NCBI GenBank assembly: GCA_001800135.1
Contig: MGUU01000010.1
Span: 273,495 to 337,494, forward strand
Direction of reading: 5' to 3'
Origin: Elusimicrobia bacterium RIFCSPLOWO2_02_FULL_39_32
Lineage (GTDB): Bacteria > Elusimicrobiota > Elusimicrobia > 2-02-FULL-39-32
Length of the DNA: 64,000 bases
Shown here in pieces: positions 1 through 64,000 of the stretch. How positions within the stretch are numbered: the first letter of the stretch is position 1; each line of letters opens with the position of its first letter. Both the position numbers and the translations under genes were made by a program. Below the pieces are notes generated by a model. It ran no database searches. It was not told the origin of the DNA and saw only the letters and a program-made list of their open reading frames with translations.

Positions 1-651
1 TCTAAATATATTGAAGCAGAGTGTCAAGGTTTCACTGTAATTTATCATTGGTTTTATTATTTTTTTAACTGAACGGTAAACAAAGCTTTCAGAAACCTCT
101 TTATTTTTATCAAAAAATGATAAATTTACATCGTTTATTCCTATGAGAAGCAAAATCATTTTAGGTTTGATTTTAATAATAGAGTCCTCCATAAGAACTA
201 TATGTCCAGATGTGGAGTGGCCGTCTAACCCTGCGTTATTGATCCAACATTTATTAAATTTTTTTTCCATTTCTTTACCTAAGAGAAAGGGCCATGTTTT
301 TTCATCTGATAAGTAAAAACACTCAGTCGTGCTTCCTCCAATAGTCATTATTGTGAGGTAGTCTGTGAAATTTTGAGGCGGATTATCCCCCCTAAAACCT
401 AGAGAATTTCTGCTATGTTTTATTAATTTATCTAATTTTTTGTTTTTGTTGTTTTTTATTTCTATTTTTTCATTGATTGGCAGCGTTATTTTTCCTTGTT
501 TTATTCTAATTCTAAAGTCAAAAGGATTATAAATTCTAAGAAAAAGTTCTAAGGTAATAAAGGCAACCCCTAACCCTAGAATAAGAACTAAACTATTTTT
601 CCAGAAGTTAGATGAACGTTTCGTTTTATGGGGTAGGAACAATTGATTCAA
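1..651 (-). CDS. SGNH/GDSL-family hydrolase with N-terminal membrane anchor (partial; C-terminus runs off window start)
   Basis: Manual minus-strand translation gives an open frame from TTG at 649-651 down to position 1: MNQLFLPHKTKRSSNFWKNSLVLILGLGVAFITLELF...MTIGGSTTECFY...LLLIGINDVN... It has a TM helix, then GxS-T and GxND blocks typical of SGNH hydrolases. Not in the ORF track because no in-window stop. No ATG upstream of MTIGG; TTG start assumed. Confidence 0.45.
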   Translation of the reverse strand, partial: MNQLFLPHKTKRSSNFWKNSLVLILGLGVAFITLELFLRIYNPFDFRIRIKQGKITLPINEKIEIKNNKNKKLDKLIKHSRNSLGFRGDNPPQNFTDYLTIMTIGGSTTECFYLSDEKTWPFLLGKEMEKKFNKCWINNAGLDGHSTSGHIVLMEDSIIKIKPKMILLLIGINDVNLSFFDKNKEVSESFVYRSVKKIIKPMINYSETLTLCFNIFR

Positions 652-685
652 GTTTAAAGGTTCTGTTTAAGTGGATAGGAATCAA

Positions 686-2477
686 CTATTTAGTTATGAG
701 AGTATTTTGAAGAATTAATGCATCCATGCCGCTGTTCATGAATGTATTGTAGGCATTTTGGGGAGTATTGACAATGGCTTCGCCTTTGAGGTTGAAAGAG
801 GTGTTGAGAAGAACAGGAACTCCTGTAACTTCTCCAAATTTCTGAATCAGGCGGTGGTAACGCGGGTTGGTTTCTTTAAATACGGTTTGGAGCCGTCCTG
901 TGCCATCCGCGTGGGTAATGGCGGGTAAGTGAGATTGCTGCTCTTTCTTCACGGGCGTGACATAAAGCATGAACCGCGCGGGGTAATGTTTTTGGGCATC
1001 TGAAATATCAAAATATTTTTCGCATTCTTCTTGGATCACACTTGGCGCAAAGGGTCTAAAAGGCTCTCGAAACTTAATTTTAATGTTTACGATATCTTTC
1101 ATTTTTGGGTTTCTGGGGTCCGCTAAGATTGAACGGTTCCCTAAGCTCCTAGGTCCCCCATTCAAACGCTCCTTGATACCAACCAATCACATTCCCCTTC
1201 ATGAGACGATCAATTATTCTTTCAAATAATTTTTCATCATCCTCAATTGTTTCATATTTAATTCCTTCTTTATTTAAGAATTCATGAATTGAATTTTCTC
1301 CATGTTCTTCGCCCCAGAAGGCATGCTTCATTACAAACGCGCGGGGTTTTCCTAAGATCACATGATAAAAATAAAGAGCTGCTCCTATGGCCCCGCCAGA
1401 ATCTCCGGCCGCTGGCTGAATATAAATTTCTTCAAAAGGGGTTTCTTTAAGAATTCTATAATTGGCTACACTATTTAACGCTACCCCTCCAGCCATGCAA
1501 AGTTTTTTTAGACCTGTTTTTTTGTGCAGATATTTTGCCATTTTTAAGATAATTTCTTCAGTCACCTTTTGAATGCTTGCAGCTATATCCGCATAATATT
1601 GATTGATTTTTAATTCTTCTTCTGTGGGAGGATTAGGATCGTCAAAGAGGCTGGTTTTGTCAGTTACAAACCTTGCTTTTGGATTTCTAGGTTTACCAAA
1701 AAGTTTTGTGAATTTATCTGTAAAGGTTTTTTCAGAATGATAAGTGTAAGAGAAATAGGTCATGTCCAGAACAAAACTTCCATCCTCATTTATATGGATA
1801 AGTTTATAAATTTTTTCCATGTATTTGGGTTCGCCATAAGGAGACATGCCCATCATTTTATATTCCCCTTCATTCACCTCAAACCCTAAAAAGGCTGTGA
1901 AAGCAGAATAAAGCATTCCTAAAGAATGAGGAAAACGAATTTCGTTTTCTAAATCTAGGCTATTTTTTCCATGTGAACCATTCCAATAAGATTTCCCAAT
2001 GCCAAGACTTGCGCTGGTCCATTCCCCTACTCCATCCACTGTGAGAATGGCTGCTTCTTCATAAGGAGAGCAAAAAAATGCGCTGGCTGCATGGGAAAGA
2101 TGATGTTCAGAAAAGTAGATTTTTGATTCTGGAAGCCCTAATTTTTCTTGAAGAATATTTTTAATCCATAATTTTTTAGAGAGCCAAGTTTTCATCGCCT
2201 CTTGAAACAGTTTTAAGGAGCAGGGATAGCCGTAAAGAATAGAGAGTAATAGTCGTTCAAATTTTAAAAAAGGTTTTTCATAAAAAACACACGCGTCAAT
2301 ATCTTGAGGCATAATTTTTCCTTTTTTTAAACAAAAATTGATCGCATTTTTTGGAAAATCGCTATCATGCTTTATTCTGGAAAAGCGTTCTTCTTCAGCC
2401 GCGGCAATGAGCATGCCATCCTTAATTAAGGCACAGGCTGCATCATGGTAAAAACAGCTAATTCCTAAGATATTCAT
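686..2477 (-). pseudogene. NodU/CmcH-family carbamoyltransferase, split by a single-base frameshift in a G5 homopolymer (minus-strand sense; C5 on plus strand at 1155-1159)
   Basis: The 442-aa ORF (1149..2477) is the N-terminal YrdC/Kae1-like carbamoyltransferase domain (MNILGISCFYHDAACALIKDG...). The 166-aa ORF (686..1186) is the C-terminal domain (..GPRSLGNRSILADPRNP..FREPFRPFAPSV..). Removing one G restores the conserved junction EWGPRSLGNRS. Confidence 0.8.
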
Positions 2478-2556
2478 TTGTAGGCTAGGATTTCCGGGTT
2501 TAATGTCTGATTACAGATTTTTTTCGAATTCCACAATCCAAATGATTTAGGTTAAT

Positions 2557-2808
2557 TTAGTATTGTTTGGAAATATTTCCAATGGATTCAATAGTGGATT
2601 TGCGCATATGCCAATGAGTCTCTTTAGCTGATTTTTTTATTTCTAATGGATCTAAAAATAATTTAAGAACTATTGCATGAGGAGTAACAATAATAAAATA
2701 AAAAATTGTCAGAATAACTCCTGACATAAATTCCCTAAATTTGAAAGCAAATTTTTTCCATTGCTCCAATAGAAATTTTAATCTGAGCTTTAGAATTATA
2801 TTTTTCAT
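2557..2808 (-). CDS. small membrane protein, SxtJ-like (carbamoyltransferase-associated)
   Basis: 83-aa ORF with a hydrophobic segment, immediately upstream of the carbamoyltransferase. The position and size match the SxtJ-like partners of SxtI-type carbamoyltransferases. Family assignment is from recall only. Confidence 0.35.
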   Translation of the reverse strand: MKNIILKLRLKFLLEQWKKFAFKFREFMSGVILTIFYFIIVTPHAIVLKLFLDPLEIKKSAKETHWHMRKSTIESIGNISKQY

Positions 2809-2840
2809 CTTCTTATTTTTTAATGATTATTTTAGTTGGA

Positions 2841-3023
2841 TTAAAATAGAGTGTAGATGAAAGGAGCTACAGCAGATCCTTGGCTAAAAATTAGAATAAA
2901 ACCAATAAGGAGAAGTACTATGACCATTGGAATAAGCCACCAGAGTTTTCTTTCCCATAAGAAATTTAAAAAATCTTTTATGATTTTTGAACGGCTTTTT
3001 AAATTTTTAAAAAATTGAATCAT
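2841..3023 (-). CDS. DUF5989/SxtK-like small membrane protein
   Basis: 60 aa, single TM, and a C-terminus ...AVAPFIYTLF that I recognise as the characteristic end of DUF5989/SxtK proteins found beside carbamoyltransferases. Confidence 0.5.
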   Translation of the reverse strand: MIQFFKNLKSRSKIIKDFLNFLWERKLWWLIPMVIVLLLIGFILIFSQGSAVAPFIYTLF

Positions 3024-3084
3024 TAGTGTTTTTCCTTGTCAGATACCGTATCGCTCTTCGTGGGTGCGGAGAATCATTCTTTCA

Positions 3085-4830
3085 CTAAATTTTATTTTCT
3101 AATGAACTTTGAGTTGAAACAGATTTTTGTATAAGTTTTGGCAGAGCTTGAATGAGTAAGATGAGCGCTAATATAAAAAGCAAGAACGCGGTGGTTCCTA
3201 CAGGGTGAAAAACCGGTCCGCGTTTTAAGATTCCTAAAAGCCAGGGTTTTATAATCAAAATAAGAGAACCTAAAGTTGTCACTAGCATAAAGAGCGTTGG
3301 CAGCGCTGTAACCCACCATTTTTTTCCACTTTTTTTAAGCCAAACTGTAATGCCAAGTAATGTAAGAGCAGCCAGAAGTTGGTTAGTTGCGCCAAATACT
3401 GGCCAGAAGATTTTCCAAAGAGGAATGATTTTGCCATTGATTCCTTTTACCTCAATCATAATTAAAATGCCAGGAAAAAATAGTGTGAAGAAAGTTGCAA
3501 GAAATGCTCCAAATTTTCCTTTTAAACCGGTAAGTTCCTGAAATATGTAACGGCCTAAACGGGTAGCTACATCCAGCGTATCGTAAATAAAGGTAGCAAA
3601 CGCGAGTTTTCCAAAGGTGACTGCAGCGCCAAAACTCATGCCAAAAAGAGCCATAAAATGAGCCAGCCCTCTGGCATAAATTTCATCTGGTCCTAAAGAA
3701 AGAGTTTGATCATTGATAGGCAGTATCATGACTGTGGAAAGAGCCACAATTGCAACAAACGATTCTAAGAGCATTCCTCCATAACCCACTGCTTTAGCAT
3801 CTGGCTCTTGGCGCAGCTGTTTAGAGGTTGTACCGCTTGAAACTAAGCCATGAAATCCTGAACAAGCGCCGCAGGCAATGGTTGTAAAAAGTAAAGGGAA
3901 TATTGGCAGGCGCGGAGTGTCTGCAGTTTCTGGATGGATTAAAGCCGGATATTGAATCTCGAATCCTCCAAACAGAGTTCCTAAAACTCCTACAATAAAA
4001 GTAGCATAAAGAATGGTTGCTCCTAAATATCCTCTGGGCTGGAGTAAAGTCCAAAGGGGTATTACAGAAGCGATAAAACAATAGATTAGAATCAGAAAAT
4101 CCCAGCTTTTTCGAGAAGAGCCTAAAATAGGAGGAAGTTCTATTGGTATTTGTTGGCCAAGAAAAATGATTAAAAAAACTAAAGGAATAAAAATAAAACT
4201 TGCTTTTTTAAGACTCCAGTTCCAGCGGTAAAGACAGAATCCCATGAGAAGAGCTAACCCTAAATAAAGGAAAGAAGAAGTTGCAACCCCTGGCCCAAAA
4301 TTTTCTTCGCCTAACTCTGGACGGCTTACAAAAGCTCCTGCGGTTAAATCCGTAAAAACTACAATGACATATAAGAGGGATATCCAGATAAAAATAAGAA
4401 AAAGAAAATAGGCTTTTTGTCCAATATAGAGCTTTACGACTTCTGCTACAGATTTGGCATCGTGCCTGATGGAAGCGACTAAAGCGGAAAAATCATGCAC
4501 CCCCCCAATAAAAACAGCTCCAATCGCTATCCAAAGCAGGCTGGGCAGCCAGCCATAAAGGCTTCCGGCAAGAATCGGTCCGGCAATAGGGCCCACAGCT
4601 GCGATTGCCGCAAAATGCTGGCCAATTAAAATAGCAGGGGATGCGGGAACAAAGTCGCTGCCATCATTAATTTTGCAAGCAGGGGTAATATTTTCTTTTG
4701 TTAGACCAAATACATTTGCGATAAATTTTCCATAAAAAAAATATCCAGCAAGTAAAATTGAGATGGAAATAAGGGTGATCAGTAATAAGGACATAAAATT
4801 TAGATTATAATAAAAGGGTATTTTATTCAA
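3085..4830 (-). CDS. cstA: carbon starvation protein A (CstA peptide/pyruvate transporter family)
   Basis: 581-aa polytopic membrane protein with CstA N-terminal signature (..ACKINDGSDFVPASPAILIGQHFAAIAAVGPIAGPILA..). The true start may be the internal Met at 4794. Confidence 0.85.
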   Translation of the reverse strand: MNKIPFYYNLNFMSLLLITLISISILLAGYFFYGKFIANVFGLTKENITPACKINDGSDFVPASPAILIGQHFAAIAAVGPIAGPILAGSLYGWLPSLLWIAIGAVFIGGVHDFSALVASIRHDAKSVAEVVKLYIGQKAYFLFLIFIWISLLYVIVVFTDLTAGAFVSRPELGEENFGPGVATSSFLYLGLALLMGFCLYRWNWSLKKASFIFIPLVFLIIFLGQQIPIELPPILGSSRKSWDFLILIYCFIASVIPLWTLLQPRGYLGATILYATFIVGVLGTLFGGFEIQYPALIHPETADTPRLPIFPLLFTTIACGACSGFHGLVSSGTTSKQLRQEPDAKAVGYGGMLLESFVAIVALSTVMILPINDQTLSLGPDEIYARGLAHFMALFGMSFGAAVTFGKLAFATFIYDTLDVATRLGRYIFQELTGLKGKFGAFLATFFTLFFPGILIMIEVKGINGKIIPLWKIFWPVFGATNQLLAALTLLGITVWLKKSGKKWWVTALPTLFMLVTTLGSLILIIKPWLLGILKRGPVFHPVGTTAFLLFILALILLIQALPKLIQKSVSTQSSLENKI

Positions 4831-4941
4831 GTTTTTTCGTGACTTCTATAATGCATAAATTAAAAGTGCATAGTTTCAATTTTATTTAATAGTAGTCAAC
4901 TTTGATTTATGAATTTATTAATTTTTAGTACAATTCTAATT

Positions 4942-6357
4942 ATGAAGATCGTTTTTATTAATCCCCCATTTGATATTATTCAAAAAGCATATGGTTCAGC
5001 TCGTAAAGGAACTAAATATGGATATTGGGCTCCTTTTGGGATCGCAGTTCTTGCTGGCATCATAAAGAAATTGGATTGTAAATTTGAATATATTGATTCA
5101 ACAATTTTAGATTATACTCAGCAAGATGTCGTAAACCATGTTATACAATCCCAACCAGACATGATTGGCATCACTGCACAATTGGCCACTCGTGAAGTTG
5201 TAAAACATCTTATTCAGATGATTCGTGAAAAATCTGCAGCTCCAATTTTTTTAGGTGGCACTCTAGCCACCACCTTTGCGGAAAGCGTGATGTTAGAAAA
5301 TCCTGGATTAGACTATGTAGTGATAGGAGAAGCAGAGCAGACTCTTCAAGAATTAATTCTTAAAATAAGAAATAAGGCGGATATCTCAACAGTAAAAGGA
5401 ATCTGTTACAGGAGTGGAGACAAAATTATTAGGACTCCATCGCGACCCATTTTAATGAATTTAGATCTTTTACCACAACCAGATTTTGGAGTATTTGATC
5501 TAAAACGATATATTCCCCTTCCTCTTCAATATAAAAAGAAACCCATCATCGCTTATCTTTCCTCACGCGGTTGTTCTTATGGCCGTTGCACTTTTTGTTT
5601 TGAATCCGGCAGCGCAGCCCAAAAATATCGTCGCCATTCAGTTAAAAGAGTTATTGCAGATATTCAAATGGCTGTAGAAGAACAGGGGGTTAAAGAAGTA
5701 GCTTTTTGGGATGATATTTTTTTAGTTGATGAACCTTGGGTTTTGGAATTTTGTGAACTTCTTCATCAGAATAAAATAGAGATCGCATGGCAATGTTATG
5801 GTTATGCGGGTTCAATGACTAAAAAGATGGTAGATGCTTCTGCAAAATCCGGGTGCTGGAATGTTTATATTGGTTTTGAGTCCGCAACTCAAACTGTCTT
5901 AGACCAAGTAAAAAAAGGGGTAACAGTTGAGCAATTAGCTCAATCCATTGGTTGGGTTAGAGATGCAGGGATGGATGTTCGTGGCTCTTTTATTTTATCC
6001 TTGCCTGGAGAAACTCCTCAAACTGCCATGGAAAGCGTAAAATTTGCAATTAAAAATGATATTACCTACATGCTTTTTCATCCATATTTTCCAGAGTATG
6101 GAACAGAATTATACAGCGAATTAGCTCGAGAAGGTAAAATTATTGATGAATATAAGGGGAGGACCACTGCGCAATATATTCCTGAAGGCTACAAGGATGC
6201 AAAAGAGGTGGAATTCATTATTCGTAAAGCGTATAAAAAATTTTATTTTCGTCCAAGTTATGTGCTTAAACATATTAATAAAATTCGGAGCTGGGATGAT
6301 TTCAAGCAATATTATGAAGCGATGCGATTTGTAGCTGGGATTGCATTTTCTGGTTAG
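4942..6357 (+). CDS. B12-binding-domain radical SAM protein (class B)
   Basis: N-terminal cobalamin-binding-like domain (MKIVFINPP...) followed by a radical SAM core with a cysteine motif (SRGCSYGRCTFCFES). The ORF track starts at 4909; the start is probably Met at 4942. Confidence 0.8.
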   Translation: MKIVFINPPFDIIQKAYGSARKGTKYGYWAPFGIAVLAGIIKKLDCKFEYIDSTILDYTQQDVVNHVIQSQPDMIGITAQLATREVVKHLIQMIREKSAAPIFLGGTLATTFAESVMLENPGLDYVVIGEAEQTLQELILKIRNKADISTVKGICYRSGDKIIRTPSRPILMNLDLLPQPDFGVFDLKRYIPLPLQYKKKPIIAYLSSRGCSYGRCTFCFESGSAAQKYRRHSVKRVIADIQMAVEEQGVKEVAFWDDIFLVDEPWVLEFCELLHQNKIEIAWQCYGYAGSMTKKMVDASAKSGCWNVYIGFESATQTVLDQVKKGVTVEQLAQSIGWVRDAGMDVRGSFILSLPGETPQTAMESVKFAIKNDITYMLFHPYFPEYGTELYSELAREGKIIDEYKGRTTAQYIPEGYKDAKEVEFIIRKAYKKFYFRPSYVLKHINKIRSWDDFKQYYEAMRFVAGIAFSG

Positions 6358-6417
6358 TTAAAATGAACCTCAGCACCCTCAAAAGGGCGATGAGGGATAC
6401 AACAAAGGAAAACACTA

Positions 6418-6984
6418 ATGAAATATAAAGTGATTTATAAACGAAAAGAGTGTATTGGAGCCAATTCTTGCGTTGGGGTGTTACCAGAATTCTGGAGTTT
6501 GGATCATGAAAAAAAAGCGGTACTTAAAGGCTCAATCTTAAATCCAGAAACTGGCTGTTATGAACTTATTGTTAATAGTGATGAATTAGAAAGATTTAAA
6601 GAATCTGCCTTAGTCTGTCCAGTTTATGTGATCAATATCATTGATCTTCAAACTCAAAAAACAATCTTAGAGATTTTTGAAGAGAATAGAGAGATTGAAA
6701 AAGAGAGCGCTCCAGTGATTAAGGCACGCCCAAATACGGAAAAGGAATCACAAAGCGAACCAAAGGGTTTTTTTACCATTCAAAGCGATTCAAACAAAAA
6801 GCTGATCAAAGCGCTCTATTACGGGCCAAAACATCAGTTACTTTTTGTGATCGAGGGTAAAAACGCAGAGGAGCTTTATCAAACGATCATAAGAGAAGGT
6901 TTTGTTACTTCTCTCACGCAAGCAGCTTATTTAGGAGGCGAGTTGAAGAGAGCTGAAATGAGTTTTCAAGAAAATTCCGTATGA
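6418..6984 (+). CDS. hypothetical protein with degenerate ferredoxin-like N-terminus and C-terminal AAYLGxELxRAE motif domain (DUF4346-like, uncertain)
   Basis: The N-terminus CIGANSCVGVLPEFW...ALVCPVYV resembles a single-cluster ferredoxin with the middle Cys replaced. The C-terminal half has a YYGPKH...AAYLGGELKRAE motif. Co-oriented with and immediately downstream of the radical SAM gene. Confidence 0.4.
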   Translation: MKYKVIYKRKECIGANSCVGVLPEFWSLDHEKKAVLKGSILNPETGCYELIVNSDELERFKESALVCPVYVINIIDLQTQKTILEIFEENREIEKESAPVIKARPNTEKESQSEPKGFFTIQSDSNKKLIKALYYGPKHQLLFVIEGKNAEELYQTIIREGFVTSLTQAAYLGGELKRAEMSFQENSV

Positions 6985-7790
6985 AGGAGTATAAACGAAC
7001 TCGCTACAAGGGAAGCTGTTTCAGCTCGTAAAATATTGTTTCCTATGGTTACGGCAAGGATTCCCTGTTTTTTTGTCTCCTGGATTTCTTCAATAGTAAA
7101 ACCACCTTCAGGTCCTATAAAAACATGGATTTTAGACTTTTGAAAAGATTGTGTTTGATGAAGAATTTTTGAAAGACTAATTTTTTCCTCACCTTCCCAA
7201 AGAATAATTTTTAAATCATCGCTGTTTTCCTTTGTTGTAACTTGCATTGTCCTTTCAGGGTGCGGAGCATCATTTTTTTTAATTTTTTTAAAAACTTCTT
7301 TTAGGGAGAGCGGGGTAGATATGGTGGGTAAGGTTTTTCTTCCGCTTTGTTTTGCTGCGGACAAAATAATCTTTTCCCATCTTGTTATCTTAGTTTTAGA
7401 TTTTTCTGGAGAAAAGTGAATTTGTGTTCGTTCCGTAAGAATAGGCTGGATGGAGGTCACTCCAATTTCTGTGACCTTTTGAATCATCCATTCAAAATTA
7501 GAATTTTGAATCAAAGCTGGGTAGAGATGTAAGGAGATATCAGGATGATTTTTTTCAGAAGAAGGAACGCACCTGTCAGCGTCAAAAGCTGGAAAGATTT
7601 CCCCTTTAACTTTGTTTGAATTAGAGGTTTCTGTAATTTGGGCAGACCCAACCCATCCTTCTCCATCAAAAATTTGAATAAGATCCCCTGGTTTTTTTCT
7701 TAAAACTCGCGCAATGTGATGGGATTCAGAAGGCTCAAAGAAGAAAGAATTAGATTGAATATTTTTTTTTGGAACGAAAAATTGCGGCAA
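6966..7790 (-). CDS. rsmE: 16S rRNA (uracil1498-N3)-methyltransferase
   Basis: N-terminal MPQFFVP...HHIARVLR and C-terminal GPEGGFT..E.....G......G..ILRAETA are the RsmE hallmarks. Located downstream of dnaJ as in Firmicutes. Confidence 0.75.
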   Translation of the reverse strand: MPQFFVPKKNIQSNSFFFEPSESHHIARVLRKKPGDLIQIFDGEGWVGSAQITETSNSNKVKGEIFPAFDADRCVPSSEKNHPDISLHLYPALIQNSNFEWMIQKVTEIGVTSIQPILTERTQIHFSPEKSKTKITRWEKIILSAAKQSGRKTLPTISTPLSLKEVFKKIKKNDAPHPERTMQVTTKENSDDLKIILWEGEEKISLSKILHQTQSFQKSKIHVFIGPEGGFTIEEIQETKKQGILAVTIGNNILRAETASLVASSFILLHTEFS

Positions 7791-7792
7791 AA

Positions 7793-8932
7793 TTATTTAC
7801 CAAAAACTTTTTTTATAAAAGAATCCTCGTCTTTAGCTGTTTTTTCTTCCCCAAAACTTTTTGCAAGCTCTTTAAGCAATTCTTTTTGTTTTTCAGTCAA
7901 GTGTGTGGGCACTTCTACCAGAATTCGAACTAATTCATCCCCTCGGCCTCGCCCCCCAAGATGTGGAATTCCTTTTTCTTTTACCCGAAATACAGTTCCA
8001 GTTTGAGTGCCTGGCGGAATTCTTAAAATTACATGGTCTTCAAGAGATGGAATTTCAATCTCAGCTCCTAGAGAGGCTTGCGCAATTGAGATTTTTTGTT
8101 CTATCAGGATATCATCATCTTTTCTTTCAAATTTTTGATCTGGCTCTACATGAATCACCACATAAAGATCTCCAGATGGTCCTCCAAAATTTCCAGCTTC
8201 GCCAGCGCCATTCACTCTTAAAGCTGTTCCCTCCTGTACCCCAGAAGGTATTTTTACAGTAATCGGTTCTTGGATTCTTACTTTTCCTTGTCCATGGCAA
8301 TTTTCACAAGGATTTTCAATCACTTGTCCCTGTCCTTTGCAGCGCGAACAAGTTTGTGAAAGCGAGAAAAACCCTTGACGGAAATTAATCGAACCAGAAC
8401 CCTTACATTGATGGCAACTCTTTAGGGAGGTTCCGTGTTTAGCTCCTGATCCGGTACATTTGTCACAGATTTTGGTATGACCTACTTTTATTGTTTTTTG
8501 GCTGCCTGTAAGAACATCGTGTAAAGTCATAGTGACACGAACTTGTAGGTCATCCCCTCGGCTAGCTCTGGATTTTTTAGAGCTTTGCCTTCCAGTTTGA
8601 CCTGTAAAAATATTTTCAAAGAAGTCTCCAAAAATGTCATTCACATCTCCAAATCCTTCAAAATTACCAAAACCCTCGTGTCCAAACCCTCCAGCTCCTG
8701 CTTGCGCGTTCACCCCCGCATGTCCATATTGATCATAGAGCTGACGTTTATGTGAATCCGAAAGAATTTCATAAGCTTCATTAGCCTCTTTAAATTTTTC
8801 TTCTGCTCCTTTATCTTTATTAATATCAGGATGGAATTTTTTAGCCAAGTTCCTATAGGCAGATTTAATCTCCTCACCGGAAGCATTTTTACCTACGCCT
8901 AAGATATCGTAATAGTCTTTTTTTGTGGTCAT
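7793..8932 (-). CDS. dnaJ: molecular chaperone DnaJ
   Basis: J-domain with HPD ([15 protein letters not shown]), a G/F-rich region and four CxxCxGxG zinc-finger repeats. Confidence 0.92.
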
Positions 8933-8944
8933 AAAATTAAAGAT

Positions 8945-10801
8945 TTATTTTTTATCCTCATCTACGATTTCCGCATCCACAACTTTATCTTTATCATTGT
9001 TTGTACCTTCAGTTTTGGATGTGCCCCCCGTGTTATCGGTTTTTGATTTTGCGGAGGCTTCTTGGTAAAGTTGCTCAGCAAGTTTATGAGACGCTGTCAG
9101 CAAGGTCTCTTTAGCTTTTTTTATTTTTTCAAGGTCCGAACCTTTTAGGGTCTCTTTTGCGTCTGAAAGCGCTTGTTCTACTTTTAGTCTTTCGTCCTGA
9201 GAAATTTTATCTCCATGCTCTTTTAGTGCTTTTTCAGTTGCATAGATGACAGAGTCAGCCTCGTTTTTAACCTCAGTCTCTTCTTTTTTCTTTTTATCCT
9301 GCTCCGCATACTCTTCCGCCTGTTTTACGAATTTTTCCACCTCATCTTTAGAAAGTTTGTTGGGAGCTGTAATCTTAATGGATTGTTCTTTGCCTGTGCC
9401 GTGATCTTTTGCCACCACATGCAAGATTCCATTGGCATCAATGTCAAAGGTCACTTCAATTTGGGGCATGCCTCTGGGCGCTGGCGGAATACCAACCAGA
9501 TCAAATCTTCCTAAAGAAACATTGCCTTCTACCATGGCTCTTTCACCTTGCAGAACATGCACAGTCACTGCCGGCTGGTTATCGCTGGCAGTAGAAAAAG
9601 TCTGCGATTTTTTTACCGGGATGGTTGTATTTCTTTCAATCAGTTTTGTAAATACTCCCCCTAAAGTTTCTATTCCCAAAGATAGAGGCGTAACATCCAG
9701 AAGCAAAACGTCTTTGACTTCTCCTGTAAGCACCGCGGCTTGCACTCCTGCTCCAATCGCCACGCATTCCATTGGATCAATCCCTCTTTCTACTTTTTTA
9801 CCCACATGATCTTCTACGAATTTTTGAATAATAGGCATGCGAGTAGGGCCGCCTACAAGAATAATTTTTGATATATCAGCAGGTTTTAATTTTGCGTCGG
9901 ATAATGCCTGATCAATAGAATGTTCGCATCTTTTTACAATAGGGTCCACTAAGGATTCTAGTTTTGCTCTTGTGAGTTTCATGGTTAAATGTTTTGGACC
10001 GTTGGCATCCGCAGTGATAAAAGGCAAATTAAGATCTGTTTCCAATACATTGGATAATTCTATTTTTGCTTTTTCCGCTGCTTCTTTTAGTCTTTGCATC
10101 GCCATCTTATCATTGCGTAAATCTATGCCTGTTTCCTTTTTAAATTCAGAAGCGATATGGTCAATTAAAGTGGCGTCCATGTCTGTGCCGCCTAATTTGG
10201 TATCTCCGCTGGTGGAGATAACCTCAAAGACCCCGCTGCCAAAATCCATGATGGTTACATCCAGGGTTCCGCCTCCAAGGTCAAAAACAAGAATTTTTTC
10301 CTCTTTTCCTTTTTTATCAATTCCATAAGCTAAACAGGCCGCGGTGGGTTCATTGATGATACGAACTACTTCTAACCCGGCGATGGTGCCGGCATCTTTT
10401 GTAGCTTGACGCTGGTTATCATTAAAATAAGCTGGCACTGTAATCACGGCTTTTTCAACTTTTGTTCCTAGAAACGATTCTGCGTCCCGTTTAACCTTTT
10501 GCAGAATAAACGCGGAAAGTTGCTGGGGAGTAAAATCCTTACCGTGAATTGGATATTTATAATCCTCTCCCATTTTCCTTTTAAAAGCAGTTAGGGTGCC
10601 CTCAGGGTTGGTCACCGCTTGCCTGCGGGCAGGCTCGCCTACCAAAAGCTGTTCATCTTTTGTAATGGCTACATAGGAAGGGAATGCTTTTCCCCCTAAT
10701 GTGGTGCCTTCAGCTGAAGGGATAATGGTGCCTTTCCCTCCCTCCATGACTGCTGCGGCAGAATTGCTGGTTCCTAAATCAATTCCAATAATTTTTGACA
10801 T
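8945..10801 (-). CDS. dnaK: molecular chaperone DnaK (Hsp70)
   Basis: Canonical Hsp70 motifs ([29 protein letters not shown]). The ORF extends to 10816; Met at 10801 ([10 protein letters not shown]) is the likely start. Confidence 0.95.
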
Positions 10802-10832
10802 GATTTTTTCCTCCAAACATTTAAGTTTAAAA

Positions 10833-11426
10833 TTATTTCGTTTCTTTAATTCTTATCTTAGCCACTTTAACCTTTGCTGGTCTTATAAGCTGGCCGTTTA
10901 AGGTATAACCTTTTTGAATTTCTTCTAAAATAATATTGTTCTCCTCTTCTTTGTTCGTTTCTATTTGCTCCAACGCTTCATGCAGATGAGGGTCAAAATG
11001 TTCTCCCAGGGTTTTTAGCGGTTGGGCGCCTTCTGATTTTAAGAATCTAAAAAATTCTTGCACGACAATTTCAAAACCTTTAATTAAAGAATTAATATCT
11101 GTTGCGTTTTGAGAATGTTTTAATGCCCCCTCCATGACATCTAAGATCGTTATCATTCTTTCAATCATGATCACTCTGCCAAATTTTAGCGCCTCCATTT
11201 TTTCTTTTTCTACTCTTTTACGATAATTGGCGAATTCCGCCTGTAATCTGAGGAGCTGGTCTAAATAATTTTGAGTTTTTGTTTTTAGAGCATCTAACGA
11301 TTCCTCTTCTTTTGCAGTCTCTTCCATAAACTGTTCTATTTTTTGAATCTCCTCTTTTTTCTCTTGGTCAGAGGGTTCTATAGTTTTTTTTGATTTAGAT
11401 AGATCTTCTGAATCTGGATTAACCAT
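10833..11426 (-). CDS. grpE: nucleotide exchange factor GrpE
   Basis: Coiled-coil N-terminus plus the GrpE signature ([13 protein letters not shown]...GFEIV). Confidence 0.85.
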
Positions 11427-11428
11427 AA

Positions 11429-12577
11429 CTACCTTTCCTCCAATTCCTTTAACATCTTATTCACCATTTGGGAAACATAATCCACTAAAGAAATCATTTT
11501 TGGATATTCCATCCGCTTTGGCCCTAAAATGCCAAGAACCCCCACTGTTTTATCCGCCAGTTGATAGGTGGATGATATAACGCTTAAATTTTGCAATGCC
11601 TTATTTAGATTTTCCGAACCTATCCTCACATGAACCCGTCCTATTTTTTTTGGTTCCGAATGTTCTGATTTTGTTCGCAAGCGGTCATTTAAATTTTTAG
11701 TTTTAATCTGTTCCTTAGAATTTTGAGATTTTTGATCCTCTAAGATTTCATGCTCTAGGATATTAGTTAAAATCTGCTTTTCTTCGATTACTTTGAGCAG
11801 ATTTTGTAAGTCCGCTGCTCCGGAAAAATCCGGAAGAGAGAGTATGTTGCTTGCTCCTTCAAGGTAGATTTCACCTGAGGAAAATTTTTTAATCTCTTCT
11901 CCTATTTCCCTAGCCAGACTAAAAATTTCTTTAGTTTCTTCTTGTAAGTTTTCTAGACACTCCACCAATTTTAATTTCACGTTTTCTAAGGTAGAGCCTT
12001 GAAAGTTTTGATTGATAATTCTTGCTATTTTACGCAGATGTTCTTTTGGGATTTCTATTTGAGTGTTGATTGTAAAATGTTTAGCCAATCCTGACTCGGT
12101 AATCATGGCGCAAAGAATTCTTTTATTGGTAATGGGAACTAATTCCAAACAAGAAAATATATTTTTTTCCCACTTAGGAGTCATGACAAAACCCGTATAG
12201 TGAGAAAGAGTTGAAAGCATCCTGGAAGTTTGGCTCATAAAATCCTCAACCTCTTTAATTCGGGCTTCATATTCGGTTTGAATTCTTACTTGTTCCTGGA
12301 CCGCCAATCGCTGCATTTCTACAAGCGAATCCACATAGAGCCTATATCCTTTATCTGTTGGGATTCTTCCGGCTGAGGCGTGCGGCTGAGCAATCATCCC
12401 AGACTTTTCCAGTTCAAAAAGAGTATGGCGGATAGAAGCTGAAGAAAGTCCCAAGCGGCTTGTATTAGAGATACTATGAGAACCAACAGGCTTTCCTGTG
12501 CGGATATGCTCATGGATCACATACTGCAGGACTTTTTTCTTTCTTTCTTCGATTTCTTCTTGGTTTAAGGCGCGCAT
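11429..12577 (-). CDS. hrcA: heat-inducible transcription repressor HrcA
   Basis: N-terminal wHTH (LQYVIHEHIRTGKPVGSHSIS) and HrcA C-domain. The ORF track starts at a GTG (12589) that lies inside the CIRCE palindrome; ATG at 12577 (MRALNQ..) is preferred. Confidence 0.85.
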   Translation of the reverse strand: MRALNQEEIEERKKKVLQYVIHEHIRTGKPVGSHSISNTSRLGLSSASIRHTLFELEKSGMIAQPHASAGRIPTDKGYRLYVDSLVEMQRLAVQEQVRIQTEYEARIKEVEDFMSQTSRMLSTLSHYTGFVMTPKWEKNIFSCLELVPITNKRILCAMITESGLAKHFTINTQIEIPKEHLRKIARIINQNFQGSTLENVKLKLVECLENLQEETKEIFSLAREIGEEIKKFSSGEIYLEGASNILSLPDFSGAADLQNLLKVIEEKQILTNILEHEILEDQKSQNSKEQIKTKNLNDRLRTKSEHSEPKKIGRVHVRIGSENLNKALQNLSVISSTYQLADKTVGVLGILGPKRMEYPKMISLVDYVSQMVNKMLKELEER

Positions 12578-12582
12578 ATATA

Positions 12583-12609
12583 TTAGCACTCAATAAATAA
12601 GAGTGCTAA
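12583..12609. promoter_or_regulatory. CIRCE operator (HrcA binding site) TTAGCACTC-N9-GAGTGCTAA
   Basis: Perfect 9-9-9 inverted repeat ttagcactc aataaataa gagtgctaa read directly from the sequence, immediately 5' of hrcA. Confidence 0.9.
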
Positions 12610-12612
12610 TAT

Positions 12613-12641
12613 AATATATCAGCTTAATTTTATTTTGTCAA
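12613..12641 (-). promoter_or_regulatory. putative sigma-A promoter of the hrcA operon (TTGACA-17-TATATT on the minus strand)
   Basis: The reverse complement reads TTGACA aaataaaattaagctga TATATT, followed directly by CIRCE. This is the classic promoter-CIRCE arrangement. Confidence 0.45.
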
Positions 12642-12663
12642 GAACTTATTATTTTGGTACTAT
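12635..12663 (+). promoter_or_regulatory. putative sigma-A promoter of the 893-aa membrane/TPR gene (TTGTCA-17-TACTAT)
   Basis: TTGTCA at 12635-12640 and TACTAT at 12658-12663. Its -35 hexamer overlaps the -35 of the divergent hrcA promoter (palindromic TTGTCAA). Confidence 0.4.
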
Positions 12664-12684
12664 TTTTTAATAAATTTAAAATAT

Positions 12685-15366
12685 ATGGCGAAGAAAAACA
12701 ATAAAGCTAAAAGAGGAATACCTCTTACTCCAAAAGAATTTTTTATGGTTGTTGAGAAAAATAGGACCCTCCTTATCCTTTTTTTTATTATTCTATTTTT
12801 TTCTTTTTATGCTCTATATAAAAGTTATTGGTTTTATATTCCATTTAACGATATTCATAAATTTATTAATTTTGATGTTGTTTACTACAATTTAAAGTTA
12901 CTGTTATCTTTTAAAGGAGGGTATGCCACATCTCTTTGGGCTATTTTAGTTTTTATTTCTATTTCCACTTTTTTCTATTGGTCAGGGAAACTGTTACTCA
13001 AGTGGATCTTAAATTTTAATTTTCCATTTTCTAAATTAGAAATGTTTGCTTGTAGTTGGTTTTTAGGGTCATGGATCTGTGGGATGTTTTGGTTTTTCCT
13101 TGGAACAGTGGGTCTATTTAAAAAATGGATTGCGTTTACGCTCTTTTTCACTGGATTGTTGCTTTTTGTAATTCATCTCAAAAAAAACATTAACAAGGAT
13201 AAGATAATAAATTTATTTAATTCCATTAAATGGAATATGGAATTATTATGGATCACATTTATTATTAGTGTGATTTTTTTATGGGTAAGCCAATGTATTG
13301 CTCCATATAATTACTGGGACACTCTTACGATAGATATGGCTTTACCAGGATATTATGTTGCTGAAGGGAGATTTGTCCCCAATCCTTTTCATATCTATAG
13401 TTATTTCCATCAGAATAATCAACTTTTAATGGTGTGGGTACTCCTTGTAAATTCAAAAGAGGCTGCGTATTTATTAATTTGGGGATTTTTCGTAGTTCTG
13501 CTGTTGTTTGTGTATGGTTGGATTTCACGAATTGCATCCAGGCTTGCAGCGCTTTGTTGTATTAGTATTTTTTTATTTAGTTATCTAGGTCCTTGGTTAG
13601 TGACTTATGTCAAAAACGACTTGCAGTTAGGAATTTTTTTAGTTCTTCAATGGTGGGCTCTATTATTTTCATTTAGAAAATATAGTCAGCAACAATCTGA
13701 TACTATAAATTGGCTTTTTCTTGCAGGTCTATTTTCCGGTGTAGCAATAGGACATAAATTTACCGCTATTCAATCAGTTATAATAACAACAGGAGGAACA
13801 TTTGTTTTTTTCTTTTATAATTCTTCAAAAATTTTTAAGGAAAGAGTATTGGAGTCAGGCAAACTATGTCTAATTTTTGTTTCTGGTTTATTGATCTCAT
13901 GGGGTCCATGGTTGGTTAGAACAGCTCTTCTGACGGGCAATCCAATATACCCATTTTTAAATAAAATTTTTAACGTAAATCCATTATTCCCATGGCATAG
14001 AGATCATCCAGGCACTTATGGTTTAATCCAATTAGGATTTTCTGGATTATTGATATATTTAAGAAATCTCTCTCAATTTAAACCAGTAGGTAGTTTAGGA
14101 AATGCAGCTATATGGTGGGGGCCGAGTATTTGGATCTGTTTTTCCGCTTTTTTTTGTTTTTTTAAATTTTTTGTGAAGGAAATCCGTTGGATTACTGCCA
14201 TTGTTTTATTAAGTTATTTATTTTCTCTTACCTTTACAATTAAACCCCCATACCATATAGGGCCGCTCTTCTTTCTTTTCTGCTGTTTATTTGGATTATC
14301 TTTAGAGGCAACTTGGCAAAATTTAAAATCTAAATTTCTTAAATCTCTCACCATCCTATTAGTTATTCTAAATATAATTAGAGGGATTTCTGTTAGCAAC
14401 ATGCTGCGAATGAATTATTTTTCAAATATGATCATGTTCATAGGATCACCTATTTGGCATTTTATGAGTCATACTCCTGGGGGTGTAGACTTTGCGACAA
14501 TTGATGAAATGGAATGGATGCATTATCTAATTAATAAATATAGTTTTGAGGAAGATAGGGTAATCTTTTTAGGTTCAATACGGCCTTTTGGAATTGAACG
14601 AAGACATTATTGGTCATTTGAATTAGATAAGCAACCCATGCTTTATTTTGCAGAAAAAGCTAAAGATGCTATAGATCTCAAGCATCAACTTTTGCAAGAA
14701 GGATTTAAACATATTATTTATGATCCTATTGAGTGGAAAGCTTGGATCAATAATTATACTGTTAATGATCCTAATCATCATGATTATAAAATAGAACCAG
14801 CTGATCTAACTAAAATAGAAATTTTATTATCGCAACATACTACTGAACGTTTTAGAGTGCCTAGTGGACGATTGATCTGGTACACCATTAAATCTAATCC
14901 TAATGAGTTATTTCAATCCATTTCGTTTGAATTAGAGGATGTCTATAAATATCCATTCCTTTATTTGGAATTGGCAGATGCTTATAGTAATAATGGTGAA
15001 AATGAAAAATCAATACAAATTTTAGAACTTTTGAATCGGCATATATTTCAGAAGAGTCTTGCTCATAGAATTAATGTTTCTTTAGGATTGGCATATTTTA
15101 AAAACAATAAATTTTCGGAAGCCATACCTTATTTAACAAAAGTTATTGAAATCGAACCAAATAATTCTGCAGTATTTGTTTGGCGTTCTAGGGCATATCA
15201 GCAATTAGGCCAAATTGATCTTGCAGTTTTAGATTTAACAAAAGCAATCTCTTTAAATCCTAATAATTCTGATTTGCTAATGGAGAGATCTCAAATATTT
15301 TATAAACAGGGTAAACTGGAAGATTCTAAGAGAGATTTTGAGCAGGCAAAATTACTTAAAGATTAG
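12685..15366 (+). CDS. large polytopic membrane protein (GT-C-like glycosyltransferase architecture) with C-terminal TPR repeats
   Basis: 893 aa with more than 12 predicted TM helices, a YWDTLTID loop motif, a conserved TGNPIYPFL motif and C-terminal TPR repeats (..AYFKNNKFSEAIPYLTKVIEIEPNN..AYQQLGQIDLAV..). Paralogous along most of its length to the 762-aa protein at 16287..18575. Confidence 0.55.
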   Translation: MAKKNNKAKRGIPLTPKEFFMVVEKNRTLLILFFIILFFSFYALYKSYWFYIPFNDIHKFINFDVVYYNLKLLLSFKGGYATSLWAILVFISISTFFYWSGKLLLKWILNFNFPFSKLEMFACSWFLGSWICGMFWFFLGTVGLFKKWIAFTLFFTGLLLFVIHLKKNINKDKIINLFNSIKWNMELLWITFIISVIFLWVSQCIAPYNYWDTLTIDMALPGYYVAEGRFVPNPFHIYSYFHQNNQLLMVWVLLVNSKEAAYLLIWGFFVVLLLFVYGWISRIASRLAALCCISIFLFSYLGPWLVTYVKNDLQLGIFLVLQWWALLFSFRKYSQQQSDTINWLFLAGLFSGVAIGHKFTAIQSVIITTGGTFVFFFYNSSKIFKERVLESGKLCLIFVSGLLISWGPWLVRTALLTGNPIYPFLNKIFNVNPLFPWHRDHPGTYGLIQLGFSGLLIYLRNLSQFKPVGSLGNAAIWWGPSIWICFSAFFCFFKFFVKEIRWITAIVLLSYLFSLTFTIKPPYHIGPLFFLFCCLFGLSLEATWQNLKSKFLKSLTILLVILNIIRGISVSNMLRMNYFSNMIMFIGSPIWHFMSHTPGGVDFATIDEMEWMHYLINKYSFEEDRVIFLGSIRPFGIERRHYWSFELDKQPMLYFAEKAKDAIDLKHQLLQEGFKHIIYDPIEWKAWINNYTVNDPNHHDYKIEPADLTKIEILLSQHTTERFRVPSGRLIWYTIKSNPNELFQSISFELEDVYKYPFLYLELADAYSNNGENEKSIQILELLNRHIFQKSLAHRINVSLGLAYFKNNKFSEAIPYLTKVIEIEPNNSAVFVWRSRAYQQLGQIDLAVLDLTKAISLNPNNSDLLMERSQIFYKQGKLEDSKRDFEQAKLLKD

Positions 15367-16268
15367 AATGAGGGATGATCTAATTTGCGATGAAGAACCA
15401 CCATCAAATCTGCTAGAAGGCCAGTTAACAATATAATCAGGCTGGAGAGTATAAGCATTACATCAAAGCCCCCAATATTTTGATAAACTAACCAATCATA
15501 GATTGTTTTGGTACAACCAGAAAGCAAGACAAAAACAAAAAGAGGTAAAAAAATTCTTAATGGGTTAAAATACATGACGGTTCTAATTACAAGGGAAAAA
15601 TAATTGTAGGTATCTTTAATTGGATGAAATGAGGATGTGCCCCCAGATCTCTTAAAATAATCAATGGGGTGAAAATAGACCCTTTGGTGGTTACAGAGAA
15701 AAGCCAGGGTGATTGTGGATTCCCAAGAGTGTGAATCAGGAAGCAGATAAAAATATTTAAGCGCAATTGATTTTTTAAAAATTCTTAATCCAGAATTTAA
15801 ATCTGGGATTTTTTCTTGAGACAAATAAGAAGCTAATTTTCTAATCAAAAATTTGGCTGGTAACCGTAACCAATAGAATGTCCCTTTTTCTTTAACCCTT
15901 GCTCCGATCACCATATCATAATCATGCTCCAAGATCAGTTGCAACATCTCAAGTATTGGTTTTTGAGGGTAGGTTCCATCCGCATCAGTTGTAACAATGA
16001 TCTCATTTTGAGCAGTTAAAATTCCTGTTTTTCTTCCAGCTCCAACGCCTCTATTTTTTGCATGGCGGACAACTTTTACTCCTTTGCTTTGAGCGATTTT
16101 TGAGGTTTCATCCGTGGAGCCATCGTCAACAACAATAAATTCATATGAAATTTCTGATTCTTTTAAGACTTTTTGAATTTGAACGATTTCCTCTCCAATA
16201 GAGTCTGCTTCATTGTAAGCTGGCAGGATCACACTGATTGAATTCTGTCTTAAAGGTTTTTGATTCAT
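15363..16268 (-). CDS. GT2 polyprenyl-phosphate sugar synthase (GtrB/CsbB/DPM1-like)
   Basis: ISVILPAYNEADSIG...YEFIVVDDGSTDET...TDADG GT-A core, plus two C-terminal TM helices typical of polyprenyl-phosphate glycosyltransferases. Confidence 0.75.
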   Translation of the reverse strand: MNQKPLRQNSISVILPAYNEADSIGEEIVQIQKVLKESEISYEFIVVDDGSTDETSKIAQSKGVKVVRHAKNRGVGAGRKTGILTAQNEIIVTTDADGTYPQKPILEMLQLILEHDYDMVIGARVKEKGTFYWLRLPAKFLIRKLASYLSQEKIPDLNSGLRIFKKSIALKYFYLLPDSHSWESTITLAFLCNHQRVYFHPIDYFKRSGGTSSFHPIKDTYNYFSLVIRTVMYFNPLRIFLPLFVFVLLSGCTKTIYDWLVYQNIGGFDVMLILSSLIILLTGLLADLMVVLHRKLDHPSF

Positions 16269-16286
16269 GTTTATTTATTTTGAAGA

Positions 16287-18575
16287 TTATTTTTTATTCA
16301 GTTGTTCCAATATAAATACGGGGCTGGGTTCTAAATTTTGTTTTGAGTTTTCATTTTTTATTTTTTGAATTTCATAGAGTAAAATCAGACTGTTCCTTTG
16401 GAAAAAACGTTCCGGGATAATTTCTCTATGGCTTTCTTTTACATAGTCATTCCAAAATAATTCAAATATTTTAAGCTCTTCCTCCTTCCATTTTAACATT
16501 TTATAACTGTAAGTGCGACGCGCTTCATTGAAATTTATCAAGATATGGGTAATTCCAGAATTTTGAAAATGTTTTAAGAGCTCATCTCCTGAGTTCGAAT
16601 TTTTTACCCACCCAATCAGAGGATTTTGTCCATGCACATCTGTATAAAGGTAGGGTAATTTTAAGTCATAGGTTTTGGAATCTCCTATAAAAAGAGTGCG
16701 GGTTGTTTTAGACAGATGTTTCTCCATCCAGCGAAACATGACATTAGCCGGATAGGGATTAAGGCCTGGGTGCGTAACCATTTTGTAATCTTCGCGGCTT
16801 TCCCTTCCAGAAAGAACATCGCCTGGATTATAAGAATTTTTTATGATAAAGGCACAGGTCTGTAAATTTTCAGTCAATACTAGAATCACAGGGATTAGAA
16901 AAATTGTTCTTATTAAAAAATTTTTATTTTTTAAAGCAAGATGGAATCCAAGCGCATAAATAAAACAAAGCAAAGGATAACCCTGAAGATGATATCTTGT
17001 GAGGTGGGTAGAATTAAAAGAAGCGATAAAGAAGAAAATAAGAAACAAAAAGATTATTTGGCTCCATTCTTTTTTTAAATATTGAATAGATAAAAGGCTA
17101 ATGGGGAGCAAACTTAAGAAAAGTGGCCCTGGAAAAGAAAGTCCACTTTGATTGCGATCCTTGAATGTTAGTTTCCAAGGTAGTGTCCAATTTTGCCAAG
17201 ATTCAGTAATAAAACGACGATTCTCATTAATAAAAGTTTCCCACTGTTCTGGATCTAAAAAGTAGTTTTGAAAATTAAATTTTTTGAATAAAGCAGTTAG
17301 AAAAGGGAATACTGGATTTCCTGTGTCCCATAAATTTTTTAACAGCCAAGGAGAAATAGTGAGCCCAAAAACTAAAATAAAGAAAAAGCTTTGTCTTAAG
17401 AAATTTTTGTAATTATTTGGATTACGCACAAGAGAAAAAAGGAAAAAACTTAAAAATAACGTTCCTGCCATAATTCCGCCCTGATATTTTGAACCATAGG
17501 CAAATCCACACATAAGAGCGGAGAGAATAACCCATGAAGAAGATTCATCTTGTTGGTTTTGACTTTGGATCCCTCTTTTTTGAATATCTACTGCTAGACA
17601 CAGAGCATAGGCAGAAAAAAATGCAAACAAACAGCTGCTAATATCAATGCCACTTGTCCATAGGTTCATTTGAACCATTGGAACAGAAATGAAAAAAATA
17701 CTAGCAATGAGACCAACCTGAATAGAAAATCCTAGACGTTTTGCAAAAGTTCCAAAACCAAACAGGATTAGAACAGCATTAAACCAATGGATTAATTTTG
17801 GAACCATTTCATCGTGTAAGGCTAGTCCAAATAGATAGAGTGTTTGTAAAATCATTGGAAATTTACTCACTGCTCCAGGAATTCTAACGACCCCTTTTTC
17901 TTGTAAAAAAAGGTTAGGAACTCCTAAATGATAAACCAGGGAATCATAAAAAACTTCTGGGACTAAAGCCATTACAAAACTTACGCTTAAGAATATCCAT
18001 AAAAACAATCTTAAGATAAATGGTTGCGCACTCCCAAAACAGAAGACCGAGATTTCTTTAGTTCCTTCTTTAAGAAAAGTTCTCCCATTGGAATTTTTTA
18101 GAAAATACCAAAAAAAACTTAAGCAACAACTAAACCAAAGAATAATGATTAATGGAACATATAAGAGGCGAAGAGCGCTTAAGAATAAAAAGATGAAGGC
18201 AATCAATGGCTGGCCAATAATTATAGAAAAGATCAACTGCTCTAAGGATGAATTCCATTTAACTTTAAATGGTTGAAGAAAATAGTAACCCAAGGTAAGA
18301 GCGCCTGAAACAATACCTAACCAGACCGCCAGACCTTTAAGATAGAAGAGAAGAATAGAAAGAGTAGGGAAAAAAATCTTTACAGGTAGGAGTGATTCAA
18401 AGTTTCTAATATCTAATGGATATTGCTGAAGGTATTTATAGATTATAAAGTAAGACCAGAGAATTCCGGCTCCAATCCACCAATTGGAGTATTGGTTTAG
18501 GAGTAAATCTTCATTTTCTTTTTTTAAAGGCGAATTAGATTTTGAGAATTTTGAATGTTTTATTGACTCAGCCAT
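16287..18575 (-). CDS. large polytopic membrane protein (GT-C-like), paralog of 12685..15366 without the TPR tail
   Basis: 762 aa and multi-TM. It shares the FYDSLVYH loop motif, the TGNPVFPFL motif and a C-terminal extracytoplasmic domain with the 893-aa protein. Confidence 0.55.
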   Translation of the reverse strand: MAESIKHSKFSKSNSPLKKENEDLLLNQYSNWWIGAGILWSYFIIYKYLQQYPLDIRNFESLLPVKIFFPTLSILLFYLKGLAVWLGIVSGALTLGYYFLQPFKVKWNSSLEQLIFSIIIGQPLIAFIFLFLSALRLLYVPLIIILWFSCCLSFFWYFLKNSNGRTFLKEGTKEISVFCFGSAQPFILRLFLWIFLSVSFVMALVPEVFYDSLVYHLGVPNLFLQEKGVVRIPGAVSKFPMILQTLYLFGLALHDEMVPKLIHWFNAVLILFGFGTFAKRLGFSIQVGLIASIFFISVPMVQMNLWTSGIDISSCLFAFFSAYALCLAVDIQKRGIQSQNQQDESSSWVILSALMCGFAYGSKYQGGIMAGTLFLSFFLFSLVRNPNNYKNFLRQSFFFILVFGLTISPWLLKNLWDTGNPVFPFLTALFKKFNFQNYFLDPEQWETFINENRRFITESWQNWTLPWKLTFKDRNQSGLSFPGPLFLSLLPISLLSIQYLKKEWSQIIFLFLIFFFIASFNSTHLTRYHLQGYPLLCFIYALGFHLALKNKNFLIRTIFLIPVILVLTENLQTCAFIIKNSYNPGDVLSGRESREDYKMVTHPGLNPYPANVMFRWMEKHLSKTTRTLFIGDSKTYDLKLPYLYTDVHGQNPLIGWVKNSNSGDELLKHFQNSGITHILINFNEARRTYSYKMLKWKEEELKIFELFWNDYVKESHREIIPERFFQRNSLILLYEIQKIKNENSKQNLEPSPVFILEQLNKK

Positions 18576-18587
18576 TGGCGATAAAAT

Positions 18588-19472
18588 TTAATTAATAATT
18601 TTAAATCTAGTGAACGGCCAGTAGAGCAGCCATGCTCTGCCTTTTAGTTGTTTTTCTGAGAGTGGTCCCCAAAATCTGGAATCAAAGGATCCGTCTCGGT
18701 TGTCTCCCATGACAAAAAAATGTTTTTCCGGCACTTTGATAGGACCAAAATTGTCTCGGATCGCTTCTGCAGGTAAATAAATGAAATCTCCGTTTTCCCA
18801 ATTTTTTTGGTATTCCGCATCATCTTTATAAATTTTTGCCTTTGGATAAATCGTTGGATGCAAAAAATGTCCGTGAATATCATCCATTTTTTTGCCGTTA
18901 ATGAACAGCATCTTATTTTTTATCTCTAGGTTGTCTCCGGGGAGGCCTATGGCTCTTTTTATAAAATCTTTTTTTATCCCTTTTTTTCTTTCTTCTTCAG
19001 ACAGGGCATTGAGAGGACACAAAAAAACAACCACATCAAATCTTTTGACTTGTTTAAAATCCCACAATTTTTTAGATGTAAATGGAATTTGCGTGCCATA
19101 AATAAATTTGTTCACAAACAGATGATCTCCAATTTCTAGGGTTGGCCGCATGGAACCAGAGGGGATTTTAAAAGCTTGGATTAAGAATGCCATGATTAAA
19201 AATGCCAATAGAACTGCAGATACGCCAGTGTCAGACCATTCAATCGCTTCCCTAGTCCATTTTTCAATTTTGACCCCAGAGCTTTTTTTTCTAATCCATC
19301 GAAAAAGAAAAGAGGCGGCTAGGAATGTGGAGAAAACATAAATGACTTTAGTTTCCATGGGTTCTTCTTGGCAAGCAAAAAATTTCCATCCTATAATCCC
19401 TAACCCGCAAAAGGATAGTAGCCAGAAAAGTAATATTAGGAAAGATTCATTATTATTTTCAGTTGATTTCAT
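18588..19472 (-). CDS. lepB: signal peptidase I
   Basis: S26 catalytic boxes IPSGSMRPTL and VMGDNRDGSFDSRFWG, with two N-terminal TM segments. Confidence 0.85.
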   Translation of the reverse strand: MKSTENNNESFLILLFWLLSFCGLGIIGWKFFACQEEPMETKVIYVFSTFLAASFLFRWIRKKSSGVKIEKWTREAIEWSDTGVSAVLLAFLIMAFLIQAFKIPSGSMRPTLEIGDHLFVNKFIYGTQIPFTSKKLWDFKQVKRFDVVVFLCPLNALSEEERKKGIKKDFIKRAIGLPGDNLEIKNKMLFINGKKMDDIHGHFLHPTIYPKAKIYKDDAEYQKNWENGDFIYLPAEAIRDNFGPIKVPEKHFFVMGDNRDGSFDSRFWGPLSEKQLKGRAWLLYWPFTRFKIIN

Positions 19473-19589
19473 TTAATGGTCCTGTAGGCACTCTTTTTCA
19501 TCTCGGTTCTTATTTTATAATGCAATACTTGAGCTCAATCCTCATTCTTGAAGTAGTCATAGAAAATTTTTATTTTGTAAATCTCCATT

Positions 19590-21419
19590 CTATGATTTTT
19601 TGGATAATTGTAGGATAGAAAGAAAAGCTTCATTAGGAATTTCTACATTTCCGATCTGCTTCATTTTTCTTTTTCCCTCTTTTTGTTTCTCTAGCAGCTT
19701 TCTTTTGCGCGAAATATCCCCCCCATAACATTTAGCGATCACGTCTTTTCGAAAGGCCTTAATGGTTTCTCTAGCGATGATTTTGTTATGCACTTGCGCT
19801 TGAATGGCGATTTCAAAAAGATGTTTTGGGATCAATTCTCTTAATTTTTCTACAAGAGCTTTTCCCTGGGAATAGGCTTTGTCCTTGTGCACAATAGAGC
19901 TAAAAGCATCTACCGCTTCATGGTGTATGAGAATTTCTAATTTTACCAGATCATCTTTCCTGTAACCAACAGGTTCATAATCAAAGGAGGCGTATCCTTT
20001 AGTTAAAGATTTTAACGCGTCATGAAAGTCAATGATAATTTCAGCAAGAGGCATATGATACCTTAAAAGCACGCGCTCCGGAGTTAGATAACGCATGTCC
20101 TTAAATTCCCCTCTTCTTTCTTTTGCCATTTGCATGACAGGGCCTACATATTCTGCTGGCAGGAGTAGTATAGTGTTAACAATCGGTTCCCCGATGGACT
20201 CAATTTGATCATAGGAGGGAAATTTAGAAGGAGAATCAATTTCTACAGAATCGTTCTCCTGACCTGTACCCTGTTTTGTTTTTATTTGATAGATAACATT
20301 AGGGGAAGTTAAAAGCACATCTATTGAAAATTCTCTTAGCAATCGTTCTTTAATGATTTCCAAATGAAGAAGGCCAAGAAATCCGCATCGGTATCCAAAA
20401 CCTAAAGCATTACTTGATTCTGGTTGGAATTGAAAGGAAGAATCGGACAGATGTAGTTTTTCTAAGGCATTTTTCAGGGTTTCGTATTCAGAAGGGTTGG
20501 GTGGATAAAGCCCGGCAAATACAAAAGGTTTGGTAGGCCGATAGCCCGGAAGAGATTTGCTTGTTGGGTTAAATTTCTCCGTAAGCGTATCTCCAATTTG
20601 AATAAGATGAATATCTTTTAATCCAGTTACCACATAACCTACCTCGCCTGTCATAATTTGATTTGATTTAGCGGGTAGGGGAGTTAGATATCCCACTTCT
20701 TCAGGAGTCAGCTCAATGCCATTGGAGAGAAAAAGAAGGGTTTTTTTAGGTTGGATAAGACCAGAAAAAACCCGAACAAAGATGATCACTCCTTTGTAAG
20801 GATCGTAAAGAGAATCAAATACAAGCGCTGAAAGAGGCTCTTTAACTTCTCCTTTTGGCGGAGGGATCAACTCTACAATCATATCTAAGAGTTCTTCAAT
20901 CCCTTTGCCTTCTTTTGCGCTTATAGCAATTGCTTTTTTTTCAATTTTTAAAATATCTTTTATTTGCCGTGCTGTTCCTTCAATATCAGCTTGAGGTAAA
21001 TCAATCTTATTAATCACTGGAATAAGTTCTAATCCGCTTTCCTGGGCAAGCAAGGTGTTGGCAAGAGTTTGGGCTTCTACCCCTTGAGAAGCATCTACAA
21101 CTAAAAGAGCTCCTTCGCAAGCTGCTAGGGAACGGCTCACTTCATAGGAAAAATCAACATGGCCAGGGGTATCAATTAAATTCAGAATAAATTGATTCTT
21201 GTAGATCATTCGCACCGCTTTTGCTTTGATTGTAATGCCTCGTTCCCGTTCTAAATCCATTCTGTCCAGCACCTGCGCTTGCATCTGCCGCATGGGTATG
21301 GTTCCAGTTTTTTCTAAGAGACGATCCGCCAAAGTAGATTTGCCATGGTCAATGTGAGCAATGATACAGAAGTTTCTGATATTGATAAGCGGGGCTTGGG
21401 TTTGAATTGTTTCTGACAT
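19590..21419 (-). CDS. lepA: translation elongation factor 4 (LepA)
   Basis: GTPase G1 (AHIDHGKST) and the LepA-specific C-terminal domain. Classic lepA-lepB synteny. Confidence 0.95.
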   Translation of the reverse strand: MSETIQTQAPLINIRNFCIIAHIDHGKSTLADRLLEKTGTIPMRQMQAQVLDRMDLERERGITIKAKAVRMIYKNQFILNLIDTPGHVDFSYEVSRSLAACEGALLVVDASQGVEAQTLANTLLAQESGLELIPVINKIDLPQADIEGTARQIKDILKIEKKAIAISAKEGKGIEELLDMIVELIPPPKGEVKEPLSALVFDSLYDPYKGVIIFVRVFSGLIQPKKTLLFLSNGIELTPEEVGYLTPLPAKSNQIMTGEVGYVVTGLKDIHLIQIGDTLTEKFNPTSKSLPGYRPTKPFVFAGLYPPNPSEYETLKNALEKLHLSDSSFQFQPESSNALGFGYRCGFLGLLHLEIIKERLLREFSIDVLLTSPNVIYQIKTKQGTGQENDSVEIDSPSKFPSYDQIESIGEPIVNTILLLPAEYVGPVMQMAKERRGEFKDMRYLTPERVLLRYHMPLAEIIIDFHDALKSLTKGYASFDYEPVGYRKDDLVKLEILIHHEAVDAFSSIVHKDKAYSQGKALVEKLRELIPKHLFEIAIQAQVHNKIIARETIKAFRKDVIAKCYGGDISRKRKLLEKQKEGKRKMKQIGNVEIPNEAFLSILQLSKKS

Positions 21420-21460
21420 GGTGTCTAAAAACTAGTTTTAAAAATCAAAAAGTTCTTTTT

Positions 21461-23176
21461 TTAATCAAGCGCTTCTTCCAGCAGATTCCTAGTTGCTGAA
21501 GTCATTTCTTCATCTACAAGTTTTTTTGCTTCTTTAAGGTCAGTAGAACGGATAATTTTTTTTAGTCTGGGAATAAAAGCAGGCACCACGGAAAATTCAT
21601 CTAGCCCCAAACCTAAAAGTAACTTAGTAAAATGAATGTCAGAAGCCATCTCACCACAAATTCCGACCCACTTTCCATACATATGGGCGGCATCCACAAT
21701 GGTTTTAATCAGCCTTAAAATAGAAAGATGTCTAGGGTCATATAAAGAAGCGACATTTTCATTCACACGATCCACAGCCAGAGTATATTGGATTAAATCA
21801 TTCGTTCCAATAGAAAGGAAATCCGCTTTTTGCGCAAGCAAGTCAGCAATGATCGCCGCAGAGGGAACTTCTATCATAACGCCAACTTCTATTTTAGGAT
21901 TCATTAATTTTTTTTCTTTAATCAATTCCTCTTTTACGGATTCTAAAATAGCTTTACCTTTCATAAATTCATCCAACCCGCTGACCATGGGAAACATCAC
22001 TCGCACATTCCCTTCTTTGGAAGCGCGCAAGATGGCTCGAAGTTGAGTTTTAAAAATTTCAGGATATTTTAAGCAAAACCGTAAAGCCCTAAGCCCTAGA
22101 AAAGGGTTGCTTTCTTGCGCATAGCCGTCAATAAAAGAGGTGAGTTTATCCCCTCCAATATCTAAGGTTCTAAAAAGGGTTTGGTAGGGCATCATCTGTT
22201 TTGCGACCCGAGCATAGTGTTCATATTGTTCTTCCTCTGAAGGTAAATCCGAACGGTTTAAAAAAAGGTATTCAGTGCGGAAAAGCCCGATTCCTTCAGA
22301 GCCGTAATAAAGCACATTTTTAATGTCATCCGCTGTTTCAATATTAGAAGAAAGTTCAATTCTTTTGCCATCCAGGGTTTGAGCTGGGAGGTCTCTTAGT
22401 TTAATCAGCTCCTGTATTTCTTTATTTTGTATCTCTTTTTCCCTGCGATAATTTTTTATTGCAATGGGGTTTGGTTCTATTATCACTATTCCCTGATTTC
22501 CATCCACAATCATTTTTTGTCCCGCTTCTACATTAGAGGTAATCTCTTTTAATCCTACAACAGCCGGTATTTCTAAACTTTGCGCTAAAAGCGCGGTATG
22601 GCTGGTTTTACCCCCTACGTCAATGGCAAAGCCTTTAATCAGATCTGTTTTTAAAGCGATAGTATCGGAAGGAAGCAGATTATGAGCTACTACAATAGAT
22701 TCTTCTGTCATTTCCGCAAGCCCTTTTCTTTTTTTACCTAAAAGATGCCTAATAATTTTTTGGCTGACCTCAACAATATCATTCATCCGTTCACGGAAAT
22801 AATCATCTTCCATGGTTTCAAACGCATGCATTACTTTTTCCAAAGCTCTTTCAATAGCAAATTCAGCGTTGATTCTTTCCTTTAGGATCTGTTTTTCAAT
22901 ATCCGTGGTTAAAATAGGGTCTTCCAAGATAAGGAGATAAGCATCCGCAAGACGAGCATGAGTTTTTCCCAGGAGTTTAAGCATTTCCTCTTTATTTTCT
23001 GCCATCTCCTTTTTGGTGTTATTTAAAGCTTTTTCAAATCTTAAAACTTCTTTTTTAAGATCTTCTTTTTTAATCTCTTTTTTGACAATGATCAGCTCTT
23101 CTTTCTCAAGAAGAAAGATTTTTCCTACCCCTATCCCGGGGGAAGCTGCAATGCCATGAAAAAGTTTTGAATCCAT
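21461..23176 (-). CDS. ptsI: phosphoenolpyruvate-protein phosphotransferase (PTS Enzyme I)
   Basis: GGKTSHTALLAQSLEIPAVVG phospho-His region and the PEP-utilizing C-terminal TIM barrel motifs. Confidence 0.9.
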   Translation of the reverse strand: MDSKLFHGIAASPGIGVGKIFLLEKEELIIVKKEIKKEDLKKEVLRFEKALNNTKKEMAENKEEMLKLLGKTHARLADAYLLILEDPILTTDIEKQILKERINAEFAIERALEKVMHAFETMEDDYFRERMNDIVEVSQKIIRHLLGKKRKGLAEMTEESIVVAHNLLPSDTIALKTDLIKGFAIDVGGKTSHTALLAQSLEIPAVVGLKEITSNVEAGQKMIVDGNQGIVIIEPNPIAIKNYRREKEIQNKEIQELIKLRDLPAQTLDGKRIELSSNIETADDIKNVLYYGSEGIGLFRTEYLFLNRSDLPSEEEQYEHYARVAKQMMPYQTLFRTLDIGGDKLTSFIDGYAQESNPFLGLRALRFCLKYPEIFKTQLRAILRASKEGNVRVMFPMVSGLDEFMKGKAILESVKEELIKEKKLMNPKIEVGVMIEVPSAAIIADLLAQKADFLSIGTNDLIQYTLAVDRVNENVASLYDPRHLSILRLIKTIVDAAHMYGKWVGICGEMASDIHFTKLLLGLGLDEFSVVPAFIPRLKKIIRSTDLKEAKKLVDEEMTSATRNLLEEALD

Positions 23177-23184
23177 TGGGGTTT

Positions 23185-23451
23185 TTAATCCTCTCCAAAT
23201 TTAGTTTCAAAAAGTTTTTTTAGTGTCTCGACCATATGGTTTTCATCCTCTCCTTCAATAATCACTTTTAGGTTAGAGCCCATGGCTGCGGCAAGAGTAA
23301 GAAGACCCATAATAGATTTGCCATCCACTTCCATGCCATCTTTAACTACGCGGATTTTAGATTTAAATTTATTGGTAGTCTGCACAAATTGGGCTGCTGG
23401 CCTTGCATGTAAACCAAGCTGATTTTCAACTTTTAAAATATACTCTATCAT
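23185..23451 (-). CDS. ptsH: phosphocarrier protein HPr
   Basis: 88 aa with His15 (GLHARPA) and Ser46 (GKSIMG) motifs. Confidence 0.9.
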   Translation of the reverse strand: MIEYILKVENQLGLHARPAAQFVQTTNKFKSKIRVVKDGMEVDGKSIMGLLTLAAAMGSNLKVIIEGEDENHMVETLKKLFETKFGED

Positions 23452-23474
23452 TAATTTATTATATCTTTTTTATT

Positions 23475-25622
23475 TTATTCTAACCTAAAATTTAAACTTC
23501 TTTCAAAAGATTGGTCAGGCTCTAAACTAAATTTCCAATGAGGCAGGAATATGATCCCTTGAAAAGTTTTTTCAAAACCGCTTTCAGAGTTAGAAACAGT
23601 TTCTAAAGGCAGGGTCCATAGATCTGTGAGTTCTGAAAACTCTACGGACATCTGCCAGAAAAAGTGCGGATCTTTTTTTTGCCAAATTTTAAGCTGAGAA
23701 TGCGAGACTTTAGTTTCCGGGGTTGAAAAAGAAAAATTAAATTCCGGAGCAAACCAACATCTGCCCGTTGGCTCTTTAGAAAGATTAGTGATTTTATATA
23801 AAATTTTGAATTCGAGGTTTTGATTGGAAAGGTTTTTAAGATGCGGTTCAATAAATTTTATTTCCTTAAGTATCCTTACATCTTTTTTTTGATCGTCCAC
23901 CCATACAACGCCATCCCTGCGAAGTTTCAAAGAAAGAGACTCCTTCTCTTTTTTAATTAAAGCGGCATAGTCTCCAAGGACAAAATCACCTTGTTCTCCA
24001 TACCGGCATTGAATAAAAGTTTCAGTCGTGGTGTGTGGGTGTAAAAAATGGTCAAGAAGATTTAATCTTTGATACCAATCAACATTTAGATATTCATGTA
24101 TGTTTTTTTCTTTTGAATGAAAAATTTGGTGGATTGTTTTTACTTCACTGGCATCCTCTTTTTTTTGCTGATTTTTTAGGATTTTATCATGATAGTGTTC
24201 AGTTCTTCGGGTGAGCACATTAGTAATATTTAAAGCGCATTTTTTAAAGTCCAATTCAAAAATAGCTCCGCCTTTATGAGGGGCTATGTAAAAATTGTGG
24301 ATTGGAGTTTCAATTAAGATCTCCTCTTCCCCATCTCCGTCAAAATCAGTCTTTTTAATAGAAAGAGTTTCTGTTTCAATTTCCTTAGGAGGCTCATTTG
24401 ACCCCGCAATTAAATCCATCATTTTTTCCGCTAAAATTAAATTTTTGAAAACAGCTTGTCTTAAAAAAGGGAGATAAAGGCCTCCAAACACTCCATGCCA
24501 GTAAGCGCAATTGCATTGTGCGCCCCATAAGTAATTGTATGCTTGATTAAAATTTTTTTTATGGTGTTTAAAATTTTTAAGCGATTTTTCTAAAGTGTGC
24601 AGTTTTTTGGAGATCCTTAACATCTTTTTATGCATTAAATTCGATTCATCGTACTTTGCCAAAAAGTTCCTCCAGATGCCTCCTTGGATAAAATTTTTAA
24701 TATTCCCGCCTTCAGGCACGGTGTTTAAATGATCAACTATTTTTTCAAGATTTTGCGCGGATTTTGTGGGTAAAGACCACTCTGACATTTCAAAATAAGA
24801 GGCGCAGGGCAAATAAACTCGTCCTTCAGATTTATTTTTTTTTCGGAAGTTTGAAATGGTATCGGTTTTTAACCAAGAGCTATTTTTCTCTAATAGTTCT
24901 AAAAAATGTTCCAACCATCTATCTTCATAAACTCTTTTGTGGGTTTTAGGCCAAAATCCAAATTTTTCTCCATCATCTGCCATCAGGAAACTTAAAAGTC
25001 TGTCATTTTTTTTGTCGGCAATTTTTTTAAACCACTCAATTGTTTTTTCAGGGGCTTCAAAGGGGATCAGGTATCTTAATTCTTTTGAGATAGGAAAAAT
25101 ATCAATTACGTTATTTTCTTCCTCTACTTTGTAGTATCCATGCAGTTGATCAGGGCTCATCCCTGCAGAAAGAAAATGGGTGTCATCTAAAAGTGTATAT
25201 TCCAATTGAGCTTCCCGAATTGGCTTAGGTAAGTGCGGTTCCCAAACTCGTTCCGCGCACCACATTCCTTTTGGAGAAACCTTAAATCGATTTTTAAGAA
25301 ATTGATTCAGTTTTTGTATTTGCCCGGTTTTATCTCTATCTGGAATCACGGGGAGGATAGGTTCATAATAGCCTCCAGATAGAAGTTCACATCTTCCTTC
25401 TTCTATCATTTTAGCAACACATTCGCCATATTCCGGATGTTTTTGTTCCAGCCATTCCCAAAGGATCCCAGTACAGTGTAAATTCCAGCGGAATGCGGGG
25501 TGTCGGGCTACTACCTTTAAAAATGGAAGATAAGATTTTTCATAAGCCTCTTCAAAAACATTTTCTAAATTTCCAATAGGCTGGTGATTATGAATGCCAA
25601 ATAAAAATACGATTTCTCCCAT
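23475..25622 (-). CDS. glycoside hydrolase family 57 alpha-glucan-active enzyme
   Basis: GH57 conserved regions HNHQP, GMWCAERVW (Glu nucleophile) and LMADDGEKFG (acid/base Asp), plus a C-terminal extension. Confidence 0.8.
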   Translation of the reverse strand: MGEIVFLFGIHNHQPIGNLENVFEEAYEKSYLPFLKVVARHPAFRWNLHCTGILWEWLEQKHPEYGECVAKMIEEGRCELLSGGYYEPILPVIPDRDKTGQIQKLNQFLKNRFKVSPKGMWCAERVWEPHLPKPIREAQLEYTLLDDTHFLSAGMSPDQLHGYYKVEEENNVIDIFPISKELRYLIPFEAPEKTIEWFKKIADKKNDRLLSFLMADDGEKFGFWPKTHKRVYEDRWLEHFLELLEKNSSWLKTDTISNFRKKNKSEGRVYLPCASYFEMSEWSLPTKSAQNLEKIVDHLNTVPEGGNIKNFIQGGIWRNFLAKYDESNLMHKKMLRISKKLHTLEKSLKNFKHHKKNFNQAYNYLWGAQCNCAYWHGVFGGLYLPFLRQAVFKNLILAEKMMDLIAGSNEPPKEIETETLSIKKTDFDGDGEEEILIETPIHNFYIAPHKGGAIFELDFKKCALNITNVLTRRTEHYHDKILKNQQKKEDASEVKTIHQIFHSKEKNIHEYLNVDWYQRLNLLDHFLHPHTTTETFIQCRYGEQGDFVLGDYAALIKKEKESLSLKLRRDGVVWVDDQKKDVRILKEIKFIEPHLKNLSNQNLEFKILYKITNLSKEPTGRCWFAPEFNFSFSTPETKVSHSQLKIWQKKDPHFFWQMSVEFSELTDLWTLPLETVSNSESGFEKTFQGIIFLPHWKFSLEPDQSFERSLNFRLE

Positions 25623-25654
25623 ATTTAAGTTTTTATTTTTATAGAATTTATTTT

Positions 25655-25710
25655 AATTTATGCTTAAAGAAAGCACTTTTGTAGCAGAAATGACTTTCCA
25701 AGCATAAATT
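25655..25710. repeat. palindromic pair of the AAGCATAAATT element (AATTTATGCTT-N34-AAGCATAAATT) upstream of the GH57 gene
   Basis: Arms at 25655-25665 and 25700-25710. The right arm overlaps the EIIA-Man stop codon. Confidence 0.6.
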
Positions 25711-26135
25711 TAAGAAGAAGTTGGAGCAAAACTTTTAATGCGTTGTATTCCCTTTTGCCCATCCAGAAGAACTTTGTCCGCAAGGGATTTAAGTTCCAAC
25801 CGATCTCTGTAGGTAAGAGAAGAGATCAGCATGGGTAAATTGACCCCAGTCAGAATTTCAATTTCAGCCTCTGAAGATTTTAGTTGAGATACACAGACAT
25901 TTGTGGGCGTGCTTCCAAATAGATCAGATAGGATAAGAATGCCGGAGCAGCCCTCATCTGTTTTTTTTAAAAATTGAATCGCATCACAGATTTTTGTATT
26001 TAAAGCTTGGGAGGATTCATAAGAATGGAGATTAATACCCATCAGCATGTTGAGTTTTCTGGCAAGTACTCTTTCTGCCTCTTGTATGAGTGGGGATGCA
26101 ATATCTAAGTGAGTTACAATGATAATTCCAATCAT
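25710..26135 (-). CDS. PTS EIIA component, mannose/fructose family
   Basis: MIGIIIVTHLD... N-terminal His-containing EIIA-Man fold. No EIIB/C/D genes adjacent. Confidence 0.6.
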   Translation of the reverse strand: MIGIIIVTHLDIASPLIQEAERVLARKLNMLMGINLHSYESSQALNTKICDAIQFLKKTDEGCSGILILSDLFGSTPTNVCVSQLKSSEAEIEILTGVNLPMLISSLTYRDRLELKSLADKVLLDGQKGIQRIKSFAPTSS

Positions 26136-27049
26136 AATATTTCTGAATGATCTAAATCTCTGTGATGGATGGCGACCGGGTATTCATTTTTTTTAAGATA
26201 AGAAGCTAGGGACTCTGCTATGGTTACAGATCGGTGTCTGCCTCCAGTGCAGCCAATCGCTATGGTGAGGTGCGATTTTCCTTCCTTAATGTATTTGGGA
26301 AGACAAAAAGAAAGAATTGAAAAGATTTTTTTTAAAAAAAGAGGAGCCTCTTTTTTTTTTAAAACATAATTTCTCACAGCCTGTGAAAGTCCAGTTTTAT
26401 GATGCAAAGATGGAACATAATTGGGATTGGGCAGAAAACGAACATCCCACACCATATCCGCATCAGCTGGAATGCCATATTTATAGCCAAAAGAATAAAT
26501 GGATATATGAAGGTTTCTTTCTGGGGTTGTGGGTAAAGAAGAGGCTACCATCTCTTTTAATTCGGATAGGGTGAGGTTGGTGGTGTCAATGATTTTATCT
26601 GCCTCAGCTCTAATTTCTCTTAAACTTTTTCTTTCTTCTTTTATGCCTTCTTCAATTCCTTTTCCCGTAGGATGGCGTCTCCTTGTTTCGGAAAATCTTT
26701 TTACTAACGTGCCATGATCCGCATCTAAAAAAAGGATCCAGGTATTAATTTTTTTTTCTTTGAATTTTTGAAGATCTTTAGACAAATCTTTAAAGAATTT
26801 CCCTTCTCTTAGGTCAATCCCTAAAGCTACTTTTTGCATGCTGGTGCCAGATTCTAAAATTAAGTCTGCAAATTTTGGAATAAGAGGCGCAGGCAGGTTA
26901 TCTACACAAAAAAATTCAAAATCTTCCAGACATTTAATCGCCTGGCTTTTTCCTGCTCCGGAAATTCCAGTGACGATCACGCACAAAAATTTAGAAATTT
27001 TTTTTTGTAAACGATTGAATATTTTTCTTTTTTTATTGATTTGTTTCAC
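26132..27049 (-). CDS. rapZ: RNase adapter / nucleotide-binding protein RapZ (YvcJ)
   Basis: N-terminal Walker A (GISGAGKS) and C-terminal GCTGGRHRSV motif. Confidence 0.85.
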   Translation of the reverse strand: MKQINKKRKIFNRLQKKISKFLCVIVTGISGAGKSQAIKCLEDFEFFCVDNLPAPLIPKFADLILESGTSMQKVALGIDLREGKFFKDLSKDLQKFKEKKINTWILFLDADHGTLVKRFSETRRRHPTGKGIEEGIKEERKSLREIRAEADKIIDTTNLTLSELKEMVASSLPTTPERNLHISIYSFGYKYGIPADADMVWDVRFLPNPNYVPSLHHKTGLSQAVRNYVLKKKEAPLFLKKIFSILSFCLPKYIKEGKSHLTIAIGCTGGRHRSVTIAESLASYLKKNEYPVAIHHRDLDHSEIL

Positions 27050-27068
27050 AGCTAATATATTAAAATTG

Positions 27069-28094
27069 TTAACGTCTCCTATAAGGAGTTTTTCCCTGAC
27101 CTTCTCTGGATTGCCGAGTGACGCTTTGACTTACCTGTTTGGTTTGAGTTGGGGTTTGTTGAGAACTTTTAGCGAAGGAGTTTAATAAATTATTCTCCAT
27201 TTCTTGAGCCGCATTAATGCCTCGGGCTTTTAACCTTTGGTAGAGAGCTGCCACTTCTATTAAGATCGCTAAATTTCTTCCTGGTCTTACAGGCATGATA
27301 ATTCTGGGTATCCTTACCCCTAAAACTTCTAAGGAATGTTCTTCCAATCCCACCCGGTCATATTCTTTAGTCTCATCCCACATTTCCAGATGGATCGCTA
27401 ATTCTATTCGGCTAAAATCCAAGATTGCGCTCACTCCAAATAGCTGTTTAACATCTATGATGCCTAAGCCCCGAACTTCCATGTGGTGTTTAATCATTTC
27501 ATTGGCTGGTTTGCCAATCAAGATGCCTCCTGATCGGTGTTGGACTTTAACCACATCATCTGAAACCAGCATATGTCCTCTTTTAATCAGTTCTAAAGCG
27601 CATTCCGATTTTCCTATTCCTGAATTTCCAGAAATGAGTACTCCCAGACCATAGACTTCCACTAAGACCCCATGGATTGTAATCGTAGGAGAAAGCTTTT
27701 CTTCTAGATAATTAGAGAGTTCTGCGATCAAAGTCGCGGTTTGCAGACCGCTGACAAAAAGTGGAACTTGGAATTGGTTAGAAAGTTCTATTAGTTCTGT
27801 TTTTGGCCTTGAGTTGTGGGTTAAGATTAAACAGGGAGTTTTAAATTTGAGGAAACTTTTTAGAGGTTCAAGGGATTGTTTTTGAGTAATATGATTGATG
27901 TAGGCATGTTCACCTCTGCCAATCACTTGGATCCTTTCCCATCTGAAATTTTCTAAGAATCCGCCTAGAGCAAGGCCGGGCCGGTTTAAATCTATAACGG
28001 CTATTTCTCTTTGCAACCCTTGCGAACCGCTTAAGATTTCTAGTTGAAGATCATTCCCTTTTTCTTTAAAGAATTCTTCAACGCTTAAAGGCAT
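27069..28094 (-). CDS. hprK: HPr kinase/phosphorylase
   Basis: P-loop GNSGIGKSE and the HprK central motif LVSDDVV, with an approximately 30-aa basic C-terminal tail. Confidence 0.9.
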   Translation of the reverse strand: MPLSVEEFFKEKGNDLQLEILSGSQGLQREIAVIDLNRPGLALGGFLENFRWERIQVIGRGEHAYINHITQKQSLEPLKSFLKFKTPCLILTHNSRPKTELIELSNQFQVPLFVSGLQTATLIAELSNYLEEKLSPTITIHGVLVEVYGLGVLISGNSGIGKSECALELIKRGHMLVSDDVVKVQHRSGGILIGKPANEMIKHHMEVRGLGIIDVKQLFGVSAILDFSRIELAIHLEMWDETKEYDRVGLEEHSLEVLGVRIPRIIMPVRPGRNLAILIEVAALYQRLKARGINAAQEMENNLLNSFAKSSQQTPTQTKQVSQSVTRQSREGQGKTPYRRR

Positions 28095-28112
28095 AGGATT
28101 TTAATTAGAAAT

Positions 28113-28610
28113 TTAATATTCGCTTTCCTGCTCAATCTGTTTTAGCACTTCCTCCGGACTCCTAGATTCGCGGAGAGCCTGACGAAAAAATTTATCTTTG
28201 AGCAGCCTTGAAATTTTGGCGAGTATTTTTAAGTGAAGACCAGCAGAGTCTTTAGGAGCAACCAAAAGAAAAAATAGATGCACAGGTTCGCCATCTAACG
28301 CATCAAACTCTATTCCTTTTTTAGAAATGCCTAAGGCTGCCACAATTTTTTCTAAATGTTCAGATTTACCATGCGGGATAGCAATGCCTTGTCCAATGCC
28401 TGTGGAGCCTAAATCTTCTCTTTCCAGAAGAGCTTCAAGAATTTTGTTCGGGTTGTTAATTGCATGCCCTGCTGAGAGGATGCTTACCAACTCTTTTAAG
28501 ACCTCTTTTTTTGTTTGGCTTTTCAAATCCACTGAAATTGCGAGAATGGGTAAATAATCAACAAGGCTTAAACTTGATTCTTTGCTTACCATATTAGGAT
28601 CCTCTTTCAT
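28113..28610 (-). CDS. ptsN: PTS EIIA-Ntr (nitrogen regulatory IIA)
   Basis: EIIA-fructose/Ntr fold with GIAIPHGK phospho-His motif. Sits between hpf and hprK. Confidence 0.75.
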   Translation of the reverse strand: MKEDPNMVSKESSLSLVDYLPILAISVDLKSQTKKEVLKELVSILSAGHAINNPNKILEALLEREDLGSTGIGQGIAIPHGKSEHLEKIVAALGISKKGIEFDALDGEPVHLFFLLVAPKDSAGLHLKILAKISRLLKDKFFRQALRESRSPEEVLKQIEQESEY

Positions 28611-29152
28611 TCAATTATTTCTATAAGACCGAAATTAGATTTTCCTTTTTTATAAAGGACATTAATTTTATTTGACCTTTCATTGATGAAAGGCACCAGA
28701 GCCAGAGACTCTGTGCGGAGCGTTCGAATCGCTTGCTCTAGGGAGAGAGTTTTTAAAGGAATTTTTTTAATCTCAATGACCGGGGTAGACTCTTTCATCG
28801 CATTGTCAGACCGAGCAGTCTCATCTAAAGTTAAATTTTGAATTTTTTTGTCGTCTATTTTAGCCCTATGATTTTTTCTTTTTTCTTTAAGTTTAGCCAG
28901 ATGCAATTCTAATTTATGAACCGCTAGATCAATGGCAGAATAAAGATCCAGGGATTCACCTTGGGTGCGAAAGGTGTTTCCCGGAGTATGCACAATGATT
29001 TCCGCAATTTGACGATGTTTTTCAACTGAAAGAATTACTTGAGCCCAGATAATTGAATCACAGTAACGCTCTGTGCGTTCCACTTTCTTATGCACATATT
29101 CAGAAAGCGCAGGCGTTAAATTTAAGTGACGAGCTGTGATATTGAGTTGCAT
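28607..29152 (-). CDS. hpf: ribosome hibernation promoting factor (long form)
   Basis: MQLNITARHLNLTPALSEYVHKKVERTERY... RaiA/HPF signature with a C-terminal dimerization domain. Confidence 0.85.
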   Translation of the reverse strand: MQLNITARHLNLTPALSEYVHKKVERTERYCDSIIWAQVILSVEKHRQIAEIIVHTPGNTFRTQGESLDLYSAIDLAVHKLELHLAKLKEKRKNHRAKIDDKKIQNLTLDETARSDNAMKESTPVIEIKKIPLKTLSLEQAIRTLRTESLALVPFINERSNKINVLYKKGKSNFGLIEIIE

Positions 29153-29190
29153 GTTTAAAAAATGATTGTATCTTAAAGAGTTTTAGGGTG

Positions 29191-29910
29191 TCAAATTTGA
29201 AATTGTTCCCCTAAGTAAATGCGACGGGCTTCAGGGCTTTCTAAAAGAGTTTGAGCGTCGCCTTCCAAGAGCACTTTACCTTGGTGGATAATATAAGCGC
29301 GGTCTATAATTTTTAAAGTATCCCTTACATTGTGGTCTGTAATCAGAATGCCTAATCCTCTTTGCTTTAGATGGTTTAAGATTTCTTGCAAGTCACTCAC
29401 TGTGATTGGGTCAATCCCTACAAAAGGTTCGTCTAGCAAAAGAAATTTTGGATTATTTAAAAGAGCCCGGGCTATCTCCAACCTTCGTTTTTCACCGCCT
29501 GAAAGGGTGCCAGCGATCTGTTTCCTTCTTTCTTCTAATCCCAGTTCTTTAAGCAGTTTTTCCTCTTTTTCCTTTCTTTCTTTTTCAGAAATGGGAAGGA
29601 TTTCTAAAATAATTTTTAAATTATCTTCCACAGTTAGTTTTCTAAAAATAGAAGGTTCTTGCGGCAAATAACCAATGCCCAGCCGCGCTCGTTTGTACAT
29701 AGGAGTTTTAGAAAGTTCTTGGCTGTCTAGCAATATCTTTCCGTCTTCGCCATGCACCATGCCCACTACCATATAAAAAGTAGTTGTTTTTCCTGCTCCA
29801 TTGGGCCCAAGAAGACCTACAATTTCACCTGAAGCCACGGATATGGAAACCCCATCTAAAACAGTGCGGCTGCCATATCTTTTTTTTAAATGTTCTGTTT
29901 TTAAGATCAT
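29191..29910 (-). CDS. lptB: LPS export ABC transporter ATP-binding protein LptB
   Basis: Walker A GPNGAGKTT, signature LSGGEKRRLEIARAL, Walker B LLLDEP. ATGA overlap with lptA. Confidence 0.9.
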   Translation of the reverse strand: MILKTEHLKKRYGSRTVLDGVSISVASGEIVGLLGPNGAGKTTTFYMVVGMVHGEDGKILLDSQELSKTPMYKRARLGIGYLPQEPSIFRKLTVEDNLKIILEILPISEKERKEKEEKLLKELGLEERRKQIAGTLSGGEKRRLEIARALLNNPKFLLLDEPFVGIDPITVSDLQEILNHLKQRGLGILITDHNVRDTLKIIDRAYIIHQGKVLLEGDAQTLLESPEARRIYLGEQFQI

Positions 29911-30524
29911 TATTTTTGATTTAGAAAAACTGTTCCTTCTACTTTGCCATTAAATTCAATTTCCCTTTTTTCCGTCCAAGCCGTGATTTTGTCTGCTTCA
30001 ATCAGGGTATGATGGTCTTTTTCCAACACGTTAAATTTTGGTTTTTCTCCCTGGGCTATCAGTTTTTTATCTGGATTAGAAAATATTATTTCTTGAGCTG
30101 TTAAAGTGCTGGAGGCTTGAATGACCTTTACATTTCCCCGGGCAATGAGTCCCTCATCCTTAATTTTTAAAAGTATGGTTTCTGCGGTTAAAAAAGTGGA
30201 AGGTTGAAGAGGATCTTTGCGAAACCATGTAGCTTTTGGATTGCCTGTCAATTCCCCCAGAGACTCTTGTTCATTATACCTAGCAAAGTTTGAGTTTGAA
30301 ACCAGGATATCTTCAGATTCCAGTTCATAACGGATATGTACGTTTCCATGCGCTTCAATCATTTTTCCCTTATCAGTAGAAGTGGTCTCATCCGCAGATA
30401 TTTTTAAAGGACCTCTTGTGATCTTAGGTTGATTCTTCTTCAAGGTTTCGAGTGAGAAAATGAAAGTATTCAATGTGAGCCAAATTAAAAGTGTTAACCC
30501 AAAACATTTAGTTAGATTTTTCAT
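29910..30524 (-). CDS. lptA: LPS transport periplasmic protein LptA (OstA-like)
   Basis: Signal peptide plus a beta-jellyroll OstA-like domain. Located between lptC and lptB. Confidence 0.6.
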   Translation of the reverse strand: MKNLTKCFGLTLLIWLTLNTFIFSLETLKKNQPKITRGPLKISADETTSTDKGKMIEAHGNVHIRYELESEDILVSNSNFARYNEQESLGELTGNPKATWFRKDPLQPSTFLTAETILLKIKDEGLIARGNVKVIQASSTLTAQEIIFSNPDKKLIAQGEKPKFNVLEKDHHTLIEADKITAWTEKREIEFNGKVEGTVFLNQK

Positions 30525-30652
30525 CTACCTTGTCCTTAAACTTTCTTTTAGCCTGATCCGATTGAAGTGGAGGTGGGAAGTCCAGGAGAATGGCAAGGGA
30601 TTTCTCACAACCAACCAAATGATTCTGGTTAATAGTTTTTTCTTGATTTGCA

Positions 30653-31741
30653 TCAGGGATTCAGGATGGTCTTAGGATGGATAGAAGCTTCGTGTCTAAA
30701 GATTTTTACAGTGGATAGATCTGGATCTGCTTCCAACCCTTCCCCTATTAGGATGGAATCTTTTTTTACAATTTTAATAGGCGCTTCAGTAAATATTTTT
30801 TGTTTATCAGTAGAATAGCGCAGTTGTTCAGAATAAAGAGTGGTGCCATCTTCAGATTGAACTTTTACTCCGTTCCAAACCAGGAGATTATGGCTGTCCA
30901 GATTCACCTCGCCTTTGGGAGCGCTTAAGCGCGCAGCTAGAGTTTGGGATTTTTTTGTAAGGATGAGACTTTTACTGGAAAGTTCTTTGGGCGGATTCAT
31001 AAATTGAATGCTGATTTGGTCTAGGGTGGCTTTTTTTTGTTTGTTATAAACTTGGGCCATTTCTGACTGTAGAATCCAAATTGGAATGCCATTTCTGGTT
31101 TCTGTGATGGTGAATTTTTCTATCCACTGGTCTGGTTTTTCTATGCTGCTCGTGGAGTTTGGATGGGGTGAACAAGCAGAAAGTGTTAATAAAATTGCAA
31201 TTAAAAAAATAGAAAATTTAGAGAGCACAGCTTGCCATTGCCCTTGAGCTTTAATCAGTATCTCAATGACTTCTCTGGCTACTCCTTTGCCGCTTGAGAT
31301 GGTTGTTTGAAAATCGCAAACCTCTTTAATTTCTTTCGGAGATTCAGGAGGACAAACAGCTAGCCCTACGTTTTTTAATGCTTTTAAGTCCACAAGGTCA
31401 TCTCCAATATAGGCGATTTGATCTGGTTGAAGATTTAATCTTCTAGCGCAGGAGGAGACTCGTTCCCATTTGTTTAAACATTTCTGGAATAGATAATCTA
31501 CCCCTATTTCTTTAGACCTTTCTTCCACTTGTCTGGACTCTCTGGCAGTCACCCATGCTAGTTTAATAGAGAGACCGGAATTTTTCAAGAGGGCAAAACC
31601 CATGCGATCTTTAACGCTCCAGATTTTTATCTCTTCTCCAGAGTTAAGAACAATAATTTCTCCAGAGGTGAGCACCCCATCTATATCCATGGCGAGCAAT
31701 TTAATCTTTTTTGCTTTATTTAGAATTTTTTTGCTAATCAA
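30653..31741 (-). CDS. kdsC: fusion protein: KDO 8-phosphate phosphatase KdsC (N) plus LptC-like membrane-anchored domain (C)
   Basis: Residues 1-165 are a HAD-IIIA KdsC (LLAMDIDGVLT...IAYIGDDLVDL). Then come a TM helix (FSIFLIAILLTLSAC) and about 180 aa of periplasmic beta-rich domain, in the position lptC occupies in the kdsD-kdsC-lptC-lptA-lptB order. Confidence 0.65.
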   Translation of the reverse strand: MISKKILNKAKKIKLLAMDIDGVLTSGEIIVLNSGEEIKIWSVKDRMGFALLKNSGLSIKLAWVTARESRQVEERSKEIGVDYLFQKCLNKWERVSSCARRLNLQPDQIAYIGDDLVDLKALKNVGLAVCPPESPKEIKEVCDFQTTISSGKGVAREVIEILIKAQGQWQAVLSKFSIFLIAILLTLSACSPHPNSTSSIEKPDQWIEKFTITETRNGIPIWILQSEMAQVYNKQKKATLDQISIQFMNPPKELSSKSLILTKKSQTLAARLSAPKGEVNLDSHNLLVWNGVKVQSEDGTTLYSEQLRYSTDKQKIFTEAPIKIVKKDSILIGEGLEADPDLSTVKIFRHEASIHPKTILNP

Positions 31742-31743
31742 TT

Positions 31744-32718
31744 TTAGTAAATCCCTTCTGCAAGCAAGTCTCTTTCATCTAAAATGCCCACGGGTCTGCC
31801 CTGTTTGTCCACCACAGGCAAATTGTCAAATCCATATCTCTGGATCATCCGGAGCGCTTCATAAAGTGTTTTTTCAGGATCAATGGTTTTTGGATTTTTA
31901 GTCATGGCTTTTTGAATGGGCTGTTTTAAAAGAAGAGGATTTTTCTGCAGTTGTCTTCTTAAATCTCCATCAGTGAAAAAACCTACCAACTGATTTTTTT
32001 TATTTATAATATGGGTCGCTCCCATTTTTGTGCGAGTCATCTCTAAGAGCGCTTGTTCCACAGTTGAATCAATTTTTATGATTGGATTTTCTTTGTCCGT
32101 GCGCATTAAATCTTTTACTTTTAAAGATAGCTTTTTGCCTAAAGAACCTCCTGGATGAAATTTGGCAAAATCAGAAGAGTTAAATCCTTTTTTTTTCATT
32201 AAGCAAATGGCAAGCGCATCTCCTAAAGCAAGCATGGCGGTTGTAGAGGAAGTAGGGGTTAGATTAAGAGGACAGGCTTCTCTTTTGACTCCACAGCAAA
32301 TCACAATATCCGCAAATCGAGCTAAGCGGGAATTGTTTCTAGAGGTCATGGCTACCAACAGAAGTTTTTTTTCTTTTAGGTTGGGTAAAATTTTTTTAAT
32401 CTCTTCTGTTTCTCCGGATGAAGATAAAATAAGAACCGCGTCCGAAGCGCGTAATAAGCCTAAATCTCCGTGCATGCCTTCGCTGGGATGAAAAAAAATA
32501 GCCGGGGTTCCAGTAGAAGAAAGCGTAGCTGAGATTTTTCTGCCAATTAAACCAGATTTGCCTATGCCCATCACTACAATTTGTCCTCTGTTCTTACTTA
32601 TTTTCAGAAAAGCTTCTACGGCTTTTTCAAAGGAACTATTTAAGTTTTGCAATTGGTCCTTTACAGCCTGAGATTCTAGCTGAAGAACTTCTTGCGCTAT
32701 TTTTAAAATAGAGCTCAT
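31744..32718 (-). CDS. kdsD: arabinose-5-phosphate isomerase (SIS plus tandem CBS)
   Basis: SIS domain (VVMGIGKSG) plus two CBS domains, directly upstream of kdsC. Confidence 0.85.
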   Translation of the reverse strand: MSSILKIAQEVLQLESQAVKDQLQNLNSSFEKAVEAFLKISKNRGQIVVMGIGKSGLIGRKISATLSSTGTPAIFFHPSEGMHGDLGLLRASDAVLILSSSGETEEIKKILPNLKEKKLLLVAMTSRNNSRLARFADIVICCGVKREACPLNLTPTSSTTAMLALGDALAICLMKKKGFNSSDFAKFHPGGSLGKKLSLKVKDLMRTDKENPIIKIDSTVEQALLEMTRTKMGATHIINKKNQLVGFFTDGDLRRQLQKNPLLLKQPIQKAMTKNPKTIDPEKTLYEALRMIQRYGFDNLPVVDKQGRPVGILDERDLLAEGIY

Positions 32719-32808
32719 TTTTGTTTATTGGTTAACCTTTTAGAAAGAGCATCTATAACCCCACTATTGATGCTGGTTCTCAAGGGATAAGTAAATGATT
32801 GACTTTTC

Positions 32809-32819
32809 AAGCATAAATT
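32809..32819. repeat. AAGCATAAATT element overlapping the stop codon of the zinc-ribbon ORF, upstream of kdsD
   Basis: gacttttcAAGCATAAATTatttatg. The flank gactttYcaagcataaatt matches the copy at 25692-25710. Confidence 0.6.
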
Positions 32820-33066
32820 ATTTATGAATTTCTCCTGCTTTTTGTAACCAAGGAGTTACTTCTTTTGGAATCTCTCGCAAATAGGGTTTGAGAAACCAGT
32901 TAATTAAGAAAAAAAGAAAGATTAGAACAGTATAAATAATTCCCAAAGTTTTAGCATGCCATTTCCATGTTGGAGACCAGATAGGATCTACATTTAGGAT
33001 CGTGCCGCATTTTTTGCAGTTTTTTGCAGTTTCTTTATTTTCAGTTTTACAGTTTGAACATTTCAT
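32818..33066 (-). CDS. small zinc-ribbon membrane protein (hypothetical)
   Basis: CxxC...CxxC at the N-terminus (MKCSNCKTENKETAKNCKKCG) followed by one TM helix. Inserted between kdsA and kdsD. Confidence 0.4.
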   Translation of the reverse strand: MKCSNCKTENKETAKNCKKCGTILNVDPIWSPTWKWHAKTLGIIYTVLIFLFFLINWFLKPYLREIPKEVTPWLQKAGEIHK

Positions 33067-33125
33067 ATTTTAAATCCTATTCAGTTATGTTTAGAAATTC
33101 ATCTCTATTGCGAATGCGCTTTTTT

Positions 33126-33136
33126 AAGCATAAACT
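33126..33136. repeat. AAGCATAAACT element 2 nt after the kdsA stop codon
   Basis: gcgcttttttAAGCATAAACT. The flank gcgctt..ttaagcataaa matches the copy at 43326-43346. Confidence 0.55.
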
Positions 33137-33137
33137 C

Positions 33138-36299
<3,162 letters not shown>

Positions 36300-36309
36300 T
36301 TAAAGTTTT

Positions 36310-37296
36310 TTAGAGAAGTTTTAACGCATCTTTTAATTCATCCGGAGTAACTGTGGCTGTTCCCAGTTTTCCAATGACAATTCCAGCAGCAAGGTTAGCT
36401 AATCTGGCTGCTTCAATTAAAGGGGCATTACAAGCTAAACTTAAGGTTAAAACCGCAATGACTGTATCTCCCGCTCCAGTCACATCATAAACTTCTTGCG
36501 CTTTTGCTGGAATATGGGTAAATTTATTTTTTTCAAATAAAGTCATTCCCTCTTCTCCTTGAGTGATTAAAACAGAGTGACATTTTAATTTTTGGAGAAT
36601 CTCTTCACCCAAAGAAATTAAACCTCCGTTAGAATTTAACTTCAACCTATGCATGCCTCCCAGCGCTTCCTGAATGTTGGGGGTGATACAAGTCACATTT
36701 TTATAAGAAAGAAAATGTTCTATTTTTGGATCCACACAAATCGGTTTTTTATAATGCCGCGCTTGCAAAATCGTTGATTTTAGGATCGCTTTAGTGATCA
36801 TGCCTTTGCCGTAATCAGAAAGGATAATCCCATCCATATCTTTAATAATTTTTTTTAGAGATCCTTGAATTTCATTTTGTAAAATCAAAGAGAGTTGACT
36901 GTCATCTTCATCGTCAAAACGAACCACCTGTTGGTGCTCAGCAATCACGCGGCTCTTGACAATGGTTGAACGGTCAGGGTCCTTTACGATCCATTTAGTT
37001 CCGATTTGAAGACGCTGGAATTCATTGAGTAAATTTTCGCCTACAGGATCTATTCCTATCACTCCGCAGCACTCAACTTTTGCGCCTAAGGAGTTTAAGT
37101 TTTTAGTGACGTTTCCAGCCCCTCCGGGAACATCATTTTTTTCTTTGACCTTGACCACAGGAACAGGGGCTTCAGGAGAAATTCTGGAAACTTTTCCCCG
37201 AATAAAACGATCTACCATTAAATCCCCAATCACTAAGATTTTAGTTTTAGAAAATTGGTCAATAATTTTGTGGTAATATGAGATATTCTTTTTCAT
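36310..37296 (-). CDS. hldE: D-glycero-beta-D-manno-heptose-7-phosphate kinase (HldE domain I / RfaE1, stand-alone)
   Basis: PfkB ribokinase-like fold with the ILVIGDLMVDRFIRGKVSRISPEAPVPVV signature. No adenylyltransferase domain attached. Confidence 0.8.
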   Translation of the reverse strand: MKKNISYYHKIIDQFSKTKILVIGDLMVDRFIRGKVSRISPEAPVPVVKVKEKNDVPGGAGNVTKNLNSLGAKVECCGVIGIDPVGENLLNEFQRLQIGTKWIVKDPDRSTIVKSRVIAEHQQVVRFDDEDDSQLSLILQNEIQGSLKKIIKDMDGIILSDYGKGMITKAILKSTILQARHYKKPICVDPKIEHFLSYKNVTCITPNIQEALGGMHRLKLNSNGGLISLGEEILQKLKCHSVLITQGEEGMTLFEKNKFTHIPAKAQEVYDVTGAGDTVIAVLTLSLACNAPLIEAARLANLAAGIVIGKLGTATVTPDELKDALKLL

Positions 37297-37349
37297 ATTT
37301 TTTTGTAATTATACAAATTCTACCTTTAGAAATCTTCTACTTTTAGGAA

Positions 37350-38192
37350 CTATTCTGGTTTAAATTCCATTTTTATTAATTCTGCGCTAACCTTGCCAAT
37401 AAAGATTTCAGCTTGCATAAGCACTGGAATCTTTTTTTCATCCGCAGTAAGCCAGACCTGCAGTTTTTTTCCTTTTTGTATAAAAAGGCCGCGTTCTCTT
37501 AAAAAAGGCTCCACCAAATAACAGTCGTATTTTCCAGCCTCGGTTTTCACTGTCTCTCGTTTTAATACTTTGACCACGAGGGGCCAATTTCTTCCAGAAT
37601 GAACATCCAAAGTAAATTCGTCCCCCACGTTAAAAGATTTAGCTCTGGTTTTATAAAGGCTAGAAAGCGTGTCCACTGCTGGAATGGTGAGGTCTCCTTC
37701 TTCAATTTTTGGCTCTCTCCCTTTTACATTTTCAATATTTTTAAATCTTTTGGCGATCCAATCAAATTCAACAATTTGATCTAAAATATATTTTCCTTCT
37801 TGATTATGCTGTTCAAAACGGTGCGTGATCCACTGGGAGGTATCTAACCAAGACTCATTGATGTCCCGCACTTTATAAAAGAGATCAATCACAGCATTTG
37901 AATGCGCAGTGGCTTTGAAATGATATGCCGGGATTTTTTTTGTTGAGGTTCCAGATGAGATCTCAATCAAAGAGATTTCTTTAACTTCCAGGCTTGCTTT
38001 ACCTGCTGCAATGATCCCCCATCGTATGGAATAGGAAAATTTTTCCCCTACTTTCCAAGGGAACCTACTTTGGGATTCTTCCAGAGAAGCTGCCTTTAAG
38101 TTCTGGGGTTTAGAAAAAAATGTTGAAAATAGGAAAAAAACAAAAATTAAAAATAGAAAATTAACTTTTGAAGTTTTTAATATTTTTTGAAT
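37350..38192 (-). CDS. DUF3108-like protein with N-terminal signal peptide; no canonical start codon (ATT/ATA start candidates at 38181-38192)
   Basis: The ORF track starts at TTG 37970 (MIEISSG..). The same frame stays open 222 nt further upstream to a TAA at 38199-38201. It encodes ..IQKILKTSKVNFLFLIFVFFLFSTFFSKPQNLKAAS.. (signal peptide) with no ATG/GTG/TTG. Confidence 0.45.
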   Translation of the reverse strand: MQKILKTSKVNFLFLIFVFFLFSTFFSKPQNLKAASLEESQSRFPWKVGEKFSYSIRWGIIAAGKASLEVKEISLIEISSGTSTKKIPAYHFKATAHSNAVIDLFYKVRDINESWLDTSQWITHRFEQHNQEGKYILDQIVEFDWIAKRFKNIENVKGREPKIEEGDLTIPAVDTLSSLYKTRAKSFNVGDEFTLDVHSGRNWPLVVKVLKRETVKTEAGKYDCYLVEPFLRERGLFIQKGKKLQVWLTADEKKIPVLMQAEIFIGKVSAELIKMEFKPE

Positions 38193-38202
38193 GGTCCTTT
38201 AC

Positions 38203-38814
38203 CTAAAAGAAATAACGGCTGAATAAAATGACACAGAAAATAAGGTAGCCAATGAGACTGTAAAACTCTTTATTTTTTTTCCACAAAGCCCAATTAAAGG
38301 TATTAAAATTAAAATCTGACCATTTAAGTTTCATAGGGAAAAACCTAGGAACTCTCTCGGCATATTCAGTATAGGCGTTATTGAATTTTAAATGTAGATC
38401 AGCTTCCTCTTTTAAAATTTTAGGCAGATAGATGGAGTCAACTAAAATCCATAAAAAACACCAGAAAAAAAGAGTGCGGTCTAGATAGGGTTTGGAAAGC
38501 GCAAAAGAAAAAGAGCTTGAGGAAAAAATAAATCCAGAGGCAGCCAGAAAACTTCCCAGATAAAGCGGGTGTCTAACCAAAGCATAAGCTCCTTCTTGGG
38601 CTAATTCATCCATTTTTTTTACGCAGCCTGCTGCCCACTGGCGAATTAAAATTCCCAGCAATGCGATTAAGAGTCCTAAAACAAGCAGAACCAAATTTCT
38701 AGGTTGAGTTCTCCACAAAAATAGAAGAGCAAAGATAAAGCCTATCCTTACACGGTATCGTTCCCGCCAAGGGGAAAGGAGGGTTTGTTTCTGGCTCATT
38801 GTTCTAAAATCCAT
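38203..38814 (-). CDS. ICMT/PEMT-family membrane methyltransferase (isoprenylcysteine carboxyl methyltransferase-like)
   Basis: Multi-TM protein with the ..EGAYALVRHPLYLGSFL.. motif characteristic of ICMT/phospholipid methyltransferase families. Confidence 0.6.
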   Translation of the reverse strand: MDFRTMSQKQTLLSPWRERYRVRIGFIFALLFLWRTQPRNLVLLVLGLLIALLGILIRQWAAGCVKKMDELAQEGAYALVRHPLYLGSFLAASGFIFSSSSFSFALSKPYLDRTLFFWCFLWILVDSIYLPKILKEEADLHLKFNNAYTEYAERVPRFFPMKLKWSDFNFNTFNWALWKKNKEFYSLIGYLIFCVILFSRYFF

Positions 38815-39338
38815 TTTGCCGCGGTTTTTAAAGTAGAGCTGATATGATCTGGTTTTACTTTAGAATCAGCTAATGTTTTTCTTCCCTTACCTGTTAATAC
38901 AAGAATTGTTTTTGTTCCGCCATTTTTACCCCATAGAATATCGCATTTATTATCTCCAACCACAATGCATTTTTTTAGATCCAATTGATATTTTTTTGCG
39001 CCTTTTAAGAGCATGCCTAAATTAGGTTTTCTGCAGCTGCAGTTTTCTTTAGGATGGTGTGGACAAAAAAAGATTTCATCAATTTGCACACCATTTTTTT
39101 TTAAAATGCCAATCAGAATCTTATGAATCTTTTGAAGCATCACAACACTTAAAATTCCGCGTCCGATTGCTGATTGATTGGTGCCAATAATGATCCGCCA
39201 GCCAGCTTTTTTAATTTTTTTTAAAGCCGGAATAACCCCTTTATAAATTTGGATTTGATTAGGATGATTTAAGTAGTGAGCATCTTTTATCAGGGTTCCA
39301 TCTCTATCTAGAAAAACCGCTTTTTTTTCTTTTTTCAA
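38796..39338 (-). CDS. gmhB: D-glycero-beta-D-manno-heptose-1,7-bisphosphate 7-phosphatase
   Basis: HAD-IIIA motifs FLDRDGTLI and GTNQS, with Cys-rich zinc site (CPHHPKENCSCRKP). Confidence 0.8.
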   Translation of the reverse strand: MKKEKKAVFLDRDGTLIKDAHYLNHPNQIQIYKGVIPALKKIKKAGWRIIIGTNQSAIGRGILSVVMLQKIHKILIGILKKNGVQIDEIFFCPHHPKENCSCRKPNLGMLLKGAKKYQLDLKKCIVVGDNKCDILWGKNGGTKTILVLTGKGRKTLADSKVKPDHISSTLKTAAKWILEQ

Positions 39339-40417
39339 TGCACTGTCCCTAAAATCTTTTTTATAAATTCATCCTCACCCTCGGACCACTTTACTTTTAT
39401 TTTTAATATGGCGGCCGGAAAATCTGCGGGGAGTTTAACCGCATCCTTTTCAGTTGTAATTAAGTGGCAATGATTTTGTTTGGCAAGCTCTAACATTTCT
39501 TTTAGTTCGATTGCAGTATAATAATGATGGTCAGGGAAGCTTTTAAAGAAAATAATTTTTCCTTCAAGATCTGTTAGCATTTTTTTAAAATGATTAGGAT
39601 TGGCTATGGCGGAAAATGCAAAGAGTTTTCTTTGATTTAACCAATGGGGCAAGAATGTTTGGTTTGATATAGGTTCTTTAATTTCTTCCACCTCATAAGA
39701 GAAAACCGCGTTTGGACAATTTTTTAAAAATTGAAAGGTTTCTTGGAAAACTTTTTTTTCAGTCTCAACCTCTGATTTTAAGACTATAAAATCCGCTCTT
39801 TTTAGGGATTGGATTGGCTCTCTTAAAAAACCTCTAGGAAAAATTTTTGAGGTCTTTAAAATTTTTTCATCACAACAAACAATATCTAAATCCCGATAAA
39901 TTTTTCTATGCTGAAAACCATCATCTAAAATAAGCGCATCCACCTTAAACTGTTGGACCGCAAAAGCTCCTATTTTAAATCGGTCTGGCCCTACAAGAAT
40001 GGGCGCCCCATGACATTTTTGAGCCAAGAGAACTGGCTCATCTCCGGCTGTTTCCGGGGTTTCAAAAATTTTATTTCCATCTGAAACCACCAGCATTCTT
40101 TGAGAGCTGTTTTTTCTTTTATAGCCGCGGGAAAGAATCGCGACTTTTTTATTTTGTTGAAGCAAGATTTGGGCAGCCAGACAACTAAGGCTTGTCTTGC
40201 CAGTGCCGCCTAAAGTTAAATTTCCAATGGAGATCACAGGAACTGAAACTTTTTTTATATGGAAAATATTTTTGTCATAGCTTTTGTTCCTTAAAGAGAG
40301 AATCATACTATAAAAAAAAGAGAGAATGCTCAAAAATTGGCAGATCATTTTTTTATGCAAAGGAGGATTTTTAAGAATGATTAAAGACTCCCAAAAATTT
40401 ACAAAATTAAAAATCAT
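39335..40417 (-). CDS. lpxK: tetraacyldisaccharide 4'-kinase
   Basis: VISIGNLTLGGTGKTSL P-loop and LSRGY motif. Confidence 0.85.
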   Translation of the reverse strand: MIFNFVNFWESLIILKNPPLHKKMICQFLSILSFFYSMILSLRNKSYDKNIFHIKKVSVPVISIGNLTLGGTGKTSLSCLAAQILLQQNKKVAILSRGYKRKNSSQRMLVVSDGNKIFETPETAGDEPVLLAQKCHGAPILVGPDRFKIGAFAVQQFKVDALILDDGFQHRKIYRDLDIVCCDEKILKTSKIFPRGFLREPIQSLKRADFIVLKSEVETEKKVFQETFQFLKNCPNAVFSYEVEEIKEPISNQTFLPHWLNQRKLFAFSAIANPNHFKKMLTDLEGKIIFFKSFPDHHYYTAIELKEMLELAKQNHCHLITTEKDAVKLPADFPAAILKIKVKWSEGEDEFIKKILGTVH

Positions 40418-41421
40418 GATGGTTTAAGGATAGCATTTAATTTATTTAAGACCATCTCTGGGGTTAAGTTTTCCATGCATTCATGGTGATATGGGCAGTG
40501 GTTTCGTTCACAGGCCAAACATGGGAGTTGTTCGTTTCTAACATAGAAATGAGGAAATTTATTTGGATTAATAGAATGTGGATTGGTTGGACCAAAGATG
40601 GTAAGAGTTGGTGTCCCAACTGCCATGGCTATTTTTTGCGGACCATTGTCATTAGCAATCACACAAGAACATTGTTTTAGAAAAGCTGCCATTTGAATTA
40701 AAGAATCTGTCTCAATGATGATGAATTTTTCAGAATTTTTATTAATTTCTTTCTCTAATATTTCTTTTTCATTGGGTCCGCACAAAATCAAAATTTTATA
40801 CCCAACTTGTTTGATTAGCATAAGAGCAGTTTGTTGAAAAAATTCATTTTTCCATGCTCGAATGGGGTGTCGATGAAATGGCAGGAGTCCAATGACCTGA
40901 TCTTTTTCACCTATCCCAAGCATCCTTAAACTCTGTTCAGCTTTTTTAAGCTCTTGGGACGGTAGTTTAAGATCCCAAACCCAGGAACTCTCTTTTTTAG
41001 GCAGGATCGCATTAACTAGATCAATTTTTTGTTCCACAATAAATTTATTACGATCTGTTTTTACGCAAGTTGTATAAATCATTTTCCTTGTTAAGGGACC
41101 CTCAAAACCTATTTTTAAGGGAGCGCCGGAGAGGTGAGTTAAAAGCAAAGACCTTCCATTGGCATGAAAGTCTAAAACGCAATCATATTTATTTTTTCGG
41201 ATTTTAAAAATCCATCGCCATGCTTCTTTTTTATGATAAACAAGCGTTTCATGGATAGTTGGATTTAATCGAGTTAGTTCATCAGCGGGAGGTTCTACTA
41301 AAAAATCAATCTGCGCATTTGGAAAATTTCTTTTTAAAAGATCGAGCACAGGTAAGGTAAACACCACATCTCCAATCCTGCGGAGTTGAATGATTAAGAT
41401 TTTTTTAATGATTTGCTCCAT
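40414..41421 (-). CDS. GT9 ADP-heptose:LPS heptosyltransferase
   Basis: ILIIQLRRIGDVVFTLPVL N-terminal GT9 signature and a C-terminal GT-B domain. Confidence 0.8.
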   Translation of the reverse strand: MEQIIKKILIIQLRRIGDVVFTLPVLDLLKRNFPNAQIDFLVEPPADELTRLNPTIHETLVYHKKEAWRWIFKIRKNKYDCVLDFHANGRSLLLTHLSGAPLKIGFEGPLTRKMIYTTCVKTDRNKFIVEQKIDLVNAILPKKESSWVWDLKLPSQELKKAEQSLRMLGIGEKDQVIGLLPFHRHPIRAWKNEFFQQTALMLIKQVGYKILILCGPNEKEILEKEINKNSEKFIIIETDSLIQMAAFLKQCSCVIANDNGPQKIAMAVGTPTLTIFGPTNPHSINPNKFPHFYVRNEQLPCLACERNHCPYHHECMENLTPEMVLNKLNAILKPS

Positions 41422-43262
41422 AAAGAGAGTACGATCATTGGCCAGGCTAAAGCAATTTGTTCATCGCTTTGTGTCTGGGACATTGAATTTTTAAGATTTT
41501 GAATTGTTTTTTTATTGAAAATCGGATTTGAGTCAAAAATTGAATCCTCTAAACTTGTTTGAATAAAATCTTTTTTAAAACTGCGCACCCAGTGAGCTAA
41601 AGGCAGAATAAAGCCATGTTTTTTTCTCCAAGCGATACTCCTAGGAAGAAACCTTGTCGCGATTTTTCTTAAGATATATTTGCCTTTAAAGAATTTTATT
41701 TTTTGGCTGGATGGAATTTTCCATGCGAGTTCTACGATCCGATGGTCTAAATAGGGAGGTCTGGCTTCCAGGGATTCGCTCATGCTGGCCATATCCACTT
41801 TCATTAATAAACGTTCTGGCAGAGCTGTGGAGCTTTCTAACTTAAGGATTTCATTTAAAAGTTGAGGATTTTGATGGTTCAATAGAGAAGGAGTAAGCAT
41901 TTTAAGATACCCTGAATTTTTCTGGCTGCTTTCACTATTTTCAAACAGGGATTCAATAATCTCTGATGAAAAATCCTGATTTAAATCAAACCAATTTAAA
42001 GGTGTGATCCAGGGGATGGTTTGAAAAGCTTGACCTTTCCCAAATTTTTTTGCGATAAAACTAAAAGGTTTTTGAAAAAATTTTGGTGATTTTAGGATCC
42101 ATTCTGAAAGCAGCAGAGCTTTATAGCGGTTGTATCCGGCAAAAAGTTCGTCTCCACCTTCTCCTGTGAGCGTAACTTTCACCTCTTCGCGAGCAAACCG
42201 GGAGAGAAGCGCGGTTGGCAGGATTGTAGGATCTGCCACAGGTTCATTCATTTTTGATAAATATTTTTCTGCTTGGGCAAGATCATTTTCAGTTAAGAAT
42301 AATTCATGATGTTCAGTGCCCAAAATTTTAGCAACAGTTCTTGCGTATTTAGATTCATCTACGCCGGTTCCTTTTTCAAAGCCAATAGAAAATGTTTTAA
42401 TTTTTTTAGCTGAGTTTTTTACCATGAGGGCTGTAATCAGGCTTGAGTCCACACCCCCGCTTAAAAAAGCGCCTAAGGGCACATCGCTTTGCATTTGGAG
42501 TTTTACGCTTTCATTTAAAAGATCAAAAAGTTCATTCTCAAAAGTTTCCTCATCTTTTTTTAAAGGGTCAAGAGCCGCGTTTAAATTCCAATAAGCTTGA
42601 TCCTTTATTTTTCCTTCTTTAAAAGTAAGAAAATGACCTGGGATCAGTTTGCGCACGTTTTTTAAAAGCGTGTATGGTGCTGGGACAAAGCGAAAAGAAA
42701 AAAAATCTTGGAGAGCTCTAGAGTCCAGTTCAAAAGGGACTTGGCCGCAAGCAAGCAATGATTTTAGTTCGGAAGAGAAAACAATTTTTTTTGAATCAAG
42801 AAAATAGTAGAGAGGTTTTATGCCAATCCTGTCCCTGGCAAGCAGCAGTTCATTTGTCTTATTGTTCCAGAGCGCAAAAGCAAACATCCCATTCAGTTTT
42901 TCTAACGCTTTTTCATTAATTTCAGAAAATAGATGCAGCAATACTTCTGTGTCGCTCTGGGTGAGGAATGTGTGCTCAAGATTTACACATTCTTTTTTTA
43001 GCTCTTTAAAATTATAAATTTCTCCGTTAAAGACTAGGGTGAGCTCTTGGTATTGCATGGGCTGATGGCCATTGGCTAAATCAATAATAGAAAGTCTTCT
43101 AAAGCCAAGGCCAATTTTAGATTGGGAGGAAGAATGAGGATTGGAAATAAAGAATCCTTCTTCGTCAGGCCCGCGGTGACTAAGCATTCCTGCCATTGAT
43201 TTAATGGTTTCAGGATTAACAGGCTGGCCATTAAAATTTAAAATTCCGCATATTCCACACAT
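41394..43262 (-). CDS. asparagine synthase (glutamine-hydrolysing) family amidotransferase, embedded in LPS cluster
   Basis: N-terminal MCGI nucleophile, GATase-2 domain, and SGGVDSS PP-loop synthetase domain. Confidence 0.85.
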   Translation of the reverse strand: MCGICGILNFNGQPVNPETIKSMAGMLSHRGPDEEGFFISNPHSSSQSKIGLGFRRLSIIDLANGHQPMQYQELTLVFNGEIYNFKELKKECVNLEHTFLTQSDTEVLLHLFSEINEKALEKLNGMFAFALWNNKTNELLLARDRIGIKPLYYFLDSKKIVFSSELKSLLACGQVPFELDSRALQDFFSFRFVPAPYTLLKNVRKLIPGHFLTFKEGKIKDQAYWNLNAALDPLKKDEETFENELFDLLNESVKLQMQSDVPLGAFLSGGVDSSLITALMVKNSAKKIKTFSIGFEKGTGVDESKYARTVAKILGTEHHELFLTENDLAQAEKYLSKMNEPVADPTILPTALLSRFAREEVKVTLTGEGGDELFAGYNRYKALLLSEWILKSPKFFQKPFSFIAKKFGKGQAFQTIPWITPLNWFDLNQDFSSEIIESLFENSESSQKNSGYLKMLTPSLLNHQNPQLLNEILKLESSTALPERLLMKVDMASMSESLEARPPYLDHRIVELAWKIPSSQKIKFFKGKYILRKIATRFLPRSIAWRKKHGFILPLAHWVRSFKKDFIQTSLEDSIFDSNPIFNKKTIQNLKNSMSQTQSDEQIALAWPMIVLSLWSKSLKKS

Positions 43263-43335
43263 AGTTTAAATAGTTTATCTTTAAGAATTCATTTTAAATT
43301 TAAAATAGTTGAACCTTGTTAGGAGAGCGCTTATT

Positions 43336-43346
43336 AAGCATAAATT
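43336..43346. repeat. AAGCATAAATT element overlapping the GT4 stop codon, upstream of the asnB-like gene
   Basis: gagcgcttattAAGCATAAATTaaat. Confidence 0.6.
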
Positions 43347-44448
43347 AAATATTCGTCCTTTGTTTTAAAGCAGATTGATAAAGTTGCAGCGTATGATCCA
43401 CCATCACTTTGCAAGAAGCATGTTCTCTAACCCAGTCCCGACCTTTTTTTGCGCATTCCTTTGCCTGAATTTCATTGGCAAGACAAAACAAAATTTTTTC
43501 AGCTAGTTTTTCCGAATCATTTACTGGCGCAAGGAAACCTGTAATGCCGTCTTGCACTATTTCCTGATTGCCGCTCACGTTCGAAGCTACAACTGGGATT
43601 CCTAATGCTAAAGATTCCCTTAAAGCTCCAGAGAGCCCCTCTCCTTCAATGCTGGAATTTACGCTTAAATTCAAGATGGAGAGAATTTCCGGAATATCTT
43701 TTCTAAAGCCTAAGAGCCTAACTGATTTAGATATCCCTAGTTCTTGCGTTTTTGGAAAAAGAGATTCTGTCTCTTTTCCTGCAAGTAAAAAGAAAATTTT
43801 AGGATTTTTTTTAAGACAAAGTTTTGCTGCTTCCAGAAAAACATGTTGCCCTTTCCAAAGGGAAAAATTAGCTATTTTCCCCACTATTTTACAATCATTT
43901 GGAATCTTTAATTCCTCTTTTAATTTTTGGTTCAGAGAGCAATTAATAAATTTTTCTTGGTTAAAAGCGCTGTAAACCACTTCTATTTTTTCTGGTTTAA
44001 CTCCGCCTTCAATCATGGTTTCTTTTACAGCTTTACTGACCACAGAATAACGATCAATTCTTTTGGAGCGATATTTCCATTTACTAAAAGGGTTAGCTCT
44101 TAAGGAAAAAGAGACGCGTCGGGAGACAATAAAACTAGGGGAAAGATTAAGGCTCAACGCAAGTAAGCTGATGGCATGAGCTGTGGGGTGATGGGCATGC
44201 ACAATCTCTGGCTGATTGTGTTTAAGAAGATGATAGAGACGACAGGCTGCTGCCAGATCATAGTCCTGAAACATGGATAGATGCTCGATATGGATTGGAA
44301 TGGTTTTTAGCTTTGGAATGAGTTCTGAAGTGGGAGGACAAACAAGAATGTTTTGGTGATTTCTTTTATGGAGCTCTTGAATTAAAAGTGAAATCTGTTC
44401 CATGCCTCCGGACCAGCCGATCGCATTGGTGATATGTAGAATTTTCAA
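43345..44448 (-). CDS. GT4 glycosyltransferase
   Basis: GT-B fold with N-terminal MKILHITN..GG and a C-terminal E-X7-E-like region. Confidence 0.75.
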   Translation of the reverse strand: MKILHITNAIGWSGGMEQISLLIQELHKRNHQNILVCPPTSELIPKLKTIPIHIEHLSMFQDYDLAAACRLYHLLKHNQPEIVHAHHPTAHAISLLALSLNLSPSFIVSRRVSFSLRANPFSKWKYRSKRIDRYSVVSKAVKETMIEGGVKPEKIEVVYSAFNQEKFINCSLNQKLKEELKIPNDCKIVGKIANFSLWKGQHVFLEAAKLCLKKNPKIFFLLAGKETESLFPKTQELGISKSVRLLGFRKDIPEILSILNLSVNSSIEGEGLSGALRESLALGIPVVASNVSGNQEIVQDGITGFLAPVNDSEKLAEKILFCLANEIQAKECAKKGRDWVREHASCKVMVDHTLQLYQSALKQRTNI

Positions 44449-45729
44449 CTAAAAGATTTCCTTTTCAGCTTTTCTTACACTGCGCGTAATGCCAATAAGA
44501 AAAAATAATGAAAGAGAAATAGTTGCTGTAAGGAAATTATGTTCAAAAAAGCCAGCTACAAGAATTGCGATAATTGAACTGGAAGAGCCTAAAGAAAGGG
44601 CAAACCCAAGCTGATTTTTTTTTAATTTATTTATAGTTTCGACCTCTTCTTTCAAAAGCAAACTCCAAAAAAATAAAAAAATAGCTAAACCTATTAACCC
44701 AGTTTCTGATGCGATGGTAAGATAACTGTTGTGAGCATGCCCTATGGCTGCAGGGTCCATCCTTTTCCATTCTGGAAAATTTTTTGCGTAAGAGGTGAGA
44801 TTTTTCCCCCAATTTTTGTAGCCCACACCTACTAAAGGATGATCTTGAATCATTTGTAAAGCTGATTTCCACATATAAATTCTTTGTTTTCCAGATTCAT
44901 CCATATGGTTAATATTAATAGTTTGAAACCGTTCTTTTACATAGGGTTCTAATCCCATGATGGAGTAGAATAGGGCTGATCCAAGAATAATTCCGGTTAA
45001 TAAAAATTTCTTTCCTTTTAGTGAAAGAAGAATCAGGGAGCTGAGGATGACGCTGAGATAATAGCTTCTTGAGCCGGTTAAGAGAACCCCTAGAAGAAGG
45101 ATGAGGGATGCAGACCACCAAAAAATTTGTTCTGTGGTGAAGGAAAAAACCAAACTTTTTCGTGGTCCTCCAGAATCCAATGACGATTCTGGAGTTAAAA
45201 AAAGGGTTTGACTCATTGAAAATAGATAGAGGATCGTATAAAGACCAGCAGTGTGCAGAGGGTAGGATTGAAACCCAAAGAATCTTTTGTCTCTAACTAA
45301 TAAACCTTTTTCAAACCAACCTTCGAAAAAAAAATGAACTTGTCCCCAATATTGAAAGATTCCTAATAGGACTACAAGACAACCCACGATTATTAGAATT
45401 TTTATAATTTTTTTTTCCCTCCCAGATAGAAAGGGGCTGAGCAGAGGGATTAAAAGATAGGGAAGAAAATTCCAGCTTTTGGCAAAAGATTTAATGCTTG
45501 AAAATAGTATTTCTTCTTGAATGATCCAGTTCGTCATGCATGCCCAGGTGAAAAAAAGTAGGATTAGAAAAAATGATTTAGGGATAAAGATTTTTTCTTT
45601 TCCTATTAAAAAAACAATGAGAGCCGTGAATAAAATAAGAGCTAAAGAAATATTGGTCGCGCTCATGGAAAGAGGCAGAGAGAAAGCATAGAGAAAAAGA
45701 GGAATCTCAATGGCTTTTGAAAGGCTCAT
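44449..45729 (-). CDS. O-antigen ligase-like (Wzy_C) polytopic membrane protein
   Basis: Roughly 10-12 TM helices and a periplasmic loop with HAHNSYLTIASETGLIG, the WaaL/Wzy_C signature. Confidence 0.65.
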   Translation of the reverse strand: MSLSKAIEIPLFLYAFSLPLSMSATNISLALILFTALIVFLIGKEKIFIPKSFFLILLFFTWACMTNWIIQEEILFSSIKSFAKSWNFLPYLLIPLLSPFLSGREKKIIKILIIVGCLVVLLGIFQYWGQVHFFFEGWFEKGLLVRDKRFFGFQSYPLHTAGLYTILYLFSMSQTLFLTPESSLDSGGPRKSLVFSFTTEQIFWWSASLILLLGVLLTGSRSYYLSVILSSLILLSLKGKKFLLTGIILGSALFYSIMGLEPYVKERFQTININHMDESGKQRIYMWKSALQMIQDHPLVGVGYKNWGKNLTSYAKNFPEWKRMDPAAIGHAHNSYLTIASETGLIGLAIFLFFWSLLLKEEVETINKLKKNQLGFALSLGSSSSIIAILVAGFFEHNFLTATISLSLFFLIGITRSVRKAEKEIF

Positions 45730-46496
45730 GAACCTAGTTTTGATTTTTGGTGAAGAATAAAATAACTCAGTATTTCTGTGAGCGCGTCATGGATACAGGC
45801 TAGTAATCCGGGCAGACCATCCAAAAATCCTAATTTAAAAATATAACGTCTTAAGAAGCGAGTAAGGGGTCTTAAAATAGAGAAGCGGATTAAATTAAAG
45901 ATGGAAGGTTTCACCCCATCTTTTAGGAGAAGCTCGCTTTTAAATTTTACGAAAAGTTTAAGCTTATTGAACCATGTTTCCATGTCAGGATAGGAGTCGT
46001 GCAGGATCGCACTTTTTAAAGCGCCTATTTTTCCATTACAATTAATTTTTTCATGCACAAGTTCTTTGGAAAAGGAGCAGCACTTTTTTTTAAAAAGCCG
46101 TACCTGATAGTCTGGATATTTACCGCCAAACCTAAGCCATTGACCAAAATAATAGTTTTTTCTGGGTATCCGGTAAGCGGAAAAGGAAGGATTTTCAGTT
46201 AAAATATCTTTTATTTCTCGACTTAATTCCAGAGGCGCTTGTTCATCTGAATCAATCAAGAAGACCCATTCAGAAGAAGTTTGATCCAAAGCAAACTGTT
46301 TTTGCTCTCCAAAAGATTCTAATTTTTTAGTAAAGATTTTTGCTTGGAATCCTTTGGCAATAGAAAGTGTTTGGTCAGTTGAACCATCATCCACAACTAT
46401 AATCTCGGTTGCTATCTCTTTAATGGAATCTAAACAGGCATGCACTGTTTGACTTGAGTTTTTGGTAAGGAGAATGATAGAAACAGGGATGTCCAT
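45726..46496 (-). CDS. GT2 glycosyltransferase (WaaE/KdtX-like core LPS)
   Basis: VSIILLTKN...VVDDGSTDQT...IDSDE GT-A motifs. Confidence 0.75.
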   Translation of the reverse strand: MDIPVSIILLTKNSSQTVHACLDSIKEIATEIIVVDDGSTDQTLSIAKGFQAKIFTKKLESFGEQKQFALDQTSSEWVFLIDSDEQAPLELSREIKDILTENPSFSAYRIPRKNYYFGQWLRFGGKYPDYQVRLFKKKCCSFSKELVHEKINCNGKIGALKSAILHDSYPDMETWFNKLKLFVKFKSELLLKDGVKPSIFNLIRFSILRPLTRFLRRYIFKLGFLDGLPGLLACIHDALTEILSYFILHQKSKLGS

Positions 46497-46512
46497 GTAG
46501 AGTTTAGAAAAT

Positions 46513-46947
46513 TTATTCTATTTTTTGGTTAACTGTAATTAGCAGGTCACTGCTGTTCAAGGAGACAGGATTTTTTTCATATTCCCCCGCTAGATCTCCG
46601 GGGTTTTTCGTCATTGCATCGCCATCTTTGTCTATCCTAACTATTAAATTAACTGGTTCATCTAAAGCGGCATTTGGCATCATTAGGTTTTGTGGAGTTA
46701 AATGAAAGTGGTAGGGATAAGATTTGCCTGTAAGTTTTTGTACCGCAATCGGTGGTCCTCCATGGAAAGGACGAGCAATTAAAAAAATAACGTCTGAATC
46801 TTTAGCAGAATTTTTTAGTTTTGGATCAATTTGGATTGTGCCAGAGATATTTAGAGAAACCTTATCTGGTATGTCTTGTTTCTTGCATGCAGGTAGAATC
46901 GTGGCGCAAGCAAAGCTTGTCACTAATAAAAGGCGGTTTATATTCAT
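46513..46947 (-). CDS. putative lipoprotein (hypothetical)
   Basis: Signal peptide with a lipobox-like LPAC (MNINRLLLVTSFACATILPACKK). No recognisable domain. Confidence 0.4.
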   Translation of the reverse strand: MNINRLLLVTSFACATILPACKKQDIPDKVSLNISGTIQIDPKLKNSAKDSDVIFLIARPFHGGPPIAVQKLTGKSYPYHFHLTPQNLMMPNAALDEPVNLIVRIDKDGDAMTKNPGDLAGEYEKNPVSLNSSDLLITVNQKIE

Positions 46948-47131
46948 ATAATTATTTTATCAAATACAACCATGAAATTGATATACTGCCTCCCTAGACT
47001 TGTGGGATAAATGTTAAGCCATGAAACTTAAGAGTAGATGCATACAGGTTTACGGTATATTATTAGAGTATGAAAGTCATCTTTAGTTTTTATAACCAAT
47101 ATAATTGTAAAGAACCAGTATCCTTTATTTA

Positions 47132-47479
47132 ATGAACGAAGTAGTGATAGTTTTTAGTATTTTAAGCATTCTGGGATTTTCCGTACTAAGTCATTATTTT
47201 TTATCTGTGGAAATTCTTTTAAAATTTGGTTTTGCTCTTACAGGATTCGGTCTTATTCTGGGTGTGCCTACAGGTTTTTATTATCATCTCCTTTTATTTA
47301 AATTTTTAAAAAAACGAGTAGCTTTGCCTTTTTTTTGGTGGCTTTCACCTTTAAAGTATCATGTTTATCTTATAGAATATGAATTGAAAGGATTAAAAAT
47401 TTGGTTTCAGATAGGCGCGCTTGGTTTTTTTATATCGCTGGGCGGATGTTTTATAGTGTTTATAGGACTCATTAAATAG
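47132..47479 (+). CDS. hypothetical small membrane protein
   Basis: 115 aa with 3-4 hydrophobic helices. First gene of the plus-strand block that interrupts the LPS cluster. Confidence 0.3.
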   Translation: MNEVVIVFSILSILGFSVLSHYFLSVEILLKFGFALTGFGLILGVPTGFYYHLLLFKFLKKRVALPFFWWLSPLKYHVYLIEYELKGLKIWFQIGALGFFISLGGCFIVFIGLIK

Positions 47480-47524
47480 TTTTTTCTAAGAGAGTGGGTT
47501 CTTAAATATAAATTAAATAATAAT

Positions 47525-47806
47525 ATGATTGAGAAATTAAAAGAGATTGCAAAAAGTGTAAAGCGGGAGGTTAAAGTTTGGAAGTTTATTTTAAAAGACC
47601 AGCGCACGCCTATGGTGTCAAAATTTCTTCTTGCTTTAGCAATTCTTTATGCCTTGATGCCATTTGACCTTATTCCAGATTTTATTCCCATCTTAGGTTA
47701 TTTAGACGATATTTTGTTAATTGGCTTATTAGTGTTCTTAGCTTTGAAATTCATCCCTAAAGAAGTGGTTGAAGAGTCTAGAATTCGTGCTAAATACGAA
47801 TTTTGA
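47525..47806 (+). CDS. YkvA/DUF1232 family membrane protein
   Basis: The ALMPFDLIPDFIPILGYLDDILL motif is the DUF1232 signature. Confidence 0.6.
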   Translation: MIEKLKEIAKSVKREVKVWKFILKDQRTPMVSKFLLALAILYALMPFDLIPDFIPILGYLDDILLIGLLVFLALKFIPKEVVEESRIRAKYEF

Positions 47807-48030
47807 CCTAATCCGACTCTCTTTATTGACCCATTTTATCCTTCATAGACACCTCTTTAGGACACCTGTCGTAATGTACATGTTATTGGTAGAGCAACCA
47901 TTCATAGAAAAAATATGTTGTTATCCGTTGCTTTTCAGGATATGTTTGGCGAAACAATTGTGATTACTGCGCACCCCATTACAATTACACAAATTCAGAA
48001 TAGAGTGCTGAAAGCGAGGTGGATTAAAGT

Positions 48031-48258
48031 ATGAAAAAAAATAAAAAAATTCCTTTGGTGAATTATGATCCTAAAGTAGATATTTTGTACATTGCTACTA
48101 AAGGAGGAGCGGAAGAGGAGTTTGTTGAAGTAGCTCCCGGTGTCCAAGTAGAATTAGATCGTAAAAAACAGGTGATCGGTATTGAAATCTTGAATGCTTC
48201 TCGTTTTCTAAAGCCTATTTTAAAACCTCTGGAACAAAAGGTTCAATTAGTTAGATAG
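48031..48258 (+). CDS. DUF2283 domain protein
   Basis: NYDPKVDILYIATKGG...IGIEILNAS matches the DUF2283 pattern (YDxExDxLYI ... GIEIL). Confidence 0.6.
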   Translation: MKKNKKIPLVNYDPKVDILYIATKGGAEEEFVEVAPGVQVELDRKKQVIGIEILNASRFLKPILKPLEQKVQLVR

Positions 48259-48500
48259 GAATTAATTTTGGCTCTTGAAGAGTTCAACTCTTTTAAGTTT
48301 TTTCAGGTCTGTGGATTTTATTAATGCGGATATGATCGCAAAAGAGCATAAAATAAGTTAGATCCCTCTAGCTGTTTGGAAAAATAACCGAGTTATAAAA
48401 ATCCTCCCTTAAATAGCCGTTCATCATATTTTTGACTACACTCAATTAGCGCCAGCTCCCAATAAAAAATAGTATAATCACAAATTGCGTAAGCTTTTTC

Positions 48501-48574
48501 GGGCCCTTAGCTCAGTTGGTTAGAGCACCCCGCTCATAACGGGATGGTCGCTGGTTCAAGTCCAGCAGGGCCCA
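48501..48574 (+). tRNA. tRNA-Met(CAT), elongator type (G1-C72), possibly tRNA-Ile2 (lysidine)
   Basis: Cloverleaf folded by hand: acceptor GGGCCCT/AGGGCCC, D-stem GCTC/GAGC, anticodon loop CTCATAA, T-loop TTCAAGT. No encoded CCA. Confidence 0.85.
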
Positions 48575-48585
48575 CAAAACTTTTT

Positions 48586-48659
48586 GGCGCGGTACCCAAG
48601 TGGCCTAAGGGAGCGGTCTGCAAAACCGCGATTCGTCGGTTCAAATCCGACCCGCGCCT
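48586..48659 (+). tRNA. tRNA-Cys(GCA)
   Basis: Acceptor GGCGCGG/CCGCGCC, anticodon loop CTGCAAA, T-loop TTCAAAT, discriminator U. Confidence 0.9.
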
Positions 48660-48668
48660 TTTATTTTT

Positions 48669-49397
48669 ATGTGTAGAATGATGGCGCTTTTGGCAAAAGA
48701 TGGGATCAAGGCTAGTTGGCTTACAACCTTTATGTCTTTAGCCATCCATGGAAAAATTAGATGTGATATGACGGAACCTGGTCATAAAGATGGCTGGGGT
48801 TTAGTCTCTTATTTTCAAGAGGATTTCCCAAAATATTTAGCCCGTGAACCTCATTCCATCCTGCAAGATGAAAAGGATTTTAAAAGCGCTGCAAAAGTTT
48901 TGGAAGTTTCACGCTCTAAAATCGTTTTAACTCATCTGCGTAAAACTTCCGTAGGTTGTCTTTCTATCTCTAATACACATCCTTTTCTTTATAAAGAGTG
49001 GGCTTTTGCGCACAATGGTACTATATACGATCATGAGAAAATTTTTTTAAAAAAATTAAAACCTGCCGGCAGTACTGATTCCGAACGATTTTTTCTTTAT
49101 TTAATGGAACATTTAGAGAACTCTCATCCTAGAAATCAGGATGAGATATTGATAGAGCTAAGAAAAGCAACGGAAGAAATTAAGAGGGATTTTCAGGTTA
49201 GTTCACTCACCTTTTTGTTGACCAATGGAAAGATGATTTTTGCTTTTAGAGATTGTGATTCTCAATTTAGAGATTACTATACTTTATATTCAACGGAGAT
49301 CGGAGAAAACAAAATATTTTGTTCCGAACCATTGATGGAGATTGCTTCTTCCTGGGATTTGTTAGAAAATAAAAGTTTTATCTGGTGTGGTCAATAA
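48669..49397 (+). CDS. class II (Ntn) glutamine amidotransferase, YafJ-like
   Basis: Begins MC (Cys2 nucleophile) with a GATase-2 fold (DGWG..., HNG). Confidence 0.7.
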
Positions 49398-51396
49398 GTA
49401 CAATTTTTATAGGGTGGAGGTTGAAGAAATGGCAAAGGATAATAATAAAAAGTTTGATGGGCTTTTTGAGGATTCAAAAATTTTAAAGCCAAGCGCTGCG
49501 TTTGCTAAACAAGCAAATATTGGCGATAGGAAAATTTATGAAAAGGCGTTTAAAGATCCAGAAAGATTTTGGGCTGAGCAAGCAAAAAATTTGGTTTGGT
49601 TTAAACCCTGGAAGAAAGTATTGGAGTGGAAAGAGCCATTCGCAGAATGGTTTGTAGGAGGAAAATTGAATGTATCCTTCAACTGCCTTGACCGTTTTAT
49701 TGGAACCCCTACACAAAACAAAGCAGCCATTATCTGGGAAGGAGAACCCGGGGACAGCCAAACTTTAACCTATCGGCAACTTTATACAGAAGTTTGTAAA
49801 TGCGCGAATGTTTTAAAAAAGCTTGGGGTAAAAAAAGGAGACAGAGTTATTCTTTATATGCCTATGATTCCGGAACTTCCCATTGCGATGCTTGCTTGTG
49901 CCAGGATAGGAGCTGTGCATAGCGTTGTTTTTGGCGGATTTTCTTCTGAAGCCTTGCGCGATAGAATCAATGACGCAGAAGCTAAGGTGGTCATGACTGC
50001 CAGCGGTGGGTTTCGCAGAGGTTCTATCATTCAGCTTAAAAAAAATGTAGATGCTGCTTTAGAGGAAGCGCCTTCAGTAAAAAGCGTAGTGGTAGTTAAT
50101 AGAGCAATGGATCCAACCCATGTGCCTTTACAGGCTGGCAGAGATTTTTGGTGGCATCGTTTAATGAGTGAAGTTAATGCAAAATGTGAAGCCGAAGTTA
50201 TGGATTCGGAAGATATGCTATTTACTCTTTATACCTCTGGAACCACAGGTAAACCAAAGGGAATTGTGCATACCTCTGCTGGTTATCTTTTGGGAGTCAA
50301 TCTTACGACCCGATGGATCTTTGATCTAAAAGAGAGTGACATCTATTGGTGCAGCGCTGATATTGGTTGGGTGACAGGCCATTCTTATATTGTTTATGGA
50401 CCGCTTTCCAATGGCGCAACGATTGTGATGTATGAAGGTTCACCGGATTTTCCAGAGAAGGATCGTTTTTGGAGGATCATTGAAAAAGTTGGAGTTACTA
50501 TTTTTTATACCGCTCCCACAGCGATTCGTACTTTTATGAAATGGGGCGAACAATTTCCCAATCAATGTGATCTAACTTCACTCAGGCTTTTAGGAACAGT
50601 CGGGGAACCGATTAATCCTGAAGCATGGATGTGGTATTATAAAAATATTGGGAGAGAAAAATGTCCAGTGGTAGATACTTGGTGGCAGACAGAAACTGGC
50701 ATGATTTTAATTTCCCCTCTTCCTGCCATCACCTCATTAAAGCCAGGTTCCGCCACACATCCATTTCCAGGAATTAAAGCAAAAATTGTGGATGAATCAG
50801 GCAAAGAAGTTGCCTCTGGTTCTAGTGGTTACTTAGTATTAACAACTCCCTGGCCAAGCATGTTGAGGGGAATCTATGGAGATATGAAACGGTACAAAAA
50901 TCAATATTGGAGTAAGTTCCCCGGATTTTATTTTACAGGAGATGGCGCTAAAAAAGACAAGGATGGTTATTTTTGGCTATTGGGCAGGATTGACGATGTC
51001 ATGAATGTTTCTGGCCATAGAATTAGCACCATGGAAGTGGAGAGCGCATTAGTGGATCACCCTCTAGTAGCAGAATCTGCAGTCGTAGGCAAAAATCATG
51101 AAATTAAAGGACAAGCGATCTCTGCTTTTGTTACGCTTAAAGAGTCTGTAAAAAAAGGGAATGGCCATGTTGAATTAATTGAAGAGTTAAAAGCGCATGT
51201 TACAAAAAAGATTGGATCTTTAGCTCGGCCGGATGATATTTTTTTTACCGCGGAACTGCCTAAAACCCGTTCTGGTAAAATTATGCGCCGGCTTTTACGC
51301 GATATTGCGGAAGGCAGGGCTTTAGGAGATACCACAACTCTAGCAGATGCAACTGTTGTAGCCAAATTAAAAGACCAGTATGAAGAGGGTGAATGA
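49387..51396 (+). CDS. acs: acetyl-CoA synthetase (acetate--CoA ligase)
   Basis: AMP-binding motifs [11 protein letters not shown], the Acs-specific N-terminal domain and WWQTETG. The start could be the internal Met at 49429. Confidence 0.9.
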
Positions 51397-51778
51397 GAAA
51401 TTAATGAATTTAAATGAGAAATTTCCTGTATCTTTCCATAAGGTTAAAGAACTCATTCAAAGAATTCATGCCTTAAAAATTGAACCTAGCCAAATTAGAG
51501 AAGAGTTTAGTTGCGGAGGCGGCCCTGGAGGCCAGAAAATCAATAAAACCGCAAATTGCGTGACCTTGCATTATGATCCTTTAAATTTAATGATTAGAGC
51601 GCAAAAAGCTAGGCAAAGATCCCTGAATCGTTTTTTAGCTTTAAGGGAATTAGTGGATAGAATAGAAATGCAATACTCGCCTCGAACTTCCATTCGTTTA
51701 AAACAAATCAGCAAATTGCAAAAACAAAAAGCGCGGCGCAGACGTAGAAGTCTTAAAAAAATATTTTTATTGACTTAA
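51380..51778 (+). CDS. arfB: ArfB-like peptidyl-tRNA hydrolase (GGQ motif, basic C-terminal tail)
   Basis: [21 protein letters not shown] loop and a C-terminal [13 protein letters not shown] tail. Overlaps the acs 3' end by 17 nt. Confidence 0.65.
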
Positions 51779-51811
51779 AAGTTATGGATATGGGATAATG
51801 GAAAACCAAAT

Positions 51812-52453
51812 ATGATTCACTCTCTCACTCAATGGATTATGCAGCTTTTGCAAACCAATGGAGCCTTAAGTGTTTTTATAGGCGTTATTATTGAATCCAT
51901 CATTGTTCCAATTCCTTCCCCTCTTATCATTATGGGAGCTGGAGCGATTTTAATTGATCCAGCCGCTTCCATTTTGCAATCTTTCCCTCTTATATTTTTT
52001 AAAATTGTGCTGCCAGGTTCTTTGGCTTCTACCCTAGGCGCTTATTTAGGTTATGGGGTAGCTTTTTGGGGAGGAAAGCCAGTCATTGACCGCACTCAAA
52101 AATTTTTAGGATTTAATTGGGAAGATATTTTAGCCATGGAGAAAAAATATTTTTCTAAGAATAGTGGTCCCATTCTTTTTGCATTAAGAGCTTTGCCCAT
52201 AGTTCCACTTTCCTTAATTTCAGCCGCAGCTGGCGCGCTTCGCATGCCAGTAACTCCTTTTACTATTTGGACATTTTTAGGTTCTATCCCGCGCTGTTTA
52301 TTTTTGGGATACCTGGGCTGGCTAATGCACGATACTTATGTGACAATTGCTGATGGGTTTAATTTTGTGGAGGGGTTGGTTTCTGGATTTATTGTTTTAT
52401 CTGCAATTGCATTGGTTCTCTGGTTAAGATTAAAAATGGCAAAAGCGAAATAA
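51812..52453 (+). CDS. DedA/SNARE-associated family membrane protein
   Basis: VFIGVIIESIIVPIPSPLII..G motif of the DedA/TVP38 family. Confidence 0.75.
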   Translation: MIHSLTQWIMQLLQTNGALSVFIGVIIESIIVPIPSPLIIMGAGAILIDPAASILQSFPLIFFKIVLPGSLASTLGAYLGYGVAFWGGKPVIDRTQKFLGFNWEDILAMEKKYFSKNSGPILFALRALPIVPLSLISAAAGALRMPVTPFTIWTFLGSIPRCLFLGYLGWLMHDTYVTIADGFNFVEGLVSGFIVLSAIALVLWLRLKMAKAK

Positions 52454-52461
52454 TAAATTTT

Positions 52462-53415
52462 ATGAGTAATTCGATTTTATTTTGGATTCTTTTTAATCTA
52501 TTAGTCTTAAGTATCATGATGATAGATCTTAAGGTCATTCACCGCCATGTCCATGTAGTTTCCATGAAAGAAGCATCTTTATGGTTTGGTTTTTTGGTGG
52601 TTTTGGCGCTTATTTTTGATGCTGGTATTTATTTTTTTTTAGGGCATGAAAAAGCGCTACAATTTCTTACTGGTTATGTCATTGAGCAGTCTTTAAGCAT
52701 AGATAATCTTTTTGTATTCTTAATGATTTTTGACTATTTTTCCGTTCCGGCAATCTATCAGCCGAGAGTTTTGCATTGGGGCATTTTAGGGGCTCTGGTG
52801 ATGCGCTTTATCATGATATTTGCTGGCACTGCTCTGCTGCATAAATTTCATTGGATGATTTATCTTTTTGGCGGAATTTTAATTTTTACAGGAATCAAAA
52901 CCGCATTTAGCGAGGATAAAAAAATTGAGCCAGAAAAAAATCCTCTTCTTAAATTTTTTAAAAAAATTATGCCGATTGCCTCAAGAGAATTCATAGATCA
53001 AAAATTTTTTATTAAGCTCAATGGAATTTTACATGCCACCCCTTTATTTGTAGTTCTTCTTTTAATTGAGAGTTCAGATGTGGTTTTTGCCATTGATTCT
53101 ATTCCAGCGGTATTGGCGGTTTCCAGAGATCCTTTTATTGTTTATACCTCTAATGTTTTTGCAATTTTAGGTTTAAGAACTCTTTATTTTCTTTTAAGCG
53201 GAATCATGCCTCTTTTTACTTACCTTAAATTTGGAATTTCCATTGTGCTTTTTTACGTTGGAGTTAAAATGATTTTAGTGGATATTTATAAAATTCCCAC
53301 TGGTCTTTCCTTAGGGGTTGTTGCTGGAATATTAAGCCTTTCTATAGTTGCCTCTTATTTATTTAAGGGTAAAGCTCAAATACCGCAAGAGCCGACTTCT
53401 AGAAAATATGAATAG
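52462..53415 (+). CDS. TerC family integral membrane protein
   Basis: TerC signatures (LSIDNLFVFLMIF, second repeat IDSIPAVLAVS). Confidence 0.8.
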   Translation: MSNSILFWILFNLLVLSIMMIDLKVIHRHVHVVSMKEASLWFGFLVVLALIFDAGIYFFLGHEKALQFLTGYVIEQSLSIDNLFVFLMIFDYFSVPAIYQPRVLHWGILGALVMRFIMIFAGTALLHKFHWMIYLFGGILIFTGIKTAFSEDKKIEPEKNPLLKFFKKIMPIASREFIDQKFFIKLNGILHATPLFVVLLLIESSDVVFAIDSIPAVLAVSRDPFIVYTSNVFAILGLRTLYFLLSGIMPLFTYLKFGISIVLFYVGVKMILVDIYKIPTGLSLGVVAGILSLSIVASYLFKGKAQIPQEPTSRKYE

Positions 53416-54475
53416 AGAACAACTTTTTCGTTTTTTCTTTTTAGGAGTTTTTCTTTTTATTCTTTATCAAATTCTTCATATCCTTTCCCCTTTTTATACA
53501 GGAATATTAGGAGCCATTGTTCTTACATTAATTTTTTTCCCCCTTCATCGCCTTATTTTGAAAAAAATAGGAGTTCACCGCGCTAATCTGTCCAGTGGTA
53601 TTTCAACCATCTTAGTGATGGCTCTGATTGTATTTCCTTTTATTTTTTTTAGCTGGTTATTATTTAAAGAACTTACAGATATTTATCCTACAGTAAAGCG
53701 TTTTAGTGATTTGTTGAGTACCTGGCACCAGGGCGGTTCATTTCTTCACATACCAGGGCTTGAACAATTAGAAATAAAACTAGATGGTTTATTAAGTTTA
53801 GTGCAGCTCAATTTGCAGGCGGTTCTTACGGGTTTAAGTAAAAATTTAATTTCTTTTGCCGCTAATATTGGCAAGCATTTACCGAAATATGCGTTGATTT
53901 TAATGATTAATGTTCTAGTCATGATTTTTACAATGTTTTTTTTGTTCAGAGACGGACCTAGTTTATTCCATAAATTTAAAGAGTTGGTCCCCATGGATGA
54001 AAAGCATAAAGATTTAATTTCTACCCAACTATATTTAACAGTCACTGGAGTTGTGCGCGGGGTATTTATTGTGGCAGTGGTTCAAGGAACTTTGGCAGGG
54101 GTAGGATATTTTTTTGCAGGAGTTCCATCTCCTGTTGTTTTGGGATTTTCTACGATTTTTACAGCATTAATTCCACTTGTTGGTCCAGCGGCTATTTGGC
54201 TGCCAATCTCTATATATTATCTGGTTCAAGGCGCTTTAGGGCAGGGTCTTTTTATGCTTTTTTGGGGTATTTTTGTCGTGAGTTTGGTGGACAATTTTTT
54301 GCGTCCTATTTTGATTGGAAGCAGAGCAAAGCTGCCAATTTTATTTCTTTTCTTTGGTCTTTTGGGAGGGGTGAAGGTTTATGGACCTATGGGTATTTTT
54401 TTAGGCCCTTTGGTTATTGCTCTTTTAATTGCATTTGTTCGGATTTACAAAGAGGAATACTCTCAGAAATCATAA
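53408..54475 (+). CDS. AI-2E family transporter (PerM/UPF0118)
   Basis: 8-TM topology with C-terminal G.....GP..IALL motifs. The ORF track starts at 53348 inside terC; Met at 53408 (MNREQLF) gives an 8-nt overlap. Confidence 0.8.
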   Translation: MNREQLFRFFFLGVFLFILYQILHILSPFYTGILGAIVLTLIFFPLHRLILKKIGVHRANLSSGISTILVMALIVFPFIFFSWLLFKELTDIYPTVKRFSDLLSTWHQGGSFLHIPGLEQLEIKLDGLLSLVQLNLQAVLTGLSKNLISFAANIGKHLPKYALILMINVLVMIFTMFFLFRDGPSLFHKFKELVPMDEKHKDLISTQLYLTVTGVVRGVFIVAVVQGTLAGVGYFFAGVPSPVVLGFSTIFTALIPLVGPAAIWLPISIYYLVQGALGQGLFMLFWGIFVVSLVDNFLRPILIGSRAKLPILFLFFGLLGGVKVYGPMGIFLGPLVIALLIAFVRIYKEEYSQKS

Positions 54476-54581
54476 TTTTTGTAACCGTTTAGCGCAACAT
54501 TCTCATTGCCGCTTGTATCGGGAATGACGATGGGAACTGGAACGACAACCGTCCGCTAAAAGGTTACTAATTTTTGGTCTC
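54476..54581. other. GC-rich structured intergenic element between convergent genes (bidirectional terminator or small RNA candidate)
   Basis: TTTTT-GTAACCGTTTAGCG ... CGCTAAAAGGTTAC-TAATTTTT: an approximately 13-bp outer stem encloses a 60-nt GC-rich core (cgcttgtatcgggaatgacgatgggaactggaacgacaaccgtccg). The core stands out against the AT-rich background. Confidence 0.3.
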
Positions 54582-55628
54582 CTACAAGTTTCCGCCTGCT
54601 AATATTTCTTTTGTTATTCGAAATGCTTCTTTTACTGAAATGCTAGAAAGGGGATCATTCTGGATTTTGGGCGTTAGGATCGTATGCCTGGAACTAGGAG
54701 GATAAGGACCCCAGCGTTTAGCTGAGGTAGTGATTGGAAGGTGCGGGTAGAAAGAAAGAGTTGAAACCCCAAGCGCTGAAGCCATATGCAAGGGACCAGT
54801 AGAATTAGAAATCATGAGCTCTCCCTCATGAATCAAAGCAGCGAATTCTCTTAAAGTAAGATTTGAAGGGCATCTATAAAGATGAGGCAGGTTACATTTT
54901 TCCACAGTTTTAAGCAGTTCTTCCTCATCTTTTCCTCCTGTCACAATCACATCTAAACCTTGATCTGCAAACTTTTTCGCTAACTCTAGGAAAGATGTTA
55001 GAGGCCAGTTTTGCGCAGATCCTTTGGATCCTGGGTGAATAAAAATTGGTTTTTTATTTTGGTTTTTCAAAATTTCTGTAAGCATCTGTTTTCCTCTAGT
55101 TATTTCAGTCTCTTGCAAAAAAATTTGAGGAGTTGAGGGAGGGATGAAGTCAAAAGCATCACAGATTTTTACCAGATCCAAATTATATTCAGCTTCGTGT
55201 TTTTCAACGCAAGACCTTTTTTGCATAATTGGGAAATTCAGCAAAACTGAAGCTGGCTTTGATTTGGGGCCTATCCTTAAAGGTATTTTTGCAAAGCGTG
55301 TTATCCATGTAGATTGCCACTCAATGTAAAAGTGTATCGCCACATCAAATTTTAGTTTTTTTATTTTACTGACTGTTTCAAAAAAACTCGAATTTTTATC
55401 ATCGTATTTGATAATCAAATCAACCCATGGATTATTTTCTAAAACAGCGGCGGCATAGGAACCACAAAGAAACGCAATAAATGAATTTGGATATCTTGTC
55501 TTCAGAACTTGGATTGCTGGTGTGGTCAGCAGCAAATCCCCAATTTTATCAGTCCTAATTAAGAGAAAACGAGTTTGCGGTTGAAGTTTTATATTAGATT
55601 TTACACAGCCATCCATTTTTAAAACCAA
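54582..55628 (-). CDS. GT9 heptosyltransferase
   Basis: LLIRTDKIGDLLLTTPAIQVLK N-terminal GT9 signature. Confidence 0.8.
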   Translation of the reverse strand: MVLKMDGCVKSNIKLQPQTRFLLIRTDKIGDLLLTTPAIQVLKTRYPNSFIAFLCGSYAAAVLENNPWVDLIIKYDDKNSSFFETVSKIKKLKFDVAIHFYIEWQSTWITRFAKIPLRIGPKSKPASVLLNFPIMQKRSCVEKHEAEYNLDLVKICDAFDFIPPSTPQIFLQETEITRGKQMLTEILKNQNKKPIFIHPGSKGSAQNWPLTSFLELAKKFADQGLDVIVTGGKDEEELLKTVEKCNLPHLYRCPSNLTLREFAALIHEGELMISNSTGPLHMASALGVSTLSFYPHLPITTSAKRWGPYPPSSRHTILTPKIQNDPLSSISVKEAFRITKEILAGGNL

Positions 55629-55637
55629 GTTTCGGGA

Positions 55638-56780
55638 CTAACCTAAAAGATTTTTCCATTCGTGGCAAAAGCGTTCTTGACTAAATTTATTTTTGCAAAG
55701 ATCCCAATTAAATTGTCCCATTTCATCTAGGAGATTTTGATTTTGAAAAAGTTGAATGATCTTTTCCGCCATTTTTAAAGGTTCATTTGGCTGGACAAGG
55801 TATCCCCCCCTTCCTTCTTTTAGAATTTCAGGGAGAGATCCAACATTTGTGGAAATAACTGTCTTCCCTAAAGACATCCATTCAATTAGTACTCTTGATA
55901 CCTCTTCAGAACCAGTTGAAGTGATGAGACCCATAGAACATTGATTCATAAATTTTACTAGACTTTTAGAATCTAGGAATCCATGATAAGTTAAATTTTT
56001 AAGTCCCAATGTTTTTGCTTGATTTAGCAGGGAATGCCAGGTGATATTTTCTTCTGGGCCTGCGATCTGAAACTCTGCTTCAGGGCAAGACTCTTGAACG
56101 ATTTTCGCAACTTTTAAGAAATTGAAAAGTCCTTTTACCGGGTCAAGCCTAGCTACCATGCCTATTTTTTTATTCCCCAGAACCTTCATTGGATTGTGGA
56201 ATTGATCTTTAATCTCAGAAGCAGTCTCGCTTCTAGGGTTTTGTTCATTTGCGGGGTTAGGCTGTGGGACTTTAACTGCAATAAACTCTTCACCTACCTT
56301 AGGAAGGATTGTTCGGATTTTATTTTTATAGTTAGAGGCAACAAGATTTAAACATTCAAACCGAAGGTTTTCAGATGCTGTAACAATATAAGAAGATTTT
56401 TGATAGATCATTTTATTGATCCAATGAGTCTTTAATTTTTGAGAGATCGCACGGACACGGATGAGTGGGATTTTAAATAGAAGACTTAAGGCAAGCGCGA
56501 TCCAGTGAGTGGATCCTGTATGCGATATGATCCAATCTGGTTTGTTTTTAAAAATTTCTCGACCAATAACAAAAAAATTCAGAAGTGGTTCAAACCCTTT
56601 GCGCCCTTTGATTGGCAAAATAGAACAGTTAAGATTATTAGATTTCTTATAGGCTATTGAATCTTTGGAGATGGCTAGGGTGACTTGGTTTCCTAAGGTT
56701 TGATGAGCTTGAATGGTGTCAAATGCATAGCTGGTCAGGCCGCTCCACCAAGGAATATCTAATAAATGTAATATTTTCAT
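55638..56780 (-). CDS. GT4 glycosyltransferase
   Basis: GT-B fold with the characteristic C-terminal nucleotide-sugar binding region. Confidence 0.75.
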   Translation of the reverse strand: MKILHLLDIPWWSGLTSYAFDTIQAHQTLGNQVTLAISKDSIAYKKSNNLNCSILPIKGRKGFEPLLNFFVIGREIFKNKPDWIISHTGSTHWIALALSLLFKIPLIRVRAISQKLKTHWINKMIYQKSSYIVTASENLRFECLNLVASNYKNKIRTILPKVGEEFIAVKVPQPNPANEQNPRSETASEIKDQFHNPMKVLGNKKIGMVARLDPVKGLFNFLKVAKIVQESCPEAEFQIAGPEENITWHSLLNQAKTLGLKNLTYHGFLDSKSLVKFMNQCSMGLITSTGSEEVSRVLIEWMSLGKTVISTNVGSLPEILKEGRGGYLVQPNEPLKMAEKIIQLFQNQNLLDEMGQFNWDLCKNKFSQERFCHEWKNLLG

Positions 56781-56798
56781 GGGTAAACTTTTTTTAGG

Positions 56799-58322
56799 CT
56801 ATTCGTTCAAGCTGTTCTTGAATATTTTTTGAGACAGGATTTTTCCACATTCCTTTAGAACTAGTTGTGGAGTTAAATCCTTCATACATTTAAAATGGCC
56901 TAAGGGACATTTTTTTCCACCATGTAGAGAACATGGCCTACAGGGTAAATCCAGTTCAACTACAATGCTTTTATTCCCTAAAGGAAAAAATCCAAGTTCT
57001 CTGGTAGTAGGACCAAAAATAGCAACTAAAGGAACATGGGTTGCGCTGGCTATATGCATGGGACCAGAATCATTAGTGATGAATAAGGAACAATGGGATA
57101 TAAGGATAACTAACTCTTTAAGATCAGTTTTACCGCAGAGATTAATAGCTGGAGCTTTCATCTGAGAGATGACTGAATTTGCTGTCTCTAAATCTTTGTG
57201 AGATCCAAAGATAATAACCTTACAGTTCCATTCTTTCGTAAGCTGATCAGCTACTTCTGCAAAATATTCTGGTAGCCAGCGTTTGGTTTTCCAGACTGAT
57301 CCTGGATTCATGCCTATTAAGAGAGTTTCCTCTTTGATTTTGTGTTCTTGAAGGAATTGTTTGAAATAAATCAAATCGTTTTTTACAGGCACTTCCAGCT
57401 CAGTTTGTTTTGAAGTGATTCCTAAGACTTCCAACAATTTTAAATTTCTTTCTGCATCATGGGTATTCCAGTCAAAGGGGACTAGATCCGTTAGAAAAAT
57501 TTTACCCTCGCTGTTTTTAAAACCTATTCTTTTTGGAATTTTAGCTAAAGCTGTGATCAAGGCGCTTTTAAAAGATCGGTGCGGCAGGAGTGCAATATCA
57601 AATTGTCCTTTTAGTTTTTTTGCCCATCTAAAGATGGAAAGTAAGGAGCGATCAACTCCGCGCTTATCCATACTTAAGATCGTGTCTATGGAATTGTTTT
57701 CAGCAAAGAGTTCTTTAATTTCCGGGGTACAAAGCAAAGTTATTTTTGATAAAGGAAATTTTTGTTTAAGAACTTTTAGAAGTGGAGTTGTAAGCACAGC
57801 ATCCCCTAAAAAAGCGGTTTGAATCACTAAAATTTTTAAATCTGGAGTTCTAACATTGGATGAGTTTTGCGTGAAAATTTCAGGTTCCATTATCTTAGGA
57901 TCAAGTCCTAAATCTTTTAAGACATTTAAGTAACGTTGAACCGTATGGTTTTTTAGTTCTGAACTTTTCATTTTTTTAAAAACATATAGCCTGCGGCTAA
58001 AAAACGCTTTTTTGTATCTCACAACCTTAGGGATTTGAGATAGAAGAGAAAGGATCCATGATCTTAAAGTTTGATGCAGATCAATTAAAATATCTATCTT
58101 TTCCCTGCGAATTCGTTTAATGAGAGAAAAGATGGATTCCTCATTTTCTAAAGCAATAATTTGGTCAATAAATGGATTCTGTTCTAGTATCCCGGCATAT
58201 TTTTTTTTAACAGCAAAAAAAATTTTAGAATCCGGCAACTGTTGTTTTAAATTATGAACTAGAGGAGTGGTTAAGATGACATCTCCTAAAGATGAAAATC
58301 GGACAATAAGAATTTTTAGCAT
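56799..58322 (-). CDS. GT9 heptosyltransferase with an extra N-terminal partial GT9 repeat
   Basis: Two copies of the GT9 N-terminal signature (ILIVRFSSLGDVILTTPLVHNLKQ and ILVIQTAFLGDAVLTTPLLKVLKQ) in a 507-aa protein. Confidence 0.7.
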   Translation of the reverse strand: MLKILIVRFSSLGDVILTTPLVHNLKQQLPDSKIFFAVKKKYAGILEQNPFIDQIIALENEESIFSLIKRIRREKIDILIDLHQTLRSWILSLLSQIPKVVRYKKAFFSRRLYVFKKMKSSELKNHTVQRYLNVLKDLGLDPKIMEPEIFTQNSSNVRTPDLKILVIQTAFLGDAVLTTPLLKVLKQKFPLSKITLLCTPEIKELFAENNSIDTILSMDKRGVDRSLLSIFRWAKKLKGQFDIALLPHRSFKSALITALAKIPKRIGFKNSEGKIFLTDLVPFDWNTHDAERNLKLLEVLGITSKQTELEVPVKNDLIYFKQFLQEHKIKEETLLIGMNPGSVWKTKRWLPEYFAEVADQLTKEWNCKVIIFGSHKDLETANSVISQMKAPAINLCGKTDLKELVILISHCSLFITNDSGPMHIASATHVPLVAIFGPTTRELGFFPLGNKSIVVELDLPCRPCSLHGGKKCPLGHFKCMKDLTPQLVLKECGKILSQKIFKNSLNE

Positions 58323-58332
58323 AGTCTTTAAA

Positions 58333-60330
58333 TTATAAATATTTTTTTAAGAGTTCAAGAGTGTTGTTTGTTGCTTTTCCTTTAAATTTTTGAACAACTT
58401 CATTCGAGTTCTTTCCTAAAGGTATTATTTTTTCCGGATGAGAAAGCAGTTCTTCAATTTTTTGGCAGAGCTCTTTTTGATCCTGGACCTGAATTGCTCC
58501 ATTGGAATCTAAAAGGAGTTTAGCTGGTTCGGAAAAATTTTCCATGGATGGTCCAAAGAGAATTGGTTTTGAAAACGCAGCTGGCTCAATTGGGTTTTGG
58601 CCTCCCAGCGCCACTAAAGAGCCTCCAATGAAGATAATGCTGGCAGATTGATAAGCTTGCCATAAATCTCCAAAAGTATCCCAGAGTAGAACATTCCAAT
58701 CTTTTTTTAGGTTTGTCTCTGCATCAGCCTGGCTTTTTAGGATAAAGCAAAGCAGGTTTTTGTCTAAAAGTTTTTTTATGAAAGGGAGTTGCTCCATATG
58801 TCTGGGAGCTAAAAGCAGCTTAAGATCCGTATGTTTTTGGAGTAGAGTAAGATAAGTTTCAATTAAAATATTTTCTTCCCCTTCTCTAATGCTTCCTGCA
58901 ACCAAGAGTCTCTTATTTTTATTTAAGGAATTTAAGAATTCTTGGTTTATAGGAACTTTTGACTGGCTGGATTTAAACTCCCAAGGAAAAGAATCGAATT
59001 TTAAGTTGCCAGTGACAAAGATTTTTGTTTTAAGAGCTCCAATTTTTTCAAATCTCTCCCCATCCTCTTTTTCCCTGCAAAGGAACAGATCTATTTTTTT
59101 TAGGACCAGCCCCAAAAGGCTTTTTATTTTTAAATATCTTGAGGCGCTCTTTTTGGAAATTCTGCCATTGATAATGGCCACAGGGGTGTTTGATATTTTT
59201 GCGACTCTTAACCAATTTGGCCAGATTTCAGATTCTAATAAAAGTATCATTTTAGGTTTAATTTTTTTAAAAAATCGTTTTATTACCCAGGGGAATTCCA
59301 TTGGAGCAAAAAGGTTCAGTTCTCCTAATTCTAATTTTTTCCCCTCGTTTACTCCGGTAAGAGTATTGGAGGTAAATACAATGGGACAATCTGGATATTT
59401 TTCTTTTAGAGCGCGTATAAAAGGATAAGCTGCTCTGGCTTCCCCCAGGCTAGCTGCATGAATCCAAACAGGAGGTTTTGTAAAGGCATGGGTTGGCAGG
59501 AGTCCTAGTCTTTCTTTAAGACTTTTAAAAAGCTGATTGAAAAAAAGTTCCCTGTAATAAAAAAGCATGGACAAAAGTATGATTGGGCTAAAAAGGAGAA
59601 GACAAGAATTATATATTCCAAATAAAAAGTTTTCTAAATATTTTTTAAAGCAGGGTTCAATAGTTTTTTTTGAAGTGATGTGGTCTGCCTCATCTGTAAT
59701 GCGGTTTAATTCACATGCTAGCTCCTCTGCTTTTTTTTGAAGCTCATTTTCGGGAGAAACAAAGATTGGGTTCCCATAACGAATAACGATTTTATTAAAA
59801 GGCAGAGGAATCCAATAATCGTCCCAGCCATGAAAAATTAATTTGAACTTTGCGGAAAAGGTAAGCGGCAGAATTGGTTTTTTAGTTTTTTGAGCTAAAA
59901 AAAGTATGCCGGGCGCTACGAGTCCTTTAGGGCCTCTTGGGCCATCAGGAGTTAATCCAATGGTTTTTCCACTCTCTAATTTTTTTTTTAGCTCAACCAA
60001 AGCCCGCACAGCTCCTCGGGATGAAGATCCACGTATAGCTTTTAAACCAAAAAGCCGCATAACACGCGCGATAGTTTCTCCATCTTTACTTTGGGAAACA
60101 AGGCAATAATGATTTTTGTTACGATAAGCCCAAGGGATAAGAAACTGTCTTCCATGCCAGAAAGCGTATATAAAGTTATTAAATTTTATTTCTAGATCCT
60201 CTCTAATTTTTAAATCCTCCCAAACAATTTTAGAGGTTTTTCCAACCAAAATAAGATAGAACCACGCTAAGCGCGGGATAAAAAAAAGGAGTAGTTTTTG
60301 CATTAAGATTTTTTTTAAAGCGGGGTCCAA
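58333..60330 (-). CDS. waaA: fusion: DUF374 (lysophospholipid acyltransferase-like) plus Kdo transferase WaaA/KdtA
   Basis: The N-terminal approximately 200 aa match DUF374 (FWHGRQF...LVSQSKDGE...LTPDGPRGP). The C-terminal approximately 430 aa carry the WaaA signature WIHAASLGEARAAYPFI and a GT-B fold. Confidence 0.8.
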   Translation of the reverse strand: MDPALKKILMQKLLLFFIPRLAWFYLILVGKTSKIVWEDLKIREDLEIKFNNFIYAFWHGRQFLIPWAYRNKNHYCLVSQSKDGETIARVMRLFGLKAIRGSSSRGAVRALVELKKKLESGKTIGLTPDGPRGPKGLVAPGILFLAQKTKKPILPLTFSAKFKLIFHGWDDYWIPLPFNKIVIRYGNPIFVSPENELQKKAEELACELNRITDEADHITSKKTIEPCFKKYLENFLFGIYNSCLLLFSPIILLSMLFYYRELFFNQLFKSLKERLGLLPTHAFTKPPVWIHAASLGEARAAYPFIRALKEKYPDCPIVFTSNTLTGVNEGKKLELGELNLFAPMEFPWVIKRFFKKIKPKMILLLESEIWPNWLRVAKISNTPVAIINGRISKKSASRYLKIKSLLGLVLKKIDLFLCREKEDGERFEKIGALKTKIFVTGNLKFDSFPWEFKSSQSKVPINQEFLNSLNKNKRLLVAGSIREGEENILIETYLTLLQKHTDLKLLLAPRHMEQLPFIKKLLDKNLLCFILKSQADAETNLKKDWNVLLWDTFGDLWQAYQSASIIFIGGSLVALGGQNPIEPAAFSKPILFGPSMENFSEPAKLLLDSNGAIQVQDQKELCQKIEELLSHPEKIIPLGKNSNEVVQKFKGKATNNTLELLKKYL

Positions 60331-60881
60331 AAAGCGTAAGCGATTGAACTATAAAGTGGCGACATTTGATTATTTTCTAATAAAATTTCTACTTTTTCTG
60401 ATTCTAGGAAATGTAGGGTCTCAAATGCCAAGTCCCTGTTTAAGGTAAAAAGCGCTGAAGATTCACACCCTTCTAATTTTGATTCGTCTGTTAATAATTT
60501 TGAGATAAAATTTAAAGACTGTTCCAGCGCTTCCTCAGCAATGGATTCTACTAGGGCACATTTTTCTAGATCATTATTTTCGCGCAGGTTCTTTATTTTT
60601 ATTTCTAGCTCTTTTCCAATGGTTGCAGCGCTTAAAGAAACTGAAACTGTATTTTTTGGGCAGCTGTTTAAAATCATTTTTAATGGTTCCGGAATTGCAG
60701 TTGGAGGGACTGTGTCATAGACTGCGGAAGGGACAATAAAAGGTTTAAGATGCTCTATTTCCAGTTTTATTTTTTGTTGGATTTCCTCTTCCTTCAAGTC
60801 AGCTGCGGTTTTTCTTTTTAAATTTTTAAGAACAAAGGATGGACGCAGGGTTATTTTATACTTTTTAATCTTTTTGATCAT
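60315..60881 (-). CDS. hypothetical protein (no recognisable domain)
   Basis: The ORF extends to 61013, overlapping the secF 3' end by 89 nt. Met at 60881 is the more plausible start. Contains three scattered Cys. Confidence 0.35.
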   Translation of the reverse strand: MIKKIKKYKITLRPSFVLKNLKRKTAADLKEEEIQQKIKLEIEHLKPFIVPSAVYDTVPPTAIPEPLKMILNSCPKNTVSVSLSAATIGKELEIKIKNLRENNDLEKCALVESIAEEALEQSLNFISKLLTDESKLEGCESSALFTLNRDLAFETLHFLESEKVEILLENNQMSPLYSSIAYAFWTPL

Positions 60882-60924
60882 AACAGTTACAACGTCAGGC
60901 GATAAAATTGAGAGATTTTTAGAA

Positions 60925-61854
60925 CTATTTAAAAGGCTTGTTTTTTTTGGAACGAACTTCAACCCATTCATAAATGAGAGGAGTTGCAATCCCAATAGTG
61001 GAATAGGTGCCAATGATCGCTCCGAATATCATGGCAACTGCGAAATCATGTATCACTTCCCCGCCAAAAAAATAAAGGGTAAGCACAACTAAAAAAACAG
61101 TTAGATTGGTAATAATGGTTCTAGAAAGAGTGGTATTGATACTTTGGTTAATAAGCTCATACAACGATTCATTTTTTCTAAACCGGAGACGTTCTCTCAT
61201 AAAGTCAAATACAACGATCGTGTCATTGATGGAATAGCCTGCAATGGTTAGGAGCGCCGCAACAATGGTTACTGTTATTTCTTTATTTAATAGAGAGAAT
61301 AAACCAATGGTTGCTAAAACATCATGAATAATCGCTAAAACTCCTCCCATGCCCCAGATTCCAGAGTGGAATCTAAAAGCAGTGTAGATAATAATACCAA
61401 CAAAAGTTAAAAGAAAAGCAGCGGAAGTTTGTCGGATTAAATGTCTGCCTACTGTTGGACCTACAAATTCTTTCCTTAATAAAATAGGAGATTGTTCTTT
61501 AAAAGATTCTTCTAAAGAGTTTTGGATCAGTTTTCCAATATCGTCTTGTTCAGCAATATTATTTTTTGTTTTTGCTTGGGACCGTATGATAAATATTCCT
61601 TGATCTGGCACGGTTTGAATTTCAACTGAAGATAACTTTTTTTCAGCAAGCGCTTTGCGAATATTTTCCACAGGGGGTGGATTTGTAAATTTAACTTCTA
61701 CCAGAGTTCCTCCGGTAAAGTCTATTCCCCATCTTGGACCCTTTTTAAAAATCAAGGAAGAAATACCAGCAGCTAGAAGAATCCCTGAGAGCGCAAAAAA
61801 TATATATCTTTTTCCTACAAAATCTATGTTTGTTTTGGGTATGAGTTCAAGCAT
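60925..61854 (-). CDS. secF: protein translocase subunit SecF
   Basis: 6-TM SecF with a periplasmic domain and a conserved C-terminal TM bundle. Confidence 0.9.
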   Translation of the reverse strand: MLELIPKTNIDFVGKRYIFFALSGILLAAGISSLIFKKGPRWGIDFTGGTLVEVKFTNPPPVENIRKALAEKKLSSVEIQTVPDQGIFIIRSQAKTKNNIAEQDDIGKLIQNSLEESFKEQSPILLRKEFVGPTVGRHLIRQTSAAFLLTFVGIIIYTAFRFHSGIWGMGGVLAIIHDVLATIGLFSLLNKEITVTIVAALLTIAGYSINDTIVVFDFMRERLRFRKNESLYELINQSINTTLSRTIITNLTVFLVVLTLYFFGGEVIHDFAVAMIFGAIIGTYSTIGIATPLIYEWVEVRSKKNKPFK

Positions 61855-61885
61855 AGTGGCACCTTTTTTTCACTGTGTTAATCCT

Positions 61886-63337
61886 TTAAATACTTAAGGT
61901 AGTATAAGTTTGGCTTTTTAAACGCCAATAGTAATAAGTTCTTGTTACAAAAATCGCTGTAAACATGGATATGAGAATGCCAATGGTTAAAGTAACAGCA
62001 AAACCTTTTACCGGTCCTGTGCCGAATTGAAAAAGAAATAAAGCAGCAATCAGGGTAGTTAAATTAGAATCAAGGATTGTAGTAAAAGCTTTATTATAAC
62101 CTAGATCTAAAGCCATTTTTATAGTTTTATTATTTTTTATTTCTTCCCGCGTTCTTTCTAGAATCAATACATTGGCATCTACTGCCATGCCTAAGGAAAG
62201 AATAATTCCTGCTATGCCGGGAAGCGTTAGAGTAGCTTTGAAATAAACCATGGCTGCTAAAAGAAGCAGGAAATTAAGCAGGAGTGCCATATTGCTGACT
62301 AAACCAGCTCCTTTGTAATAGATGGTCATAAATAAAATTACTAAGCAAATTCCAATTAAACAAGACCATATTCCAGAACGAATGGAGTCCTCGCCTAAAG
62401 TTGGTCCCACAGTTCTTTCCTCAATAATATTTACCGGAGCAGGCAAAGCGCCAGCTCGTAAAACGGTTGAAAGAAGTTTAGCCTCTTCTGTGCTAAAACT
62501 TCCTTCAATTACAGCTTTACCATCTGGGATTCTAGTCCTTATGGTTGGCGCAGATTGCACAACTCCATCTAAGACAATCGCTAAATTTCTATTGATATTA
62601 AGTTCCGTGACTCTGGAGAAAATTTTCGCTCCATCAGGGTTAAATTCAATCGAGACTTCTGGGTAGCCAAATCCTGAACCGCCTCCAAGCTGCACTTTGG
62701 CATTAGTTAGATAAGCGCCGGTCATTTCTGGAGTGGACTTTAAAAGGAAATAGCGTTCTTCCCTGCCAGGCACTAAAACATAGCCGGTTGGAAATAGAGT
62801 AAGAATTTCTTGCGGTAAAGTTGAAGGGTTGGCGGCTGCTGAGGAAAGGCCAATATTTTTATCTCTTAAGGCTGTAAGAATATTTTCCATGGCAGGAGAA
62901 TCATCCACAATCTTAAATTCTAAAAGAGCTGTTTTTCCTATTAGTTCCTTTGCGCGCTCTGGGTCTTTAATGCCGGGAAGTTGAACCACAATCCATTTTT
63001 CTCCTTGTCTTGCAATTAAAGGCTCAGCGACTCCGAATTGATCAATGCGATTTCTAATGATTTCTATGGCTCTATCTAAGGCATCTGTTACAGCGGTTTT
63101 ATGATCCCCTTTTTTATCAATTAGTTTATCTGTATCTAATTCCAGGACTAGGTGAGACCCTCCTCTTAGGTCCAGCCCTAAATTTAATATCTTTCCTAAT
63201 AAAGAGTCTTTATTGAATTCTCTATTTTGCCGTTCTTGAGCAGGAAGCCGATACCATACCAATGTGGGATATAAAAGGTATAAAGAGAGGAGGATAGGTA
63301 CGGCTATTATTGTAAATCGAATGGCGAGTTTATTCAT
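61886..63337 (-). CDS. secD: protein translocase subunit SecD
   Basis: N-terminal TM, large periplasmic domain, C-terminal 5 TM with SecD motifs (LPGIAGIILSLGMAVDANVLI). Confidence 0.9.
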   Translation of the reverse strand: MNKLAIRFTIIAVPILLSLYLLYPTLVWYRLPAQERQNREFNKDSLLGKILNLGLDLRGGSHLVLELDTDKLIDKKGDHKTAVTDALDRAIEIIRNRIDQFGVAEPLIARQGEKWIVVQLPGIKDPERAKELIGKTALLEFKIVDDSPAMENILTALRDKNIGLSSAAANPSTLPQEILTLFPTGYVLVPGREERYFLLKSTPEMTGAYLTNAKVQLGGGSGFGYPEVSIEFNPDGAKIFSRVTELNINRNLAIVLDGVVQSAPTIRTRIPDGKAVIEGSFSTEEAKLLSTVLRAGALPAPVNIIEERTVGPTLGEDSIRSGIWSCLIGICLVILFMTIYYKGAGLVSNMALLLNFLLLLAAMVYFKATLTLPGIAGIILSLGMAVDANVLILERTREEIKNNKTIKMALDLGYNKAFTTILDSNLTTLIAALFLFQFGTGPVKGFAVTLTIGILISMFTAIFVTRTYYYWRLKSQTYTTLSI

Positions 63338-63354
63338 AAAAAGTTGGAAAGAAC

Positions 63355-63717
63355 TTATTCTTTAATCTCTTCTTGTTTGATGGGAGTGGAGACTATTTCA
63401 CCGCTCCCATTTCTGATAATTTCAGAAACAGCGCTTTTTAGAATTTTTACTTTTAAATTTTCAGCTAGTTTGATTTCAACGCTTTTGTCGCCCACAGAGA
63501 CCACTACCGCATAAAATCCTGAAGAGGTTAAAATTTTATCCCCTTTTGTCAAACTTTCCAGCATTTTTTTATGTTGTTTCATTTTTTTTTGTTGAGGGCG
63601 GATTAAAAGAAAATAAAAGATAATGAAAATAATAAAAAGCGGCATTAAACTGACCATAGGGGATGGCGGGGTTGCCTGAAGTCCTGCCGGCACATTGGCA
63701 TAAGCTAAACTGATCAT
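63355..63717 (-). CDS. yajC: preprotein translocase subunit YajC
   Basis: Single TM plus the conserved LIRPQQKK...L..GD.I.T.GG motif. Confidence 0.8.
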   Translation of the reverse strand: MISLAYANVPAGLQATPPSPMVSLMPLFIIFIIFYFLLIRPQQKKMKQHKKMLESLTKGDKILTSSGFYAVVVSVGDKSVEIKLAENLKVKILKSAVSEIIRNGSGEIVSTPIKQEEIKE

Positions 63718-63766
63718 GAATTTCTCCTTAATTTTTTATATAAAATATTATTATAACAAAAATTCC

Positions 63767-64000
63767 TTAATATTCCAATTTTTCTATCTTGCTTCCAGAA
63801 TAATAAAAATGAAGAATTTTTTTGTAAGATGTTCCTTTACGGGCCAATCCTTTTGCGCCATCTTGACACATGCCAATTCCATGCCCCCATCCTTTCCCAC
63901 GAAAAATGAAACCTTTTTTAACTTTTTTAATCTCTTTAAATAGAGTAGAACGTATTCTGTCTGGACCTAAACTCATGCGAAACTGGCTGGCTCGAATGTT
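63767..64000 (-). CDS. SpoIID/LytB domain protein (partial; N-terminus beyond window end)
   Basis: C-terminal GWGHGIGMCQDGAKGLA motif of the SpoIID/LytB family. The reading frame continues past 64000. Confidence 0.6.
   Translation of the reverse strand, partial: NIRASQFRMSLGPDRIRSTLFKEIKKVKKGFIFRGKGWGHGIGMCQDGAKGLARKGTSYKKILHFYYSGSKIEKLEY

Follow-up and report, generated by a model that had tools for sequence, protein, structure and literature searches.

A carbamoyltransferase partnered by SxtJ and SxtK was already recorded when the saxitoxin cluster was described, and to our knowledge no explanation for this pairing has been given since. The window analyzed here, a stretch of 64,000 nucleotides from a groundwater Elusimicrobia genome, begins with genes that the initial annotation described as such a module, and the locus raises the question of what the module modifies and whether this copy still does so. 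All four minus-strand genes were found at the positions that had been described, co-directional and closely spaced, with intergenic gaps of 32, 79, and 34 bp, and cstA is separated from them by 61 bp. The features of the locus are the following:

1–651, minus strand, SGNH/GDSL hydrolase (Lipase_GDSL_2), first 217 codons, with a TTG start at 649–651
686–2477, minus strand, putative O-carbamoyltransferase pseudogene as a whole, both domains complete and split by one extra G
686–1154, minus strand, 3′ part of the carbamoyltransferase gene with the YrdC-like domain, shifted by +1 from the frame of the 5′ part and free of further lesions (Carbam_trans_C, E 2.5e-69 on the repaired protein)
1149–2477, minus strand, 5′ part of the carbamoyltransferase gene, 442 codons, Kae1-like domain (Carbam_trans_N, E 6e-84), ending at a premature TAG at 1149–1151
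1155–1159, minus strand, frameshift site, G5 on the coding strand (C5 on the plus strand), where relatives have G4
2557–2808, minus strand, ORF2 of the short SxtJ family, 83 aa (hhalign of the family profile against PF19588 proteins)
2841–3023, minus strand, DUF5989 (SxtK-like) gene, 60 aa (PF19451, E 6e-22, 77.9 bits versus a cutoff of 27)

The region is a copy of a widespread cassette composed of a DUF5989 (SxtK-like) protein, a short SxtJ, a TobZ/NodU-type O-carbamoyltransferase, and a TM-anchored SGNH hydrolase. Promoter and terminator scans gave counts equal to the shuffle level, and operon boundaries could therefore not be drawn; an Rfam search of positions 1–7,000 returned no match at E ≤ 0.1.

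Profile search confirmed the DUF5989 assignment. In addition to a score above the gathering cutoff, the protein has one TM helix and the C-terminal PFIY motif, and hydropathy analysis revealed a K/R-rich N terminus followed by a single hydrophobic helix and the C-terminal sequence APFIYTLF. The protein is 95% identical in the sister genome L001 and is deposited in GenBank as a hypothetical protein (OGR56385.1). Several gene callers predict an opposite-strand 53-aa ORF in place of this gene. A literature search found no paper mentioning "DUF5989" and no experiment showing what SxtJ or SxtK do, in agreement with the earlier description of the module as functionally uncharacterized.

The second small gene, ORF2, had been called SxtJ-like. 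Direct scans of its product against Pfam and NCBIfam gave no match at E ≤ 0.1, nine of ten ORF2 relatives had no match to the PF19588 Pfam model at E ≤ 1, and a single-sequence word-index search returned only three near-identical matches, so that a family profile was required. The ORF2 family profile aligned with PF19588 proteins over columns 67–142 of the SxtJ alignment (hhalign, 98.2%, E 4.9e-14), a profile search of 5.8 billion sequences retrieved ten PF19588 proteins with E values from 1.4e-6 to 7e-3, and two short members are named "SxtJ family membrane protein" by NCBI. Homology to PF19588 is thus supported by profiles, but not by a direct Pfam match, and it does not extend to a full SxtJ: instead of the complete architecture of ~135–145 aa, with two additional hydrophobic helices at the N terminus, ORF2 contains a single hydrophobic segment. 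Judged from these alignments, ORF2 is a short SxtJ that lacks the N-terminal half of the classical ~140-aa protein. Short forms of 72–83 aa are common, and the SxtJ core is found in 7,982 cluster representatives (E ≤ 1e-3) across many phyla. The dN/dS ratio of ORF2 relative to L001 is 0.25, and an AF2 model predicts one long helix (residues 2–52, pLDDT >90) plus a floppy tail. The cues to membrane topology conflict, as the positive-inside rule and the two kinds of natural fusion do not agree on one orientation.

The carbamoyltransferase gene appears in the ORF listing as two ORFs, 1149–2477 (442 aa) and 686–1186. The first matches Carbam_trans_N (Kae1-like) over profile positions 2–346 of 346 (E 6.3e-84, 282.8 bits versus a cutoff of 24), whereas Carbam_trans_C (YrdC-like) is matched over profile positions 2–170 of 170 only once one G has been removed in silico to give a repaired product of 596 aa; gene callers predict the YrdC-like domain as a separate 138-aa product. 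The repaired protein aligns full-length, through its C terminus, with NovN (9s2t, E 1.6e-92), TobZ (E 7e-73), and GdmN, and its candidate metal- and nucleotide-binding motifs HHLSH, DGVGE, AAGDSGG, GPRSLGNRS, and NTSFN align in sequence with NovN and GdmN. Because the protein scores 140 bits against the NodU model (NCBIfam NF041651), which has an equivalog cutoff of 1000, it is by sequence a family relative of NodU, not NodU itself. Assignment to the NodU/CmcH family therefore stands on both Pfam domains, but the gene is frameshifted and read as two ORFs rather than as a single intact gene.

The SGNH gene runs past the window edge, and its full product of 388 aa was read from the identical contig L035. 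The fragment in the window scores below the Pfam cutoff of 32.9 for Lipase_GDSL_2 (28.7 bits, E 2.2e-6), whereas the full-length protein passes it with 45.3 bits; together with an N-terminal TM helix at residues 18–41 that has a K/R-rich N-flank, this upholds the description of a membrane-anchored SGNH hydrolase. Candidates for the catalytic blocks I (Ser), II (Gly), III (Asn), and V (Asp-x-x-His), recognized by eye, are GGSTTE, NAGLDG, and GIND inside the window and DLMH outside. A phmmer search with the window protein against 29 related loci found Elusimicrobia copies only, and the SGNH-like neighbors in loci L008, L010, and L013 belong to other subfamilies detected by Pfam only, some below cutoff. 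Deacylation by the SGNH protein is an assumption.

The association of the small genes with the carbamoyltransferase gene is real and far above chance. DUF5989 is co-directional and beside the carbamoyltransferase gene in 18 of the 29 related loci, an SxtJ-like gene is beside it in 15, and all nine loci in which the carbamoyltransferase is at least 54% identical have both. DUF5989 is also beside the carbamoyltransferase gene in L037, L044, and L046. The order DUF5989-SxtJ-carbamoyltransferase-SGNH is repeated in L046, and the same parts are interleaved as carbamoyltransferase-SxtJ-SGNH-DUF5989 in L037, as DUF5989-SxtJ-SGNH-carbamoyltransferase in L002, and as carbamoyltransferase-SGNH-DUF5989-SxtJ-carbamoyltransferase in L044. 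Three Clostridia loci encode natural fusions of SxtJ with DUF5989, and in L011 and SAR11 loci ferritin-like domains (possible di-iron oxygenases) are fused or adjacent to the SxtJ part. Small ORFs without homologs next to carbamoyltransferases had been named as grounds for rejecting the association; instead, such homologs are found beside carbamoyltransferases in many phyla.

A further comparison bears on whether the cassette in the window is functional. Alignment with L001 (protein 93% identical) and L002 (72%) revealed one extra G in the window copy, and no single reading frame joins the two domains: the additional G lies in the run at 1155–1159, directly before the premature TAG. One explanation is an assembly or sequencing artefact with the gene intact in cells, which would fit a one-base difference within a homopolymer in an otherwise flawless gene. 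However, a five-base run is not a typical site of short-read error, and the G5 is identical in five contigs (L030–L034) from different groups and pipelines, comprising a k141 megahit-style contig and a scaffold from ENA, two JGI contigs, and one NCBI contig. The 24 contigs read for ORF2 fall together with the same adjacent split products, and the truncated 442-aa product is present on 16 public contigs, whereas the repaired product is present on none and no intact allele was found among 15 billion proteins. Every public contig of the population that was checked shows the same lesion, an agreement that is not fully independent as these contigs were all obtained from a single field site and possibly share reads. 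We consider an artefact very improbable. Also in line with a pseudogene, the NCBI protein set lists nothing for the interval between locus tags 04235 and 04245.

A second explanation is that the carbamoyltransferase is still produced, either by a +1 ribosomal shift at UGG-GGG-ACC-UAG or as an enzyme that functions in two pieces. A shift from GGG to GGA would restore the sequence ...EWGPRSLGN.... The 3′ frame opens at a TTG at 1184–1186 with AAGGGG 7 nt upstream, and the two pieces jointly hold all native residues. Consistent with continued production, all motifs are intact, no second lesion is present in the 155 codons after the frameshift, and dN/dS relative to L001 is 0.093 downstream of the frameshift, as low as the 0.085 upstream; a young lesion explains this low ratio equally well. 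Recoding could be favored by the G-rich, Shine-Dalgarno-like run immediately ahead of the in-frame stop, but the site departs from the known prfB-type +1 signal in that it has no 3-nt spacer and the P-site ACC is unable to re-pair in the +1 frame, and L001 and L002 use one frame, so that recoding is no family trait. A programmed +1 frameshift was set aside as the main reading given this spacing, the P-site codon, and the single-frame relatives. The two-piece version draws on the Shine-Dalgarno-like AAGGGG ahead of the TTG and on the t6A pathway, in which Kae1-like and YrdC-like domains function as separate proteins. Against either version, the break falls 19 residues into the Pfam C-domain, beside the conserved GPRxLGNRS motif, and we regard continued production as quite unlikely.

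We infer instead that the carbamoyltransferase gene was recently inactivated by the single extra G; because dN/dS is still 0.09 past the lesion, the pseudogene appears to be young. No lesion is seen in either small gene or in the esterase gene wherever these are readable. With its carbamoyltransferase gene frameshifted, the cassette in this genome probably no longer carbamoylates anything, and the carbamoylation that had been proposed is not supported for this copy.

The genomic context is informative about what an intact cassette would modify. The initial annotation placed the module beside cstA and a B12-radical SAM gene rather than in a secondary-metabolite cluster, a setting that proved to be an artefact of the window edge: beyond the edge, the same strand encodes two methyltransferases, a 436-aa polytopic membrane protein, a GT9-like protein, and a GDP-fucose-synthase-like epimerase. 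The 10 kb on each side contain genes for chaperones, cstA, the B12-radical SAM gene, the methyltransferase genes, the GT9-like gene, and the epimerase gene, and no PKS, NRPS, or other metabolite genes were found within this distance. Relatives of the cassette lie inside polysaccharide or O-antigen clusters in L037 (flanked by a Wzx-type flippase, GT2 and GT4 transferases, and a polysaccharide deacetylase), L002 (PMT_2, three epimerases, and DegT), L004 (Wzy_C and a putative GT4 gene), L008 (NeuB, DegT, and an epimerase), and L046. The cassette therefore probably decorates a cell-surface sugar polymer. The cell-envelope glycan target proposed earlier fits these surroundings and the polysaccharide clusters of the relatives, but about half of the inspected contexts (L003, L005–L007, L010, L044, and L045) have no glycan genes.

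These contexts would also fit an intact cassette that targets a small secondary metabolite, as in saxitoxin, or a membrane lipid, with the nearby glycan genes being coincidental. The sxt and suomilide clusters, which belong to toxin or antibiotic pathways, are the only settings in which members have been assigned a product, the nearest solved structures are those of antibiotic enzymes, and the ferritin-like domains at the SxtJ part hint at a hydrophobic substrate. However, the lack of metabolite genes within 10 kb of this copy, the repeated presence of the cassette inside Wzx/GT/Wzy/NeuB/DegT clusters of unrelated phyla, and the occurrence of the SGNH family mostly in glycan clusters (four of the seven homologs looked up) argue against a non-glycan target, which we judge to be unlikely. 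As the best explanation overall, we consider it reasonably likely that the region forms the start of a co-directional gene cluster for modifying an envelope glycan and that its cassette contains a young carbamoyltransferase pseudogene.

Comparison with known systems places the cassette among established gene associations. The cyanobacterial saxitoxin clusters have the gene order sxtI-sxtJ-sxtK-sxtL, in which sxtL encodes a GDSL lipase, and the suomilide cluster contains sxtJ/K/L-like genes. The sxtI/J/K-like association that had been noted is reproduced here, and all four parts have sxt counterparts in the published gene order: a NodU/CmcH-type O-carbamoyltransferase, SxtJ, SxtK, and a GDSL/SGNH protein are adjacent and co-directional in both. 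SxtK (~54 aa) is presumably a DUF5989 protein, and sxtL is a putative counterpart of the SGNH gene. In contrast to the sxt clusters, the cassette here has the order K-J-I-L and no surrounding toxin or metabolite pathway, its SxtJ is the short 83-aa form rather than the sxt form of ~135 aa, and its carbamoyltransferase gene is frameshifted. TobZ, NovN, and GdmN (3VEN, 9S2T, and 7VYJ) share the Kae1-like N-terminal and YrdC-like C-terminal domains over their full length (E 1.6e-92 to 7e-73), but they act on soluble antibiotic intermediates and the window copy is interrupted; we know of no SxtJ/SxtK partners described for them. This copy is a fairly ordinary, partly decayed representative of an already known type.

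Two further systems resemble the cassette in other respects. OafA/OafB-type glycan O-acetylation combines a membrane acyltransferase with a periplasmic SGNH domain, and by analogy the glycan clusters may in both cases encode together a donor on the cytoplasmic side, membrane components that are small or integral, and an outward SGNH domain; unlike OafA/OafB, the cassette has no acyltransferase-3 domain, the group is carbamoyl rather than acetyl, and SxtJ and DUF5989, with one helix each, would hardly be able to make a channel alone. WapO (PA5005) of Pseudomonas is a putative heptose 7-O-carbamoyltransferase of the LPS inner core, its own role being putative, and wapO lies inside an LPS-core cluster beside heptosyltransferases in an organism in which the O-carbamoyl group was chemically detected on the core (PMC8005017). 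The likeness drawn here is one of gene context and involves a GT9-like gene 4.4 kb downstream whose GT9 match is marginal (22.9 bits versus 22).

These comparisons suggest how the ancestral cassette might have functioned. In a cytoplasmic two-domain enzyme, the YrdC-like domain would make carbamoyl-AMP from carbamoyl phosphate and ATP, and the Kae1-like domain would then move the carbamoyl group onto a sugar hydroxyl. The two single-helix membrane proteins may tether the soluble enzyme to the inner membrane, close to a glycan intermediate that would be presented there in lipid-linked or membrane-bound form; this role is suggested solely by the small size and membrane nature of SxtJ and DUF5989 and by the position of their genes next to that of a soluble enzyme. 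The SGNH domain, whose predicted orientation is outward, could act on the glycan after export, where it would trim or transfer an acyl or carbamoyl group in O-linkage. A more elaborate version, in which the carbamoyltransferase, the two one-helix proteins, and the SGNH protein form a trans-membrane relay that delivers carbamoyl or acyl groups to a glycan outside the cytoplasmic membrane and the G-run is an on/off switch, would if true be the carbamoyl counterpart of acyltransferase-3/SGNH O-acetylation systems, but we give it only the slightest chance.

This copy itself contributes little, as its enzyme gene is broken and its esterase gene is cut at the window edge. More useful leads are the existence of SxtJ in a short form, its natural fusions with DUF5989, and the recurrence of the cassette within polysaccharide clusters. 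Once the role of SxtJ is solved, it would provide an annotation for very many "hypothetical" tiny membrane proteins (~8,000 cluster representatives) and could reveal how frequently bacterial surface glycans are O-carbamoylated.

Four co-directional minus-strand reading frames occupy positions 1–3023 of the window:

2841–3023, minus strand, DUF5989 (SxtK-like) gene, 60 aa
2557–2808, minus strand, ORF2, second small membrane protein gene, 83 aa
1149–2477, minus strand, first of two overlapping carbamoyltransferase (CT) ORFs, 442 aa
686–1186, minus strand, second of the two overlapping CT ORFs
from a TTG start at 649–651 and continuing past the window start, minus strand, SGNH hydrolase gene

The intergenic gaps within this cassette are 32, 79, and 34 bp, and cstA ends 61 bp upstream of it. 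Promoter-like and terminator-like sites showed no excess over shuffled sequence, and an Rfam scan of the region gave no match. Divergent from cstA, at 4909–6984 on the plus strand, lie a B12-binding radical SAM gene, whose best NCBIfam matches (BchE and HpnJ) are both far under their cutoffs and which is called as two pieces of 180 and 259 aa in contig L032, and then a ferredoxin/PterinBD-DUF4346 gene.

The two CT ORFs are one gene broken by one extra G. The coding strand at the break reads GAATGGGGGACCTAGG; with one G removed, the result is ...GWYQGAFEWGPRSLGNRSILADPR... and a 596-aa product spanning both Pfam domains completely (6e-84 and 2.5e-69). This repaired protein can be aligned along its whole length to NovN, GdmN, and TobZ (E 1.6e-92 to 7e-73). 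The window has GGGGG where the sister genome (locus L001, 93% identical protein) and the related locus L002 (72%) have GGGG. Five ENA, JGI, and NCBI contigs match the window at 100% identity across 3.1 kb, including the five-G run, and their gene calls yield the same 442-aa and 138-aa products; the 442-aa product was found on 16 contigs, and the repaired 596-aa sequence was absent among 15 billion proteins. GenBank holds proteins for locus tags 04235 (SGNH), 04245 (ORF2), and 04250 (DUF5989) and none for the tag between 04235 and 04245. No second lesion was found in the CT gene, and dN/dS relative to L001 is 0.085 upstream and 0.093 downstream of the break. We conclude that the frameshift is a real, recent inactivation. 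Recoding by a +1 shift at GGG-A, which would give back the native CT sequence and keep the enzyme made, is a weaker explanation, as the site is unlike known +1 signals and relatives encode CT in one frame. Also weaker is a two-piece enzyme: the 3′ frame begins with a TTG (1184–1186), and AAGGGG lies 7 nt upstream of it at good spacing (within 1184–1206), but the cut falls inside the C-domain, adjoining the GPRxLGNRS motif. The same TTG and AAGGGG could permit separate translation of the YrdC-like part.

Pfam assigns the 60-aa protein clearly to DUF5989 (PF19451, E 6e-22). Several ENA/JGI gene calls place an opposite-strand 53-aa ORF over its gene (window 2857–3018, plus strand, corresponding to L030:3791–3952, minus strand, on an identical public contig), and the true gene is therefore absent from those protein sets; it is present in GenBank. 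ORF2 matched nothing in Pfam or NCBIfam, and a word-index search returned only three near-identical proteins. One protein, from Elusimicrobia bacterium RIFCSPLOWO2_02_FULL_39_32, shares 100% identity with ORF2, which places the window in a groundwater Elusimicrobia genome. A profile of the ORF2 family, built from homologs gathered at related loci, retrieved PF19588 (SxtJ) proteins at E 1e-6 to 7e-3 in a search of 5.8 billion sequences, as well as short proteins listed at NCBI as "SxtJ family membrane protein." In profile–profile comparison the family matches columns 67–142 of the 142-column SxtJ alignment (98.2%, E 4.9e-14), and because it aligns only with these columns we read ORF2 as a short SxtJ without the two N-terminal helices. 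An exhaustive search with the family profile matched 7,982 cluster representatives (E ≤ 1e-3), among them stand-alone proteins of 72–83 aa and C-terminal regions of 135–336-aa proteins. AF2 models ORF2 as one long helix (residues 2–52, pLDDT above 90) plus a floppy tail.

Linkage was counted with home-made HMMs in 29 loci encoding CT relatives on one-genome-per-species contigs. As expected from the initial annotation, which had described a DUF5989/SxtJ-like/CT/SGNH module, both small ORFs have homologs beside CT genes in other genomes: a co-directional DUF5989 gene in 18 of the 29 loci, an SxtJ-like gene in 15, and both in all nine loci whose CT is at least 54% identical. These loci come from Elusimicrobia, Acidobacteria, Omnitrophota, Gammaproteobacteria, and one CPR genome, and with J and K denoting the SxtJ-like and DUF5989 genes their order varies (K-J-CT, J-CT-K, CT-JK). 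SxtJ and DUF5989 are fused as one 205–207-aa protein in three Clostridia loci, and these fusions give the best evidence that the small proteins act together physically. In these rumen Clostridia a full-length SxtJ-like region is joined to DUF5989 directly downstream of CT (L012:6111–6728, L013:7788–8411, L022:7791–8411). At L014:438–2318 a DUF5989 sequence (...APFIYAIF) continues in frame into a CT missing its first ~20 residues, which is either a genuine fusion/deletion or an assembly error; if genuine, it would imply a cytoplasmic DUF5989 C-terminus. For the topology of the small proteins, charge distribution and natural fusions point different ways.

Other partners were seen at some loci. 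In a Sphingomonas locus (L011:5121–5999) a ferritin-like, possibly di-iron, domain is joined to an SxtJ-like C-terminal helix, and in SAR11 loci (L024–L029, about 5242–5990) CT is preceded by a 247–248-aa protein with similar N-terminal sequence, whose stop codon is overlapped by a 53-aa DUF5989-like ORF. In the two lineages these arrangements may point to another substrate, a hydrophobic one. Directly upstream of the DUF5989-SxtJ-CT triad of L003, a 1096-aa ORF (2086–5376) has an N-terminus that by eye reads like the carbamoyl-phosphate synthase large subunit; such an enzyme would provide the carbamoyl donor.

Only 217 of the 388 codons of the SGNH gene lie inside the window. The full protein, taken from a contig with 100% identity to the window, scores above the Lipase_GDSL_2 cutoff (45.3 vs. 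32.9 bits), and its catalytic domain should face outward, because a K/R-rich N-terminus precedes a single TM helix. The SGNH gene is a frequent fourth member of the cassette: L046 has the window's order (DUF5989-SxtJ-CT-SGNH-methyltransferase), and the gene lies within the cassette in L037 (CT-SxtJ-SGNH-DUF5989), L002 (DUF5989-SxtJ-SGNH-CT), and L044 (CT-SGNH-DUF5989-SxtJ-CT). The L044 genes (3775–9010) form a single co-directional block, with CT paralogs of 568 and 594 aa on either side of SGNH-DUF5989-short SxtJ. More distant TM-anchored SGNH-like genes, some under the Pfam cutoff, flank CT in L008, L010, and L013.

In the literature, sxtI, sxtJ, sxtK, and sxtL are adjacent in saxitoxin clusters, and sxtJ/K/L-like genes are grouped together in the suomilide cluster. 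Because sxtL, the neighbor of sxtI-J-K, encodes a GDSL lipase, the sxtI/J/K likeness proposed initially extends to all four components. The window cassette differs from sxt in its gene order, its short SxtJ, its broken CT gene, and its glycan rather than toxin context. It belongs to a known, functionally uncharacterised kind. In L001 the CT gene is intact, but the locus (7792–13600) is rearranged and carries inserted genes. CT is followed there by a 407-aa ATPase-like gene, an SGNH gene shortened to 291 aa, a 146-aa ORF, a second copy of the CT 3′ fragment (11173–11518, about 91% identical), a methyltransferase-like ORF of 227 aa, and another SGNH paralog (379 aa). With CT broken in the window and SGNH truncated in the rearranged L001 locus, the locus is unstable in both lineages. 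Surface-modification loci are often unstable. The module question is broad, and the window copy, decayed and cut by the window edge, adds no new handle on mechanism.

The neighbors named initially, cstA and the B12-binding radical SAM gene, do adjoin the cassette, but they are only one side of it. Past the window start, the genes that follow on this strand in the identical contig L035 are SGNH, a methyltransferase bearing a Trm112-like zinc ribbon, a 436-aa polytopic membrane protein, a second methyltransferase, a GT9-like protein (a marginal match, 22.9 bits vs. 22), and a GDP-fucose-synthase-like epimerase/reductase. The membrane protein (L035:14387–15697), just downstream of the cassette, has no match in Pfam or NCBIfam and could be a glycan polymerase or a transferase of the GT-C type. 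Cassettes elsewhere adjoin a Wzx-type flippase, GT2 and GT4 transferases, a polysaccharide deacetylase, and an epimerase (L037); a PMT_2 glycosyltransferase, three epimerases, and a DegT aminotransferase (L002); a Wzy_C protein and a putative GT4 gene recognized by eye (L004); NeuB, two DegT genes, and an epimerase (L008); and two GT4 genes (L046). Glycan neighbors are absent beside the cassettes of L003, L005–L007, L010, L044, and L045, and of seven SGNH homologs looked up, four lie in glycan clusters and three in unrelated places. WapO of Pseudomonas, a putative LPS-core heptose carbamoyltransferase (PMC8005017), is a precedent for an enzyme of this class with an envelope glycan as its target. 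Given these glycan-cluster contexts and the WapO precedent, we favor O-carbamoylation of a membrane-bound glycan intermediate as the role of the cassette: the two small proteins would tether the soluble CT to the membrane, CT would O-carbamoylate the intermediate, and the SGNH domain would act at the outer face of the membrane.

What the first reader, a model, noticed from the sequence alone, without database searches (positions are those of the whole stretch)
12685..18575. Three-gene glycosylation module: polyprenyl-P-sugar synthase flanked by two paralogous giant GT-C-like membrane proteins, one with a TPR tail
A GtrB/DPM1-like GT2 with C-terminal TM anchors (15363..16268) lies between two large proteins that are paralogs of each other (893 and 762 aa). 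Each has more than 12 TM helices. They share loop motifs (YWDTLTID / FYDSLVYH), a TGNP[IV][YF]PFL motif and a homologous extracytoplasmic C-domain. The 893-aa copy adds C-terminal TPR repeats. The architecture resembles TMTC/PMT-type O-mannosyltransferases or YfhO-type polyprenyl-P-sugar-dependent transferases working with a Dol-P-Man-synthase-like donor enzyme. The module is wedged between the hrcA heat-shock operon and lepBA. It lies outside the LPS cluster, so its acceptor (protein, LPS, other glycan) is unknown. No GtrA-like flippase is nearby.
Basis: partly seen in the sequence, partly recalled or inferred. Interest (0 to 1): 0.7.

Follow-up and report, generated by a model that had tools for sequence, protein, structure and literature searches.

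The report
Lipid-linked-sugar envelope glycosylation gene module
An uncultured Elusimicrobia bacterium carries an enzyme that loads a sugar onto a membrane lipid carrier, next to two related ArnT/PMT-like membrane transferases that probably move that sugar onto cell-envelope molecules; this is a divergent, uncharacterised example of a well-known kind of system.

Summary
Three intact genes lie between hrcA and lepB: A (893 aa, +), a GT2 (301 aa, -) and C (762 aa, -).

- **Paralogy.** A and C are paralogs along their whole length (hhalign E=1e-23).
- **Donor enzyme.** The GT2 best matches GtrB, archaeal Dol-P-Man synthase and ArnC, and has two C-terminal TM helices.
- **Conserved unit.** It is not the trio. 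It is lepA-lepB-C-GT2-[variable]-hrcA, seen in every sufficiently long Elusimicrobia locus.
- **A is rare and accessory.** Only five orthologs were found. One is the last glycosyltransferase gene of a waaA-heptosyltransferase operon orthologous to the window's own, which points to LPS core or lipid A as A's acceptor.
- **Unknowns.** C's acceptor and the donor sugar are unknown, and no flippase gene was recognised in the window.

Verdict: a new member of a known kind, a GtrB/ArnC-type donor synthase with ArnT/PMT-like GT-C transferases. Interest is modest.

The parts
12685..15366 (+). Gene A: 893-aa ArnT/PMT-like GT-C paralog with a C-terminal TPR tail
   Evidence: ORF. AF2 pLDDT 86.1, pTM 0.87. 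Foldseek hits STT3A, ArnT (TM-score to target 0.53) and PglB for the membrane part. Paralog of C.
12685..13236 (+). A: N-terminal extension (aa 1-184), about 4 extra TM helices before the canonical GT-C TM1
   Evidence: Model helices 27-46, 78-109, 117-141, 147-168. 211 residues precede the catalytic Asp, against 39 in canonical relatives P0070/P0072. No Pfam or PDB sequence match.
13318..13320 (+). A: codon of invariant Asp212 (YWDTL, first extracytoplasmic loop), the putative catalytic base
   Evidence: Invariant in 35 aligned sequences. Codon checked.
13756..13758 (+). A: codon of invariant Lys358 (GHKF), the putative ligand for the polyprenyl-phosphate
   Evidence: Invariant in A3 and family-wide G-x-K-[YF]. 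The role is inferred by analogy with ArnT.
13933..13959 (+). A: TGNPIYPFL motif at the start of the large extracytoplasmic loop
   Evidence: P420 and P423 invariant, G418 and N419 nearly invariant.
14482..14919 (+). A: C-terminal alpha/beta domain (aa ~600-745), predicted periplasmic and homologous to that of C
   Evidence: Same order of secondary-structure elements in both models. hhalign runs through it. No Pfam hit.
14953..15363 (+). A: TPR tail (aa 757-893), four helix pairs
   Evidence: Pfam TPR families E down to 5e-18. Foldseek to consensus TPR and MamA. Present only in A and P0062 among the five orthologs.
15363..16268 (-). GT2 gene: polyprenyl-phosphate sugar synthase (GtrB/DPMS/ArnC/AglJ-like). 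Catalytic domain aa 9-225, two TM helices at aa 231-291
   Evidence: PF00535 E=1e-29. NCBIfam AglJ-like match over the full length, E=5e-35 but below the equivalog cut-off; PpgS and Dol-P-hexose transferase next. PDB best hits GtrB 5EKP, PfDPMS 5MLZ and ArnC 9HWJ. TM segments. VVDDGSTD and TDADG motifs.
16287..18575 (-). Gene C: 762-aa ArnT/PMT-like GT-C, the conserved core transferase of the module
18027..18575 (-). C: N-terminal extension (aa 1-183), about 4 extra TM helices plus an amphipathic helix
   Evidence: Model helices 17-51, 72-100, 110-134, 140-159, 162-180. Hydropathy. No family match.
17943..17945 (-). C: codon of invariant Asp211 (FYDSLVYH)
   Evidence: Invariant in 34 sequences together with P206, Y215 and H216. 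Codon checked.
17298..17324 (-). C: TGNPVFPFL motif. Invariant K363 is at codon 17487..17489
16290..16826 (-). C: C-terminal alpha/beta domain (aa 584-762), predicted periplasmic, with many invariant polar residues
18588..21419 (-). lepB and lepA, immediately upstream of C on the same strand (12-bp gap), a probable common operon lepA-lepB-C-GT2
   Evidence: lepB-C spacing is 3-12 bp in the window, L001, L002, L003 and L004, and the gene order is the same in the other Elusimicrobia loci.
12583..12641 (-). hrcA promoter-like site and a perfect CIRCE operator, sharing the 95-bp divergent intergenic region with gene A
54582..61013 (-). LPS inner-core operon: 232-aa ORF, DUF374-WaaA, HepII-like GT9, GT4, GT9. 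This is the candidate acceptor pathway for A
   Evidence: NCBIfam. It is orthologous (45-58% identity) to the L016 operon, in which the A ortholog P0062 is the next gene.

Best explanation
This is a periplasmic glycosylation module that depends on a polyprenyl-phosphate-linked sugar. It belongs to the general Gtr/Arn/Rgt type.

**Step 1, cytoplasmic face.** The GT2 transfers one sugar from a nucleotide sugar to undecaprenyl phosphate. The family assignment is shown; the sugar is unknown.

**Step 2, flipping.** The lipid-linked sugar is flipped by a protein that was not recognised in the window. This step is inferred.

**Step 3, periplasmic face.** The two paralogous ArnT/PMT-like GT-C enzymes transfer the sugar to envelope acceptors.
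- They would use the invariant loop Asp (C D211, A D212) as the catalytic base.
- The invariant Lys (C K363, A K358) and a basic residue in a later periplasmic loop (C R527) would hold the carrier phosphate. These roles are inferred from conservation, topology and analogy with ArnT.
- The C-terminal alpha/beta domain, and in A the four TPRs, are predicted to be periplasmic and to engage the acceptor or a partner.

**Roles of the two transferases.**
- C with the GT2 is the conserved, probably constitutive core, co-transcribed with lepA-lepB.
- A is a rare accessory paralog that shares the donor. It most likely decorates LPS inner core or lipid A (about 50%).
- The acceptor of C is unresolved: LPS or lipid A about 40%, exported proteins about 30%, another glycan or lipid about 30%.
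For: **GT2**
- PF00535.
- Full-length AglJ-like match, then PpgS, Dol-P-hexose transferase and ArnC.
- The top solved relatives are the three polyprenyl-phosphate glycosyltransferases GtrB, PfDPMS and ArnC.
- Two C-terminal TM helices.

**A and C**
- GT-C fold with high-confidence models.
- Foldseek for both.
- Family profile hits ArnT at E=3.2e-7.
- 16 of 34 homologs hit PMT_2 and 10 of 34 hit PMT.
- Relatives are named GT39 or ArnT family by NCBI.
- Invariant Asp, Lys and GNP-x-[FY]-P motifs are shared with those relatives.

**Functional linkage of GT2 and GT-C**
- C-GT2 adjacency holds in every Elusimicrobia locus at 46-89% identity.
- GT2 genes also lie next to four of the five distant family members whose context was read (L017, L018, L019, L023). 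Two of these have sugar-modifying genes arranged as in Arn operons: aminotransferase, oxidoreductase and acetyltransferase in L023, and epimerase plus oxidoreductase in L017.

**A and LPS**
- Ortholog P0062 (44% identity, 48% over aa 1-750; it has TPRs) is the sixth gene of the operon g1, DUF374-WaaA, GT9, GT4, GT9, A.
- That operon is orthologous to window 54582..61013.

**Known precedents**
- One donor synthase serving several GT-C transferases on LPS: RgtE with RgtA, RgtB, RgtD and RgtF (PMC7663294, PMC4402001).
- ArnC with ArnT (PMC4402001).
- The three-component framework (PMC11127046).
Against: - Nothing is biochemical.
- A and C do not reach any Pfam threshold themselves in the membrane part.
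- No flippase gene was recognised in the 64-kb window.
- The LPS link for A rests on one locus out of five contexts. The other contexts are uninformative: next to groESL and after nadC.
- No sugar-nucleotide genes flank the GT2 in the window, so the donor cannot be named.
- The periplasmic placement of the conserved residues comes from helix order and the positive-inside rule, not from model coordinates.
Confidence: 0.78

Rival explanations
1. This is a protein O-glycosylation system of the PMT/TMTC type. C, and A through its TPR tail, would transfer the lipid-linked sugar to Ser/Thr of proteins as they leave the Sec translocon. C would act alongside signal peptidase LepB.
For: - The lepB-C gap is 3-12 bp where read, and the gene order is the same in every Elusimicrobia locus.
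- A carries periplasmic TPRs as TMTC enzymes do.
- Relatives hit PF02366 PMT and are named GT39.
- From my own knowledge, actinobacterial Pmt works with Sec-exported substrates.
Against: - The PMT hallmarks are missing. There is no MIR domain, and the loop-1 'DE' is D-S or D-T.
- ArnT, not PMT, is the only significant sequence-profile match and the best fold match.
- lepA-lepB is a housekeeping operon, so adjacency may reflect only inherited gene order within one phylum.
- The one informative context for A is an LPS-core operon.
- Three of the five A orthologs lack the TPR tail.
Confidence: 0.17
2. The GT2 and the GT-C proteins are functionally unrelated neighbours. The GT2 would be an ordinary glycan-building GT-A enzyme, and the GT-Cs would use a donor made elsewhere.
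For: - The GT2 reaches no equivalog cut-off in NCBIfam.
- A orthologs occur without an adjacent GT2 in L013, L015 and L016.
Against: - C-GT2 adjacency is conserved down to 46% identity.
- It recurs with distant homologs in unrelated contexts.
- The GT2 has the membrane-anchored architecture of polyprenyl-phosphate glycosyltransferases, and those are its best solved matches.
Confidence: 0.04
3. The large proteins are transporters or other membrane proteins that are not glycosyltransferases.
For: Neither protein has a direct Pfam hit in the membrane part.
Against: - All significant fold matches are GT-C enzymes. Transporters appear only at probability <0.1 and TM-score about 0.1.
- There is a sequence-profile link to ArnT, PMT and PMT_2.
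Confidence: 0.01

Closest known systems
ArnC/ArnT (with ArnE/F) lipid A aminoarabinose pathway; ArnT = GT83, PDB 5EZM/5F15
   Same: - A GT2 loads a sugar on Und-P and a GT-C transfers it in the periplasm (PMC4402001).
- ArnC is among the top three solved relatives of the GT2.
   Different: - There are no ArnA, ArnB, ArnD, ArnE or ArnF genes.
- A and C have about 150 extra N-terminal residues (four TM helices) and a different, larger C-terminal domain.
- They have no direct PMT_2 hit.
- Sugar and acceptor are unknown.
Rhizobium/Mesorhizobium Rgt system (RgtE donor synthase with RgtA, RgtB, RgtD and RgtF GT-C transferases)
   Same: - One bactoprenyl-P-sugar synthase serves several paralogous GT-C enzymes that decorate Kdo or lipid A (PMC7663294, PMC4402001).
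- Here one GT2 sits between two paralogous GT-Cs, and an ortholog of A sits in a waaA-heptosyltransferase operon.
   Different: - No sequence comparison with the Rgt proteins was made here.
- No UDP-GalA genes were seen.
- The analogy concerns logic, not family membership.
Gtr three-component O-antigen glucosylation (GtrA flippase, GtrB, Gtr* GT-C) and related three-component systems
   Same: - GtrB (5EKP) is the best solved match of the GT2.
- The hallmark pair of lipid-linked donor synthase and GT-C is present (PMC11127046).
   Different: - No GtrA, SMR or MATE flippase was recognised in the window.
- The GT-C enzymes are ArnT/PMT-like, not Gtr*-like.
- The module is chromosomal and housekeeping-linked, not prophage-borne.
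PMT (GT39) and TMTC protein O-mannosyltransferases
   Same: - Relatives hit PF02366.
- A has a lumenal-side TPR array, as TMTC enzymes do (PMC7801869 for TMTC architecture).
   Different: - No MIR domain and no DE dipeptide.
- No DUF1736.
- Only four TPRs, and only in two of the five A orthologs.
Pfam DUF8201 (PF26626), an uncharacterised family
   Same: Precomputed DUF8201 hits on C orthologs P0008, P0010, P0011, P0013 and P0015 and on distant homologs P0016, P0022 and P0221.
   Different: - The model is not in the local Pfam copy, so C and A could not be scored against it.
- The exact copy of C (P0001) has no precomputed hit.

Membership tests
GT-C superfamily (ArnT/PMT/OST-like structural class) | Multi-span membrane GT-C fold | tested here: met
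   [not shown]
GT-C superfamily (ArnT/PMT/OST-like structural class) | Conserved acidic residue in the first extracytoplasmic loop after core TM1 | tested here: met
   D211 (C) and D212 (A) are invariant across 34-35 sequences and lie 8 residues after the helix at 186-203. The periplasmic side is inferred from topology, not from coordinates.
GT-C superfamily (ArnT/PMT/OST-like structural class) | Uses a polyprenyl-phosphate-linked sugar donor | not testable with these tools
   Supported only by the conserved adjacency to a GtrB/ArnC-like GT2.
ArnT / GT83 (Pfam PMT_2 PF13231) | Significant match to the family profile or to ArnT | tested here: inconclusive
   A and C give no PF13231 hit at E<=1. 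However, 16 of 34 homologs hit it and the C-family profile hits ArnT 5EZM at E=3.2e-7. The A-family profile alone hits nothing in the PDB.
ArnT / GT83 (Pfam PMT_2 PF13231) | Arn-type gene context (ArnA/B/D sugar-modifying enzymes, ArnE/F flippase) | tested here: not met
   None lie next to the module and no SMR-type ORF was recognised in the window.
PMT / GT39 | PF02366 match | tested here: not met
   No hit for A or C; 10 of 34 homologs hit it.
PMT / GT39 | Asp-Glu dipeptide in loop 1 | tested here: not met
   The sequence is Y-D-S in C and W-D-T in A. The family consensus is D-[STA].
PMT / GT39 | Lumenal MIR (beta-trefoil) domain | tested here: not met
   No MIR Pfam hit, and the models show no beta-rich insertion in the loops.
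TMTC (GT105) | DUF1736-containing GT-C domain followed by a long TPR array | tested here: not met
   No DUF1736 hit. A has four TPRs and C has none.
YfhO (PF09586) | Match to the YfhO profile | tested here: not met
   No hit at E<=1 in A, C or any of 34 homologs.
Polyprenyl-phosphate glycosyltransferases (GtrB/DPMS/ArnC/AglJ type GT2) | GT-A catalytic domain with acidic (DXD-type) motifs | tested here: met
   PF00535 E=1e-29. VVDDGSTD and TDADG motifs.
Polyprenyl-phosphate glycosyltransferases (GtrB/DPMS/ArnC/AglJ type GT2) | C-terminal transmembrane helices anchoring the domain | tested here: met
   Segments at aa 231-257 and 273-291. ArnC and AglJ alignments run into this region.
Polyprenyl-phosphate glycosyltransferases (GtrB/DPMS/ArnC/AglJ type GT2) | Equivalog-level match that would name the sugar | tested here: not met
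   AglJ 121 bits against a cut-off of 325, PpgS 85 against 370, ArnC 52 against 529.
Three-component periplasmic glycosylation system | Genetically linked flippase (GtrA, SMR or MATE) | tested here: not met
   None found among the window's small multi-TM ORFs or the larger ORFs scanned. The N-terminal extensions show no GtrA similarity.
Pfam DUF8201 (PF26626) | Match to the family profile | not testable with these tools
   The model is absent from the local Pfam copy. Precomputed hits exist on orthologs at 46-48% identity.

The most novel reading that the evidence does not exclude
The conserved lepB-C junction might reflect a real functional coupling. C would then be a Sec/signal-peptidase-linked protein O-glycosyltransferase in a diderm phylum with no described protein glycosylation.

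Alternatively, or in addition, the family-specific N-terminal four-helix extension might serve as a built-in translocase for the polyprenyl-P-sugar, replacing the missing GtrA-type flippase.

Neither idea has positive support beyond gene order and the absence of a flippase gene. The extension shows no detectable similarity to GtrA or to any other family.
Probability: 0.12. Interest if true: 0.6.

Novelty: new member of a known kind. Interest (0 to 1): 0.3.

Why it matters
The finding gives a first functional frame to a large, uncharacterised branch of ArnT/PMT-like GT-C enzymes. That branch has about 1,400 clusters at 50% identity with E<=1e-30 to the C-family profile, and newer Pfam labels part of it DUF8201.

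It also gives a specific, testable lead in Elusimicrobia. A GT2 and GT-C pair sits in the lepA-lepB operon, and an accessory paralog is tied to the LPS inner-core operon. If the LPS link holds, it would describe a periplasmic LPS decoration in a phylum whose envelope chemistry is essentially unknown.

It does not change any concept. The mechanism proposed is the established lipid-linked-donor and GT-C scheme.

Tried and rejected
1. **Direct Pfam/NCBIfam assignment of the membrane domains.** There are no hits. I had to go through homologs, profiles and structure.
2. **A-family profile against PDB sequences.** Nothing.
3. **N-terminal four-helix extension as a fused GtrA-like flippase.** No Pfam hit at E<=10 in 22 fragments and no PDB profile hit. 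The idea is unsupported.
4. **Search for a flippase in the window.** Only a DedA/VTT protein (51812..52453) and unrelated membrane proteins turned up.
5. **More A-family contexts.**
   - The metagenome scan returned only the contig already seen (L020 is identical to L013).
   - A repeat protein search without the TPR tail still found only five orthologs and one fragment.
   - The LPS link therefore stays at one locus.
6. **The window's B12-radical-SAM gene (4909..6357) as a relocated partner of the rSAM genes next to the GT2 in L004/L017.** It shares only 23-25% identity, so I rejected this.
7. **HpnJ/HpnA-like naming of the L004 accessory genes.** The matches are far below cut-offs and I did not interpret them.
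8. **Transporter or non-GT reading.** Rejected, because all significant fold matches are GT-C.
Full report
**Observation**

On one side lie hrcA, grpE and dnaK. On the other lie lepB, lepA and ptsI. Identical proteins occur in public metagenome data (P0001, P0061). An Elusimicrobia MAG with the same gene order has 89% (C), 89% (GT2) and 96% (A) identity, so the window comes from an uncultured Elusimicrobia bacterium.

A and C are paralogs:
- BLASTP gives E=2e-12.
- Profile-profile comparison of the two ortholog sets gives probability 99.6 and E=1.1e-23 over 617 columns. This runs from about residue 78 to about residue 740 of both proteins, so it includes the C-terminal domain.
- A ends in TPRs, with Pfam E down to 5e-18 and four helix pairs in the model.

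**What the proteins are**

Neither A (outside its TPRs) nor C hits any Pfam or NCBIfam model, even at E<=1. The link to glycosyltransferases is nevertheless solid.
- Homologs of C at E=1e-20 to 1e-54 carry PMT_2 or PMT domains. Sixteen and ten of 34 aligned sequences do so, respectively.
- NCBI names some relatives 'glycosyltransferase family 39 protein' or 'ArnT family glycosyltransferase'.
- A profile of the C family hits the ArnT crystal-structure sequence at E=3.2e-7.
- AlphaFold models are confident: C has pLDDT 88.1 and pTM 0.91, A has 86.1 and 0.87.
- For A, Foldseek finds STT3A, ArnT and PglB for the membrane part and consensus TPRs for the tail. Transporters appear only as noise.

Residues invariant across both paralog families and their PMT_2-bearing relatives are:
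- an Asp eight residues after the core's first TM helix (C D211, A D212);
- a Lys in G-x-K-[YF] (C K363, A K358);
- the W and P residues of PW...GNP-x-[FY]-P.

In the C family, R527 is also invariant. Using the model's helix order and the positive-inside rule, all of these fall on the periplasmic side, and so does the C-terminal alpha/beta domain with A's TPRs. This placement is an inference, because I had no access to model coordinates.

**An architectural peculiarity**

About 210 residues precede the catalytic Asp in A and C. Canonical relatives such as P0070 and P0072 have 39. The models show four extra TM helices plus an amphipathic helix in front of the canonical core. This extension has no detectable relative in Pfam or in PDB sequences.

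**The GT2**

It has a GT-A domain (PF00535, E=1e-29) and two C-terminal TM helices. It gives a full-length but sub-threshold match to AglJ, followed by PpgS, haloarchaeal Dol-P-hexose transferase and ArnC. Its three best solved relatives are GtrB, Pyrococcus Dol-P-Man synthase and ArnC. All three are polyprenyl-phosphate glycosyltransferases. No equivalog threshold is reached, so the sugar cannot be named.

**Genomic context**

In every Elusimicrobia locus long enough to judge, at 46-89% identity for C, the order is lepA, lepB, C, GT2, a variable slot, then hrcA, grpE, dnaK. The lepB-C spacing is 3-12 bp where I read it.

| Content of the variable slot | Loci |
|---|---|
| A on the opposite strand | window, L001/L006 |
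| A on the same strand | L002 |
| Nothing | L003, L007, L011 |
| A B12-radical-SAM gene plus an SDR epimerase-like gene | L004/L005/L008 |
| An insert of similar size, content not read | L010 |

So the conserved unit is lepB-C-GT2, and A is accessory.

A is also rare. Two protein searches, one without the TPR tail, found only five orthologs and one fragment. Their contexts differ, and one is informative:
- P0062 (44-48% identity, with TPRs) is the sixth gene of an operon with a small ORF, a DUF374-WaaA fusion, GT9, GT4 and GT9.
- That operon is orthologous, gene for gene at 42-58% identity, to window 54582..61013.
- NCBIfam identifies the window operon as Kdo transferase plus heptosyltransferases.

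This is the only evidence that bears on an acceptor. It points to LPS inner core or lipid A for the A family.

Distant family members (about 28% identity or less) again sit next to GT2 genes in four of five contexts (L017, L018, L019, L023, but not L022):
- In L017 the GT2 is a 62% ortholog of the window's GT2 and still lies upstream of hrcA.
- In L023 the GT-C and GT2 are accompanied by a DegT aminotransferase, a GFO/IDH/MocA oxidoreductase and a hexapeptide acetyltransferase. This is an Arn-like logic for an amino sugar.

The broader family is large. There are 1,411 clusters at 50% identity with E<=1e-30 to the C profile, and most of the best 150 match over the full length. Newer Pfam labels part of it DUF8201.

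**Mechanism proposed**

1. The GT2 makes Und-P-sugar at the cytoplasmic face.
2. An unlinked protein flips it.
3. C, and A where present, transfer the sugar at the periplasmic face. The loop Asp would act as base, and Lys plus Arg/Lys would hold the carrier phosphate, as in ArnT.

What is shown: family and fold assignments, conservation, gene linkage. What is inferred: donor identity, flipping, residue roles, topology and acceptors.

The scheme is that of the Arn, Rgt and Gtr systems (PMC4402001, PMC7663294, PMC11127046). The Rgt system is the closest in logic, because one donor synthase serves several paralogous GT-C enzymes acting on Kdo and lipid A.

**Rivals**

- **Protein O-glycosylation.** The lepB junction, the TPRs and the GT39 naming make this a live alternative. 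Against it, the PMT hallmarks (MIR domain, DE dipeptide) and the TMTC hallmark (DUF1736) are absent, ArnT is the nearest relative by sequence and fold, and the one informative context is LPS.
- **Fortuitous neighbours.** This is unlikely given the recurrence of the GT2 and GT-C pairing.
- **Not a glycosyltransferase.** This is refuted as far as computation can go.

**Novelty and verdict**

1. The affinity is with ArnT/PMT_2, not with TMTC or YfhO.
2. The core unit is lepB-C-GT2, with A as a rare accessory.
3. A has a probable link to LPS.
4. Both proteins have the N-terminal four-helix extension.

This is a new, divergent member of a known kind of system. It is worth a note for those annotating GT-C enzymes or studying Elusimicrobia envelopes, but it is not surprising to a specialist. 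Interest 0.3.

Noticed in passing
window 12583-12609 (and 12613-12641): A perfect CIRCE operator (TTAGCACTC-N9-GAGTGCTAA) lies just downstream of a strong promoter-like site for hrcA (TTGACA, 17 nt, TATATT, on the minus strand). The mechanically listed GTG start of hrcA (12589) lies inside CIRCE, so the ATG at 12577..12575 (MRALNQ...) is the likelier start. The same element is present in L001/L006, L003 and L007.
   Followed up: partly
window 12590-12684; L013 6731-7000: A-family genes are transcribed divergently from CIRCE-controlled chaperone operons in two unrelated contexts. In the window the operon is hrcA-grpE-dnaK. In L013 it is groES-groEL, with CIRCE-like sites at 6775-6801 (1 mismatch) and 6837-6863 (3 mismatches). 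This may be chance or may reflect shared heat-shock control; it is unexplained.
   Followed up: partly
window 51812-52453 (+): A DedA/VTT-domain membrane protein (PF09335, E=1e-16). From my own knowledge, the family has been implicated in undecaprenyl-phosphate translocation. It is the only candidate lipid-carrier translocase I saw in the window.
   Followed up: no
window 54582-63337 (-): The LPS inner-core operon follows secD-secF directly on the same strand. It comprises a 232-aa ORF, a Kdo transferase fused to an N-terminal DUF374 domain (665 aa), a 507-aa heptosyltransferase II-like protein with an N-terminal extension of about 160 aa, a GT4 and a second GT9.
   Followed up: partly
window 39335-46496 (-): A second glycan cluster includes an O-antigen-ligase-like protein (Wzy_C, 44449..45729), an asparagine-synthase-like amidotransferase (41394..43262), a GT9-like ORF (40414..41421) and a GT4-like ORF (43345..44448).
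   Followed up: partly
L004 11148-13342; L017 2470-6034 and 10164-12698; L023 4907-11233: In relatives, the GT2 and GT-C pair is accompanied by B12-binding radical SAM enzymes, SDR epimerase-like proteins, GFO/IDH/MocA oxidoreductases, a DegT aminotransferase and a hexapeptide acetyltransferase. This suggests modified (amino) sugar donors in those lineages. None of these genes accompanies the module in the window.
   Followed up: partly
window 15363-15366: The stop codons of the convergent genes A and GT2 overlap (…GATTAGAATGA…) with no intergenic terminator, so the two transcripts may overlap at their 3' ends.
   Followed up: no
L022 6001-8529: A distant DUF8201 and TPR fusion (P0221) sits inside a BatA-BatD-type operon next to a protein with a T9SS sorting tail. 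C-terminal TPR tails therefore recur on this GT-C family in other lineages and contexts.
   Followed up: no
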